From Geosiphon pyriformis uo1 (lineage: Eukaryota; Fungi; Glomeromycota): a DNA stretch of 64,000 nucleotides. Made by a program: the position numbers and the translations under genes. The stretch spans positions 868,001 through 932,000 of the forward strand of contig JAAOMT010000295.1 of assembly GCA_016748015.1 (NCBI GenBank), written 5' to 3'. The first letter of the stretch is position 1. Every line of letters starts with the position of its first letter. Positions 1 through 64,000 of the stretch are shown here, piece after piece. Under the pieces are notes generated by a model. It ran no database searches. It had not been told where the DNA came from and was given only the letters and a program-made list of their open reading frames with translations.

Positions 1-2050
1 ACCCAATCAACCACTTAGCTGTTTTAAAGGCATCAGTCTTTATAGCAGCAGATTTATGTTTCCAAAGAGACATCAAATTAGAAAACATATCATCATCAAA
101 AGATGACAAACCTACATGAAGACTAGACATATTAACGTCCTCAAAATCACACTCAGTTTTCAGAACAACCACTTCTTATTCCAACTTACCAACAGCTTTG
201 TTAAAAGTACTTATGTAAACCAAAATCTCATTAACTCTGAGGCCAAAAGCAGAACTTGAAACCAAATTGCCATTAACAAATTGTTCAAAAACTTTGACCA
301 TAGAGCCAACAGACTTAACAATAGATTCAATCAAAACAGAAAGCTTGGCCAAATCAGATTCCAGAAATGTTAGCCAAGAAGATACCAAAGAATTTACAAC
401 AGTAACAGAAGGTGCAGCAGCCACTAAAGGAGGAAACTCAGAAAGAACAGGGGGAACAGATGCCTTTGCATAAGACAAAGAACTGACAAAATGTGGTTTA
501 AACATCTTGGGAGCCTTAAGGCGGAAGATGGAGCAACCTTATAGTTCATAGTCAAGTGGCCTATCTCTTGACACTAAAAATAATGCTGACAACCAGAAGT
601 TTTCCACTAGATATGGCACTTTTTTAGTGTACTAGTTTTAATAACAACAAGGTCCAAATCAGCTTGAGAGCCAAATATAACCAGAGCAAAGCAAAAACGA
701 CAACCAAAATCAAGAGACCAAAGAATAAAACAAGACCAACTACCAACTTAAAAAACCATATCACTGATTTCAAAAGCAGTATAGCCAAGAGGAAGGTTGA
801 CCAACTTGGCCTTAAACCTATCACAAGACACAATTGTTTCTTGTTGATTCACAAAGAGAAGAATCCATATACTATCCTTACCCACCAAAACTGACCAGTG
901 ATTGAGAACAGATGTGGCAACAACCAAATTTTTAAAATAGACCACAACATACTGCCAAATACCAGTAGGCTTTAGCACAACATGAATAATCACACCAAAA
1001 ATACTGAAAGCTGTCTTAATGTCAGCAGCAAACACATCCAAAGGCACATTATGCAGCACAATAGCAGCAAAAAGAGAGCCAGACTCAGGAACTACCAAGG
1101 ATTTGGTAATTTTGAGAGTGGTCAAACATACAGAGCTTGTAAGTTCAACCAAAAATGCAGCTTCCAAAGACACTTGAGAAGCAAACTCCATACAAAACAG
1201 CTTCACATTGTCTTTTGACATTGACTTTGCATCCAAGAAACCATGTACTGACTGAAAAACAGTCTTAACATGAGCCAATTTGATCTTAAAAGTAGCATCA
1301 GGCATCAGAATAGAGGCCACTCACCCAGCAAATCTTTGATAACTAGTAATAGTTTCCCAAGCACCACCAGAAGTAGCACCAGAAACTAGAGAAAAAGATG
1401 ATTCAGTTTCTATTTGATTAGCCCAGTTCTCAAGAACAGATGACCCAACAGAAGAAGATTGTTTTGCTTCTAAAACTGGTAATGATCTACTAGAAAACAC
1501 CATATTTGACAATACAGCCAGTGATTGATCTATGCTTATCTTGGATGATGTGCTGGATGATACTACAGAGATCTTATTGGAAATCACAAAGAGGTTCGGT
1601 GTAATAATAGCAAAGGCAAGCAACTGCTTTCAATTTTCTGAACTTTTGGTCTTTTTGACCATTTTTTTTGAAGAAGAAATGCTAACAGCACCAGATATAG
1701 AAGCTATGAAGGGGAAAACCAGCTTGTTAACTGATCTATTATTGAAAACTTTTGGGCTCTTAATTAAGATGGAGGCAACACTGGGACTAATCCAAGTGTG
1801 TCTTTTTGATAGAACTTTGACTGGTGAGAAACCAGCCAAAGATGAGGAATTTGCTTCAATGGCTATCAAAGGCAGTTTATTATGATTACTAAATAAAGGA
1901 AAGACTTCTAAAACATTCTGTTTAGTTGTTTCTACAACAGAGAGAGCTCCTTTGGTTAAAATTTTATTAGATATCTCAGAACAAATATTAGGTGCAGTTC
2001 TTTTACTCTTTGCTCTGGTCATGATCATAAAATTAAGGAGACAAAGAGTT
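1..2050 (-). mobile_element. H1: ORF1-only non-autonomous LINE derivative (HAL1-like), decayed; 3' end runs off the window
   Basis: Minus-strand ORF pieces 1630-2028, 1321-1623, 748-1320 and 176-505 join into one protein. Its middle aligns with L1 ORF1 (GIWQYVVVYF/GMWQKAVVEF, WSVLVGKDS/SFLIGKDS, DRF, knuckle remnant). It is colinear with H2 at 13650-16147. Confidence 0.8.
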
Positions 2051-2815
2051 GTATTTTTTAGTTTTTTTATTTAAAAAATATATTTTATTTAAAATTTAAT
2101 TTTTTTTAGAATTAATTTTTGATAATCAATTAACTATTAAAAATTAATAAAATAAAGATCTATTTTTAAAAACAATTTTTTTTTATAATTAATATTGTTT
2201 TAAATTCACAAATTTTAAAATATAAATTAATTTTTTGGCTTTTATATAACTTTGTTTTTTTATATTGTTAAAATTAACCAAAAAAACTATTTGTTTGTTT
2301 TTGTAATTTATTAAATAAAAACATAATTAAAAAGCACAATAATATTTTTTATTGATTTTTTTAATTATTTTTCATTAATTTTAATGTTATTTATTAACTT
2401 ATTTTTACAATTTATTATAATATAATTAAAAAAATAAAAATATTGTTTTTGTGTTATTATTAAGGTTATTTTTTAAATTATCATATTAATTTAAATTTTA
2501 TAAATTTAATAGTAAATTTTTAATTAATATAATAAACAAAAAAATTAGTTTATTTGTTATTTTTTTTTATATAATTCTTATAAATAAATAAATATTACCT
2601 TTTAAAGATGTGATTTTACAATAGTAAAATTTATATTATTAAGTATGATTTAATAGTGACTATATGGAAGGCAAGTATGACTATATTTTGAAAAATAAGC
2701 ATCATCATCATCTCCGATCACCAAAAGTTAAAACTCAGCAAGAAATAAAGTGGCAATCAAAACGCAACCATGTAATCTCTACCTAAACCGCTCACCATAT
2801 ATGCTCCTTTTAAGC

Positions 2816-5216
2816 ATGCAACTCTTCGATTTTAGCCCACCACTTGTTGCTTACACCTTGCTTGGTGGCTTTATCGTACTTTACGCGTTGGTTTCTTTGA
2901 TTCTGAAAGAGAAATTATACATAAGCGAGGCCTGTATGTTATACATGAAAATTAAGTGGAAACCTCTTCAGTTTATATTTTTCATAGAATTTCCTTATTT
3001 CAAGTGGTTGCAACGTTGATGGGGTTGATAATTGGTCCTGCTTGTTTGAACTTGGTCGACCCCACGCAGTGGGAGCAAAAAGATGGATTCACCATGGAAT
3101 TGACGCGCGTTGTACTTGCCATTCAGGTATCTATACACGAGGTGAAGCCGCTGAATAAATATAAAATCAAAAAAACCATTTTGTTTATCCTTTATTCTAT
3201 TTGATTCTTGCACATTACTATCGTAAAGGTCATGACTGCTGCAGTTAATTTACCCAGGTAAGCTATAGAGAATCAAATCAAATATTTTCAACTTGCTCAA
3301 TACCTATATTAATATCAAATCCTTTGTATATTAGAACTTATATTAAGCGACATGCCCTTTCTATGTTCATCATGCTATTCCCGGTTATGTTGTTTATGTG
3401 GTTAGTGAGTGGGACGATAATATATTTATTTATTTCAGATGCAAAACTAGTATGTAAAGTTCTTTTTTTCATTAGGAAAATGTTTCAAATATTTAATACA
3501 TTAAATGATATCTGTTCAAATTCTATAATTGCAGACCGAAGCCTTGCTGATTGCAGCCTGCGTTACCCCAACTGATCCGGTTATCTATATTTCTTCAATT
3601 ATTTTTTGCGTATATTTATCATATTTTGACTTTCGTTTTTTTTAAAGATCCTGGCAAATTCAGTAGTACAAGGATCCTTCGCAGAAAAACATATTCCTAC
3701 GCAGATTAGACATTTATTGTCAGCGGAAAGCGGGGCAAACGATGGTATTTTTCAAAAATTAACTGAAAAAATGCTATTTCCAATACTGAATTCTCCTTAA
3801 TGTTCAATTATAAAGGAATGGGATATCCATTTCTTTATTTTGCCCTTTTTCTTCTCCAGTCACCTCAAGATACTCTATCTGCTATTAGAAAATGGGTTTA
3901 CATTGTATGGGGATATGATATTCTCTTTTCCGTGATAATTGGATTTGCAATTGGGTGGACTGCAAGGAAATTGCTTCGTATGGCAGAAAGCAGGTAACGC
4001 CTGCAATTAAACTTAATCATCTTTTAATATATAAGGCTATAATGAATTTACTGGATTTAGGGATTGGATTGATAAAGAATCATTCCTATCATTTTCTTTT
4101 GCCTTGGCGGTGAGATAATTTAAAATATCAATATATTAATAAAAGAATGGCTATCCTTTGAACTCACAAAAATTCTCAGATTTTCGTTTTAGGGGCCGTT
4201 AGTATGCTAGGATCGGATGCATTGTTGGCTTGCTTCGTGGCTGGTACATTATTTTCCTGGGAGTAAGTATATCTCTTGCCGGTTAAGACTTTGATGTTCA
4301 TTTACCTTCTCCCATTTTATCTCATGCTTCAAATTCCTCAAGTGATTGGTTTCGCCAAGAAACACAGGACGCACACTTGCAAGATGTGATTGATCTGCTG
4401 CTGAATTTGACTATATTTATATACATCGGCGCGATACTCCCTTGGTCTTCATTTCAGTCCGAATCATTATCTTTGAAACACCTCATTCCCATGAGCTTCC
4501 TTATTCTAATATTCCGTCGTTTGCCTGCTGTTGTTGGACTAATGAAATTTATTCCTGCCATACGTACTTTTAAGGAAGCTGTGTTTGCTGGATACTTTGG
4601 TCCAATCGGTGTTGGAGCCATTTTCCTAGCCATGACAGTTCAAAACGAAATCGAGAAAACCTTTTGGGAATACCCTAAAAATAGCGTTGATGAAGAAGGG
4701 CTGGCACGTACCAGAGAGCTCGTTTTTCCTATTGTTGCATTCATTGTTCTTAGCTCGGTAATAGTTCATGGAATTACCATACCGATCCTCAATATCGGTT
4801 CGCATATTGATATAGAACGATTTCCGAGTATTGCAAGTATCAGTAATCAGGTGGCACGATTACCCGTAATTGACTTTGTTGAGAGTTTAACATTAGAACG
4901 GGATTCATCGGGAAAAGTAAATAGGAAAGAAAAGATGAAAGCAGAAATTCTCAGAAGTCCTATGCGCATTGAGAAACCAATAGCAGAGGAAGATGTTCAA
5001 CGTACTGAGATTTTTGAGGAGGTGGGGACTGATGAAGATGCATACTCTTCCCAAAACAAAGTAGAGACTGATATCCTTATAGAAATTGAAGACGACCCAA
5101 ATCAAGAAAGTTATTTTTTGCCCAAAACTGAAGCTGCTGGGAAACCTTCCCTTAACGGTGAAGAAAGCTCTAAAGGCTCTCACCCACACTCACTACACGT
5201 CTCTTATGAAGAATGA
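2816..5216 (+). CDS. NHA1: Plasma-membrane-type Na+(K+)/H+ antiporter, CPA1 family, Nha1/Sod2-like; 10 exons, ~569 aa
   Basis: Exons 2816-2933, 3005-3126, 3229-3257, 3335-3449, 3535-3579, 3648-3744, 3816-3993, 4061-4109, 4180-4262 and 4343-5216 have GT-AG introns and total 1710 nt in frame. Motifs: KEKLYISEA, TPTDPILANSVV, ESGANDG, IDKESF, GYFGPIGVGA, VIVHG, acidic C-terminal tail. An alternative in-frame ATG lies at 2801. Confidence 0.92.
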
Positions 5217-5556
5217 TGTTCGTTTTCCAGAACACCAATCATCAAGATCCTTACTCTAAAAGTCGAGTGTACTTGAGGGCTCAGGATCTTTTATCAACAG
5301 AAAGTTGGCGATATGAAAGCACCTGGAAATTTAATTTTCTTTAGTGACTGACTGCCTTTATTAGAAAATTTTCATCGATATCAAGTCTAAATTAAATTAC
5401 AATTTATAAAACAAGAGATTATTTCCAGCATGATGTTTTATCGGCCTTATCCAATAGTGTATAATAGTAGTATATTAGTTAAAAATTTTACTTGATTATG
5501 AATTGATTGTAATTTTTTGTAAAGCCAAAACAACTGGGTTATTTTTTCAAACAATT

Positions 5557-5871
5557 ATTGATGATGATATGTTTTCTAATTTATTGTCATTTTGAGAACA
5601 TGAACCAGCTGATGTTAAGTCTGATGCCTTTAAAATAGCTGGCTGGTTGATAGGCTTGGTTCTTAATAGTGTTATATTATTTGAAGTTGTTTAAAGAATA
5701 TTTTTTTTGGATAAGTTTTCTTTTAAAGCATTAGCATAGTGTGTTTTTAATTGGTTTAAGTGACTGATCACATGTAAAAAGAATGTAAATTGTATTTAGT
5801 TGGAACTTTTTGTTTGGTTTTGTATATTAGATAGTAATTGGGCTGTATTTATTAAACTTTAATAAAAAAAA
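5557..5871 (+). mobile_element. H3: 5'-truncated 3' end of the ORF1-only element with poly(A)
   Basis: Matches 15830-16147, and its coding part matches the reverse complement of 1-105. ORF stop TAG at 5737-5739, then a LINE-type 3' UTR and A-tail. Confidence 0.8.
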
Positions 5872-5887
5872 TTTTATATAGTTAAGA

Positions 5888-6068
5888 AATAAACATATAT
5901 TATATTATTATAAAAAAAAAAAAAATTTAAAATCTTATGTTTTATATAATTTTATATAACTTGAATTTTTATTAGCCAATTAAAATATAAAAATATTAAA
6001 ATTTTACAATTTTAAATAGCATATAATTTATTAATCAATTAAAATATAGAAATATAATTTAATTTATC
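5888..6068. repeat. ~180-bp AT-rich dispersed repeat, copy 1
   Basis: Aligns colinearly with 16958-17150 (e.g. ttatataattttatataac...aatataaaaatattaaaat...tataatttattaatcaatta). Confidence 0.65.
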
Positions 6069-6683
6069 TTAAATTATAGTTTTTTTTTATTATTTAATTA
6101 TAAAACTTTTAAAACTTTAGATAATAAAAAATTTAATTGTTTTTTTATTTATTTTTGAGAATATTTTATGATTTTATAAGATTAGTATTTGTCTAAAATT
6201 AACAAAAAAATCATTAATTAATAAGTTACTTTTACTTAATTAATTATCTTTATTATCTTAAATATTGATTTATTTGTATAATATAACCAATAAAAAAATC
6301 AAAAAATATGTATTACAAATAGAATAACAAAGATAAATATAATTGCTTATAGTTAAAAAACAATAGACATTATATTTAAGTATTTTAATCTTATTACAAT
6401 ACTTTAATATATAAAACAAGTTTAAGTAATAATTATTTTTTTTTTGTTATAGATAAAAACCTTATTATTTTTTGTGAGAAAAATAGCTGTTTTTTTATGT
6501 TATTTAAATAAACAACAGAAAGTGTTTTTTATATTTTTTAATATTAAAAAAGTATTAATATATTAAAACTTCTTTCTTTCTTACTCCCAAAAAACCCCAA
6601 CGAGTTATTTTCTGAAGAAGAAGTTTTTGTTTTTCTCTTATTAGTATTATATCAATATTTTTTTAACTAATAACTCTTTTGTC

Positions 6684-8575
6684 GTGGATTCAAAGGCTGC
6701 TTCTAGTGGTGGCATGTCTAGTAAAAAGGCTTCTAAGAGAGTGTTTTATAGTCCTGCTGATGGTTCTTTTTTACAAAAAAAGAAGATTTTTCTTGGTAAT
6801 GTTAAATACTCTGGTGATAAAAAAAATATTTTTTTGAAGTCTGGTTCTAGTGCTAGTGTATACTCCAATGTAGAAAGTCTTTCTGGTAATAATGAGGATG
6901 TTAGTATGTCTGGTGGTTTTGATGGTTCTCTCTTGGACTCAGCTGTTAACACTCCTAAGGCTAAACATGTGAATACCAGTGTGAATTTTGGTTCTCCTAT
7001 TGGTTCTCCTGACTTTGAGATGGATGAAGAGGTGAAGCCCTTTCCACCCCCCCTTATGAAAAAGGTTCCTTTGGATAAGATCTGAATTGATCCCAAAATC
7101 ATCAAAACTCCTGTAGAAGTGGCAGTTAAAAAATCTTTTGCCTTGGATATCAATCTTTCAGCTGTTGAAGACAAATCAGCGATGGCGAAAACTCAATTAA
7201 TCAGGAAGATTTTTTCAAAGATCAATGGTTTTGGGGGGGGGCCACTACCCCCTCAAAATTTGAAGAGATCATCCGATCGACATTTACATCTAAAGAGAGC
7301 ATGAGAAAAGCTGCGTCTTTGGCCGAAAAAGAAGGGATCGTCATAAACAGCAATCTTAAGAGACAAAGAGTTCGCTCAGATCAGGCCGTAGTCATCAAAA
7401 AAATTCCCATAAATACACCGAAGAAAATGATTGTCACCACAGTGTCTGAATTTAGGGATATCAAATCAATCAAAATTCAGCTAGTCGGAATGTGGCAGAA
7501 AGCTGTGGTGGAATTCGCCGAATTGGGACAGACAGAGCAATTGGCTTCAAAATAGTCCTTTTTAATTGGGAAAGACTCTGTGTGTATGGCAAAAGCTGTG
7601 AGAAATCACAATATCTGGGCCTTTAAGGATCGTTTTAGGGTGCTTTTGTTTACGTTGCTGGTAAGAACAACAACGCATGATCTTAGTAATCTTCTGGATA
7701 AAACTAGTGGCAGAACTTGCATCATTAATCGTTCATTGGACACTGGCGATAGGGTTTGTTGTGCTGTGGTTGGCTTCGAATCCAAGAATAATCTGAATTC
7801 CGCTTTTCTCACTAAGCCTGTTTTTGGTGGTGTTCATCTTTCTTAGGCTAGACTGGATTTGGTTCAGTGTGGAAAATGTGGGCATCTTGGACATTCGGCT
7901 TTAGAGTGTGATGCATCAGATTTGTCATCTTCTGATCTCTTGAATAATTTTAATAAAAGGCATGCTCTTGGTGTAGATCATCTTCAGTTGGCCAAGTTAT
8001 ATGCAAAGAAAAATGTTCCTATATTTCACTCTGCTGCCTTTGGTGGCAAATCATGGGCCCAGGTAGTCTCTTTTGCTTCCCCTTCTGGTGGCTCTCCTTC
8101 TGGTTCTGGTCTTGGTGCTGGTTCTTTTCATTGTATAACCTCAGATTTGGGTGGTGGTTCTCCCTCTTTTATAATTGCCGACTCTTTTTTTAATGCTCGC
8201 TTGGCATCTTTGAAATGCTTTTTCAAGTTGTTGACTGACCAAGTGTTTGATGTTTTGAGGAAATTGAGTTTTGTTGAATTAGTGCTCATGGTTCCATCTT
8301 CTGGTGCCCCTCTTTTGGTTGGATCTGTGCCTTTGGCTCCTGGTTTGGATTCTGACATGGCTCTAAAAGGTGAATTGGCATCGTCTAATTCCCATTCTCC
8401 AAGTATTGATATGGGTGCTGGCTTCAATTCAAGTAGTTCAAAGGTTCTAACTACCAAGATGGGTGGTTTGGAGTCTAAAATGTCAGCTCTGGAGGCTTCA
8501 ATCAGTTCTGTTTTGGTGAGATTAGATCTCTTGTGTGCTGGTTTGGGTTCTTCTTTACTGTTTTCATCCCAATGA
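6684..8575 (+). pseudogene. LINE ORF1 (RRM-like region, CCHC knuckle, C-terminal coiled-coil-like segment)
   Basis: ORF pieces 6684-7085, 7119-, 7301-7555, 7580-7846 and 7859-8575, with the knuckle CGKCGHLGHSALEC. Broken by TGG>TGA/TAG stops and a frameshift in the G run near 7233. Confidence 0.85.
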
Positions 8576-11500
8576 GTGGTCTGGTTTGGAAATTTGCTAT
8601 GTGTAATGTTCGGGACATGAACATTCCTGTGAAACAGGACGATATAGTTTGTTGGCACAAAGACATGGGCAATTTGGTTTTTATTTTTACTGAGATGAAG
8701 TTGAAGGATAAAGTTTGTCTCTGGATTATCAACAAGTTTGATGGTGTTCGGGTGTTTACCTCTGGTTTGGATTCTGGATATTTGGGTGCTGGTGTGGTGG
8801 TTGTCATGGACTCTTCTTTGACGAGACATGTGTGCAAGATTTCTGAAGTGCCTGGCCGGCTTCTGTCTATTAAATTACTTTTCAAGAATAAGCTCTTAGT
8901 GTTAATTCTGGGGCTTTATGCTGGTGCTTCTTTGGTGGTACAGTTTTCTCAGACTGATGAGGTCAACTCTCTTATTGCAAAGACTGTTAACAAATCTTCT
9001 TTTATTATTCTCAGGGGTGATTTTAATGAAGACGGTTTTCATAAGAGTGCAAGTTTTAAAAAATGCTTTGATTTGGGTCTGGTCAATTCTTTAGTCAATA
9101 GCCCGGCTGCAAAATTGCCCACTTGGGAAAATTTTAGGGGTGTTAAAAAAACAATTGATTATGTGTTTGTCTCTCCGAATCTGGTCAATGCGATAGCAAA
9201 TCGTGGAGTTTTAAATGTCAGTGAGCATTTTAATACAGACCATCAAACTGTTTCAGTGTCTTTGGGTTTGGGTGGACTTTTGAATACACGCTTAAATTCT
9301 TTTCGCACGCAAGTAAATAGAGATTGTTGGAAGTTTGACATTAAGAGTGCCAATAAAGCTAGATGGTTGGAGTTCAAAGATGCTTCGGCTGCTAATGCCT
9401 TTATGTTCTCGGATGCTTTTGGTATGGCAGTAGGGTTTTCAGATATAGATGCTATGTGGGATATTATTCGCAAGATCATGGTTTCTTCGGCGGGTGGTAC
9501 ATTTAAGAAAAAATGGTTCAAAGGTTTTGATGGTGTGTTTACCAAAACTTCCATTAGGTTTCACAAACTGGAGCTGCTGGTTTCTAAGTTGGTCAAGGCT
9601 TTGCGTTTGGCTTCTAGTGATGGTTTTGCTTCTTTGTTGGAGATGTGGCACAAGCTCGACTCCCCTGGTGCATTAGTGGTTAAGTCTCTGTTTCTTTTAG
9701 GTTCTAATTTTGATCTTATTCATTCTGTGCTGGCCAAAACAAGGAAATCGTACTGCTCTTTCAAATTATTGGAATCCAAGCACACTAAGGAATCCTCAAT
9801 CAAGCAGACTATTGGTAAGAGGATAGAAAGTTTCGAGCTGAACAAGGGATACATCATTAGGAGTGTTTTAGAGCGTTTTTTTCACAAGATGGTTCTGGAT
9901 CATCTGGTTGTAAAAGATGAGTTGGTTTTAGAGCCTGATTTGGTTAAGTCTAAGATGAACAAAATTATGGAGGGTTGGACCAGAAAGCGTGTGGTGGTAT
10001 CTGACATCTCTGAGGATTGGGCCCGCCAATATTGGCCTCTGGATTACGTGTTCAATGGTGCTTTCTCTGATGTCATGTGTTTGATTAGTTTTAATGAATT
10101 GTTGACTGTTGTCAAGGATCTTCTTGATGGAAAGACGGCTGGTCTTTCTGGTATCTCTAACAAATTGTGGAAACATTGTGACAAATCTGTTTTGAATTTG
10201 CTTTTGGTGCTTTTGAATTCCTGTTTGGTTGGTAAATTGGTTCCTGGGCCATAGAGAGAAGCTTGAGTTTTGATGATTTTTAAGCCATATGAATGGGAGG
10301 GAGTTCTCATGAACACCCATCCTATAGCTTTAATTGAAACAGCCTGTAAGATTCTTTCCAAGATCCCTTCAGATAGGATTTCATTGGCTTGCAGCACTTT
10401 TGAGGTTCTTTGTGGAGACAATTTTTCTGTTTTGAAAGGTATGATGATGCAATCTCCCATTTTTGCTATCAGTTCTGTGGTTGAGGATGCCTTGGAAAAG
10501 AACCGTGAACTTTGGCTGGTTTTACAAGACATGTGCAAAGCTTATGACTCGGTTGGTTGAGAACATCTTAGGAGGAGTCTGGTTAGAATCAAGATGTGTG
10601 ACAGGTTTATTAGATTTTTTGGCAGTATTCACAATGGTCGCATTAACAGGCTAATGACTGACTTTGGCTTGACTAATGGGTATTGTGTTCATGATGGGCT
10701 GGATCAGGGAGAAGTTTTCTCGCCCCTTCTCTGGCGTATTTTTTATGATTCACTTTTGTGTGAGGTCAAGAGACAGAAAAGTGTGTATGGTTACAGAATA
10801 AATTCTCATTTTATTTCCAAAACTGGCCAAGTAGATCCTCAAGCTGGACTGACTTCATTTCTTGCTGCTGGTGCTTTCGTCGATTTGGGTTGGTAGCAGC
10901 CAGGCTGCTACTCAACACATCCTTAATGTTGCTAGTGAATTTTTCAGGTTTAATGATATTTTTGTGAATAACAACAAGACGGTTGCCATCTCTATCAACT
11001 GCTGAGTGATGGACTCTTGTTTAACCATTAGTGGCTTACCCATTTCTATTGCCAAGAAAAGGAAATCTCATTATTATCTTGGTATCTTTTTGTCTTCTGA
11101 GGGTCTTTCAAAGCTTAGCTTAGCTAAAGCTCAGATGGATGAGCAGTTTTTTGTGAATCTTGTTTTAAGGAAGGTGGTTTTGGACAAACAGTGTGCATAT
11201 TTGGTGTCTGCAGTTCTTTTCCCTATCATCAGCTACAGGACTCAGTTCAGTTTTGTTTCTGTTGGTGTTTGTAATAAATGGGATGCTCTAATACGCAAAA
11301 TCTTGAGATCTAAGTCTGAGTTGCCATGTGATTTCCCCAGTAATGCACTTCATTACCCCTCTTTGTACAATTTAAAGACCTTCGAACAGATCCAGGCTGA
11401 GAGTAAATTGGCCTCCATCATTGCTTTTGTGAATTCTACTGGTGTTTTGGGTCACTTGTTCTCTCATAGGTCTCATAACCTCCAGGCCCTCAACTGGCGT

Positions 11501-13252
11501 CCTCGTCATCCCTTGCTGTTTTTGGCTCACATTGGTATTAGTTCTTCAAATAATTTTTTGGTGGGTGTGGTTTGTATCTTTTCTGGGTATGATTTGTCTT
11601 TGGGTGGCTCTCTGACTTGTGTTTTTTGCCATCAAAGTGGTACTCCTATGTCTCTGGTTCTTGGTGAACATTATTTTTTCAAGTGTGTTTCTTCACTCAG
11701 ATGTTATAAAATTGCTTTTGTGGAACAGCTTTGTGACTGTAATGGGGATGTTTTCAGTTGGGGAACCTTCAAGCATTAAAAGAGGCTGGACTCTCGTGGT
11801 CCAGTCCCTTTGTGATTTGATCTCTCTGTTCAATTTCTTAGTAGTGTTGTTCCTCTTTCTATTTGTCCCTCTTTTGTGGAGGATCGTGCTGGTTCTGATG
11901 TTCATTTGTCTCATGGTTTTGGTGTGGTTTGTGACACTCTGCTAACCGTCAATACTGCTCGCCTGTCTGTGTATACGGATGGGTCTCTAAGTGGTCTGGG
12001 CACTGTTGATGTAAAAGCAAGTGCTGCTGTTTTTTTTGAGGACATTAACTCAGGTTTGGGTGTTGGGGTGTCTGTTTTAGTTTTTTCTACTCTGACGGAA
12101 TTGCAGGCAATTGCTTTGGCTCTTGAGTGTATTCCTTTCTTTCGGTTGGTTGACTTGTTTTCAGACAGCCAGACTGCTGTGGATGCATGCAAGTCAGAGT
12201 TTTTGTTGATTTATCTGGATTTTAGAAACTGTTGTTGGATTGAGTGCCATTATATTGCTAACGTCATTCATCGCAAGAATTTAAAAGTGAATTGGATTAA
12301 AGTTAGGGGTCATTCAGGCATCTCAGGCAATGAGCATGCTGATGTACTTGCTAAGAAGGCCACTTCTTCTGCTTGGCGCCTGCCTCATTTGGTCAGTGAA
12401 TGTTTTCTGAAGGCAGGTGGTATTGCAGTTTCTGGTAATTCTAGACGCTTTGTTTGTGATGTTTTCTGTTTGGTTCATCGCACTCGCTGGGAGGTTGGGT
12501 CTGGATCTTGGGTTGTGGCAGATGGTTTGCGTGCTAATATTAATTGGTTCTTGTCATCTCTGGTATGACACCCCGATTTTCACTTGGCTGCTGGTTCCAC
12601 TAGTGTGTGTACAGCTGGCTTTTGGACTTACTTTATGAAAGCCCTTCATTGTCGGCTCCCAGTTGCTGTGTGTAAGCATTTGTATGATAGAAGGTACCCC
12701 AGTGTGGTGTGTTTGTATTGTGGTAATGTTGAGATCTTGGATCATGTCTTTTCTTGTTCTCATGATGCCACTGGTTGTGCCCAATTGTTGGATGTTCATG
12801 CTTCAACTTGGGAGACTCTTTCTGGTCTGTTTCAGTCTTCTTCATGTGTCTTGCAGCTGTTGGCTACCTGTGCTTCCAAAGTTGGGGTTGGTACTGCTCT
12901 GTATAAGAGCTTTGTTTTCAATAATTGGTATCATGAGTCTGTCTTGGTTTTTAGAAATTCTAAGGTTGAGGTTAGTAAAATTGTGGATTTTGTACGTGGG
13001 TTCTGTCTTGCATTTTGGGATGACATTTGGTTGGTCCGCGCCAGGCATTAGGCATTTATGGAAAAGCACGGTTTGGTTCCACATGACGGCTCTGCCTCCA
13101 CTTCAGTTTCTGGTTTGTCTATGGTTTTTTCAGCTGGTGTAGTTAGATTGCTAGGTGTGGCTGAGGCTTTTGGAGTTGGTTTCGGGTTTTGTAAGTTTTG
13201 TCCATTCTTTTCAGGTATTGGGGATTTGGTTTCTGTGTATATAGGTGTATAG
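8572..13252 (+). pseudogene. LINE ORF2: apurinic endonuclease, reverse transcriptase, RNase H, zinc finger
   Basis: APE: NVR, GDFN, IDY, TDH. RT: HPIAL, QDMCKAYDSV, QGEVFSP, and AFVD with a small deletion near 10884 removing the second Asp. RNase H: YTDGS, ELQAI, DSQ, KVRGHSG..NEHAD. Zinc finger: CLYCG..HVFSC. Confidence 0.92.
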
Positions 13253-13649
13253 TGTAGTTCTGACTGGCCTGAGTGGCTGGTCACGTGTAGAAAGCACATG
13301 ATTCACTCCTAGTTTAGATCATTTGTATGATATATGACACTAGGTCACATTTGGATCTCATTTGTTAAATAAATAAATAAAAAAAATATATATTTGATAT
13401 AATTTTTTAGTTATTATTAAAACACAGATTTATTGATATTTTTTTTATTAATATATTATATTATAACTATTTTTTTGAAAATATAATCTTATTTTTAAAG
13501 AGTATACAAAGTTTTTTTAGTATAATAAAAGTTTTTTATTGTAAGTTCTAAATTAATTATTTGGCTTTAAAAATTAAGATAAAAATCATATTTATTAATT
13601 AATAATGTTATTTTAACAAGTTTTTAAGAAAATAAGTAAAAATTATAAT

Positions 13650-16147
13650 ATTCTTTGTTTTCTTAATTTTATGATTACAACCAAAGCAAAAAATAAAAAA
13701 GCTATAACTGGTACTTTTTTTTGGTATTTTATAAAGTTTTAACCAAAGAAGTTTTCTCTGTTATAAAAACAATTAAACAGAATGTTTTAAAAGCTTTTTT
13801 CTTAATTAATAATAATAAAAAGCTGTTTTTAGTAGTTATTAAAGCATTTTTCTTATCTTTGATTGGTTTTTTACCAGTCAAAGTTTTTTCAAAGAAACAT
13901 ATTTGAGTTAGTTTTAGTGTTGTCTCTATCTCTTTAAAAAGCCCAAAAATTTTTAATAACAAATTAGTTAACAAACTGGTTTTTTCTTTTATAATTTCTA
14001 TATTAAATGTTATTAGTATTTTTTCTTTAAAAAAATAGTCAAAAAGACTAAAAATTCAAAAAAGTGAAACCAATTATTCATTTTTGTTATTGTTATACCG
14101 AATTTTTTTGTGGTTTCTAATAAGATCTTAGATGAAATCTCTATTGTATTATTTAACACATTATTTAAAATAGGCCAAGATTAATTATTGATTATATTGT
14201 CAAATATGATTTTCTTTAGCAAATTATTATTGGTTTTAGAAACAAAACAATTATCTTCTGTGAAGTTATCTGTTTTTAAAAACTAAACTGATTATATAGA
14301 AACTGAATTATTTTATCTATTGGTTTCTAGTGTTGTTATTGATAATACTTGGGAAATTATTACTAATTGTTAAAAATTTGCTGAATAGATGGCCTTTATT
14401 CTAATGTTTGTGTTATTTTTAAGATTAAATTGGCTTATGTTAAGGCTGTTTTTCAATCTGTACATAATTTTTTGAGTGTAAAGTTAGTGTTAAAGAACAA
14501 TATAAAGCTTTTTTATGTAATGTTTGTTTTTCAAGTATTTTTGAAAGCTGTTTTTTTGGTTAAACTTACAAGCTTTGTTTATTTGGCCACTCTTAAAATT
14601 GCCAAGTTTTTGCTAAATAGATGGCCTTTATTCTAGTGTTTGTGTTACTTTTAAGATTAAATTGGCTTATGTTAAGGCTGTTTTTCAATCTGTACATAAT
14701 TTTTTGAGTGTAAAGTTAGTGTTAAAGAACAATGTAAAGCTTTTTTATGTAAAGTTTGTTTTTCAAGTATTTTTGGAAGCTGTTTTTTTTATTAAACTTA
14801 CAAGCTTTGTTTATTTAGCCACTCTTAAAATTGCCAAGTTTTTGCTAATTTCTGAATTTGGTTTTCTTTCTGCTACTGTTGTACTACATAATATGTCTTT
14901 AGATATGTCTGTTGCTAACATTAAGACAGCTTTTAATGTGTTTGGTGAAGTTGTTTGTATTGTACTAAAGCCTGTTAGTGTTTAATAATATGTGGTTGTT
15001 TACTTAAATAAACTGAACTTTGCTGTGTTTGCTTTAAATTATTGATCATTTTTGGTGAATAAAGATAGTATTAAGATTTTTTTTTTAATAAATTAAAATA
15101 AAATTATTCTGTTTTATGATAAATTTAAGACTAAGTTGGTTAATTTTCTTTCTGGTTATACTGTTTTTGAAATTAATAATAGAATTTTTCAGATTGGTGG
15201 TTAAATATGTTTTATTTTTTATTTTTCTGATTTTGGTCATTGTTTTTGGTTTGTTTTAATTATATTTAGATCTTAAATTGATTTGGATATTGTAATTTTC
15301 AAGACTAGTATACTAAAAAAGTGCTATATTTGGTGGGAAACTTCTGGTTATTAACACTGTTTTAGATGTTAAGAAATAGGCCATTTGATTGTAAACTATA
15401 AAGTTTTTCTGTCTTTTCTTTTCAAAACTTTCAAGATATTCAAATTACGATTTGTGAATAATGTTTTTTATACTAAGACATCTGTTTTTCTGGGTTTTTT
15501 TTTTATGGCTTTTTTTTTTTTTGTGGTTGTTAATAATTCTTTGATTTTCTTTTAGCTGACATTGGAATTCAATTTAATTAAGTTGTCAACTTTGGTTAAT
15601 TCAATTATTAAGCCTATTAATGTGTTGATTACTGTGTTTAAACAGTTTGTCCAAGATAATTTTGTATTAAACAGTATTCTTGGTCTTAAAGTTAATAAAG
15701 TTTTAGTGTATATAAATATTTTTAGCAAAACTATAAGTAAATAGTATAAAATATAATTGTCCTAAAAGATAAATGTAGTTATAAAAATATTAACATGTTT
15801 GGTTTTTATGTAAGTTTGTTTGTCATTAATAATGATATGTTTTCTAATTTATTGTTACTTTGAAAACATAAACCAATTAATATTAAATCTGATGTCTTTA
15901 AAACAGCTAACTGGTTGGTAAAGTTAATTTTTAATAGTATTATATTGTTTAAAATTGTTCAAAAAATGTCTTCTTTGAATAAGTTTTTTTTAAAACTTCA
16001 GCATAGTGTGTTTTTAATTGGTTTAAATAACTAGTTACATATAAAAAAAGTGTGAATTATATTTAGCTAAGACTTTTAGTTTTGGTTCTATATACTAAAT
16101 AGCAATTAAACTGTACTTATTAAACTTTAATAATAATAATAAAAAAA
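13650..16147 (+). mobile_element. H2: complete but heavily C>T/G>A-mutated ORF1-only element with 3' UTR and A-tail
   Basis: Colinear with H1 from the start region (attttatgat at ~13666) onward. Stop TAG at 16004-16006, LINE-like 3' UTR and (TAA)n-A tail. No ORF2 sequence is present. Confidence 0.82.
14379..14848 (+). repeat. 232-bp tandem duplication inside H2
   Basis: ORFs at 14430 and 14662 both begin AYVKAVFQSVHNFLSVKLVLKNN. The junction lies at a tttgct microhomology. Confidence 0.9.
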
Positions 16148-16957
16148 TATTGTTATATTATACCTAATTAAATTATATATTAATTAATTAAAAGCATATA
16201 TTCTAATTAAAAATAATTAAAATTAAATACATAAAACATTTTACAATATTCAAAAATATTTTTTATATAGTAAAATTTTTTGTTTAAATCTCTATTAATT
16301 AAAAAAATTCAAATAAATTTAATTTAGTTATTAATTTTTAATATTTATCAAAGTAAATATCTTATATTAACAAATTTAAATTATTTATATAAGTAATAAA
16401 ACTTGTACTAACTTTATTATAGATAAATAAAAATTAATAGTTGATTATTATAAAAGATATTATTTATATTACTTGAATTTATTAGCAAATAAACTAACTT
16501 TTATTATATATTAATTAGAAAATTATAATCTGGTAATATAACTAGCTTTTAAAAAATTTACATAATTTAAAAAATTTTTTCAATTGCAAAAATACCAAAA
16601 AAAATCTTGGCTTTATTATTTTGTAAAATAATTACAGATTAAATAATATTACTTGTATAAAAAACAGAAAATAATAATAATATAAAATAGTTAATAGCAA
16701 AATAAAAGATTATTAGAAGATATAATATCAAAAATTTTAAAAATTTTAAAAATACCAGCAGAAATACCAAAAATTCTAGTAATAACTCAAAGATTTTTAG
16801 AAATTTTAGAAATCACATATTATAAAAATTTATATATATATAACAGAAATAATAAAAACCAAAAAAAATAAATATTTAAAAACCAAACAAGTTTATTTTA
16901 AGATTGATTTAATTTATTATTATTATTTTTATTAAATTATAACCAATTTAATAAAAA

Positions 16958-17150
16958 AATAAATATATATTATATTATTATAAAAGAAAAAAAAAAGAAA
17001 TTCAAAATTTTATGTCTTATATAATTTTATATAACATGTGATTTTGGATTTTTATTAACTAATTAGAATATAAAAATATTAAAATCTTATAACTTTAAAT
17101 AATATATAATTTATTAATCAATTAGAATATAAAAATACAGTTTAATTTAT
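16958..17150. repeat. ~180-bp AT-rich dispersed repeat, copy 2
   Basis: Aligns with 5888-6068. Confidence 0.65.
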
Positions 17151-18039
17151 AATATATAAATTGAACTTTTAGTATACTAAATTTACTGTATTTATTATAT
17201 AACCATATTTAAATACATTGTAAAATCTCTAATGTTACTTTGTAAAAGTTTTATAAAATATAAAACTTATTGTATTGTAATATAATTAAAAAAGTTTATA
17301 TATTAAAAAATTTTAACAATAAATAAAATCAAAAATACAATATTAAAAATATAATAGATTAAAAAATAAAAGATACAAATAAAAGATAACATGCTAAATC
17401 AAAAAATAAAAAACATATTAAATTAAATACAAATTCATGATTATTTTTATATAAATAAAACAATACAATAAGTTAAGATGTTTAAGCTAATATATTTTTA
17501 TAATAATTTTAATTATAAGTTTAATTATATTATATTATATATTTATAATACATGTATTTATAATTGTATATTATGTATAGCATATTATTATTATAAAATA
17601 TTTAATTGTGTATTTTATCAAAAAAAAGAAAGGGATAATTTTATAATAATTAATAATAATATGATATATGTTTAGTTTCTAAATATATTAATTAATTATA
17701 TTCAAACTAATTAATTCATAAATTCAGACTTATCTTGTTAAAAATCTTAATACTGCTTATATTAATGTTATTAATATTAATTATATTAATTTAACAATAT
17801 TGAAACAATAGTTTTTAATTATGACTATTAACAAATACTAATTTTAATTTTATTTATTTATTTATTTTTTGTTTGTTTTTTTTGTTTTATTAATTAATTA
17901 AAAAAAAAGTGCTAAAATTATAACATCAAAAATTGCTTAATAAAAAACACCAAAAAAAAGCATAAACATAAACATAAAAATTAAAATTGTTTATTAGAAG
18001 AGTATAAATACCAAAATAAACCAATATTATTGATTGAGA

Positions 18040-21000
18040 ATTAAATAAAAATTAACATAAAATTACTCTTATAAATTCCTATTATTTACTATTATATATT
18101 AATTATATCACATTTTTTATTAATTATTTTTTATTATTTTATGAAACTATTGATTATTTAAATTATATAAAATAGACAAATATAACTAAAATTTAATGAT
18201 TAACATATAATACTCCGAACTTTATAACAGTAAAAATTGGCTGAAATATGCAAATTTACGAATTTTACAATAATTTACTGAAATATAAAAAAATTTGATA
18301 AAATTTATAATTAGTTTTAAGAAATTTATAGAAATAAATAAAAAAAATGCTAAAATTGAGTATATATAACTTAAAAATATATAAAAAAAGAGCTTTTTTC
18401 TTTTAAAAAATATAGTTTAATATTTAATAGTTTTAAAATTAGATAATAAGTTATAAATTAAACAAAAATAAAAATATTCTTTTAAAATTTTATAACATTC
18501 GAAACTAATATCTTAAAATTGACTAGTTACTAATTTTAATAATTTATTTAGTTTTTTATTTAGACTTAAGGAGAATTTATGCAACAAATTTATTTCTAAT
18601 TATTATAAAAACTGTATTTTCTATTTTTCTATTTTTTGTAATTTATTATGAATTATTAAAAACTTATAGTTAGCAAAATACTATAAAAAAATTGACTTTT
18701 ATAGCAAAATAACTATATAATTTATTAAAAAAGTTCATAGTAGAGAGATTTCTACAAAAAAGTTAATTTTTAATACAAAATAATTACAGAAAATAATTGG
18801 CATAAAATTGGTTATTATATTATAAGCCTAATAATATAAATAGTTTCTAAAATATAAGGAATACTTTAAAAAAAATTTATTAGCTTATTAGAAATCTAAC
18901 AATTTAAATTACAATTATATCAACTTAATAACAATAAAGAAAAAAAGAAAAATCTTTAATAATACTAATTATCAAACCAAAAAAAACATATAATAAATAT
19001 TAACTATAATTACATTAAATTTTTGTTTATTATACAAAAAACTTTCAACAAAATTTTTAAAAAAATTTTTAGATTACAACATTACCAACTTGAATACTAA
19101 GTTATAAAATTATCAATTTATCCAAAAAATTTATTTGTAATATTTAGTGCTTTTTGTAAAGTATAATTTACAGAAAACAAAGCATTAATTAACAACAATC
19201 AATAAAAGTAGCAGAATTAGAATTTACAAAAACCAATCATTTAAAATTTATAAAATTATTATACAAATATTTTCAGAAAAATTTAGAATTAAGTTTTAAT
19301 TATTTTTTAACAAAATTCATATTTAATTTTTATATTAATAAAAGAATCAAATACAGTATCAAAAAATTAATTAACATAAAAACTACAAAAATTAATTTTT
19401 ACAAAACTATTAAAAAACATTTAATTATTATTAATTATATAATTTTACAACTATATTTATAAAAATTTATTTAGTAATCTATAAATATATCAAAAAAATT
19501 TTCTATTTATCACAGAAAATTTTTATTCTAGTTTAATAATACAAACTTTAACTATAATACTTTTTTTTTATTAAAGAATTTAACAAGCAAAGCCCAATCA
19601 CTATTTAGTACATAGAGCCAAATTAAAAGGCTCAAACTAAACGTGACTCATGTACTTATTACATATGACTAGCCATTCAGACCAGTTAAGGCAACACTAC
19701 ACACCTATAATAACCTGTACATTACCCTCCAAACCAGAAAAGAAACTACATGGCTTCTGATGACCAAAGCTAATAGCAAAAAACTCAGCCATACTGAGCA
19801 ACCTAACAACACCATCAGAAAACAAAGAAAACACACCATGAAAAAGCCCAGAAACAACACCACCATCCTGAACCAAACCAGCCTTCTCCATTACCACCCA
19901 ATGGCTAGATCTTACCAATTACACTCTAGCATGATGCAACTTTACAATAAATCTTACAAAATCAACAATCCGAGCAACAGCCAATTTTTGGTCATAACTA
20001 CACAACAAGCCTTTTTATGCCACTCATCTAGCACAAACCCCTTGCAGACCAAAGCATACAACCCAACATTGATGGAACATTGAGATAGAACCCACAACAC
20101 AGCAGACAAAGAACAATCAAAAACACTAGCCAAAGCAGACCAACAAACAGAAGCCTCAGCCAAGATCTCATTGTAAATGTTAGACTCATGAACACAAGTA
20201 AAAGCATGATCAGAAAACCTCACACTACCACACAGCAGACACAGCACACCAGAGTAACATCTATTATACAGCCTCTTCCTGACTGCTACCAGTAATCTTC
20301 TGTGTACAGCTTTCATCATATAAAAGCGGAGTGTTGAAGACTTGCGACTAGTGAAACCAGTGAGCATATAAGAATCAGAATGTCACACTCTTGCAGTAGC
20401 AACCCAATCCACACAACCAACCATCACATCTGGAACCAAATTGCAGTTAGAGCCAGCTTCTCAGACAAAATGACAGGCATTACCAGAAACAGCAGTACCC
20501 TCAGCAACCAGAAAATGTTCATGCACATTGGCTAACAGTGAAAAGGGAGACTTAGAAGCAGCCCTAGCAGCCAAGTTGGCTATTACATTACCAAGAATTC
20601 CAGAATGGCCTTTAACTTTAGCCCAACTTACATTAAAATCCTTATTCCTGACCAAATTAAAAATATGACACCTCTCAAGCCAGCATTGATTATGGAAATC
20701 AGGAGTAGCAAGAAACATCTCAGATACACATGTGTCAATAGCAGCCTAACTGTCAAAATACAACACCACAGTACTAGAAGAAGGGACATATTCCAAAGAC
20801 AAAGCAACAGCCTGTAATTCGGCCATAGTACTATAATACACAAATAAATAGTTTTATTATTGTAAAAAAAAAACTTTGAATTATTTTATCTTTAAAGTTA
20901 TTATATTATTATATACTTAATAATATTATTTAGATTTTACTAAGAACTATATCCATATTTACAACCAAGCCAAAACTTATTTTTTAAAGTTGTCTTAAAA

Positions 21001-21467
21001 ACAGTTACTTATTAAAAAAATACAAAAAATTTTTTGAAGAATTTTAATTAAAATTAATTATACTAATATTATTATAATTATTATTATTAAAACTTAATTT
21101 TAGTTTTTAAAAAAATACTAAAAAAAAAATCAAGATTAAAAAACAATCTGAAAAATTTAATTATAAACTCTATTATATCTTAAACTTCAATAATTCAAAC
21201 TTTAGAATTTATTCAAAACTTAATAAATCTATTATTAGTATTATTTATTTATTTAGTATTACTAATATACTTACTTTTTTATTAACTTTATTTTTGATTT
21301 ATGCACTAATTATTAAATTAAAAAAATTTACTGATAAAAAAATAACATTTAAATATAGCTAAACAATATAAAAAAAAGTATTATTACCAACAATTAAGAT
21401 TATGTTAAAGTTTTTCAAACAATCTTATATTTTTTTTAAGATATAAATAACTTATAATATTAGAATC
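18040..21467 (+). mobile_element. D: ghost of an A-related LTR retrotransposon (5' LTR, PBS, start of gag), interrupted by L2
   Basis: Decayed matches to LTR-A in the correct order: attcctatta (18076), tactccgaact (18211), tataaaaaaagagcttttttc (~18380) and the hairpin module (18660-18830). LTR end gtaata at ~19142, PBS-like tagtgctttttgtaaag (19145-19161), then an open frame KVAELEFTKTNHLKF from ~19205. The extent beyond 20840 is uncertain. Confidence 0.55.
19561..20829 (-). mobile_element. L2: 5'-truncated LINE (RNase H C-half, zinc finger, 3' UTR, poly(A)) with 10-bp TSD
   Basis: Motifs AELQAVAL, KVKGHSG and CLLCG..HAFTC; C-terminus FFSGLEGNVQVIIGV*. TSD ACTATAATAC at 19551-19560 and 20830-20839. 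Confidence 0.9.
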
Positions 21468-22471
21468 TTATTATTATTTTTTTATTGATACAATTTAACA
21501 AGTAAAGCCCAATCACTATTTAGCATACAAAATCAGACTAAGTAATCTAGATTAAATAGAACTTATGCATTTACTACATATGGCCAGCCACTCGGGCCAA
21601 ATAAAGCAACACTACACATCCACAAAAATTTTTACACTGCTAATCAAGCCTGAAAAAAAAAAGCACAGCCTATATTTGCCAAAATTAACCACTGTTATTA
21701 GAAGTTTTTGGTCTCTTTTCTTAAATGTTATTAATGTTTATTTGTTGCTAATTTCACGTTTTCTAAAAGCAGTTGAATCTTCAATAACTGAATTTATCTT
21801 CAAATTATCTTCTATAATTTGAACTGCTGGACTTATAAGTGGAATAACCAATTTTGTGCCAGTTACTTTGTGTAGTTACATTGTAGTAAACATCAACTCT
21901 TTCTTAAGAATTGCTCATCTGAAAGCTCACCAAAAATGTGTAGTTACTTTGCTGTGAAAGTCAACTTTTCTACAGAAATTTTATCTGTAAACTACCTTAA
22001 TAATTATAATAAAAAAAGTAAAAGAAATTAAAAGAAATATAAAAAAAATAGAATTGTGTTAAGAGAAATGTTTTTTATCTAGGCCTGAAGTCACTAACAG
22101 ATTACTGAAATTGGTAGCTAATCAATTTCAAAATGTTAGTTGTGTTAAGGGAATTTCAAGTATAATAATTTAAGAAATTTGATTTTTAATTATTTAATTT
22201 TTATTTGAAATGTGTAAAAGTAATTTGTTCTAATTAAGATATCTAAAGTAAGATAGTATGATAAGATATTATAAAAAAATACATTTTTTTGAAAAGAAAA
22301 GCTTTTTTTTATACAACTTGTTGTAAAACTAGTTTTTGAATTTGCACTTTTCTCTTTGCTCTAATTTCAGTAAACTAAAGATACTGTTATGATTGAGACC
22401 TATACTTCTTATTAATTATCACATGTATTAGCCACTAATGTCATATGATTAGCCATATTATTTTTAGAAAG

Positions 22472-22579
22472 TGATCATTGACCTGATCAATAACTTGACC
22501 ATTGACCTGACTGTTGATCTGATCAATGACCTGATCATTGATCTGATCATTGACCTGATCATTGATCTAATTATTGACC
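22472..22579 (+). repeat. 12-bp tandem array (TGATCATTGACC) near the 5' end (U3) of LTR-B
   Basis: 9 units here, 5 units at 29509-29568 and 6 units in each B2 LTR. Confidence 0.9.
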
Positions 22580-23108
22580 ACTTTTGATAGCTATATAAGT
22601 GATAAATCTTTTAGCTATAGAAAAGCATGTAATAACAAGCATCTAAATAATCAAGAATAAATAAAATAACAACTTTCATCTCAATCCTTCTCTTATCGCT
22701 AATTTCCCTTTCCTTACCTTCAAGTATCTGAACATCTTAAAGATAAAAGATTGGTCTTTTCCTGACATATATAATTGTAGCATTTGAAGATTATTTGAAT
22801 AAATGTAACTAAAAAGCACAAGTTGATATCTGATATTAAATTCTAAGAGCACCGACGTGAGACATAGAATTATACCAGTGGTGATCAATTGTTGACAATA
22901 CAGACTATCTCTCTACCTTCAGATTCCCCAGTTACCTTTGAAAAAAATAGCGACTGAGATATTTTATGAGACTGATCTCGCACATTAAATCCATACTCAT
23001 TCAATTCACTCTTTAAAGTTGAATTCCCCTTTGATTATTTTAATCACTCTACAATCCTGTTTTCTCTTACTATCCGTTAGCTTGTTACTCCAACCCATAA
23101 CATAAAAG

Positions 23109-23125
23109 TGGTGTTCTCTGTGAGG
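23109..23125 (+). promoter_or_regulatory. Primer-binding site of family B (consensus TGGTGCTCCCTGTGAGG; elongator tRNA-Met-like)
   Basis: TGG starts after a 6-nt spacer behind the LTR end, with a less decayed copy at 58195-58211 (-). The tRNA identity is inferred from similarity to eukaryotic elongator tRNA-Met 3' ends. Confidence 0.7.
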
Positions 23126-23154
23126 TTGTCAAAATTCACTTATTTCCTTATTGT

Positions 23155-24705
23155 ATGGGTAATTATTTATACTTGTCACAGCAATCAGAAGAACACTTTG
23201 CAGCACACAACAGAAATGACTTAGAGTTTATTGAACTCAATCCTCTGCCTTTCTGCTTGATCTGTTTTTCTGTTGAAGAACAATCCAGTAGACAATTCCA
23301 AAACTTTTGGAACTGGTTCTTGAATGAACATTCAGCTAAAACCTACACAGCTTATACTATCTATTACTTTGATCAAGCTTATTTTGAAGACAATTTTGAA
23401 GAAAGAAATACCAGCATCAATCAGCTCTTATACTCCACAATCTTTGAACAACAGCCTCCTGATTTCGAATATCTGAATCACCAAATCCATATTTGGATTG
23501 CTGGTCACCAACTAGCTAAAAACCCCTTTAAAACAGAAGAAAAAAGTTACCAAACTGCCCCTATTTTTGATATTTTCTCAAGTGAATCAGAGCACTTCAC
23601 ACAAACAATAACTCCTGAACCAATGGCCCAAGATCCAATACAAGCAAACATCCTGGCTGCCCTTCAAGGTATACAAACTGCCTTGGGACGAAAAAACAAC
23701 ACTCCACTATCATTATTCAGAGGCAATGCACAAGATCCAATTGAATAGTTGAATGACTTTGAAAGAGCTGCTACAGCCAACCAATACGATGATGAGTACA
23801 AGTTTCAAATTGTTGGTGGCTATTTCCAAGACTCTCTTGCTATCTGGTTCTCACAGGAAACTAATGTTAATGCCCATCAAAGAATCATTAGATGGATGTC
23901 AGCAAATGCTGGAAAAAACAACACCTTTTTTACAACCTGGTTTGAAAACAAGTTCAGAACCCCAATCTTGATATCCAAGTGGCGCATAGAATTAGAAAAA
24001 AGAATTCAAGGCCCTGATGAAATTGTAACTGAATATGCTAAAGCAATCAGAAAGTTAATCAAGCATGTAGACTCTGGAAGAAATTGGACAGAAGAACAAA
24101 AGATTCATTCCTTCACAAAAAGATTAAGAACCAATTTATCTTATGCTCTTTGGCCTCTTTTGGCTCTGAAAGACAATCCTACAATGGACATGGTCATTGA
24201 ACTTGCCCAACAAATTAAAAACAACCAAAGAATATATTTGGGATCTACACTTCCAGTTTTTGCTTCTGCTCTTGTCATGGCTTTTGCCCCTTAAATGGCT
24301 ACTGCCTCTTTTGCTGCCCAAACTCAAGATACAAATGAACAATTAATTGATAAATTCACAGCCAATCTTGCCCAGTTATTAGAACTTTTGGCACAAGCAG
24401 TTAGAGATAACCAACAACCACAAAGACCCAAATATAAACCACGTTTTAATCAGTCCCAGCAACCTTCTTATCATAGACAGCAAAATTGTGGTCCTTCTAT
24501 ATGTTATAGATGTGGATTAACTGAATATTTCTTAAGAAATTGCAACAATCCTCCTTTATCTCCTCCAGTTTCCAGAAATAATAACAATTAAAACAATAGA
24601 CCCATCAACAATAATGCTCCCAATCAAAGACCCAACTATGCCAACATCAATTTCTTTGGAGAAGATCCTCTAGTTGAAGCCACTGTTTATCAGCCTTTAA
24701 ACTAG
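23155..24705 (+). pseudogene. B1 Gag (N-terminal extension, capsid, CCHC knuckle)
   Basis: One frame with isolated stops. Motifs FRGNAQDPIE.LNDFERAA, QGPDEIVTEY and CYRCGLTEYFLRNC. Confidence 0.85.
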
Positions 24706-24743
24706 TAGGTGCACCTCTAAAGGGTAAGAGTACAAGCCAACCA
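24696..24743 (+). promoter_or_regulatory. -1 programmed ribosomal frameshift signal (T TTA AAC + stem-loop) at the gag/pol junction of family B
   Basis: The heptamer at 24696-24702 is in the correct phase just before the gag stop, and the -1 frame is open into the PR-containing ORF. The same site is in B2 at 56617-56623 (-). Confidence 0.8.
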
Positions 24744-27387
24744 GAAGAAATTCTCTTTTTTGCTTTTAACTTAACTGATGATGACCATGACATGAATGAA
24801 TTAGCAATCAACACTTTTAAATCAACCAGAAAAAAGAAGAAAGCCAAGGTTGATTTCGTTTTAGATCCCAACAAAGCCTCAATTTCCACTGCTGATAACA
24901 ATAAGCCACCAAAAGCCAAAGTTTTTAAGAACCCTCCAAAGTTGGAATCCCCAGAAATTGTACAAAAATCTGAACCCTATTTTGTTGTCAAAGATCTCAT
25001 AGAAACCCCAGCACACATTACTTTTGGCCAGTTAATGACTCATTCACAGTTCAGAAAAGATCTCTGCAAATCTCTAATCCTCAAGAAGAAAACACCAAAG
25101 ACTAATAAACACCCTCACCAAGCTGAACTTGCTGACAACAGCAATGTCACTCTTCTAATTTGCAAAGCACAAGTGGCTGGTTACTTTATTGACTTGATCC
25201 TAGACAGTAGATCATCTGTTAGTGTAATTGCCAAACACTTCCTTGAAGCAATTGGTAGAAAAATTGATGAGTCTTTCACCCAACCAATGACCAACATACA
25301 TGGTAACAAAAAAAAAGGTCTAGATATTGCCAAAGCTATTTCTGTCTGCATCAATAACATTAGTATTGAAACTGACATGGAAGTTTTTGAAGCTAAAGAA
25401 TACACCATTATTGTTGGCAATGAGTGGCTCAAGAAAGCAAAAGCCTTACTCAACTATGAACTTTGTGAGCTAACCATAAGATGTAGTGAAAAATCTATTG
25501 TGGTTAAATGTTGTCATTAAACAACTTCTTCAGCAACCAAATAAAATCAAGAAGATGAGCAATCAGAAGAATCAGATGATGAAGAAAGTGATGAAGAAGA
25601 TAAACAAGAAGAATAAAAAGAAACTGCTGAACTCACCTACACCATCTTTACTAGCAATGACAAGCCACTAGACAATGTTAAAGCTAATAGAAAGGAATCA
25701 TTGTAAATGGCAAGCTGATCTGCTGGCCCTACTATGATATTCTAAGAAGAACCTTTGACCAAAAGCCTGGCAAGAAAGCCAAATACAGTTATTGGTGGTA
25801 TGACTCTTGTGCCTGGTGCTGGTGCAATAAACCTTTGTATTTTCCAAGTGATGAATGCAAATCATGCCTAATCTATTACAAAGATTGAGAACCAATTGGT
25901 CTAATACTAAGAGATGAATTAAAAGAAGTACAGAAGTCCTTTAAGAATGAACCACTTGAGATCTAATTATTAGTAGTAAAACAAAGAAAACCCTTCCCAG
26001 AAGAAAGAAAGATAGACATTGAAAATCTGTTGGCAAGAAACAGCCCAATTATCTCAAAAAAAGGTGATACTCCAGGACGAACCCATGTAATACAACACAC
26101 TATTACCACCAGAGAAACTCATCTCATCCATTTGAAGCCTTACCAATTCAATTGCCAAAATGATGAGTTCATTAAGAAAAAAATAAACTGGATAAAAGAA
26201 CTTAGATTCATATAAGAAACCAAGAGTGAATGGGCTTTCTCAGTTGTAGTGGTATTCAAGAAAGATGGAACCCTATGCTTCTGTGTTGACTACCGCCAAT
26301 TAAATGCTATCACTGAAAGAGACATGTACTCACTTCCCAAGATTGATGCAATGCTGAACCAATTCAAAAATACTGCTTTCTTTTCAACTATTGATCTAAC
26401 TGCTGGATTCTGGCAAGTAGAGATGAATCCAGAAAGCCAGAAGAAAACCATCTTCATTACCAAGTATGGCACCTATGAATTCACAATCATGCCTTTTGGT
26501 CTTACCAATGCCCCTCTTATCTTTTAATGCTTAATGGATAAAGTATTTGAATTAGTGAAAGAAAACTTTGTTCTGGTCTATCTGGACAATATAATAGTGT
26601 ACTCAAAAACCTGGGATGAACACCTTGAACATTTGCAAAAGGTTTTTGATCTTTTCAGAAATGCAGGTCTCAAGATCAACCCAATCAAATCTTTCTTTGG
26701 AAAACAATTCACCCAATTCCTTGGCCATTTTATTACAAAAGATAGAATTTTCCCTGATCCAGCCAAAGTTGAAAAAGTTCAGAACATAAGACAACCAATA
26801 AATGTTTGTGAGTTATGTTCTTTCCTTGGTTTGGCCTCCTATTATCACAAATTTGTTAAGAATTTCTCCAAAATTGCCTCTCCACTCAATCAGCTACTCA
26901 GAAAAATGTTAACTACTATTGGAACACACATCAGCAGAAAGCATTTGAAACTCTCAAAGAAAAATTGGCTACAGAACCTATTCTCAAGCAATCTGATCTG
27001 GATCAACCTTTTATTTTTCACACTGATACATCTGGCTATGGACTTGGTGCTGTTTTTTCACAAAAAAATGAAGATGGCAGAAAACATGCAATAGTCTATG
27101 CCAGTAGAACTCTTACACCAGCAGAAAAGAACTATTCAATTACTGAGCAGGAATGCTTAGCAATTGTTTGGGCTACCAGCTACTGGGATAAGTATCTCCT
27201 TGGTGTGAAGTTTTTGGTGGTAACAGATCACCAAGCTTTGGTTTGGCTGTGCAACAAAAAAAAGCTAGAACATAAACAGATAGCCTGCTAGATACTCCAC
27301 TTGAATGAATTTGATTATAATATTTAACACCATAAAAGAGCTAATCATTAAAACGCCAAAGCTCTTTCCAGACTTACCACTAAGTAA
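24702..27387 (+). pseudogene. B1 Pol: aspartic protease, small Cys-rich linker, RT, RNase H (no integrase, no dUTPase)
   Basis: Motifs LILDS(G>R)SSVSVI, FCVDYRQLN, MPFGLTNAP, VYLD(D>N)II, TDTSGYGLGAV and VTDHQAL. Ends LSRLTTK* at 27385-27387. Confidence 0.9.
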
Positions 27388-27451
27388 CAGTACAACCTTC
27401 CAAACCAAACCAATCTATTTATTAGTAATTCTCTTACAACCAAACACGATA

Positions 27452-28754
27452 ATGGACTTAGACAACTACTTTGCCTTAATGGAATTTTTGGGTAAAAAAC
27501 AATACCCACTGGAATACACTCGACAGCAAAGAGAACATTTGTGCAAACAATCAAATTTTTATTTGATCCACCAGAACCAATTATATAAAAGAAATAGAAA
27601 AAATTCTGACCACCCCCAAAGAGTCATAAAATTTGAAGAAAGAAAAATTGTGATCTACAACATGCACACTGATCCATTAGCTGGACACTTTGGAAAAACA
27701 AAAACAATTTAAAAAACTCTAACTTGTTATTATTGGCCTACCTTAGGAAAAGACATTGCTAAATACATCAAAACCTGTAATACCTGCCAAAGAAGAGGAA
27801 AACCCAATCACAAAGAAGACATCCATCTAATCTCTGTTGGCCAACCCTTTAACAGAATTGGTATAGATGTTGTTGGACCATTAACAATAACTCCTGATGG
27901 CAACAGATATATTATTACAGCTACTGACTATCTTATAAAGTGAGTAGAAGCAAAAGCCACCCCAGATCAAACAGCAGTTTCCATTGCTAATTTCATTTAT
28001 GAAGATATCATTTGTCGCCATGACTGCTCCAAAGAATTTTTATCTGATAGAGGAAGAGCTTTTCTCAGTACACTGATTGAAGAACTTTGTAAAAAAATGG
28101 GAATATGTTACAAACTTTTCTCCTCTTATTACTCCCAAACAAATGGCTTAGTGAAACGTTTCAATAGAACACTGTGTGAAATCTTAGCCATAACAAGTGA
28201 AGAAACAAACTTATGGGACAAAGTACTGTCTTCAGCTTTGTTTGCTTATAGAACTGTGAATCATGACATAACAAGTTATGAACCTTTTTATCTGCTCTAT
28301 GGATGCATGGCAATACTACTAATAAAAACTGACATTGAGACAATACTCTTTGAAGAAATCACAATAGCAAATTACACAAAAAAGACTGGGTACCATTCTT
28401 AACTCATTGGTAGAAGCATGAATAGTTGCTTTTGAAAAGATAAAACAGTTTTAAGAAAAGCTTAAAAAGAAAAAAACCTATAAAACACTTTCTTTAAGAG
28501 TTGGTAGCTTGGTATTAGAATACTGTTCAGACAGAGACAATGTTTATGATGATAAATTTTCTAGCCAGTGAAAAGAACCCTTTATAGTCAACAAAGTTTT
28601 GAACAATGGTTCTTATATTCTTCAAGATCAATCCAGAACAATCTTTAATGATTGTTCTATTCATGACATGCAACTCAAGAAATATCACAAATGATCTGAT
28701 TGGTTATCTGTTGTAATAATACTGACCCAAATAATCAGCAAAAATCAGATATAA
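27452..28754 (+). pseudogene. B1 integrase as a separate ORF
   Basis: ATG at 27452 (MDLDNYFALMEFLG), HHCC (H..GHFG..C..C), core IGIDVVGP..SDRG..QTNGLV(E>K)RFN, and a GPF-like C-terminal region. No chromodomain is seen. Confidence 0.88.
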
Positions 28755-28795
28755 ATAAATGCACCACTCCCAAAACAGAAGTATTTTCAATTAAC

Positions 28796-29452
28796 ATGAA
28801 CAATTATTTTCTGGATCAAAACATTCAAAACACTTTCTATACTCTTCATGAGTATTGGATTAAAAACTATTCAAATGCTACTTTGACCATTGGAAAACAA
28901 ACTACAATAACTAACAACAATGGAACACATACTGTTATTAGACCAAAAAAAACAACTACCAGAAAAGAAAGAATTGGTAGCAAAATAGATAAATATTTGC
29001 TAGAAAATATAACAGCAGCAATACTTGCACCTTTCATCACAATTGGAAAAACAATTAAAAAAATTTTGCCCATAGACAAAAACTTGTCATATGGAAGACA
29101 ACTAGAACTCTATAGTTGCCTTGGTGAAATCATAGAAGACATGAAGCTTATGAAGAAAACAACTTCTAAAATACAAGTGGAAATTTTGGACATTGTATAA
29201 TTAGATGTTCTAAGAGTTTTGACCATTGCAAAAAGAGTTAAAACTTTAATACAAAGATTTGGTCTCTTAAATACAAAACTTATTTTATCTTAAGTATTAT
29301 ATACTTTATCCACAAAAAACTTCAACAAACTAGTTAGTTTTGAGTTAAATAAAACCCTTCAAATAGAGTATTCTCTAAATAGTTTGATTTTGCCGGAGCT
29401 CAATCTCTTTGGAGAGAATGATGTTATGGTTAAGACCTATACTTCTTATTAA
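28796..29452 (+). pseudogene. B1 ORF3: unknown ~218-aa protein in the env position
   Basis: MNNYFLDQNIQN... stays in one frame with two CAA>TAA stops. It is conserved with B2 51867-52523 and ends inside the 3' LTR. Confidence 0.8.
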
Positions 29453-32400
29453 TTATTACATGTATTAGCCACTAATGTCATATGATTAGTCATACTATTT
29501 TTAGAAAGTGATCATTGACCTGATCAATAACCTGATCATTGATCTGATCATTGACTTAATCATTGACCACTTTTGATAGCTATATAAGTGATGAATCTCT
29601 TAGCTGTAGAAAAGCATGTAATAACAAGCATCTGAATAATCAAGAATAAATAAAATAACAACTTTCATCTCAATTTTTCTCTTATTACTAATTTCTCTTT
29701 CCCTACCTTTAAGTATCTAAACATCTTAAAAATAAAAGATTACTTGTTGGCCTTTTTCTGACATATATAATTGTAGCATTTGAAGATTATTTGAATAAAC
29801 ATGACTGAAAAGCACAAGTTGATACCTGATATTGAATTCTAAGAGCGCCAATGTGAGGCATAGAATTATACTAGTAGTGATCAATTGTTGACAGTACAGA
29901 CTATCCCTCTACTTTCAGATCTCCAGTTATCTTTGAAAAAAATAGTGATTAAGATATTTTATGAGACTGATCTTACACATTGAATCCATACTTATTCAAT
30001 TTGCTCTTTAAAGTTGAATTCTCCTTTGATTATTTCTATCATCCTACAATCTTGTTCTCTCTTGCTATCCATTAGCTTGTTATTTTAACTTGTAACAATA
30101 CATTTTGGTAAACTACAAGTTATTTCTACAAATTATTGATTATTTCAGCAAATTTTCATTAATTTCGGCAAATTTTGACTATATTAAATGGTTCAGAATA
30201 TTGTGTAATTTGATCATTTTAATTTTTATGGTACAAATTGAATTATTGATTAAATAATGATATTTGATAATTTGGTTAAATAATAAGTAATAATTGAAAT
30301 AATAATAATATATGCTAATTAATAATAAGAATTATGAGGATAATTTCATACTAATTAATAGTTAAAATTTTACTGGTAATATCACAAAAAACTTAGTAAC
30401 ACCAAGAAGTCAAACTATGCTATTTAACAACTCAGTTGCCGAGCTATAACATAAATTATATATTATTTTATTATTACTCACCAAGCCAGTTCTTTTTATC
30501 TTAGTTCTAAACTTAGTTTTATCCAGCCAAACCAGTGAACAATACTTCATTACTAGTTAATTCACAAAAGAAACAACAACTGCTAAAGCTTTTTTCTTAG
30601 TTTCAAATATTACTATTGCTTTTATGTACCAGTCTTTAAGCACAAAACTCTTACAGATTACAGCATACAAGCCCACATTTACTGAGTATTGAGAGAATGT
30701 TTTCAGTACTGCAAAAGATAAATAATTACAGACATTGATGTTACAAATAATTATTTGGGGTCTCTAATTAAATAACAAACTTATAACTTAGTGTTTAATA
30801 GCTGTAATTTATGGTAATGTTTGAAGGTTTTATAATCTAAAGGTTTTGGTTGAGTCTTTTGTATAATGAACATAAATTTAATGGTGTGTAATTTTTTTGT
30901 AATGCATTTTTCAATTTTTTTCTTCAGCTTGGTGGTTAATTTATTCTGGCAGTCATGCTTTTCTGGTAAGCTATTCAATTTTCATTTTGTATCCTTCTAT
31001 TCAGGTCTTTTACCAGACTATTTATGATGTCAATAATTTAGTGCTTAATTCTTTAATCAATTAATAAACAACAACAAAAATAAAATACAAAAAAAATTAA
31101 AGAAATAAAATATAAGCCAAGACAATAAAGTTAGTATCCTATCAATAGCCATAATCAAAAGCTATTGTTTTAGTGTGATTAAGTATTCAATATTATTAAC
31201 ATGAAGTGTTAATAATGGGGAAAGTAATTTAGATGATAAATAATTATTTATTAATATTAATAATTTTAATAGAGATGTGATAAATGGAAAAGTATTGGTA
31301 ATTATTCTCCCTTTTTTGCTTCTAATGCTCTTGCTATATATACATAATTTAGGTTCTATAAGATTACTCACATTCCTGAGTAATGTGCTATAATTTCTTG
31401 AGTAATGTGCTTATGTGCTAACTACTACTTTCTTATTGGTCTATTTGTTTTCTTACTATTTTTTTTATATGTTTTTTTTATGAGTAATATTGTTATGAGT
31501 TGGAATAATAAGCTAACAGTATTACCAGAGGTTTTTGGTCTCTTTTCTTAAATGTTGTCGATGCTTGTTTGCTGTGAATTCACGTTTTCTGGATGTGGTT
31601 AAACCTCCAGTAACTGAATTTATCTTGAAATTATTTCCTATAATTTGAGCTGCTGGGCTTATGAGTGGAATGGCCAATTCCATGCCAGTTACTTTATGTA
31701 GTTATGTTGTAGTAAACGTCAACTTTTTCCCAGAAATTGCTCATCTGAAAGCTCACTAAAATGTATAGTTACTTTGCTGTAAAAGTCAACTCTTCTACAG
31801 AAATCTTGTCTGTAGGCTACCCTAATGATTATGATAATAAAAGAAAAGAAAATAAAAGAAAAGGAAAGAAAAAGAAGAAATAAGGAATTGATTTGTTAAA
31901 GTCGTTTTGGATCCAGGCCTGGAAGTGTTTTAACAGTCTACTGAAATTGGTAGCTAATCAATTTCAAACTGTTAGTTGTGTTTTTAAGGATTTTCCAAGT
32001 GCAATAATTTAAAAAATTTGGTTTTTCGAATTATTTGATATTTATTTCTTTTTGTGTGTGTAGAAATGGTTCTAAGTGATAAATCTAAAGTAAGATACAT
32101 TTTCTCAAAGAGAGAAGCTCTTCTTTTTATACAACTTGTTGTAACACTATTCTATGAACTTGAACTTTGCTATTTTCTACAATTTTGCTGAACTAAAGAT
32201 ACATTTTGGTGAACTACAAGTTATTTCTGCGAACTATTAGATATTTCAGTGAACTATCAATTATTTCGGCGAATTTCTATAAATTTCGGTGAACTTTTGA
32301 ATGTTACATAGTTCAGGGTATTGCATGATTGATCATTGCAATTAGGTTACATTTATGTTGTGTACAATTTGGGTTATTAATTAAATGATAATTTCGGATA

Positions 32401-32461
32401 TTTTTGCTAATGTAATAAGTGATAATTTGAAACAATAATATGTGCTAATTAATGATAGGAA

Positions 32462-33157
32462 TTATAAGATAGTTTCATGCTCAATGATATCTCTAATTTC
32501 GTTTGATAACATAACCTCCTTCTCAAGACTGAGCTCCGTCAAAGTCCAAGTACTGTTTGTTATTTCCAGATAATAATCCAAAATTATTGAAGAAATTTGG
32601 TCTGAAAATTGTTGAAATTTCAGTTCTGTGAGCTTTTCAATGTATTGAATCTTCAAAGGTTGAAAAATTGGGTTTTGTAGTACATTTTCACAGGTGTGGA
32701 ATAGGTCATAAAGTCTAAGAGCAGCTCTGAGCCTGTAGTGACTGTTTGTTGATCCAGCTATTGTCTTGAATTCATTGTGGAGTTGTTTCTGAATAGCTTC
32801 TTTTGTGAGGTTTGCTGTTGTAAGTTCCAATTTCCGTTCGTAGAGTGTTTTTTCAATGTGAAAATATCTATAGATTGGAGAATATTCAGTGTTTTTCTCA
32901 TTGCGACACAGTTGAAATTTTTGTTGAATTGTAGTATTTGGTGGAATACTAATCAGAGTGAGCATTAGATTTTCTCTTAAAGCAAGCTTTAAAAGTTCTG
33001 GCAGGTGAATTCCAGTATAACTTCTTGTGTTCTTTTTATACGGGTAATATTTTTGTGAATTTGGGGCTAAATTTGTAACTACTTCTGTTTAGGTATAATT
33101 AATGTGGTTTCTAGTAACAGTAATAGATGATTCGGGTATTGTTTTTAAAGCTAACAT
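32462..33157 (-). pseudogene. A1 ORF3: unknown protein in the env position
   Basis: Closely matches A2 43442-44113 (YRYFHIEKTLYERKLEL..RLRAALRLYDLF). Confidence 0.82.
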
Positions 33158-33320
33158 TAGTTTTTGGGATAATTGTTGAATGTTTTAAAGAATAGTCATT
33201 ATAAGCAATTTGAAATAAAAGAAAATTATTTTTGGTGCATGGGTTTTTATGTTATTTTTGTTTTGTTTTTGTGAGATTGTTTTTAAATTATAAGAAGATA
33301 ACTATAATAATTAATTTAAA

Positions 33321-34705
33321 TTAAGTGTTCAAGTTGGGAGACTGTTCAATGACAACTATTGGTTCTAAATTTCGGGAAATGTCTTTAGAATTGATTAAAG
33401 AGAAATGTGTACCAATTTGTGAAATTAATAGTTCAGGATTGTTTCTGGAATTATAGTGTTTCAAACGATCTCCATGTGCAACTTTTGCTAGAATTTTGTT
33501 ATCAAGTCTTAGCTTATATGATCCGTTGCCTAAAACTTTATGGATAAAGAATGGTTCATCCTATTTATTTTCAAATTTCTCACTCCATTGTTTTTCAGAT
33601 TTAGTTCTGTGTAAGAGAACTTTGTTTCTGATTTTAAATTTATTGGTGACTGGAGGCAATTTGTTATTATGCCGTTCTTTTTGTTGAGCTTGGGAGTTTT
33701 CAATATGGGTGGCTGCTATTCATTATTTTTCTTCTAACGTGCTAAGCAGAGTGTAGGCTTTTCATTGAAGTGTTTCCTGAAAATTGTTTTTATTGATTGG
33801 TTGTGCTGGGTATGTTTCCACTGTGAACTTAATTGGTAGTGTTACTGTCCTTCCATAAGTTAAATCAAATGGTGTGTGTTTTGTGGTATCTTGTTTTAGT
33901 GTTCTATATGCTAGTAACACTGATGGAATAAAGATATCCCATTCTTGCTCAAAATCAGTTGAGACTTTGGCTAATGACTCACACAATGTTCTGTTAAAAC
34001 GTTCCACAAGTCCGTTTGTTTGTGGATGGTAGGGCAAAGACAGAGGTCTTTTGACATTGAATCGTTCGCAAATTTCTTGTATTAGATTGTTCACAAAATG
34101 TGTATCCTGGTCGGATAAAAGTTCAATCAGACATCTGTGTCTACAAATGATGTCTTCATAGATGAAATTTGCTACTGATTTTGCATCTGCTCATTGAATG
34201 GCTCTGGCTTCAGGCCATTTAGTAAAATAGTCTACAGCTACTGCAATATAACGGTTTTCTTGAGTGGTGATAGATAATGGTCCAACTAAATCAATACCAA
34301 CTCAGTCAAAGGGTTGTTCAACTTTGATTGAATTTAATGGTTCAGTAAGGTGTGTTCCTCCTTTTCTTTGACAACTATCACAAGATTCGACATATTTGTG
34401 AATGTTTTTCCTCATTTGAGGCCAAAAATAGTATTCTAGTGTTCTTTGAGTGGTGCTATCTTTTCCGAAGTGTGCTGATGAAGGATCTGAGTGCATGTTG
34501 TATAATATGGTCTCTTTTTCCTGTTCTTGTATTAGTCTGAGTGATTTGTCTGGGTTTTTGAAATTTTGATGATAAATAATATTGTTGTGTAAAAAATATT
34601 GTTTGGCTTGTTGTTGTAGTTAATGTTTTTTATCTAGAGACCAATTTGTTGAGATTGTTAATGTTTCTAAATATTGTTTAAGATTGTTGTAGTTTCTGAA
34701 TTCAT
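33321..34705 (-). pseudogene. A1 integrase as a separate ORF
   Basis: ATG at 34705, 49 nt after the RNase H stop (34755-34757). Motifs MHSDPSSAHFG..CDSCQ and YHPQTNGLVERFNRT; C-terminal EPIVVIEQ. Confidence 0.88.
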
Positions 34706-34754
34706 TGTTTGTTGGCTCTTTTGGTTGGTTAAGTTGAGTGTTGGTTTTTGTTTT

Positions 34755-35215
34755 CTAATCTTGTCTCATTCTGAAGAGACAGTCTACATTGGTGTGGAGT
34801 TTTCCTGGTTTGTGATGTACTATGTATCGATAATTTGCTAGAAATCCTGTCCATTGGGTTTGTTTTGTATTTAGCTGAGTATTTTTGTTCTGAAGCTATT
34901 TGAGTCCAATATTATCAGTGATAATATCAAATTCTTTAGGCCTGAGATAAAGGTTGAAGTGGTGTAGGGCCCAAATTACGGCTGCTGTTTCTAGTTCTGT
35001 GGCAGGGTAGTTTTTCTCAGCTGGTTTTAATGTTCTGTTAGCATAAGCAATTACTCACTTATTTCCATTGTCATCTAGTTGTGATAAGATGGCACCAAAG
35101 GCAGTATATGAAGCATCTGTAGCTAGTCGAAATCGGTTGCTAAAATCTGGGTAGGTGAGGATTGGGGCTGTTGTTAGTTTTTCTTTGAGAATTTCAAAAG
35201 CTTTTTGGTGTTCAG
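34755..35215 (-). pseudogene. A1 RNase H portion of Pol (continues from 45047)
   Basis: Reads EHQKAFEILKEKLTTAPILTYPDF..ATDASYTAFGAIL and ends RMRQD*. Confidence 0.88.
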
Positions 35216-35899
35216 TTTTACCAGACAAAATTAGAGATATCATTTAGCATGAAATTATCTCATAATTCCTATCATTAATTAGCATATATTATCGTTTCAA
35301 ATTATCACTTATTACATTAGCAAAGAATGTCCGAAATTATCATTTAATTAATAACCCAAATTGTACACAACACAAATGTAACCTAATTGCGATGATCAAT
35401 CATGCAATACCCCAAACTATGTAACATTCAAAAGTTCACCGAAATTTATAGAAATTCACTGAAATAATTGATAGTTTACCGAAATATCTAATAGTTCACA
35501 GAAATAACTTGTAGTTTGCCGAAATGTATCTTTAGTTCAGCGAAATTGTAGAAAATAGCAAAGTTCAAGTTCATAGAATAGTGTTATGACAAGTTGTATA
35601 AAAGAAGAGCTTCTCTCTTCAAAAAAATGTATCTTACTTTATATTTGTCACTTAGAACCATTCATACACACACAGAAAAAAAATAAATATCAAATAATTT
35701 GAAAAACCAAATTCTTTAATTATTGCACTTGGAAAATCCCCAAAACCCAACTAACGTTTTGAAATTGATTAGCTACCAATTTCAGTAAACTGTTAGTGAC
35801 TCCAGGCCTGGATAGAAAACATTTCCCTTAATAAAATCCTATTTCTTTTACACTTCTTTTATTTTTCTTTTCTTTTTTTATTACAATTATTAGGGTAGC

Positions 35900-36063
35900 C
35901 TACAGACAAAATTCCTGTAGAAGAGTTGACTTTCACAGCAAAGTAACTACACATTTTTAGTGAGCTTCCAGACAAGCAATTCCTGGGAAAGAGTTGACGT
36001 TTACTACAACGTAACTACATAAAGCAACTGGCATGGAATTGGCCATTCCACTCATAAGCCCAG
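35900..36063 (+). promoter_or_regulatory. Duplicated hairpin module in the 3' part of LTR-A (putative structured RNA element)
   Basis: AGTT-G-ACTTT-CACAGC-AAAGT-AACT (35924-35948) and AGTT-G-ACGTT-TACTAC-AACGT-AACT (35992-36016), each preceded by a CAG..CTG stem. Present in all five LTR-A copies. Confidence 0.6.
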
Positions 36064-36241
36064 CAAGTTCAAATTATAGAAGATAATATGAAGTTAAAAA
36101 TTCAGTCACTAGAGGTTCAACCACACCCAGAAAACGTGAATTCACAGCAAATAAGTATTAACAACATTACAGAAAAGAGACCAAAAACCTCCGGTAATAT
36201 TTGGTGCTCTCCCATGGAAATAACACAGCAACAAATTCAAA

Positions 36242-39200
36242 GTGGCGACTGCCTCAGACATCACAACCTTAAAGTATTATCAATTAATTTACACACACTA
36301 CAAACAACAATTTGAAATACACGATGGAATCATAGCTTTCAAGAAAACACTTTTTCAATACATCGAAAATCAAATCAATGACTACCTCTTTGGGAACTAT
36401 AACATTACAACAGTTAAAAGAGATCTTCTTGAGAACATACTACACTATTCTAACACTGAATTAGAAAACATTAGTGCTGAAGCTTGCGCTACTTATTTTG
36501 AGGAACTCGATTATAATATTATTTGATTCTGTGAAGAAAAATATCTTGCAAATGCACAATTTGCCTTTGAATTCGAATTTGATCCTGAAACCAGTAGCAA
36601 CAAAAGACAAAAAGATAACCGACCTGTTCACACAACACCCAATACTCCCAAAATATCATTCAAACATCTACAAACATCTGAACAAAAAACCAGCTCAAAA
36701 CTTCCACTTACTATCATACCTTTTCCAGCTTCACTTGCACAAGCACAAACATTTAATTCACCCTTGAATCAATTTGCAAGACCAGAAGATTTTACATCAC
36801 TCAGAAGTCCCACCAGACAACAAGAACCTCTTCAAACTAGTTCCAATCTCCTTGATTTTCTAGCTGAAAATCAAAGTGAACACTCTGAGACAGCAGCAAA
36901 CGAAGAAAACAACTCTGAAATAACTGAAAAAGAATCAATAGACAGTGAAAACGAAGAAGACAAAATGACAACATACATCACAAAAATCCCTGACTTTAAT
37001 GGAGAAAACATTGAGACCAGTCCTCAAAAATGGCTCGACCAAGTTACTAAAGCTGGAGATGCAAATGGATGGAATGCCACCAGAATGTTAAGAACAATTC
37101 CATACTTTCTCAAAGAAACAGCAGGAGAATGGTTTGAAAACCTGGCCGCCCCATTCAATGATTGGAACGCTTTCAAAGCAGCCTTCCTTGAACAGTTCAC
37201 CGACAATAATACCTCCATCACTCTTCGCAATCGTTTTCAAAATATCAAACAAGAACCCTCTGAATCTGTTATGACTTATATTGGGAAATTCAACAAACTT
37301 CTCAGATGGATTTGCCAACTCGAGACAAATGATTATTATTCTGATGCTCAAATCTTGGATCAATTTATTGCTGGTCTAAAAGATAAACTAATTAAAAAGG
37401 TTTGCCCACACGCGCCAGAAGATTTAAACTCTGTCATACAGCATGCGAAAAGATACGAAATGCCCATGGAAGAGGCCAATCATACAAAACTTGTAAATTT
37501 GGCAATTGGAGAAACCAGCTCAGCAGCTGAGGAAAAAATTGACCAACTCACAAAGAAGGTCGAAAACTATTTTACCAACCAACAACAACAAAGATATCAA
37601 CCACCCCAAAGACGAAATCAAAATAACTTTGCACCACTTTTCAATAACCAGCTCCAGAATTGCCATTACTGTGGAATCTCTGGCCACTGGAAAAGAGATT
37701 GCAGAAAGTTACAATGAGACCAACAAAATAGGGATAATTAATGTTACTCTCCACCACAGCAATCTTATTATCAACCATTACCACCAGCTTACTATCCACC
37801 AAAACCCCAATACCAAAATAACTATTATCAGCCCACTCCACAACCAATCCAACAGCAATACCAACAACCACCCACACAACATTATCAAGTACCTGCTCAA
37901 AGACTGATTACACAAAATCAATTCACACCACAAAACTGATACCAAGTAAACAACAGTAGAATCAGTTCAAACAACCAATTGGTTCCCCGAAATACCACTC
38001 AACTAAGACCTAACCACTACCACACTCAACCCAGTTATTTAACAATGCCAGAAGAACAGGATTTTCACCATACTGCACTCTCGGAAGGTAGAGCTACAGC
38101 ACAACAACAACAAAACCCTTCTCATAACCACACCACAATTCCACCAGCCCAAATTGCTGAAAACACCAATCTCTCTGATATCTTTCCTTTCAAATTTGAA
38201 GCAAATGAATCACCATTCTTGCTTAGCAATACAGCGGCTAATGAGCAAAAAGCCATCACTGCAATGTACACAGAAGCTGAAGTAAAAGGAAAACCAATTC
38301 ACTTGATCCTAGACAGTAGATCCGCCGGAAGCATTATCACCTACCAGTTGATACAACAGTTGAAAAAAAATGTCAACCGACCAGCTCAAACAGTAATTGT
38401 CACTGCTGATGGCATGAAAAAGACCCCAGTAGGAGAAATTGACAATTTTCTGTTCACTCTTGATGGAATTACCATTCCAGTCAAAGTTCTTGTAATGAAT
38501 GCACCCCAATACCAAGCTCTCGTCAGAAATGATTGGCTTCAAAAAGCCAATGCTAATCTGAATTGGGAAACACAAGAGTTAACAATCTCCTACCAAGAAC
38601 AACACGCCCAGGTACCTGCCATTTGTGATACATTCAACAAACGCTCTGAAAAAGCCCCAGCTTTTGAATTCGAACTGGAAGAGAAAAAACCCCTCATTGA
38701 AACATTCATGGCTCTTGGATCAATGTCCAACTGGGCCGATGAAACAGAACAAAAACATTTTACTCCACACTCTGAACCCGAAACCTCTGGATAAAATATC
38801 CCTTACTCAAAACCCAAACCAAGGAAACAACACCCCTATATTTCCCTTAAATGTAAGAACTGCCACAAAAAACTATCGTCAATGAGAGCCTGCATTTCAC
38901 CTGAAGAAGAATATGAGAATCATACTTGTTATTACTGCAAGGCTTGCCACAGAGAGTGATGGGGCCATCTAATAAAAAGGAGCAGAAAATGGGACAACAC
39001 CCTTTGTTTGACTTGTGGAGATATGCTACTGGAAGAATGCAATTGGATTGATGTAGCAATGAGAGGAGGCATCTGTGATCAGACCTGCCAATATGCTTTA
39101 TCAATTTCAGAAAAAGTAAAAAGAGGAACACCCTTTAATGCAGCATACAATAGTGCTTTCAACAAACTTTATTACTACCCTCATGATGCTGAGATGATTT

Positions 39201-41844
39201 TCGACTTAGCAATGGCATTAATTAATGGAGCTACCAAAGAAGATGTTTGTTAATGAAGGAAGCAGAATATATTGAATACACTATAGAATTAGCTGGATTC
39301 GATTACGAAGATGAAGTAGAAGTCTACCACCAAATTGCAAGTCACACCTATCCAACTCAAAAAGCTCAAATTCAATGATTAGAGCAAATGAACATTAGGC
39401 TATGTGAAGAATGCATTATGTCTTGTAATGAACAATGGTGTTCTGAATGCTATGCTCTTAGTATCCCCTTGCCCAGCGAAAATAATGAGAATGAAATTGA
39501 ATTTGGAGAACCTAAAGAAACGGAAGAAATTGAAACAACACCCATCTACCTTATCGAAAATCAGCCTGCCTTACAACTTAAATATTTCAACAACAACGGA
39601 CAAGAAATAAAACCTGAAAAAGCACACGAAATTGATGCTGGATATGACCTAAGATATCCAGGCAAGGATACTCTTGTTCTCAAACCCAAATCTCTCACAA
39701 AAATCAATCTCAAAATTGCACTCGAAATCCTGCTAGGAGCAATAGTTCAAATTGCCTCCCGGTCCTCTCTGGCAAGCAAAGGAATCAATGTTAGAGGAAG
39801 AATAATTGATGCTGGATATATTGGAGACATAACAGTGATGCTTCAAAATAAAACTGACAAACCATTCAAGATCGAACATGCTGAAAAAATTGCCCAAGCT
39901 ATTTACCTACCCTTAATCAACATTTCGGGTTTGCAACTAGTCAATCAAAGAGAACAATTAGGAAAAAGCGATAGAGGAACCCAAGGTTTTGGTTCAACTG
40001 GACGATTCACAGTTCCAGTTAATATAGCACTTAACACACAGAATGAATCCCATCAGATTCTCAGACTTCCACAACCGATTACTATCTCACCCTTTGAAAA
40101 ACATCCAGAAATCTACACCTGCCCAAAGTCAACAACCACACAACAAATTTTTGAGTCCAATGAACAAGTCTGCTTGGAACATAATATTTTGATCCCAAAC
40201 ATTTATATTCTAGAAGGAACAAAGAAAGTCCGAGTTACTTTTTACAACCCCAATAATTACCCCATAATTTTATTAAATAATTTAGAAATTGGAGTTATTC
40301 ACAGTAATATATTTCAACAAGAATTACCCCAAATAGTTCCCAATTTCTCTGAAATTATTGGACATTCAATACCAAAAACCAACCCAAACCCCAGCTCCGA
40401 AAACTACTATGTTGTCATGGAAAAACTATCTCAAATCAACATGGGACAACTTGAACCACAACAACAGACCCAGCTCAAAGAGCTAATTGCAGAATTTGCT
40501 GACATCTTTGCTGAAAACAACAATGACTTAGGAAGAACTGATTTGGTTTAACACCAAATCTATATAGGAGATGCCAAACCAAGACAACAACAAGCCTACC
40601 GAGTTGTCCCAGAAAGTCACCAATTTATCTGAGAAGAAGTACAACGGATGCTTAACAATGGGCTTATTCAATCATCAATGAGCCCATGGGTCTCACCTGT
40701 GGTCCTAGTTAAAAAGAAAAATGGAAAGATACGATTTTGTGTTGATTACCAACAACTCAACAATGTCACCATTGGGGATGCCTACCCTCTTCCCCGAATT
40801 GATGACATGTTGGATGTTCTTGAAAAGTCCAAATACTTTTCAACATTAGATTTAGAGAGTGGATACTGGCAAGTTGCTATGGATCCCAAAGACCGCCCCA
40901 AAACAGCATTCACCACTCAAGGAGGAAATTACGAGTTCAATGTAATGCCTTTTGGATTATGCAATGCACCAGCAACATTCCAAAGACTCATGGATGTTGT
41001 TTACAAAGGCCTCTTTTGGAAATCAGTAGTAGTTTATCTTGATGACACTGATGTTTATTCACCATTTTTTGAGCTACATTTAATTCACCTGCGAGAAGTT
41101 TTTCAACGATTACGGAAAGCAGGATTGAAACTGAACATTGAAAAATGCTACTTTGGAAAAACAAGTTTAGCTTTTCTTGGTCACATTGTTAGCAAAGATA
41201 GAATTAAACCAGACCCCAGAAAAATCAGTACTGTCAAGAACTTTAAGACTCCACAAAATACCACAGAATTAAGAGGATTTATTGGATTAGCATCCTATTA
41301 CTGAAAATTCATCAAAAGATTCTCAGAAATTACAAAACCCCTCAACCAGCTCACTACTAAAAATGTTGAATACAAATAGACAGAAGAACACCAAAATGCC
41401 TTTGAGATACTTAAGAAAAAACTCACAACAGCTCCAATCTTCGCCTACCCAGATTTCAGCAACTGATTCCGGTTAGCAACTGACACCTCTTATACTGCCT
41501 TTGGTGCCATCCTATCACAGTTAAATGACAATGGAAATGAGCGAGTAATTGCTTATGCTAGTAGAACATTAAAGCCAGCCAAAAAGAACTACCCCGCAAC
41601 AGAATTAGAAACCGCAGCAGTAATCTGGGCCCTACATCACTTCAACCTTTATCTCAGACCCAAAGAATTTGATATTATCACTAATAATATTGAACTTAAA
41701 TGGCTTCAAAACAAAAACACCCAGCTGAACGCAAAACAAACCCAATGGACAGGATTTTTAGCTAATTACCAATACATCGTATACCACAAACCAGGAAAAC
41801 TCTACACCAATGTTGATTGTCTCTCAAGAATGAGACAAGATTAG
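36242..41844 (+). pseudogene. A2 Gag-PR-(Cys-rich)-dUTPase-RT-RNase H polyprotein, single ancestral ORF of ~1870 codons
   Basis: One frame from 36242 to 39253, a 1-nt deletion relative to A1, then one frame to the stop at 41842-41844. Motifs CHYCGISGHWKRDC, LILDS(G>R)SAGSII, dUTPase I-V (DAGYDLR, ASRSSLA, IIDAGY, KIAQAI, RGTQGFGSTG) and VYLDDT. Confidence 0.92.
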
Positions 41845-41893
41845 AAAACAAAACCAACACCCATTTGAATTAACAGCATCAAAACAACAAACA

Positions 41894-43279
41894 ATAAACC
41901 CTGAAAACTACAACAATCTCAAACAATATTTGGAGACATTAACAATCCCAACAGATTGGTCCCCAGATGAAAAACATCGGTTACAACAACAAGCCAAACA
42001 ATATTTTCTATACAACAACATTATCTATCATCGAAATTCCAAAAACCCAACCAAACCACTCAGATTAATACAAAAACAGAAAAAAGAGACCATTTTATAC
42101 AATATGCACTCAGATCCTTCATCAGCACACTTCGGAAAAGATAGCACCATTCAAAGAACACTAGAATACTACTTTTGGCCTCAAATGAGAAAAGACATTC
42201 ACAAATATGTCGAATCTTGTGATAGTTGTCAAAAAAGAGGAGGAACTCACCCTACAGAACCTTTAAATCCAATCAAAGTTGGACAGCCTTTTGACAGAGT
42301 TGGTATCAATTTAGTTGAACCACTATCTATTACCACTTAAGAAAACTGTTATATTGCAGTAGCTGTAGACTATCTTACTAAATGGCCTGAAGCCAGAGCC
42401 ATTTAACGAGCAGATGCAAAATCAGTAGCAAATTTCATCTACGAAGACATCATTTGTAGACATAGATGTCCAATTGAACTTTTATCCGATCAGGGAACAC
42501 ACTTTGTGAACAATCTGATACAAAAAATTTGTGAACAATTCAATATCAAAAGACCTCTGTTTTCACCCTACCATCCACAAACAAACAGACTTGTGGAACG
42601 TTTTAACAGAACATTGTGTGAGTCATTAGCCAAAGTCTCAACCGATTTTGAGCAAGAATGGGATCTCTTTATTCTATTAGTGTTACTAACATATAGGACA
42701 TTAAAACAAGATACCACGAAACACACACCATTTGATTTAACTTATGGAAGGACAGTAACACTACCAATTAAGTTCACAGTGGAAACATACCCAGCACAAC
42801 CAATCAATAAAAACAATTTCCAAGAAACGCTTCAGCAAAGAGCCTACACTCTGCTTAGCACATTGGAAAGAAAATGACAAATAGCAGCCACCCATATTGA
42901 ACACTCCCAAGCTCAACAAAAAGAACAGCATGATGACAAATTGCCTTCAGTCACCAATAAATTCAAAATTGGAAACAAAGTTCTCTTACACAGAACTAAA
43001 GCTGAAAAACAATGGAGTGGAAAATTTGAAAATAAATGGAATAGACCATTCTTTATCCATGAAGTCCTAGGCAATGGATTATACAAGCTAAGACTTGATG
43101 ACAAAATCCTAGCAAAAGTTGCACATGGAGATTGTTTGAAACACTATCATTCCAGAAACAATCCTGAATTATTAATTCCACAAATTGGTACACATTCCCC
43201 TTTGGTCAGTCCTGAAGATATTCTCCGAAACTTAGAACCAATAGTTGTCATTGAACAACCTTCCAACCTGAACACTTAA
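41894..43279 (+). pseudogene. A2 integrase as a separate ORF (start ATG decayed to ATA)
   Basis: ATA at 41894 aligns with the A1 ATG. HHCC, SDQG, QTN.LVERFNRT, WN(G>R)PFFI..GNGLYKL; ends EPIVVIEQPSNLNT*. Confidence 0.88.
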
Positions 43280-43441
43280 TTTAATTTTACTAGTTATTCT
43301 CTTATAATTTAGAAACAATCTCACAAAAACAAAACAAAACAAAAATAACATAAAAACCCATACACCAAAAATAATTTTTTATTTTTTCAATTGCTTATAA
43401 TGACTATTCCTTAAAACATTCAACAATTATCCCAAAAACTA

Positions 43442-44113
43442 ATGTTAGCTTTAAAAACAATACCTGAATTATCTATTACTGTTACTGGAAACTACATAAA
43501 TTATACCCAAACAGAAGTAGTTACAAATTTAGCCCCAAATTCACGAAAATATTACCTGTATAAAAAGAACACAAGAAGTTATACTGGAATTCACCTGCCA
43601 GAACTTTTAAAGCTTGCTTTAAAAGAAAACCTAATGCTCACTCCAATTAGTATTCCACCAAATACTACAATTCAACAAAAACTTCAACTGTGTCACAATG
43701 AGGAAAACACTGAATATCCTCCAATCTATAGATATTTTTACATTGGAAAAACACTTTACAAATGGAAACTGGAACTTACAACAGCAAACCTCACAAAAGA
43801 AGCTATTCAGAAACAACTCCACAACGAATTCAAGACAACAGCTGGTTCAACAAACAGTTGCTACAGGCTTAGAGCTGCTCTTAGACTTTATGACCTATTC
43901 CACACCTGTGAAAACGTACTACAAAACCAAATTTTTCAACCTTTGAAGATTCAATACATTGGAAAGCTCACAGAACTGAAATTTCAACAATTTTCAGACC
44001 AAATTTCTTCAATAATTTTGGATTATTATCTGGAAATAACAGACAGTACTTGGACTTTGATAGAGCTCAGTTTTGAGAAAGAGGTTATGTTACCAGATGA
44101 AATTATCTCATAA
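43442..44113 (+). CDS. A2 ORF3: unknown 223-aa protein in the env position, frame still open
   Basis: Uninterrupted ORF conserved with A1 that crosses the PPT into the 3' LTR. No signal peptide or transmembrane stretch is visible. Confidence 0.8.
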   Translation: MLALKTIPELSITVTGNYINYTQTEVVTNLAPNSRKYYLYKKNTRSYTGIHLPELLKLALKENLMLTPISIPPNTTIQQKLQLCHNEENTEYPPIYRYFYIGKTLYKWKLELTTANLTKEAIQKQLHNEFKTTAGSTNSCYRLRAALRLYDLFHTCENVLQNQIFQPLKIQYIGKLTELKFQQFSDQISSIILDYYLEITDSTWTLIELSFEKEVMLPDEIIS

Positions 44114-44281
44114 TTCCTATCATTAATTAGCATATATTATCATTTCAAATTATCACTTATTACTTAGCAAAGAATGTCCGAAATTATCATTTAATTAATA
44201 ACCCAAATTGTATACAACACAAATGTAACCTAATTGCGATGATCAATCATGCAATACTCCAAACTATGTAACATTCAAAAG

Positions 44282-44392
44282 TTCGCCAAAATTTATAAAA
44301 ATTCGCCGAAATAATTGATAGTTCACCAAAATATCTAATAGTTTGCAGAAATAATTTGTAGTTTGCCGAAATGTATCTTTAATTCAGTGAAA
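44282..44392 (+). repeat. Six TTCGCCGAA-type palindromic sites at 20-bp period in LTR-A
   Basis: Units start at 44282, 44302, 44322, 44342, 44362 and 44383, and the array recurs in the other LTR-A copies. It lies upstream of a TATA-like tgtataaaag (~44442). Confidence 0.8.
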
Positions 44393-45046
44393 TTGTAGAA
44401 AATAGCAAAGTTCAAGTTCATAGAATAGTGTTACGACAAGTTGTATAAAAGAAGAGCTTCTCTCTTCGAGAAAATGTATCTTACTTTAGATTTATCACTT
44501 AGAACCATTCATACACACACAGAAAAAAAATAAATATCAAATAATTTGAAAAACCAAATTCTTTAATTATTGCACTTGGAAAATCTCCAAAACCCAACTA
44601 ATGTTTTGAAATTGATTAGCTACCAATTTCAGTAAACTGTTAGTGATTCCAGGCCTGGATAGAAAACGTTTCCCTTGATAAAATCCTATTTCTTTTACAC
44701 TTTTTTTATTTTTTTTTTCTTTTCTTATTACAATCATTAGGGTAGCCTACAGACGAGATTCCTGTAGAAAAGTTGACTTTCACAGCAAAGTAACTACACA
44801 TTTTTAGTGAGCTTCCAGATGAGCAATTCCTGGGAAAGAGTTGACATTTACTACAACGTAACTACATAAAGCAACTGGCATGGAATTGGCCATTCCACTC
44901 ATAAGCCCAGCAAGTTCAAATTATAGGAGATAATTTGAAGTTAAAAATTCAGTTACTGGAGGTTCAACCACACCCAGGAAACGTGAATTCACAGCAAATA
45001 AGTATCAACAACATTACAGAAAAGAGACCAAAAACCTTCAGTAACA

Positions 45047-48000
45047 TTGGTAGTCCATTTGTATTCCACGTTTTTGGTGGTGAGCTGGTTGAGGGGTTTT
45101 GCAATTTCCGAGAATCTTTTGATAAACTTCCGATAGTAGGATGCTAATCCTATGAATCCTCTTAGTTCTGTAGTATTTCGTAAAACTTTGAAGTTCTTAA
45201 CAGCACTGATTTTTCTTGGATCTGGTTTAACTTCTTCTTCACTAACTATGTGACCAAGAAAGGCCAAACTTGTTTTTCCAAAATGCCATTTTTCAATGTT
45301 TAGTTTTAATCCTGCTCTATGTAATCATTAAAAAACTTCTCGCAGGTGAATTAAATGAAGTCTAAAAGATGGGGAATAAACATCAGTGTTATCAAGATAG
45401 ACAACTACTGATTTCCGAAGGAGTCCAGCATATACAACATCCATGAGTCTTTGGAATGTTGCTGGCGCATTGCATAATCCAAAGGGCATTACATTAAATT
45501 CGTAGTTTCCTTCTTGTGTTGTGAATGCTGTTTTGGGGTGGTTCTTGGGATCCATGGCAACTTGCCAGTATCTGCTTTCTAGATCTAATGTTGAAAAGTA
45601 TTTAGATTTTCCAAGGGCATCTAACATGTCATTGATTCATGGAAGAGGATAAGCATCCCCAATAGTGACACTGTTGAGTTGTTGATAATCAACACAAAAT
45701 CGTATCTTTCTATTCTTCTTTTTAACTAGGACTACTGGTGAGGCCCATAGACTCATTGATGGTTAGATAAGCCCATTGTTAAGCATTCGTTGTATTTTTC
45801 TCGGATAAATTGGTGGCTTTCTGGAACAACTCGATATGTTTGTTGTCTTCTTGGTTTGGCATCTCCTGTATAAATTTGGTGTTGGACCAGATTGGTTCTT
45901 TCTAAGTCATTGTTGTTTTTAGCAAAGATATCAGCAAATTCTGTAATTAGTTCTTTGAGCTGGGTCTGTTGTTGTGGTTCAAGTTGTTCATATTGATTCG
46001 AGATGGTTTTTCCATGACAACATGGTAGTTTTTGGAGTTGGGGTTTGGATTGATTTTTGGTAGTAAATGTTCAATAATTTCAGAAAAATTGGGGACTGTT
46101 TGGGGTAATTCTTGTTGAAATATGTTACTGTGAATGATTCCAATTTTTAAGTTATTTAATAAAACTATGAGATAATTGTTGGGATTGTAAAAAGTAACTC
46201 AGACTTTCTTTGTTTCTTCTGGAATATAAATGTTTGGGATCGAGATATTATGTTTCAAGCAAATTTGTTCATTTGATTCAAAAATTTGTTGTGTGGTTGT
46301 TGGCTTTTCACAAATGTAAATTTCAGGGTGTTTTTCGAAGTGTGAAATGGTAATTGGTTGTGGAAGTTGTAAAATCTGGTGAGATTCTTTCTGTTCATTG
46401 AGAGCTATGTTTACTGGAACTGTGAAATGTCCAGTTGAACCAAAACCTTGTGTTCCTCTTTCGCTTTTTTCCAACTGTTCTCTTTGATTAACTAATTGTA
46501 AACCTGAAATGTTGATTAAGGGTAGATAGATAGCTTGAGCAATTTTTTCAGCATATCCAATTTTGAAAGATTTATTAGTTTTATTTTGTAACATGACTGT
46601 GATGTCTCCTGTGTATCCAGCATCGATGATTCCTTCTCTAACATTGATTTTTTTGCTTGCCAAGGATGATCGAGAAGCAATTTGAACCATTGCTCTTGGT
46701 GGGATTTTGAGGGCAATTTTGAGGTTGATTTTTGTGAAAGATTTGGGTTTGAGAGTAAGAGTATCTTTTCCTGGATATCTTAGATCATATCCAGCATCAA
46801 TCTCATGGGCTTTTTCTGGTTTTATTTCTTGTCCATTGTTGTTGAAATATTTGAGTTGTAAAGCAGGCTAATTTTCAATGAAATAGATGGGTGTTGTCTC
46901 AATTTCTTTTGTCGCTTCAAGTTCTCCAAATTCAATTTCGTATTCATCATTTTTGCTGGGCAAGAGAATGCTAAAAGCGTAGTATTCAGAATACCACTGT
47001 TTATCACAAGGCATAATACATTCTTCACATAGTCTAATATTTATTTGCTCTAATCATTGAATTTGAGCTTCTTAGGTTGGGTAGATGTGACTTGCAATTT
47101 GGTAGTAGACTTCTACTTTGTCTTCGTAATTGAATTCAGCTAATTCCATAATGTATTCAATGTATTCTGCTTCTTTCATTTGGCGAACATCTTCTTTGGT
47201 AGCTCCATTAATTAATGCCATTGCTAGGTCAAAAATTATTTTGGCATCATAGGGGTAGTGATAAAGTTTGTTGAAAGCACTGTTGTATGCTGCATTAAAG
47301 GGTGTTCCTCTTTTTACTTTTTCTGAAATTGATAAAGCATATTGGCAGGTCTGATCACAGACTTCTCCTCTCATGGCTACATTAATCCAATTGTATTCTT
47401 CCGGTAGCATATCTCTACAAGTCAAACAAGGGGTGTTGTTCCATTTTCTGCTCCTTTTTATTAGATGGCCCCATCGTTCTTTGTGGCAAGCCTTGCAGTA
47501 ATAACAAATATGATTTTCATATTCTTCTTCGGGTGAAATGCAGGCTTCCATTGATGATAGTTTCTTGTGGCAGTCCTTATATTTAAGGGAATATAGGGGC
47601 ATTGTTTCCTTGGTTTGGGTTTTGAGTAAGGGATATTCCATCCAGAGGTTTCGAGTTTAGAGTGTGGGGTAAAATGTTCTTGTTCTGTTTCATCGGCCCA
47701 GTTGGACATTGATCCAAGAGCCATGAATGTTTCAATGAGGGGTTTTTCCTCTTCCGGTTCGAATTCAAAAGCTGGGGCTTTTTCAGAGCATTTGTTGAAT
47801 GTATCACAAATGGCAGGTACCTGGGTGTGTTGTCCTTGATAGGAGATTGTTAACTCTTGTGTTTCCCAATTCAGATTAGCATTGGCTTTTTGAAGCCAAT
47901 CATTTCCAATGAGAGCTTGATATTGGGGTGCGTCCATTACAAGAACTTTGACTGGAATGGTGATTCCATCAAGAGTGAATGGAAAATTGTCAATTTCTCT

Positions 48001-50195
48001 TACTGGAGTCTTTTTCATGCCATCGGCAGTGACAATTACTGTTTGAGCTGGTTGGTTGACATTTCTTTTCAACTGTTGCATTAACTGGTAGGTGATAATG
48101 CTTCCGGTGGATCTACTGTCTAGGATCAAGCAAATTGTCTTTCCTTTGACTTTGGCTTCAGTGTACATGGCCATGATTGCTTTTTGTTCATTGGCAGCTG
48201 CATTGCTAAGCAGAAATGGTGACTTATTTGCTTCGAACTCAAAAGAGAATATATCTGAAAGATTAGCATTTTCAGCAATTCTGGCTGGTGGAATTGTGGT
48301 AGAAGTATAGAAAGAGTTTTGTTGTTGTGCTGCAGCTCTACCTTCCAAGAGTGCAGTATGGTAAAAATCCTGTTCTTCTGGCATTGTTAAATAACTGGGT
48401 TGAGTGTGGTAGTGGTTGGATCTTGGTTGAATGGTATTTCAGGGAACCAATTAGTTGTTCAAACTGATTCTATTGTTGTTTGCTTGGTATTGGTTTTGTG
48501 GTGTGAATTGATTTTATGTAAGCAGTCTTCGAGCAGGTACTTGACAATGTTGTGTGAGTGGTTGTTGGTATTGCTGTGGGATTGGCTGTGGGGCGGGCTA
48601 ATGATAGTTATTTTGGTATTGGGGTCTTGGTGGATAGTAAGCTAATGGTGGCAGTTGATAATAAGATTGCTGTGGTGAAGGGTAATGTTGATTACTCCTA
48701 TTTGTTGGTCTCGTTGTAGCTTTCTGCAATCTTTTTTCCAGTGGCCAGAAATTCCACAGTAATGGCAATTCTGAGGCTGGTTATTGGAAAGTGGTGCAAA
48801 GTTATTTTGATTTCGTCTTTGGGGTGGTTGATATCTTTGGGGTTGTTGTTGTTGTTGATTGGTGAAATAGTTTTCAATCTTCTTTGTGAGTTGGTCAATT
48901 TTTTCCTCGGCTGCTGAGCTGGTTTCTTCAATTGCCAAATTTACAAGTTTTGTGTGGTTGGCCTCTTTCATGGCCATTTTGTATCTTTTCGCATGCTGTA
49001 TGGCAGAGTTTAAATCTTCTGGCACATGTAAGCAAACCTTTTTAATTAGTTTATCTTTTAGACCAGTGATAAATTGATCCAAGATTTGAGCATCGGAATA
49101 ATAATTGTTTGTCTCGAGTTGGCAAATTTGTCTGAGAAGTTTGTTGAATTTCCCAATATAAGTCATAATGGATTCGAAGGGTTCTTGTTTGATATTTCGA
49201 AAATGATTGCGAAGAGTGATGGAGGTGTTATTGTCAGTGAACTGTTCAAGGAAGGCTGCTTTGAAAGCATTCCAATCATTGAATGGGGTGGCCAAGTTTT
49301 CAAACCATTCTCCTGCTGTTTCTTTGAAAAAGTAGGGAATTGTTCTTAACATTCTGGCAGCATTCCATTCATTTGCATCTCCAGCTTTAATAACTTGGTT
49401 GAGCCATTCTTGGGGACTGGTCTCAATATCTTCTCCATTGAATTCAGGGATTTTTGTGATGTATGTTGTCATTTTGTCTTCTTCCTTTTCACTGTTTATT
49501 GATTCTTTTTCAGTTATTTCAGAGTTGTTTTCTTCATTTGCTGCTGTCTCAGAGTGTTCACTTTGATTTTCAGCTAGAAAATCAAGGAGATTGGAACTAG
49601 TTTGAAGGAGTTCTTGTTGTCTGGTGGAACTTTTGAGTGATGTAAAATCTTCTGGTCTTGCAAATCAATTTAAGGGTGAATTAGGTGTTTGTGCTTGTGC
49701 AAGTAAAGCTGGAAAAGATGTGATAGTAAGTGAAAGTTTTGAACTGATTCTTTGTTCAGGTGTTTGTAAATGTTTGAATGATATTTTGGGAGTATTGGGT
49801 GTTGTGTGAACAGGTTGGTTATCTCTTTGTCTTTTGTTGCTATTGGTTTCAAGTTCAGATTTGAGTTCAAAGACAAATTGTGTATTTGCAGAATATTTTT
49901 TTTCACAAAATCAAATAATATTATAATTGAGTTCCTCAAAATAAGTAGCATAAGCTTCAGCACTAATGTTTTCTGATTCAGTGTTGGAATAGTGTAGTAT
50001 GTTCTCAAAAAGATTTCTTTTAACTGTTGTAATGTTATAGTTTCCAAAGAGGTAATCGTTGATTCAATTTTCGATGTATTAAAAAAGTGTTTTCTTGAAA
50101 GCTATGATTCTATCGCATATTTCAAATTGTTGTTTGCAGTGTGTGTAAATTGATTGATAGTACTCTAAGATTGTGATGTCTGAGGCAGTCGCCAC
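45047..50195 (-). pseudogene. A1 Gag-PR-(Cys-rich)-dUTPase-RT
   Basis: ORFs 48642-49472, 47461-48384, 47072-47641, 46199-46690, 45328-45627 and 44989-45267 are colinear with A2. Confidence 0.9.
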
Positions 50196-51866
50196 TTTGA
50201 ATTTGTTGTTGCTGTGTTATTTCTGTGGGAAAGCACCAAATGTTACTGAAGGTTTTTGGTCTCTTTTCTTAAATGTTGTTGATGCTTGTTTGCTGTGAAT
50301 TCACGTTTTCTGGATGTGGTTGAACCTCCAGTAACTGAATTTATCTTGAAATTATCTTCTATAATTTGAACTGCTGGGCTTATGAGTGGAATGGCCAATT
50401 CCATGCCAGTTACTTTATGTAGTTATGTTGTAGTAAATGTCAACTCTTTTTCAGGAATTGCTCATTTGGAAGCTCACTAAAATGTGTAGTTACTTTGCTG
50501 TGAAAGTCAACTCTTCTACAGAAATCTCATCTGTAGGCTACTCTAATGATTATGATAATAAAAGAAAAGAAAATAAAAGAAAAGGAAAGAAAAAAAAGAA
50601 ATGAGGAATTGATTTGTTAAAGTCGTTTTGAATTCAGACCTGGAAGTGTTTTAACAGTCTACTGAAATTGGTAGCTAATTAATTTCAAACTGTTAGTTGT
50701 GTTTTTGAGGATTTTCCAAGTGCAATAATTTAAAGAATTTGGTTTTTCGAATTATTTGATATTTATTTCTTTTTGTGTGTATAAGAATGGTTCTAAGTGA
50801 TAAATCTAAAGTAAGATACATTTTCTCAAAGAGAGAAGCTCTTTTTTTATACAACTTGTCATAACACTATTCTATGAACTTGAACTTTGCTATTTTGTAC
50901 AATTTCGCTGAACTAAAGATACATTTCGGCAAACTACAAGTTATTTCTGCGAACTATTAGATATTTCAGTGAACTATCAATTATTTCGGCAAATTTTTAT
51001 AAATTTTGGCAAACTTTTAAATGTTACATAATTCAGGGTATTGCATGATTGATCATCGCAATTAGGTTACATTTGTGTTGTGTACAATTTGGGTTATTAA
51101 TTAAATGATAATTTCGGACATTTTTGCTAATATAATAAGTGATAATTTGAAACAATAATATGTGCTAATTAATAATAGGAATTATAAGATAGTTTTATGC
51201 TCAATAATATCTCTAATTTTGTCTGGTAACAACAGATAGCAAGGGAGAACAGAATTGTAGGGTGATGAAAATAATCAAAGGAAATTCAACTTCAAAGAGC
51301 AAATTGAATGAGTATAGATTCAATGTGTGAGATCAGTCTCATAAAATATCTCAGTTACTATACTTTTCAAAGATAACTGGGGAATCTGAAGGTAGAGGAA
51401 TAGTCCATACTGTCAACAAATAATCACACTTGGTATAATTCTATGCTTCATATTGGCACTCTTAGAATTCAATATCAAGTATTAGATATGCTCTTCAGTC
51501 ACATTTTATTCAATAATCTTCAAATGTTGCAATAACACTATTTTAGAAAAAGGGTAAGGAATAACCAACAAGTAATTTTTTATCTTTAAAATATTCAAAT
51601 ACTTGAAAGTAGGAAAAGGGAAATTAGCGATAAGAGAAGGATTGAGATAAAAGTTGTTATTTTATTTATTTAATTTTCTTGATTTCTTCATGTTTTTCTA
51701 CAGTTAAGAGATTTATCACTTATATAGTTATCAAAAGTGGTTAATGATCAGATCAATGACTAGGTCAATGATCAGGTCAACAGTCAGATCATTGATCAGG
51801 TCAATGATCACTTACTAAAATAGAATGGCTAATTTATATGACATCAATAGCTAATACATGTGATAA

Positions 51867-52523
51867 TTAATAAGAAGTATAAGTTTCAACTGTAACATCA
51901 TCCTCTCCAAAGAGATTGAGCTCTAGTAAAATTAAGCTATTTATGGTGTAATCTATTGAAAGGGTTTTATCTAACTCAAAGCTAACTAGTTTGTTGAAGT
52001 TTTTTGTCAATAAAGTATATAACACTTGAGGCAAAATGAGTTTAGTATCCAGGAGACCAAATCTTTGTATTAGAGTTTTGGTTCTTCTAGCAATAGTTAA
52101 AACTCTTAAGATATCTAACTGTATAATGCCCAAAATTTCTGCCTGTATCTCTAAAGTTGTTTTTTTCATAAGTTTTATATTCTTTATAATTTCACCAAGG
52201 CGACCATAGAGTTCTAATTGTCTTCCATATAACAAGTTTTTGTCTATGGGTAAGATTTCTTGAAGTGTTTTTCTAATTGTGTTGGAAGGTGGAAATATAG
52301 CTGCTGTTATACTTTTCAACAAATATTTATTCATTTTACTACCAATTTTTTCTCTTCTGGTAGTGGTTTTCTTTGATCTAATAACAGTATGAGTTCCACT
52401 GTTATCAGTTATGGTGGTTTGTTTTCCAATGATCAGAGTAGCATTTGGATAGTTTTTGATCCAATACTCATAAAGAGTATAGAAGGCATTTTAAATGTTT
52501 TGATCCAGAAAATAATTGTTCAT
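51867..52523 (-). pseudogene. B2 ORF3
   Basis: Homologous to B1 28796-29452 (RQLELYGRLGEII..VLTIARRTKTLIQRFG). Confidence 0.8.
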
Positions 52524-52564
52524 GTCGATTGAAGATACCTCTGTTTTGGGAATGGTGCATTTAT

Positions 52565-53878
52565 TTATACTTGATTTTTGCTGATCATTTGAGTCAGTAT
52601 TACCACAATAGGCAGCCAATCAGGTTGTTTATGATATTTTTTGAGTCATGTATCATAAACAAAATAATCATTGAAGATTGTTCTGGATTGATCTTGAAGA
52701 ATATAAGAACTATTATTCAAGACTTTGTTGACTATAAAGGGTCTTTTTTACCAGCTAAAGAATTTATCACCATAAACATTGTCTCTGTCAGAATGGTATT
52801 CTAGTACCAAGTTACCAATACTTAAAGAAAGTGTTTTATATGTTTTTTTTTTCTTAAGCTTTTCTTAGAACTGTTTTATCTTTTCAAAAGCAATTATTCA
52901 TGCTTCTATCAAGAAGTCAAGAATGGTATCAAGTCTTCTTTGCAAAATGTTTTTGTAATTTCCTATTGTGATCTCTTCAAAGGGTATTGTTTCAATATCA
53001 GTTTCTATTGGTAGTGTTGCCATGCATCCATAGAGCAGATAAAAAGGTTCATAACTTGTTATGTCATGATTCACAGTTCTATAAGCAAACAAAGCTAAAG
53101 GCAGTACTTTGTCCCATAAGTTTGTTTCTTTACTGGTTTTGGCTAGAGTTTTATATAATGTTTTATTGAAATGTTTCACTAGGCCATTTGTTTGAAGGTG
53201 ATAAGGAGAGGAAAGTTTATGATGTATTCCCATTTTCTTGCAAAGTTTTTTAATCAATGTACTGAGAAAAGCTCTTTCTCTATCAAATAAAAGTTCTTTG
53301 GAGCAGCCATGATGGCAGATGATATTTTTATAAATGAAATTGGCTATTGAGACTGCTGTTTGGTCTGGAGTGGCTTTTGCTTCTATCCACTTTGTAAGAT
53401 AGTCAGTAGCTATGATAATATATTTGTTACCATCAGAAGTAATTGTTAAAGGTCTAACAACATTTATACCAATTTTGTCAAATGATTGACCAACAGAGAT
53501 TGGATGGATATCTTCTTTGCAATTAGATTTGCCTCTTTTTTGGCAGATGTTACAGGTTTTGATGTATTCAACAATGTCTTTTCCCAAGGTAAGCCAATAA
53601 TAGCAAGCTAAAGTTTTCTGAATTGTCTTTGTTTTTTCAAAGTGTCCAGCTAATGGGTTAGTGTACATGTTGTATATTACAATTTCTCTTTCTTCAAATC
53701 TGATGACTCTCTGAGAACAGTTAGAATCTTTTCTGTTTCTTTTGTATAATTAGTTCTGGTGGATCAAATAAAAATTTGATTGTTTGTGCAAATGTTCTCT
53801 TTGCTGTCAAGTGTATTCAGGTGGGTATTGTCCTTTACCCAAAAATTCCATTAAGGTAGAGTAGTTGTCCAAGTCCAT
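52565..53878 (-). pseudogene. B2 integrase as a separate ORF
   Basis: ATG at 53878, 64 nt after the RNase H stop TGA (53943-53945). Includes ORF 52898-53668 and ends DWLPIVVILTQMISKNQV*. Confidence 0.88.
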
Positions 53879-53942
53879 TATCGTGTTTGTTTATGAAAGA
53901 GTTACTAATAATTAAGTTGGTTTGGTTTGAAAAGTTGTACTG

Positions 53943-56900
53943 TCACTGGATGGTAAGTCTAGATAGAGTGTTGACATTTTGATGATTTGCTCCTTTGTTG
54001 TGTTGAATATCATAGTTGAATTCATCCAAGTGAAGTATCCAGCAAGTTATTCGTTTGTGTTCCAGCTTCTTTTTCTTGTGCAGTCAAACCAAGGCTTGAT
54101 GATCTGTTACCACTAAGAATTTTGCACCAAGAAGATATTGATCCCAGTAGTTGGTAGCCCAAACTACTGCTAGACATTCTTGTTCAGTAACTGAATAGTT
54201 CTTTTCTGCTGGTGTGAGGGATCTACTGGCATATGCTATGGCATGTTCTCTGCCATTTTCATCTTTCTGTGAAAGAACAACACCAAGTCTATAGCCAGAT
54301 ATATCAGTGTAGAGGATAAAAAGTTGGTCCAGATTAGGTTGTTTGAGAATTGGTTTGGTAACAAGTTTTTCTTTTAAAATTTCAAAAGCTTTTTGTTGAT
54401 GAGTGCCCCAGTGATAATTGACATTTTTTTTGAATAGCTGATTGAGAAAAAAGGCAATTTTGGAGAAATTCTTGATAAATTTGCAATAGTAAGAGGCCAA
54501 ACCAAGGAAAGAGTGTAGTTTAGGAACATTTATTGGTTGTCTAATGTTTTGAACTTTTTCAACTTTAGCTGAGTCAGAAAAAATTCCATCTTTTATAACA
54601 AGATGACCAAGAAATTGGGTGGATTGGCGTCTAAAAAAAGATTTAATTGAGTTGATCTTAAGGCCAGCATTTCTAAACAGGTTAAAAACCTTCAAGATAT
54701 TCATCCCAGGTTTTTGAATATATCATTATGTCATTTAAGTAAACCAGAACAAAGTTTTTTTTTACTGATTTAAATACTTTATCCATTAGGGTTAAAAGGT
54801 GAGAGGAGTATTAGTGAAACCAAAAAGCATAACTGTGAATTCATAGGTGTCATACTTGGTGATAAAAGCAGTTTTTTTTCTGCTTTCTGGATCTATCTCT
54901 ACTTGCCAGAATTCAGCAGTTAAATCAATGGTTGAGAAGAAAGCAGCACCATTGAATTTATCTAGCATTGCATCAATTTTGGGAAGTGGATACATGTCTC
55001 TTATAGTAATGGCATTTAATTGGTAGTAGTTAACACAGAAGCATAGGGTTCCACCTTTCTTGGATATCACTACAATTAGAAAAGCCCATTCACTCTTGGT
55101 TTTTTGTATGAATTCAAAATTTTTTATCCAGTTTATCTCTTTCTTGATAAACTTATTATTGCGTTGATTAGATTGATAAGACTTCAAATGGATAGAACAA
55201 GTTTCTTTGGTGGTGATAGTGTGTTGTATCACATGGGTTCATTTAGGGGTGTCATCTTCTTTTGAGATAACTAGGCTATTTCTAGCCAACAAATTTTCAA
55301 TGTTCATTTTTCTTTCTTCAAGAGAAGGTTCTTTTTGTTCTACAACTAGTGATTGAATTTCAGGTGGTTCATTCTCAAAGAAATTTTGTACTTCTTTAAA
55401 TTTTTCTCGAGGTATCAAGCTAATTGGTTTCCAATCTTTGTAATAGATTAGGCAGGATTTGCATTTATCACTTGGTAAATACAAAGATTTATTACACTAG
55501 TACTGTGCACAAGGGCCATGTCACCAATAACTGTATTTTGCTTTCTTGCTAGATTTTTTGTCAAAGATTCTTCTGAGGATATCATAGTAGGGCCAGCAGA
55601 TCAGCTTGCCATTTACCATGATTCCTTCTTTGTTAGCTTTAACATTGTCCAGTGGCTTGCCATTGCTGGTGAAAATGGTATAAGTGAGTTCAGCAGTTTT
55701 TTTTGGTTCTTCTTAATTTTTTTTATCATCACTCTCATCATTATCTGATTCATCTGATTGTTCTTCTTCTTGGTTCTGTTTGGGTACTGGAGGAGTTGTC
55801 CAATGTCAGTATTTAACTACAATGGGTTTCTCATTACATCTAATAGTTAGCTTACAAAGCTCATAGTTGAGTAGCACTTTAGCTTTTTTAAGCCACTCAT
55901 TGCCAACAATTATGGTGTACTCTTTTACTTTAGATACTTCCATATCAGTTTCAATGCTGATACCATTAATGTGGACAGGAATAGCTTTGGCTATGCCCAG
56001 GCCTTTTTTCTTGTCACTATGTATATTGGTCATTGGTTTTGTAGATGGTTCATCAATTTTTTACCAATTGCTTTTAAAAAGTGTTTGGCAATGACACTAA
56101 CAGATAATCCACTGTCCAGGATCAGATCAATGAAATAACCAGCCACTTGGGCTTTACAAATAAGAAGAGTAACATTATTGTTGTCAGCAAGTCCAGCTTG
56201 ACATGAGTGCTTATTGGTCTTTGGTGTCTTTTTCTTTGGTATCAATGATTTGCAAAGGTCTTTTCTGAACTGTAGATGGGTCATCAGTTGGCCAAATGTA
56301 ATGTGTGCTGGGGTTTTCATGAAATCTTTAACAACAGAATAGGGTCCAGATTTTTGTACAATTTTTGGGGGTTTCAATTTTGGTGGATTTTTAAAAACCT
56401 TAGCCTTTGGTAACTTATTGTTATCAGCAGATAATTTGGATGCTTTGTTTGGGTTCAAAACAAAATCAACCTTGGCTTTCTTCTTCTTTCTGGTTGATTC
56501 AGAGGTGTTGATTGCTAATTCATCTATATTATGATCATCATCAGTTAGATTAAAAGCATAAAAAAGGTTTTTTTCTGGTTGGTTTGCACTCTCACTCTTT
56601 GGAGGTGTGTCTACCAGTTTAAAGACTGATAAACAGTGGCTTCAACTAAGGGATTCTCTCCAAAAAAATTGATGTTGACATGATTGGGTCTTTAATTGGG
56701 AACATTATTATTGTTGGGTTTGTTATTCTGGATGTCATTATTTCTGGGAGCTGGAGGAGGCAATGGAGGATTGTTGCAGTCTTTAGAAAAGTGTTCAGTT
56801 AGTTCACAGTGATAGCACACAGGTGGGCCACAATTTTTTTGTCTTTGATATGGTAGTTGTTGGGACTAATTAAAATGGAGTTCAAATTTGGGTCTTTGGG

Positions 56901-58164
56901 GTTGCTGGTTGTCTCTGACTGCTTGGGCTAATGGTTCTAATAGCCAGACAAAATTAGCTGTAAATCTATCTATTAACTGTTCATTTGGGTCTTGAATTTG
57001 GGCAACAAAAAAGATAGCAGCCATTTGGGGAGCAGGAGTTATAACAGGAGCAGAAACAAAAACTAGAAGTGTGGATCCTAAGTGCATCTTTTGATTGTCT
57101 TCTATTCTCTGAGCAAGTTCAATGGCCATGTTCATTGTGAGATTATCTTTCAAGGCCAAGAGAGGCCAAAAAGCATATAATAGATCAGTTCTCAGTTTTT
57201 TTGTAAAAGAATGTATTTTTTGCTCTTCTGTTCAATTTCTTCCAAAGTCTACCCATTTAATGAGTTTTCTTATTGCTTTGGCATATTTTGTTACAACCTC
57301 ACCAGGGTCTTGAGTTCTTCTTTCTAATTCCATACACCATTTTGAGATTAAGATGGAAGTTCTAAATTTAGTTTCAAACCGGATAGTGATAGAGGTGTTG
57401 TCTTCTCCAGCATTTGCTGGTGCCCATCTAATAATTTTTTGCTGAGCATTGGCATTGGTTTCTTGTGAAAACCAAGTAGCAGAAGAGCTTTGAAGGTAGC
57501 CACTAACAATTTGGAACTTGTATTCATTATCATATTGGTTTGCTGTAGCAGCTCTCTCAAAATTATCCAGCTATTTGATTGGATCTTGGGCATCACCTCT
57601 GAATAATGATAATAAGGTGTTGTTTCTTTGCCCTAAAACAGTCTGTATACCTTGGAGGGCAATCAGAATGTTTTGTTGCAGAGGGTTTTGAGCCATTGAT
57701 TCAGGTGTAACTGTTTGTGTGAAGTGTTCTGATTTACTTGAAAAGAAATCAAAAACAGGAGCAGTTTGATAGCTTTCTTTTTCTGTTTCAAAAGGAGTTT
57801 CTGTTGATTGATAGACAGCAATCCAAATATAAATTTGATGATTCAGATATTTGAGATTAAGGGGCTGTTGTTTAAAGGTTGTAGAATATAAGAGCTGATT
57901 AATACTGTTGTTTCTTTCTTCAAAGTCGTCTTTAAAATAAGCTTGGTCAAAGTAATAGGTTGTATAAGTTGTGTAAGTTTTAGCTGAATGCTCATTCAGG
58001 AACCAGTTCCAAAAGTTTTAGAATTGTCTGCTGGATTGTTTTTCAATGGGAAAGCAAATCAAGCAGGAAGGCAAAGGATTAAGTTCAATAAAGTCTAAAT
58101 TGTTTTTGTTGTGTGCTTTAAAGTGTTCTTTTGATTGTTGTGGCAGATATAAATAATCACCCAT
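53943..58164 (-). pseudogene. B2 Gag (58164-56611) and -1 frameshifted PR-RT-RNase H
   Basis: Colinear with B1. LILDSGLSVSVI; RT ORF 54792-55232 and RT/RH ORF 54084-54704; ends LSRLTIQ*. Confidence 0.88.
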
Positions 58165-58923
58165 ACAAATAGGAAACAAAGTGAATTTTGACAACCTCAC
58201 AGGGAGCACCACTTTTATGTTATGGGTTGGAATAATAAGCTAATGGATAGCAAGGGAGAACAAGATTATAGAGTGATAAAAATAATCAAAGGGAATTCAA
58301 CTTCAAAGAGTGAATTAAATGAGTATGGATTCAATGTGTAAGATCAGTTTCATAAAATATTTCAGTCGCTATACTTTTCAAAGATAACCAGAGAATTTGA
58401 AGATAGAGAGATAGTCCATACTGTCAACAAATGATCACACTTGGTATAATTCTATGTCTCATGTTGGCACTCTTAGAATTCAATATCAAGTATCAGATGT
58501 GCTCTTCAGTCACATTTTATTCAATAATTTCGAAATGTTGCAATTACACATTTTCAGAAAAAGGGTAAAGAATAACCAACAAGTAATTTTTTATCTTTAA
58601 GATGTCCAGATACTTGAAAGTAGGGAAAGAAAAATTAGCAATAAGAGAAGAATTGAGATGAAAGTTGTTATTTTATTTATTTGATTTCCTTAATTTCTTC
58701 ATGTTTTTCTACAGTTAAGAGATTTATTGCTTATATAGTTATCAAAAATAGTCAATAATCAGGTCAACAACTAGGTCAATAATCAGGTCAACCGTTAAGT
58801 CATTGATCAGGTCAATGATCACTTACTAAAATAGATTGGTTAATTTATATGACATCAATACTAATATATGTGATAATTAATAAGAAGTATAAGTTTCAAC
58901 TGTAACAATATTATTTTCTTCTT

Positions 58924-59589
58924 TTAATATTGAGCTTTATCAAAAACTTTATTTTGAATTAAGTCTAATACTTTTTTTTCTAATACTGTTTGTTTAACTT
59001 TGTTTCTTATATCTTTGATTTGCATCTTGTTTATTCTTCCCCATTGGTTAATGGTGATTGTTTCCATGTTGAAGTGTAACAATATTTCTAGGTAATTTTG
59101 AAATATCATGTGTAGTCAATAGATTGTTCTAATTTGCAATGTTAGATTTGTCTTCTTTCCAATAATATTTTCAATATTCTGTATTATTTCTTAATTGAAT
59201 ATTCTTTTGGCTTTATCAAAATATAATTTCAGAATGTTCAATTTTTGTCCCAACTGATAATAGCAGTATGATATTGGAAGTTGTTCTGTTCATTGTTTTC
59301 AATTATCTTTTGAAAGTTCTTCTGTTAGAACTATGATGAGTATTTTCTTAAAAGTGTTCTTTATTTTCTCTACTATTTTATCTGACCAGTTTCTTGATTG
59401 TTTTTGTGATTGCTGGTATGGTGTACTTTTTTCTTTTTGTTTGGTGTTTTGATAACAGATTGTTTGGTCGTTAATAACAATTTTTATGTTTAATTACTAT
59501 TGACTTAAGGCCTAAAACAATTGTTGAGCCAAGATGTAAATATGATCTGGTATTTCTATTTTTTTTGTTGTTTTTGTTCCATATACCAT
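58924..59589 (-). pseudogene. C ORF3, decayed
   Basis: ATG at 59589 just after the IN stop. Contains YCYYQLGQKL and LHMIFQNYLEIL..ITINQWGRINK, in the same position and of similar size to ORF3 of A and B. Confidence 0.6.
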
Positions 59590-59613
59590 GTCTTTATATA
59601 CTCTTTTGGTTGT

Positions 59614-60996
59614 TTAATTTGATGTGTTTGGTTCAATGATTATAATTGGTTCTAGATCTCATAGAATCTCATTTGGTTGGACTAGTATTTGTTGTACTCT
59701 TAGTTGTAGAATATTATTGATGGATGATGATACTATATGGTAATATGGTTTTAGTTAATCATCATATGCTGTTTTGGCTAAAATTTTGTTGTCCCATCTT
59801 AATTTATAAGCTTTATTTCCTAGAATTTCTTCTATGTGAAATGGTCTGTTCTATTTAGAGTTGAATTTTTTACTTCATTGTTTTTTTGCTTTAGTATAAT
59901 GCAAAAGTACTTTGTCTCCAATCTTGAATTCAATTAGTTTATCCAGTAGTTGGTTATTGTGTCTTTTTTTTTGTTTTTCTTGTGACTTTTGAATATTATC
60001 AGCTGTTCTTTGCCATTTGTTTTCTAGTATTTCCATTAAGTTATATGTTCTTCTTAACAATGTTTTTTAGAAATTGTCTTCTGTTATTGGTTCAGTTGGA
60101 TACATGCTGACTTTTATCTCTACTGGCACTGTTATTGTTCTACTGTATACTAATTTAAATGGTGTTGCTTGTGTAGTGTTTTGCTTCATTGTTCAATAAG
60201 CAAATAATACTAATGGTATAAACAAATCTCATTTGTCTCAATTTTTTTGGCTGATTTTGGCAATTGCTTTACACAATATATTATTAAATCTTTTGATTAA
60301 GCCATTGGTTTGTGGATAATATGGTGATAATAATGGTCTTTTTATTCCAATTCTTTGACTTAATTTTGCTAATGTTCTATTCACAAAATAAGTTCTTTGG
60401 TCAGATAGTAATTCTTTTGAATATTTGTGTCGACAAATCAAATCTTGATAAATAAATTTGGCAACAGATTCTGCATTTGCTTTTTGAATGGCTTTTGCTT
60501 CTGGCCATTTAGTAAGATAATTCATGACTACTGCTATATATCTGTTTCTTCTGCTAGTTATTGTTAATAGTCTGACTAAGTCAATTCCAATGTGATCAAA
60601 TGGCTGTTCTATTTTGATTGGTTTTAGTAGTTCACTTGGTTTTGTTCCTTCTTTTCCCTAACATGCATCATAATTTTGAACATATTGAATGATGTCTGAA
60701 TACATTGATGGCCAATAGTATTTTTTTTTGGTTTTTTCTATGATTGCTTCTTTGTAAAAATATTCTGCTGTTGAATCAGAGTACATGTTAAATAATATTG
60801 TTTCTTTTTCTGGTTTTGTGATTACTTTGGTTAGTTAATCTGAATTCTTTCTGTTTTTCTAATAAAGTATATATTGGTAAATAATAAAATATTTGGACTG
60901 TTGTTTGATATGGTTTCGTTTCTTTTGAGGTAATTTCTTCTTAAACTATTGAATATTTATAAAATATTGAAGTTGTTAATATTTTTGTGTATTTAT
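59614..60996 (-). pseudogene. C integrase, decayed
   Basis: Motifs YLTKWPEAKAI, SPYYPQTNGLI and FKIGDKVLLH; C-terminal EPIIIIEPNTSN*. Confidence 0.82.
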
Positions 60997-61026
60997 TTTT
61001 TGTTATATTTTTGGATTGAAATGTTC

Positions 61027-64000
61027 TTAGATTTGTTTTATCTGTGACAAACTATTGGCATTTCCGTTTTCTTTTTCCTTTTTGTAATGTACTGTATAAT
61101 TAAATGGTAAAAGTTTTATTTTCCATCTAGCATGGTAATCATCTCCAAATTTTTGTTTCTGAATTGAAGTTAATCTTTTATGGTCAGTGTATATGTCAAA
61201 TTTTTGGCTTAAATATTTTTTCTATTTTATAACTGCTCAATAGATTGCTAAGTGTTCTAGTGCTAAAGTTCTATAGTTTTTTTTCAGCTGGACTTAAGCT
61301 GTAATTAGCATATATTATTGGGTGTTCTCTTCCATTTGGTCTTTTCTAAGATAGTACAGCTTTTAATACTTGACCTGATGCATTAGTTGTGATTATGAAT
61401 GACTTGCTATAATCTGGATAGATTAGTACTAGAACTTGAATAAGCTTTCTTCTTAATGTATCAAAAGCTTTTTGCTGGTTTTCTGTCTATTCATATTTGG
61501 TGTTCTTTGTTTAGAGCTGGTGTAATGGCTGAGCCAGTTTGGAAAAAATTTTAATAAAGTGGCAGTAGTAATCCACAAATTCCAAAAATGCTTATAGTTT
61601 AGTTAAGTTGGTAGGTACTGGAAAGTTTTTAACTATCTTAATTTTGTTTGGATTTGTTTTGATACTGTCTTTGCTCATAATATGTTCCAAAAACTTCAAC
61701 TCTGTTTTTTCGAAGAAACATTTGTTGGTATTTAACTTTAGCTCTGCTCTTTTTAACTTTTCAAATACTTGCTGTAGATTATAAAGATAATCATCAAATA
61801 TTTTTGAGAACACATTGGTATTATCTAAATATATAACTACTGATTTTTATAGTATTTTGGTATAGACAATTTCTATGAGTCATTGGAATGTTGCTGGAGC
61901 ATTCATTAAGCCAAATGGCATTACTTTAAACTCAAAATTTCTCTCTCTTGTTGTGAATACAGTTTTCTTTTTATTAGCTGAATTCATAGCAACTTGCTAA
62001 TAACTGCTATTTAAGTCTAGCATTAAGAACCATTTCTTTTCTTCAAATACATTGAAAAGTTCTTAGATCTTTGAAGTTGGATAGCTATTTCTCTTAATTA
62101 CTCCATTAAGTTTTCGGTAATCCATGCAAAACCAAATTTTCTCATTCTTTTTTCAAACTAATACAACTGGTAAAGATCATAAACTCATAAATAGTTGAAT
62201 TAACTCATTGTCTAACATCTGATTGATTTTTTGTTGAATGATTTTATGGCTTTCTGGTGGTACTTGGTATGTTCTTTGCTTAATTGGTATTGTATCTCCA
62301 GTTTTAATCTAATGTTAGATAATGTCAATTCTGCCAAATTCATTTTTACTGGTAAAGATCTTAGTAAAGTTGTTAGGTAACATTTTTAGTTGCATTCATT
62401 GTAACAGATCTAGGTTTCTTAAATTTATTTGTTCTAATTGTTCTGGTTGGAGCAAATAACATTCTTTCTATCCATATATTGTTTGTAATATGATGTCTAC
62501 CTATCTACAAAGTTGTGAAAAATCTGGAATGATGCTTGGTAATTAGTAATTGGTTATTAATTTTAGTACTTAAATATCTGATTGTAATTCTTTTTGGTAT
62601 CTCAAGAACATCTCCTGTTGTATTGTAGATGAAAATTTTGATGTGTTTAGGGCTTTTGGCTGGTATGTAAAGATTGGTAAGTCTAATTTTTTCTGATTCA
62701 CAAATTGTAATTTCTGCTTTAAACATTTGAGTTTGATTCTTTACTTTTCTTTCTATGGCTAATATGTACTGGCTATATGGTAGAATAAAAATTAATTGAT
62801 GGGTAGAGATAATTTCTTCCTTGTCAATAACCTCTTTCTCTGTTATATTTACTGATACATCTAATTTTTTTATGGATTCAAATCTATTAATCTCTCTGGC
62901 TGTAATTTTTAATTTTTCTCTGTTTTCCACTAATACTAATTGAGCTATTTTAACCAGAGACAGGAATATTGTCTATGCTATCTTTTCATTTGGCTTTATG
63001 ATATAGGCTTTTTCTGAGTCATTTTGTAGTATTGCAATAATATTTCCTACATATTGTGTGTCAATTATTTCTTCTCTAATATTAATTTTTTTTTGCTAAA
63101 CTACTCCTAGATGCTAACTGAACCATTGTTGTAGCTGAGATTTTCAGTGCTACTTTAAGATCAATACAGGTGCATAAATGTAGTGCCAATTTAATGTCAT
63201 TCTTTTCTAAATATTTCAGATCAAATTCTGCATCAGTATCATGCACATGTTCCAGCATAATATCTTTGTTATTTTCATTAAACCATTTGAGTTTTTGCTT
63301 TTTGAAAAGATTAGGGAGCACTATGTATTGGTCTGGGTTTGAATTAGAGTTTAAATTATTGTTGTTAGTTGTAATTGTCATTGTCAGAGTTTGAATTGGG
63401 ATTGAATGTTGATTCTGATTCTGATACACAGCTGCTAATTGGTTCTTCTTCTTCTGGAATTGTGTAGATTATGCATGGTAGTCAATTGTAAATAAGATCA
63501 CACTTATTACAATATTGAAAGTTACATAAAATCAAACAGTAGTTACATAGTCAAGTATTTAGCTGTTCTAACTATTGTTCTTGTTCTTTCCTTGTTTGTG
63601 CCAAGCACTAGTAGTGCTCATAAAATTCTTCTGAATTGTTCTTAACATTGTCAAAAATATCAAAAGTTGGGATGTATTTGGGTTTAGAAAAGAATAATGA
63701 ATTATTTTTAATTTCCAGTAATTCACAGAGAATAGCATCTTCTACTTTTGCACTTGCCATTCTCCAGATCTTATGTTTGTTATGGAGATATCTTTCTAAT
63801 TATTGCAACATTCTTTTCCATGCATTATTAATTAGAGTTTTTTTTTATATCCAGTCATTTATTAAGATAGTATATTGGCACATTTTGTTGTATGTTTCTT
63901 CATGCCAGAAATGTTATTTTATATTTCTTTATTAGATGAAACAAGGTTTATTATCTTATTTTTTTTGTCTTCTTGGTTATTTAAATTATTTTAGAACACA
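61027..64000 (-). pseudogene. C Pol: Cys-rich region, dUTPase, RT, RNase H, decayed; continues beyond window
   Basis: LCNYCLILCNFQYCNKC (~63500-63550), dUTPase ~62870-63250, RT remnant 61592-61813. Ends LSQIKQI* at 61027-61029. Confidence 0.8.

Follow-up and report, generated by a model that had tools for sequence, protein, structure and literature searches.

A large lineage of LTR retrotransposons, present in mycorrhizal-type fungi and in soil metagenomes, almost certainly encodes its integrase (IN) as a separate gene, judging from sequence comparison, with a start codon of its own behind the stop that closes the reverse transcriptase-RNase H (RT-RH) frame. In the textbook account, IN reaches the particle and gains activity solely as a cleavage product of Gag-Pol. 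The arrangement was noticed in a stretch of 64,000 nucleotides from the fungus Geosiphon pyriformis, here called the window, and the initial annotation took it for an apparently undescribed polycistronic Ty3/gypsy lineage (gag-pol / IN / ORF3) in which IN is initiated separately. The single RT-RH clade and the split relatives described later in the text bear this out. As to novelty, no description of a separate IN ORF was found by full-text literature searches, most hits being judged by title and opening of the abstract, with most subscription journals, Repbase/GyDB and supplements lying outside the search.

LTR elements are given as 41.2% of G. pyriformis (PMC11952901), and five copies in the window carry the junction between RT-RH and IN (Table 1). 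The stop four residues past the RNase H motif was re-checked and is present in all five, although the minus-strand coordinates first assigned to it are those of the last base of the codon. The starts align across the copies as described, being ATG in A1, B1 and B2 and ATA in A2 and C; in A1 a 1-nt gap right behind the ATG puts it out of frame with the body of IN in this copy. The A1 and A2 spacers, which had been called poorly conserved, are 72.5% identical as against 86% and 84% in their flanks, so they have diverged to a moderate degree. Those of B1 and B2 are 84% identical, with flanks at 77% and 91%. All five copies are decayed, with many in-frame stops and LTR pairs 84-95% identical that differ almost entirely by transitions, and the window on its own is therefore suggestive of a split. 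It holds no tRNA genes. One of three contig-assembled sequencing runs spans all of 39000-45100, with very many divergent contigs, and none of the 15 joints listed from genomic-run contigs over this region (38 more were recorded) has GT..AG ends; such contigs do not bear on expression.

Table 1. Features of the 64-kb window
Feature	Position	Strand	Details
A2 5' LTR	35209..36199	+	95% identical to the 3' LTR
A2 3' LTR	44088..45046	+	
A2 target-site duplication (TSD)	35205-35208 and 45047-45050		TTGG, 4 bp
A2 candidate primer-binding-site-like motif	36202..36213	+	starts TGGTG
A2 Gag (capsid, zinc knuckle) and aspartic protease	36527..38794	+	decayed; Pfam PF03732, PF19259, PF00098, PF13650
A2 pol stretch with dUTPase domain, between protease and RT	39379..40551	+	PF00692, E 1.3e-21
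A2 reverse transcriptase and RNase H	40633..41841	+	C-terminal LSRMRQD; PF00078, PF17917, PF17919
A2 RT-RH stop	41842..41844	+	TAG
A2 intercistronic spacer	41845..41893	+	49 nt, A/C-rich, without AUG (28 A, 13 C, 2 G, 6 T)
A2 integrase ORF	41894..43279	+	PF17921, PF00665; HHCC zinc finger, DDE core; start (41894-41896) now ATA by decay; interrupted by frameshift and stops
A2 ORF3	43415..44113	+	includes the polypurine tract (44075-44084) and ends inside the 3' LTR
A1 element	about 31520-51231	-	A2 inserted within; TSD ACAG
A1 junction	34703..34757	-	TAG 34757-34755, 49 nt, ATG 34705-34703
B1 element	about 22385-30097	+	TSD ATAC
B1 junction	27385..27454	+	TAA 27385-27387, 64 nt, ATG 27452-27454
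B2 element	about 51235-58907	-	
B2 junction	53876..53945	-	TGA 53945-53943, 64 nt, ATG 53878-53876
C junction	60994..61029	-	TAA 61029-61027, 30 nt in frame including a second stop, ATA
Host Na+/H+ exchanger exon	4287..5216	+	identifies the host, at 99% identity to a protein of Geosiphon pyriformis

The split is established beyond these decayed copies by intact relatives in which the Pol and IN frames are both open. The initial annotation had suggested scoring stop and start in related loci; 80 metagenome loci were examined, and as RH is missing from the contig in 42 of them, 38 are informative. The split architecture occurs in 31 of the 38, or 29 once two decayed loci belonging to a fused group are set aside, and in several loci both frames are fully open, as they are not in the window. 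One of the loci, L027, is flanked by 435-bp terminal repeats that are 97% identical. The start of IN falls in one alignment column in 99 of the 120 best length-matched homologues, and 119 of the 120 best IN homologues are Met-initiated. In the DNA loci the start stands in a strong initiation context, with A at -3 (29/43), G at +4 (38/43) and A at +5 (42/43), a tally that includes three fused loci from outside the clade. The layout is common to dozens of families roughly 35-60% identical to one another, and the HHCC and DDE residues are intact in all 70 aligned INs. Rhizophagus (R. irregularis) has many full-length stand-alone INs: five of the 15 members listed for one cluster measure 430 aa, and five of the 15 listed for another measure 420 aa. 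In those fused relatives where the RH motif and the zinc finger of IN could both be located, 58-204 residues lie between them. No relatives of IN were found among the viral contigs searched.

An RT phylogeny, also proposed at the outset, puts 27 of 28 split rows in one RT-RH clade (SH-aLRT 99). The clade comprises 31 rows and is nested among gypsy-like polyproteins, in a tree built without curated references or a copia/BEL outgroup. P0127 is a truly fused protein, lying inside the split clade by IN and outside it by RT. In addition, five Glomeromycotina gene models fuse RT to IN. Four of them (P0124, P0125, P0126 and P0130) are missing the terminal RH motif and join RT to IN at differing points; P0129, from R. 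irregularis, retains the RH motif and continues into IN, and is known as a gene model alone. Aside from these joins, no fused master inside the RT clade came out of a search for longer forms.

How IN is made can be approached from the junctions themselves. In nine of 35 loci IN follows the closest ORF ahead of it at distances of -8, -8, -8, -4, -1, -1, -1, +2 and +5, with overlaps of the forms TAATG, ATGA and -8; the other 26 have gaps rather than overlaps, and the window copies have spacers of 30-64 nt. Extra ORFs ahead of IN are overlap-chained too (ATGA twice in L023, -8 in L034, TAATG in L059), and gaps of -8, -4 and +2 occur at the further break that separates IN from ORF3. Eighteen spacers together carry four AUGs where 12.9 are expected (dinucleotide shuffles; 1 in 1000 as low). 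Because of these stop-start overlaps and AUG-poor spacers, termination-reinitiation on the full-length element RNA is the route we favour, and IN is probably, if by a modest measure of confidence, translated in this way. The small subunit would remain on the RNA past the Pol stop; it would restart at once at the overlap junctions, would scan across a short unstructured spacer to the IN AUG in the window's families, and in one subclade may be assisted by a structured RNA next to that AUG. The new start would lie close to the point at which RH and IN are separated by the protease in ordinary elements. Packaging might follow if IN were made on the encapsidated RNA, or bound that RNA, Gag or ORF3. 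Counting against reinitiation, the AUG depletion and the Kozak context could equally belong to a subgenomic mRNA, as features of its 5' leader. Moreover, the longest true spacers, of 365, 521 and 727 nt, carry 7-12 AUGs, and the longest, that of L027, has no small chained ORF, so crossing it by scanning would be difficult. Known viral reinitiation after long ORFs requires an upstream RNA element, according to PMC10275272.

A covarying RNA element was found downstream of the RT-RH stop in 12 loci of one subclade, ending 3-15 nt before the IN AUG. Its 6-bp stem is paired in 66 of 66 cells, with five of the six pairs changed on both sides; these pairings were scored on the 11 sequences from which the structure had itself been drawn by eye. 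Its loop and bulge are rich in invariant positions. A search of the window with the model gave no match, the best E being 1.7, and the element is absent from the other subclades, nor does the motif match the viral contigs or prokaryotic genomes searched. An Rfam scan of 20 loci gave two chance-level matches (E up to 1), neither of them at the motif, and no IRES or ribozyme family. L027, L062, L067 and L079 have another, unlike conserved motif ahead of the AUG, which yields no supported consensus fold.

Four other explanations have to be set against reinitiation. That the stop is a lesion of dead or non-autonomous elements, for which intact masters with a fused Pol supply the missing function, fits the decay of the window copies, but the same layout in dozens of families with open frames and intact catalytic residues, and the lack of an in-clade fused master besides the gene-model joins, make it barely credible; simple decay is rejected, since intact split elements exist. 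It is scarcely more plausible that an ordinary RT-RH-IN polyprotein is regained by programmed frameshift, by read-through or by splicing out the stop within a small intron. In A1, A2 and B1 no break interrupts the IN frame across the stop, so a +1 shift may apply to those copies taken alone; this frame is also open in seven of 18 out-of-frame loci, four of eight in-frame loci have a single stop, and there are the gene models joining RT to IN. However, frame offsets of 0, 1 and 2 occur in 8, 9 and 9 loci, and at 15 of these 26 junctions no single frameshift or read-through event could fuse the frames, so +1 recoding is not the general rule. A slippery-type heptamer accompanies just one of the seven open cases, and 19 of 24 loci lack a local GT-AG intron that would keep the RH motif and fuse the frames. 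Most of the joined gene models are without that motif, and a conserved initiator Met would serve no need in a polyprotein. The 3n+1 spacing by which IN was said to be out of frame in A and B is real (49 and 64 nt), but among relatives it is incidental. Of the three routes first offered for IN, +1 recoding and a stop-removing intron are rejected on these counts, as is read-through, and reinitiation stands as the favoured one.

The main rival to reinitiation is a subgenomic mRNA for IN, arising from an internal transcription start in RH or the spacer, or from a 5' leader spliced upstream of the IN AUG. Spliced subgenomic mRNAs make env and foamy-virus Pol. Such an mRNA would account for every spacer length, including those of several hundred nucleotides with AUGs, and for the start context and AUG depletion close to the start, and AG occurs at or just past the stop in all five window copies. 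Nevertheless, we consider it rather unlikely: it does not predict the recurrent -1, -4 and -8 overlaps or the chains of overlapped ORFs, YAG lies within the final 40 nt in just four of 18 spacers with no conserved acceptor position, and ORF3 would require another mRNA of the same sort. Less likely still is internal initiation on the genomic RNA independent of upstream translation, in which the covarying element would be IRES-like and the A-rich spacers its minimal form. The stem just ahead of the AUG in one subclade and the second motif in four loci are what it would lead one to look for; yet the element is confined to that subclade, the second motif has no supported fold, overlap junctions would need no IRES, and an element drawn by eye could instead serve packaging, IN binding or reinitiation.

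Apart from the split, the elements resemble Ty3/gypsy (Metaviridae) in their LTRs, PBS- and PPT-like motifs, short TSDs and, from Pfam matches, the order Gag-PR-(dUTPase)-RT-RH-IN with an HHCC and DDE integrase. They differ in that IN lies outside Pol, with its own conserved AUG past the stop, and in having an additional conserved ORF3 of no known family. From the DNA-level counts given above (29/38, 15/26 and 19/24), the canonical strategy, with IN inside Pol and released by the protease, would not apply to them. Ogre, foamy viruses and Skipper also depart from a single Gag-Pol, by splicing out the stop region, by a separate mRNA for Pol and by separate ORFs. To our knowledge RT and IN stay in one polyprotein in all three, whereas the break in the split lineage falls between RH and IN. 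A Ginger-type DNA transposon (IN without RT, terminal inverted repeats) was considered and rejected, since in L010, L011 and L027, as in the window, IN follows RT-RH and is enclosed by LTRs. The chromodomain PF00385, which marks the C-terminus of IN in chromoviruses, is absent among the 120 stand-alone INs listed and present in many fused outgroup rows.

The split lineage shares a broad IN group (68 rows, SH-aLRT 97) with proteins from ferns that bear an additional RNase H, a domain that recalls plant Tat, in a comparison made without named reference elements. By RT-RH the plant rows are far from the split clade, so the shared group does not establish kinship with Tat/Athila, and the additional RNase H family had no match in the loci scanned. 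The relevant passages of PMC10508981 and PMC13468544 describe the extra RNase H of Tat as a separate ORF, attribute a fungal origin of Tat to a 2021 paper, and have IN within pol in Tat/Athila, unlike here. As for the junctions, UAAUG/AUGA coupling has precedents in fungal viruses and SART1, and LINE-1 has a 63-nt spacer (PMC10275272, PMC5972666); CHV1, HvV190S, caliciviruses and influenza B belong to the same set of likenesses (PMC10275272, PMC5972666, PMC2699510). The passages concerned in PMC10275272 and PMC5972666 make no mention of an LTR retrotransposon or integrase, and in the split lineage overlap and spacer forms alternate inside one clade, with no TURBS-like element recognised upstream.

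ORF3, predicted to be all-helical, appears family-wide and follows IN across the clade, and in one relative it is joined behind IN. Its profile matches A2 (E 8.8e-4) and A1 (E 9.2e-6), B2 matches the family weakly (probability 6.7%), and no match was found in B1 or C. No Pfam family matched more than one of 109 members, nothing among PDB sequences fell below E 0.38, and Foldseek against PDB and viral models gave no match at E 0.001, the best VIA-align Z being 4.9; these missing structural matches do not amount to a new fold.

Tentatively, an old and very diverse LTR clade may have swapped Pol cleavage for operon-like coupling, with Gag-Pol, IN, ORF3 and captured ORFs made separately from one mRNA. 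In one subclade a new structured RNA would steer ribosomes to the IN AUG, by restart or by internal initiation, and ORF3 would act in packaging or targeting by bringing free IN to the particle or the cDNA. A clade making IN separately must have some other packaging route, and can set the level of IN apart from that of RT. It supplies dozens of natural eukaryotic junctions for reinitiation or internal initiation, from overlaps through long spacers, together with a candidate RNA element. The model fungus R. irregularis contains intact members in multiple copies. In annotation, stand-alone IN ORFs get labelled as DDE transposases or are joined via doubtful predicted introns.

In all five window copies (A1, A2, B1, B2 and C, decayed gypsy-like elements), RNase H (RH) is ended by a stop codon four residues past an L-S/F-R/Q motif. 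The stops are TAG, TAG, TAA, TGA and TAA, the spacers that follow are 49, 49, 64, 64 and 30 nt long, and the aligned first position of the integrase (IN) is ATG in A1, B1 and B2 and ATA in A2 and C. The initial annotation is thus confirmed on this layout. As the copies carry many stops and their LTR pairs are 84-95% identical, they cannot prove the split alone.

Among relatives, stand-alone IN is, from protein and DNA sequences, the rule. A homologue search restricted to 251-800 residues gave 1389 matches, of which the best 120 were examined; these are 392-464 aa long, 119 begin with Met and 99 start in one alignment column with M-D/E/N-x-x-x-Y. Named organisms among the matches are Rhizophagus irregularis and R. 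clarus. Entrophospora came in through cluster look-ups, which also show R. irregularis with many full-length copies spread over different contigs (five of 15 members listed are 430 aa in one cluster; five of 15 listed are 420 aa in another). Since this search left out long proteins, the opposite search was made at 791-2255 aa; its close matches were one metagenome protein and, from Glomeromycotina, five gene models. In P0124, P0125, P0126 and P0130 the terminal RH motif is missing and reverse transcriptase (RT) is joined to IN at differing points, which fits introns made up by gene predictors; the fifth model, P0129, retains the motif and, as predicted, joins RT to IN. P0127 is a real RT-RH-IN fusion whose C-terminal part is the domain (E 3.8e-27) of the downstream frame, ORF3.

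The loci studied are the best 80 among 553 confirmed metagenome stretches. RH is absent from the contig in 42; the other 38 comprise 31 split and 7 fused loci, the split falling to 29 on removal of L077 and L080, decayed members of a fused group. Several split loci (L010, L011, L018 and L027) have fully open frames, those of L010 encoding Gag-Pol (1479 aa), IN (418) and ORF3 (147), and L027 is flanked by 435-bp terminal repeats. An RT-RH tree of 97 rows, a quick search with no bootstrap, places 27 of 28 split rows, four of which are window copies, in one clade with four gene models (SH-aLRT 99) and leaves L058 and P0127 outside. The IN tree is less clean: its core of 53 rows (support 90) takes in P0127 and misses five split loci, which sit among fused rows. 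Outgroups in the trees were best matches, not curated references. IN is almost certainly a separate gene, and this architecture, as read from these alignments, is real and clade-wide; the intact relatives with open frames bear out the earlier proposal that IN is its own ORF.

Three routes to its expression had been offered: reinitiation, splicing and +1 recoding. The last does not hold as a general rule. The stop-to-AUG offset was taken in 26 split loci and is 0 in 8, 1 in 9 and 2 in 9; of the full 29, L060 was left out for want of a located start, L058 because it falls outside the clade and L009 because it nearly duplicates L010. Among the 18 out-of-frame loci, 11 have an IN frame that is closed at the Pol stop, and two or three stops interrupt 4 of the 8 in-frame ones; a single frameshift or read-through therefore cannot join the frames in 15 of 26. 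Frameshift signals are detectable where present: by eye, the gag-pol junction of L011 has a TTTAAAC heptamer followed by a stem, which suggests a -1 frameshift site. Gag/pol breaks vary by family, L010 being fused and L027 broken after the protease. Nor does an intron deleting the stop fare better, a fusing GT-AG candidate (donor at most 60 nt past the RH motif) being possible in only 5 of 24 loci.

Reinitiation is the route to which we give a little better than an even chance. Relative to the closest ORF of at least 60 aa on its upstream side, the IN start lies at -8 to +5 in 9 of 35 loci, including three TAATG, one ATGA and three -8 junctions. Similar overlaps chain extra ORFs ahead of IN in L023, L034 and L059 and occur at some IN-ORF3 junctions. 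They resemble the UAAUG and AUGA coupling reported in SART1 and in viruses of fungi and animals; LINE-1 reinitiation is reported to cross a 63-nt spacer (PMC10275272, PMC5972666). At the IN start, position -3 is A in 29 of 43 cases and position +4 is G in 38. With three near-duplicate loci set aside, 18 spacers totalling 1435 nt contain 4 AUGs versus 12.9 in dinucleotide shuffles, a count as low arising in 1 of 1000; this depletion is equally compatible with IN being made from a subgenomic mRNA of which the spacer is the leader. Against reinitiation count the majority of gaps without overlap (24-163 nt in 21 of 35 and larger in 5, three of these being artefacts of a broken RH frame with true gaps of 36-136) and three true spacers of 365-727 nt with 7-12 AUGs. 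The ORF before IN in L023 is restriction-endonuclease-like (Mrr_cat_2, E 5e-9), with ATGA overlaps on both sides.

Under reinitiation, ribosomes would read the full-length RNA through Gag-Pol and halt just past RH, or past a tail of variable length, 587 aa at most (L027); a fraction would restart at the IN AUG and once more at ORF3. About 70 residues precede the zinc finger at the N-terminus of IN (67-71 in 44 of 49 pattern-bearing sequences), and because this extension resembles the RH-to-zinc-finger stretch of fused elements, the IN start codon appears to have taken the place of a protease site.

In 12 loci of one subclade, a motif of about 40 nt ends 3-15 nt before the IN AUG; in it, an A-rich linker separates GU-GNRA-GC from a 6-bp stem whose loop reads CA-NN-GUGA; L008 has a weak variant. 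Every cell of the stem is paired in an alignment of 11 sequences, with two-sided changes in 5 of 6 pairs; its covariation score was reached by 0 of 500 shuffles and slid controls were 32-44% paired, controls that flatter because the structure was drawn from the same related sequences. The motif shows a predicted RNA structure at the IN start to be under selection in that subclade. It has no Rfam match, an exact-pattern search of viral and prokaryotic collections gave none, and it is absent from the window. A sister subclade has a second conserved motif 20-35 nt before the AUG, with no supported fold in its four loci; a GU-GNRA hairpin-like motif lies upstream of it in L027 and L079.

Coordinates of features in the window and in metagenome loci (L handles)
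Feature	Position	Strand	Remark
Element B1	window, about 22385-30097	plus	
Element A1	window, about 31520-51231	minus	interrupted by A2
Element A2	window, 35209-45046	plus	inserted into A1
Element B2	window, about 51235-58907	minus	
Element C	window, beyond 58900	minus	
A-like LTR, truncated	window, 21688-22384		insertion site of B1
dUTPase domain of A2	window, 39379-40551		Pfam
LINE-like remains	window, 7847-13142		decayed
Inverted related segments	window, 8-2076 and 13621-15917		with the LINE-like remains
Poly-T loose end	window, 44689		inside A2 3' LTR
RNA element	L006:288-337, L007:179-228, L009:1123-1172, L010:4457-4506, L013:579-628, L014:231-280, L024:169-218, L028:122-173, L032:2-51, L039:439-488, L046:486-535, L056:13-62		
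Second motif	L027:7399, L062:29, L067:57, L079:251		TGCGTAAG core
Gag-pol junction	L011:3135-3216		
Restriction-endonuclease-like ORF	L023:521-1237		before IN
Post-RH C-terminal tails	L010:3500-4441, L027:4950-6705		315 and 587 aa
Nucleoside-kinase-like ORF	L073:9158-10066		by eye

These elements have the structure by which Ty3/gypsy is defined but do not follow its polyprotein rule. In plant Tat elements, as described in PMC10508981 and PMC13468544, the separate ORF is an extra RNase H, not IN. No published account of a separate IN ORF in LTR elements was found in literature represented mostly by titles and abstracts, and two AMF transposon papers, including PMC11952901, do not describe element anatomy in the parts seen.

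Most elements have ORF3, of 120-280 aa, after IN. Its profile recovers 530 representatives when clustered at 50% (of the best 150, 147 are at most 300 aa) and matches A1 and A2 in the window; the product is predicted with high confidence to be all-helical (pLDDT 95.8), with no family match and no clear fold match. ORF3 is fused behind IN in P0127, which suggests a role associated with IN. The post-RH tails of L010 and L027 have no Pfam match. In L073, a fused out-of-clade element, the kinase-like ORF starts 3 nt past the Pol stop.

A host exon in the window is 99% identical to a Na+/H+ exchanger of Geosiphon pyriformis, which assigns this DNA to a fungus of the Glomeromycotina; the share of LTR elements in this genome is given as 41.2% (PMC11952901). 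The decayed LTR elements of the window are nested by insertion into one another, with 4-bp target-site duplications at three insertions; a B LTR is the insertion site of A1. By Pfam the elements have the gypsy order Gag, zinc knuckle, protease, dUTPase (family A, between protease and RT), RT, RH and IN; family C has a similar but decayed dUTPase-like stretch by eye, and none was seen in family B. CpG is strongly depleted across the window (observed/expected 0.06-0.4 within elements) and decay is dominated by transitions, consistent with methylation-driven mutation. The LINE-like remains have endonuclease and RNase H matches (Pfam). The poly-T loose end, a lead and in itself no sign of expression, occurs in four contigs of run X2, a run whose type was guessed.

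Follow-up and report, generated by a model that had tools for sequence, protein, structure and literature searches.

A family of predicted soluble, helical accessory proteins encoded 3′ of integrase in Ty3/Gypsy retrotransposons of Geosiphon pyriformis

Long terminal repeat (LTR) sequence makes up 41.2% of the Geosiphon pyriformis genome (PMC11952901, in part). We present here an analysis of one window, the 64,000-nucleotide stretch at positions 868,001 to 932,000 of contig JAAOMT010000295.1 (G. pyriformis uo1, assembly GCA_016748015.1), much of which is filled by a nested stack of Ty3/Gypsy LTR retrotransposons at 21688-58907, and of the third open reading frame (ORF3) carried by these elements. 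An exon of a host Na+/H+ exchanger gene lies at 4287-5216 (Pfam, E 1.2e-12). A degenerate non-LTR retrotransposon at 6645-13142 has an endonuclease match (Pfam, E 1.4e-4) and RT- and RNase H-like frames, and similar fragments are present at 176-2070, 13729-14985, and 19954-20382. Within the stack, the insertion point of element B2 coincides with the first base of the 3′ LTR of element C (flanks ATAT/ATAT), element A2/3 sits within the 3′ LTR of B2 (flanks CTGT/CTGT), element A1 lies inside the pol of A2/3 in the opposite direction, and B1 is placed inside an A-type solo LTR. A B-type LTR was considered for C and rejected, as the LTR of C begins where B2 has inserted.

A1 (35216-45046) is a Ty3/Gypsy (Metaviridae) element by its LTRs, primer-binding site (PBS), polypurine tract (PPT), gag, and pol order of protease (PR), reverse transcriptase (RT), RNase H (RH), and integrase (IN). 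The 5′ LTR (35216-36199) and 3′ LTR (44088-45046, forward strand) are 95% identical. The gag gene (36527-37717, forward strand) matches Pfam Retrotrans_gag, Ty3_capsid, and zf-CCHC, and pol is found in pieces at 37940-43279 on the forward strand, with the order PR-dUTPase-RT-RH region-IN. The dUTPase (39379-40551; Pfam, E 1.3e-21) lies between PR and RT (40633-41304), a position also reported in a fungal element (PMC2864245, in part). The integrase has an SH3-like region at its C-terminal side and ends at a stop at 43279, and a Pfam search found no chromodomain after it. A-family pol also carries dUTPase at 46199-46867, and C has a dUTPase-like frame (63082-63468); none was noticed in B. Between PR and dUTPase, the A-family pol contains a Cys-rich segment that matches no Pfam family (38800-39400, and 47072-47656 on the reverse strand). 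PBS-like sequences beginning TGGTG(C/T)TC follow the 5′ LTRs of A (36202-36217) and B (23087-23110), and coding-like frames without a Pfam family above cut-off lie directly after the PBS, 5′ of the capsid-coding region, at 36224-36526 (A) and 23101-23748 (B).

Downstream of integrase, a pyrimidine/AT-rich spacer of 120 nt (43280-43399, forward strand) is followed by ORF3 of A1 (43400-44113, forward strand), which crosses the PPT (44075-44084) and ends within the 3′ LTR. The sense frame is open for 223 amino acids (aa) from the ATG at 43442 to 44113. The gene begins at 43400, at an in-frame ATG, rather than at 43442; the A1 copy has a TAA at codon 5, which many ORF3-A relatives read through, giving 239-aa proteins. 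The original prediction was an ORF of about 220 aa after IN in every element. Such a frame is present in each of the five copies for which the window includes the 3′ region, although none of the five is intact and the A1 start has moved to 43400. Internal stops number one in A1, two in the second A element (32462-33199, reverse strand), two in B1 (28796-29452, forward strand), one in B2 (51867-52523, reverse strand), and seven in C (58924-59559, reverse strand; homologous to A). The pol genes of the window copies are likewise broken.

The ORF3s of A and C clearly belong to one family by sequence comparison, because a profile built without C (A4) scores the ORF3 of C at 84 bits (iE 3.8e-27), C aligns pairwise with protein P0270 at z 32, and the A alignment matches an alignment of the further lineages plus C (A3) with an hhalign probability of 99.1 (E 4.9e-19, 193 columns). 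These further lineages include two from Geosiphon (P0270/P0271 and P0272/P0273); outside Geosiphon, the family has four metagenome members: P0268, P0269, and their close relatives P0275 and P0274. Judged by sequence, four or more lineages belong to the homologous family in addition to A and C. Metagenome contig L001 has a Gypsy pol with an integrase core 65% identical to that of A1; P0269 lies after its RT/RH and IN, and the 3′ end of this ORF3 extends over a PPT and the beginning of an LTR-like sequence. ORF3 is intact there while pol has stops. The gene order RT/RH-IN-ORF3-PPT of L001 means that the arrangement is not confined to the window copies. Related-locus scans with A1 gave no match in viral contigs or metagenome contigs, and A4 has no segment of sufficient conservation for such a scan.

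A pattern shared by all three versions had been proposed, and the motifs quoted for A, B, and C are all present in the sequences; the pattern stands for A and C, but B is less clear. Searches with hhalign gave no match of ORF3-B to the A/C group, and local pairwise alignment reached z ≤2.6 in 7 pairs. A semi-global profile alignment of B with the A group, collinear from the N-terminus with the PPT-dictated tail removed, scored 56 versus 27.5 ± 6.6 for column shuffles, a z of 4.3 on our own uncalibrated scoring; this score was reached by 0/60 column shuffles and 0/60 block shuffles, and the reversed profile scored 27. The alignment fits the first quoted motif, while the second and third fall in another register, and 30 single-sequence global comparisons of B ranged from z -1.1 to 6.8. 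On these alignments, it is probable but not certain that ORF3-B belongs to the A/C family as a distant member. The C-terminal ELS/ELN...M tail was not counted towards homology, since the PPT region determines its residues.

Word-based searches recovered 202 ORF3-A relatives among 299 candidates and 129 ORF3-B relatives among 258 candidates. Among the 120 relatives listed for each, 119 (A) are G. pyriformis hypothetical proteins and 120 (B) are from G. pyriformis; 74 of the 120 for A are 215 to 245 aa long. An exhaustive profile search gave 35 cluster representatives, among them the two further Geosiphon lineages and metagenome proteins P0268 and P0269, and 7 of the 9 looked up are from Geosiphon. 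The suggested much-expanded Glomeromycota domain is therefore established within Geosiphon only; beyond this genus are the four metagenome proteins and a weak hint from the ESM Atlas (25/30 matches to unnamed clusters, best 0.90, Mucoromycota the commonest taxon, recognition below threshold).

Selection was assessed from copy pairs and from conservation across lineages. The B1-B2 comparison showed purifying selection on ORF3-B, with dN/dS 0.23 (Fisher p 3e-11), a value to be read against an excess of transitions (82/98 substitutions in B, 34/37 in A) that biases simple dN/dS downward even without selection. For comparison, B gag and pol gave 0.12 to 0.30 and off-frame controls 0.48 and 1.04; ORF3-B substitutions per codon position were 37/16/45. 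The window's A pair gives no information on selection: its dN/dS is 0.56 (p 0.15), values are lower off-frame, and its substitutions by codon position are 13/13/11; the codon-position test is itself weak because integrase controls are also non-significant. ORF3 identity among A-group lineages is 21 to 38%, compared with 40 to 65% for the integrase core between families, and we infer selection on the A group from conservation of the frame across families at this identity. A frame kept in place across lineages is a stronger argument for selection than dN/dS. That ORF3 is a passenger without function for the element, either captured or a chance frame, would fit the lack of a selection signal in the A pair and the stops in all five window copies. 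We consider this extremely improbable, given the B value, the frame maintained at 21 to 38% identity, the intact ORF3 of L001 beside a pol with stops, the confident predicted core described below, and the equally broken pol genes of the window copies.

The ORF3 protein is not Env, as had been predicted, because it has no transmembrane (TM) segment and no furin site. By simple sequence scan, a TM anchor, signal peptide, furin site (R-x-K/R-R), and conserved cysteines are absent in 13/13 proteins: Kyte-Doolittle maxima in 19-residue windows are 0.54 to 1.57, with none ≥1.6. The same 13 proteins have 0 to 3 cysteines and pI values of 5.4 to 9.8, i.e., they are not uniformly basic. The prediction of a soluble, helical protein is supported by this hydropathy scan and by AlphaFold. 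The model of A-group ORF3, from 25 diverse sequences (mean pLDDT 69.5, pTM 0.61; an earlier model from a shallow alignment had pLDDT 47 and an empty PDB search), comprises a predicted N-terminal helix and beta-hairpin of low confidence, a loose linker, and a compact helical core at residues 81-170 (block-mean pLDDT 82 to 95). Most conserved columns hold hydrophobic or aromatic residues; G116, K138, G149, T151, and N152 are conserved in addition. Helices 133-148 and 153-167 are predicted to flank the conserved G-x-T-N turn, an arrangement that in the model resembles a helix-turn-helix (HTH).

No described family or fold was matched significantly. Pfam gave no family above cut-off for ORF3; Foldseek with the better model found nothing at E ≤0.001 in PDB or BFVD, the best BFVD match being an uncharacterized phage protein (E 0.058); and an HMM search of PDB sequences gave nothing better than one designed protein (E 0.27). 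The confident core of the structural prediction was thus accompanied by no fold match, which does not show a new fold. PHROGs matches were weak (phrog_23683, unknown function, 11/25 members, best E 0.0012), and tblastn matches in phages and plasmids were at chance level.

Ahead of these searches, we had noted a likeness of ORF3 to DUF1016_N, DUF3102, and ParB-like domains. DUF1016_N (PF17761) is the commonest weak Pfam match (7/36 members at E ≤1, best E 0.015), but its score for P0013 is 14.6 bits versus a gathering cut-off of 32.8, and it was not matched among 7 A3 members or 22 B members. In the Atlas, the core matches DUF6192 (0.90), DUF3102 (0.86), DUF1016_N (0.86), and HTH_3 (0.86); the likeness to DUF3102 and DUF6192 consists of Atlas scores only, with 2 DUF3102 loci retrieved, which is not enough to build a profile. 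In a structure search of 48,161 chains, no chain reached Z 5; the second-ranked chain was Spo0J (Z 4.4, rmsd 4.5, 89 aligned), and the DNA-binding domain of KorB came 28th (Z 3.5, rmsd 6.0, 97 aligned). Values around Z 4 are frequent for helical proteins, and the tool's own note counts Z under about 13 as a chance arrangement for such proteins. The YhcG-N and ParB-HTH profiles match one another (E 2e-5), so these weak leads indicate one group. With shallow core and YhcG-N profiles (Neff about 3.4 to 3.7), hhalign of the core scored 17.0 over 14 columns against YhcG-N (69 of 80 loci used; 8 excluded by hand and 3 by a length filter), compared with a shuffle maximum of 16.2 and 17.4 reversed, and 12.0 against ParB-HTH (29/30 loci used), equal to the shuffle mean of 12.0. 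Both scores are at noise level; in the best, non-significant alignment, the helix with G-x-T-N...RL is paired with the GKDRS...LRLL helix of ParB. The A4 profile matched 0/37 bacterial genomes; a ParB HTH is present in 34 of them. The Pfam, Atlas, and structure leads converge weakly on a ParB/KorB-type HTH group, each below significance. We therefore use "HTH-like" for ORF3 as a lead from sequence and model, with membership in the group not established.

Two other Atlas clusters rank equally high: a closterovirus coat protein (0.89 to 0.91) and a phage translational repressor (0.88 to 0.89). The former, first or second among the matches (0.91 with 138/256 shared features; 0.89), together with the env position of ORF3, would suit a structural or movement protein that carries particles through coenocytic hyphae and replaces Env functionally. 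This seems very improbable in view of the missing TM segment, furin site, and cysteine set, a count of shared features short of the 170 usual for genuine members of a family, and the absence of any viral fold match at E ≤0.001.

The LTRs carry repeat arrays that differ between families and are candidate targets of ORF3. The A-family U3 array has a 20-bp period (44280-44372, forward strand), and the B-family LTR has a 12-bp tandem array of 9 copies of TGATCATTGACC (22472-22579, forward strand). For C, two repeats of 17 to 20 nt lie 22 nt apart at 31372-31413 on the reverse strand, likely in C's own 3′ LTR, displaced by the B2 insertion. L001 has the LTR repeats ATTTGCCCTAGTG. Many LTRs have repeats although their element encodes no protein that binds them. 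The observed/expected ratio of CpG is 0.36 for A1 and 0.10 for B1, versus 0.78 for a host-gene stretch, a loss consistent with methylation; methylation of transposable elements is documented in Rhizophagus (10.1101/2021.03.30.436303, in part).

From sequence, model, and analogy, we tentatively propose that ORF3 binds nucleic acid of its own element, most likely the LTR repeats, and switches on or protects transcription of its own family, a reading that we regard as quite possible. The protein would be made from a spliced or internally started RNA, would be located in the nucleus, and would bind DNA, most likely the family-specific repeats in its own LTR; once bound, it may activate transcription of its own family or shield it from silencing. 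The faster divergence of ORF3 than of integrase would be expected, since such a factor would co-evolve with a changing target. The pI range of 5.4 to 9.8 and the mostly hydrophobic conserved columns count against this reading. A bolder version, which we hold to be improbable, is that a lineage of fungal Metaviridae acquired a ParB/KorB HTH of bacterial type, which then became an anti-silencing trans-activator that binds the LTR of its own family. Such a protein would be the counterpart of VANC or foamy-virus Tas in a retrotransposon, would co-evolve with the LTR array, and may have aided the rise of LTR sequence to 41% of the Geosiphon genome.

A motif, AGCTCA, lies shortly upstream of the PPT (motif and PPT at 44063-44087, forward strand) in 6/6 elements compared (44063-44069 in the window; 3094-3099 in L001). 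In C its reading frame differs, and because it is frame-independent and present in all six elements it is likely a cis DNA or RNA signal, e.g., for plus-strand priming or RNA structure. This motif, the separate 3′ ORF behind a pyrimidine/AT-rich spacer, and the phage translational-repressor cluster in the Atlas would also fit an RNA-binding, Rev- or CERV-like accessory protein, made from a spliced message and promoting export, translation, or packaging of full-length RNA. Precedents are CERV of Cer1 (PMC10309623, in part) and bdelloid ORF3s, which are said to be typically spliced (PMC5408684, in part). We judge this somewhat unlikely, as Pfam, Foldseek, and chain searches gave no sequence or fold likeness to a described RNA-binding family, the weak leads favor DNA-binding HTH domains, and no splice site was established for ORF3.

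Nor is binding to nucleic acid the only role that the window suggests. Its elements are nested in each other's LTRs (B2 in C and A2/3 in B2, with the flanks given above), and the missing chromodomain after integrase may mean that targeting needs another factor. ORF3 could be a protein that associates with integrase or Gag to direct insertion, e.g., into the LTRs of other elements, or to aid nuclear entry of the pre-integration complex. Nesting is expected, however, where LTR sequence is 41% of the genome (PMC11952901, in part), and ORF3 diverges much faster than integrase; we consider such a partner distinctly unlikely and retain binding to the element's own LTR repeats as the working proposal.

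The ORF3s of several Geosiphon Ty3/Gypsy families make up a genuine family of accessory proteins that is under selection and has so far gone undescribed. A literature search of titles and abstract openings found no description of it, and the portion of PMC8778642 consulted makes no mention of it; Geosiphon repeat libraries and supplements may already hold the elements. Additional ORFs have been reported in LTR retrotransposons, most of them without an explanation; here one family persists across many diverged lineages. Each family provides a matched protein and LTR repeat array, and these pairs make the question of retrotransposon counter-silencing directly testable. In addition, hundreds of Geosiphon "hypothetical proteins" are explained as transposon genes; if the function of ORF3 is mundane, the value of this work is mainly in annotation.

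Comparison with known systems places ORF3 beside several types of accessory protein. The helix order of its predicted core is similar to that of the ParB/KorB-type HTH group (Spo0J, KorB, YhcG DUF1016_N, DUF3102, and DUF6192), a likeness below significance; it differs in having no ParB CTPase or PD-(D/E)XK domain and in being carried by a eukaryotic retroelement. Extra ORFs other than env are described in plant Athila/Tat elements (aORFs; PMC11728184, in part), fungal Ty3/Gypsy elements ("add. ORF"; PMC2864245, in part), and bdelloid LTR elements (ORF3s; PMC5408684, in part). Like the 3′ aORFs of Ty3/Gypsy elements, ORF3 is an extra ORF beside gag and pol, conserved within a family and unexplained in function; as far as the portions of these sources describe them, it is set apart by having no TM segment and no Pfam family above cut-off and by forming one family over at least six lineages. 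CERV of Caenorhabditis elegans Cer1 is likewise a non-Env accessory protein and regulates expression of its own element (PMC10309623, in part), but its RNA export function is demonstrated, whereas regulation by ORF3 is a proposal. No Pfam match of ORF3 indicates homology to VANC. The VANDALs that encode VANC proteins are plant DNA transposons. VANC proteins of Arabidopsis VANDAL elements target family-specific tandem repeats and, like ORF3, are fast-diverging, element-encoded proteins found beside such repeats (PMC5735166, in part). The ORF3 elements show a CpG loss consistent with methylation, and binding of ORF3 to the LTR repeats and their demethylation are candidate further likenesses.
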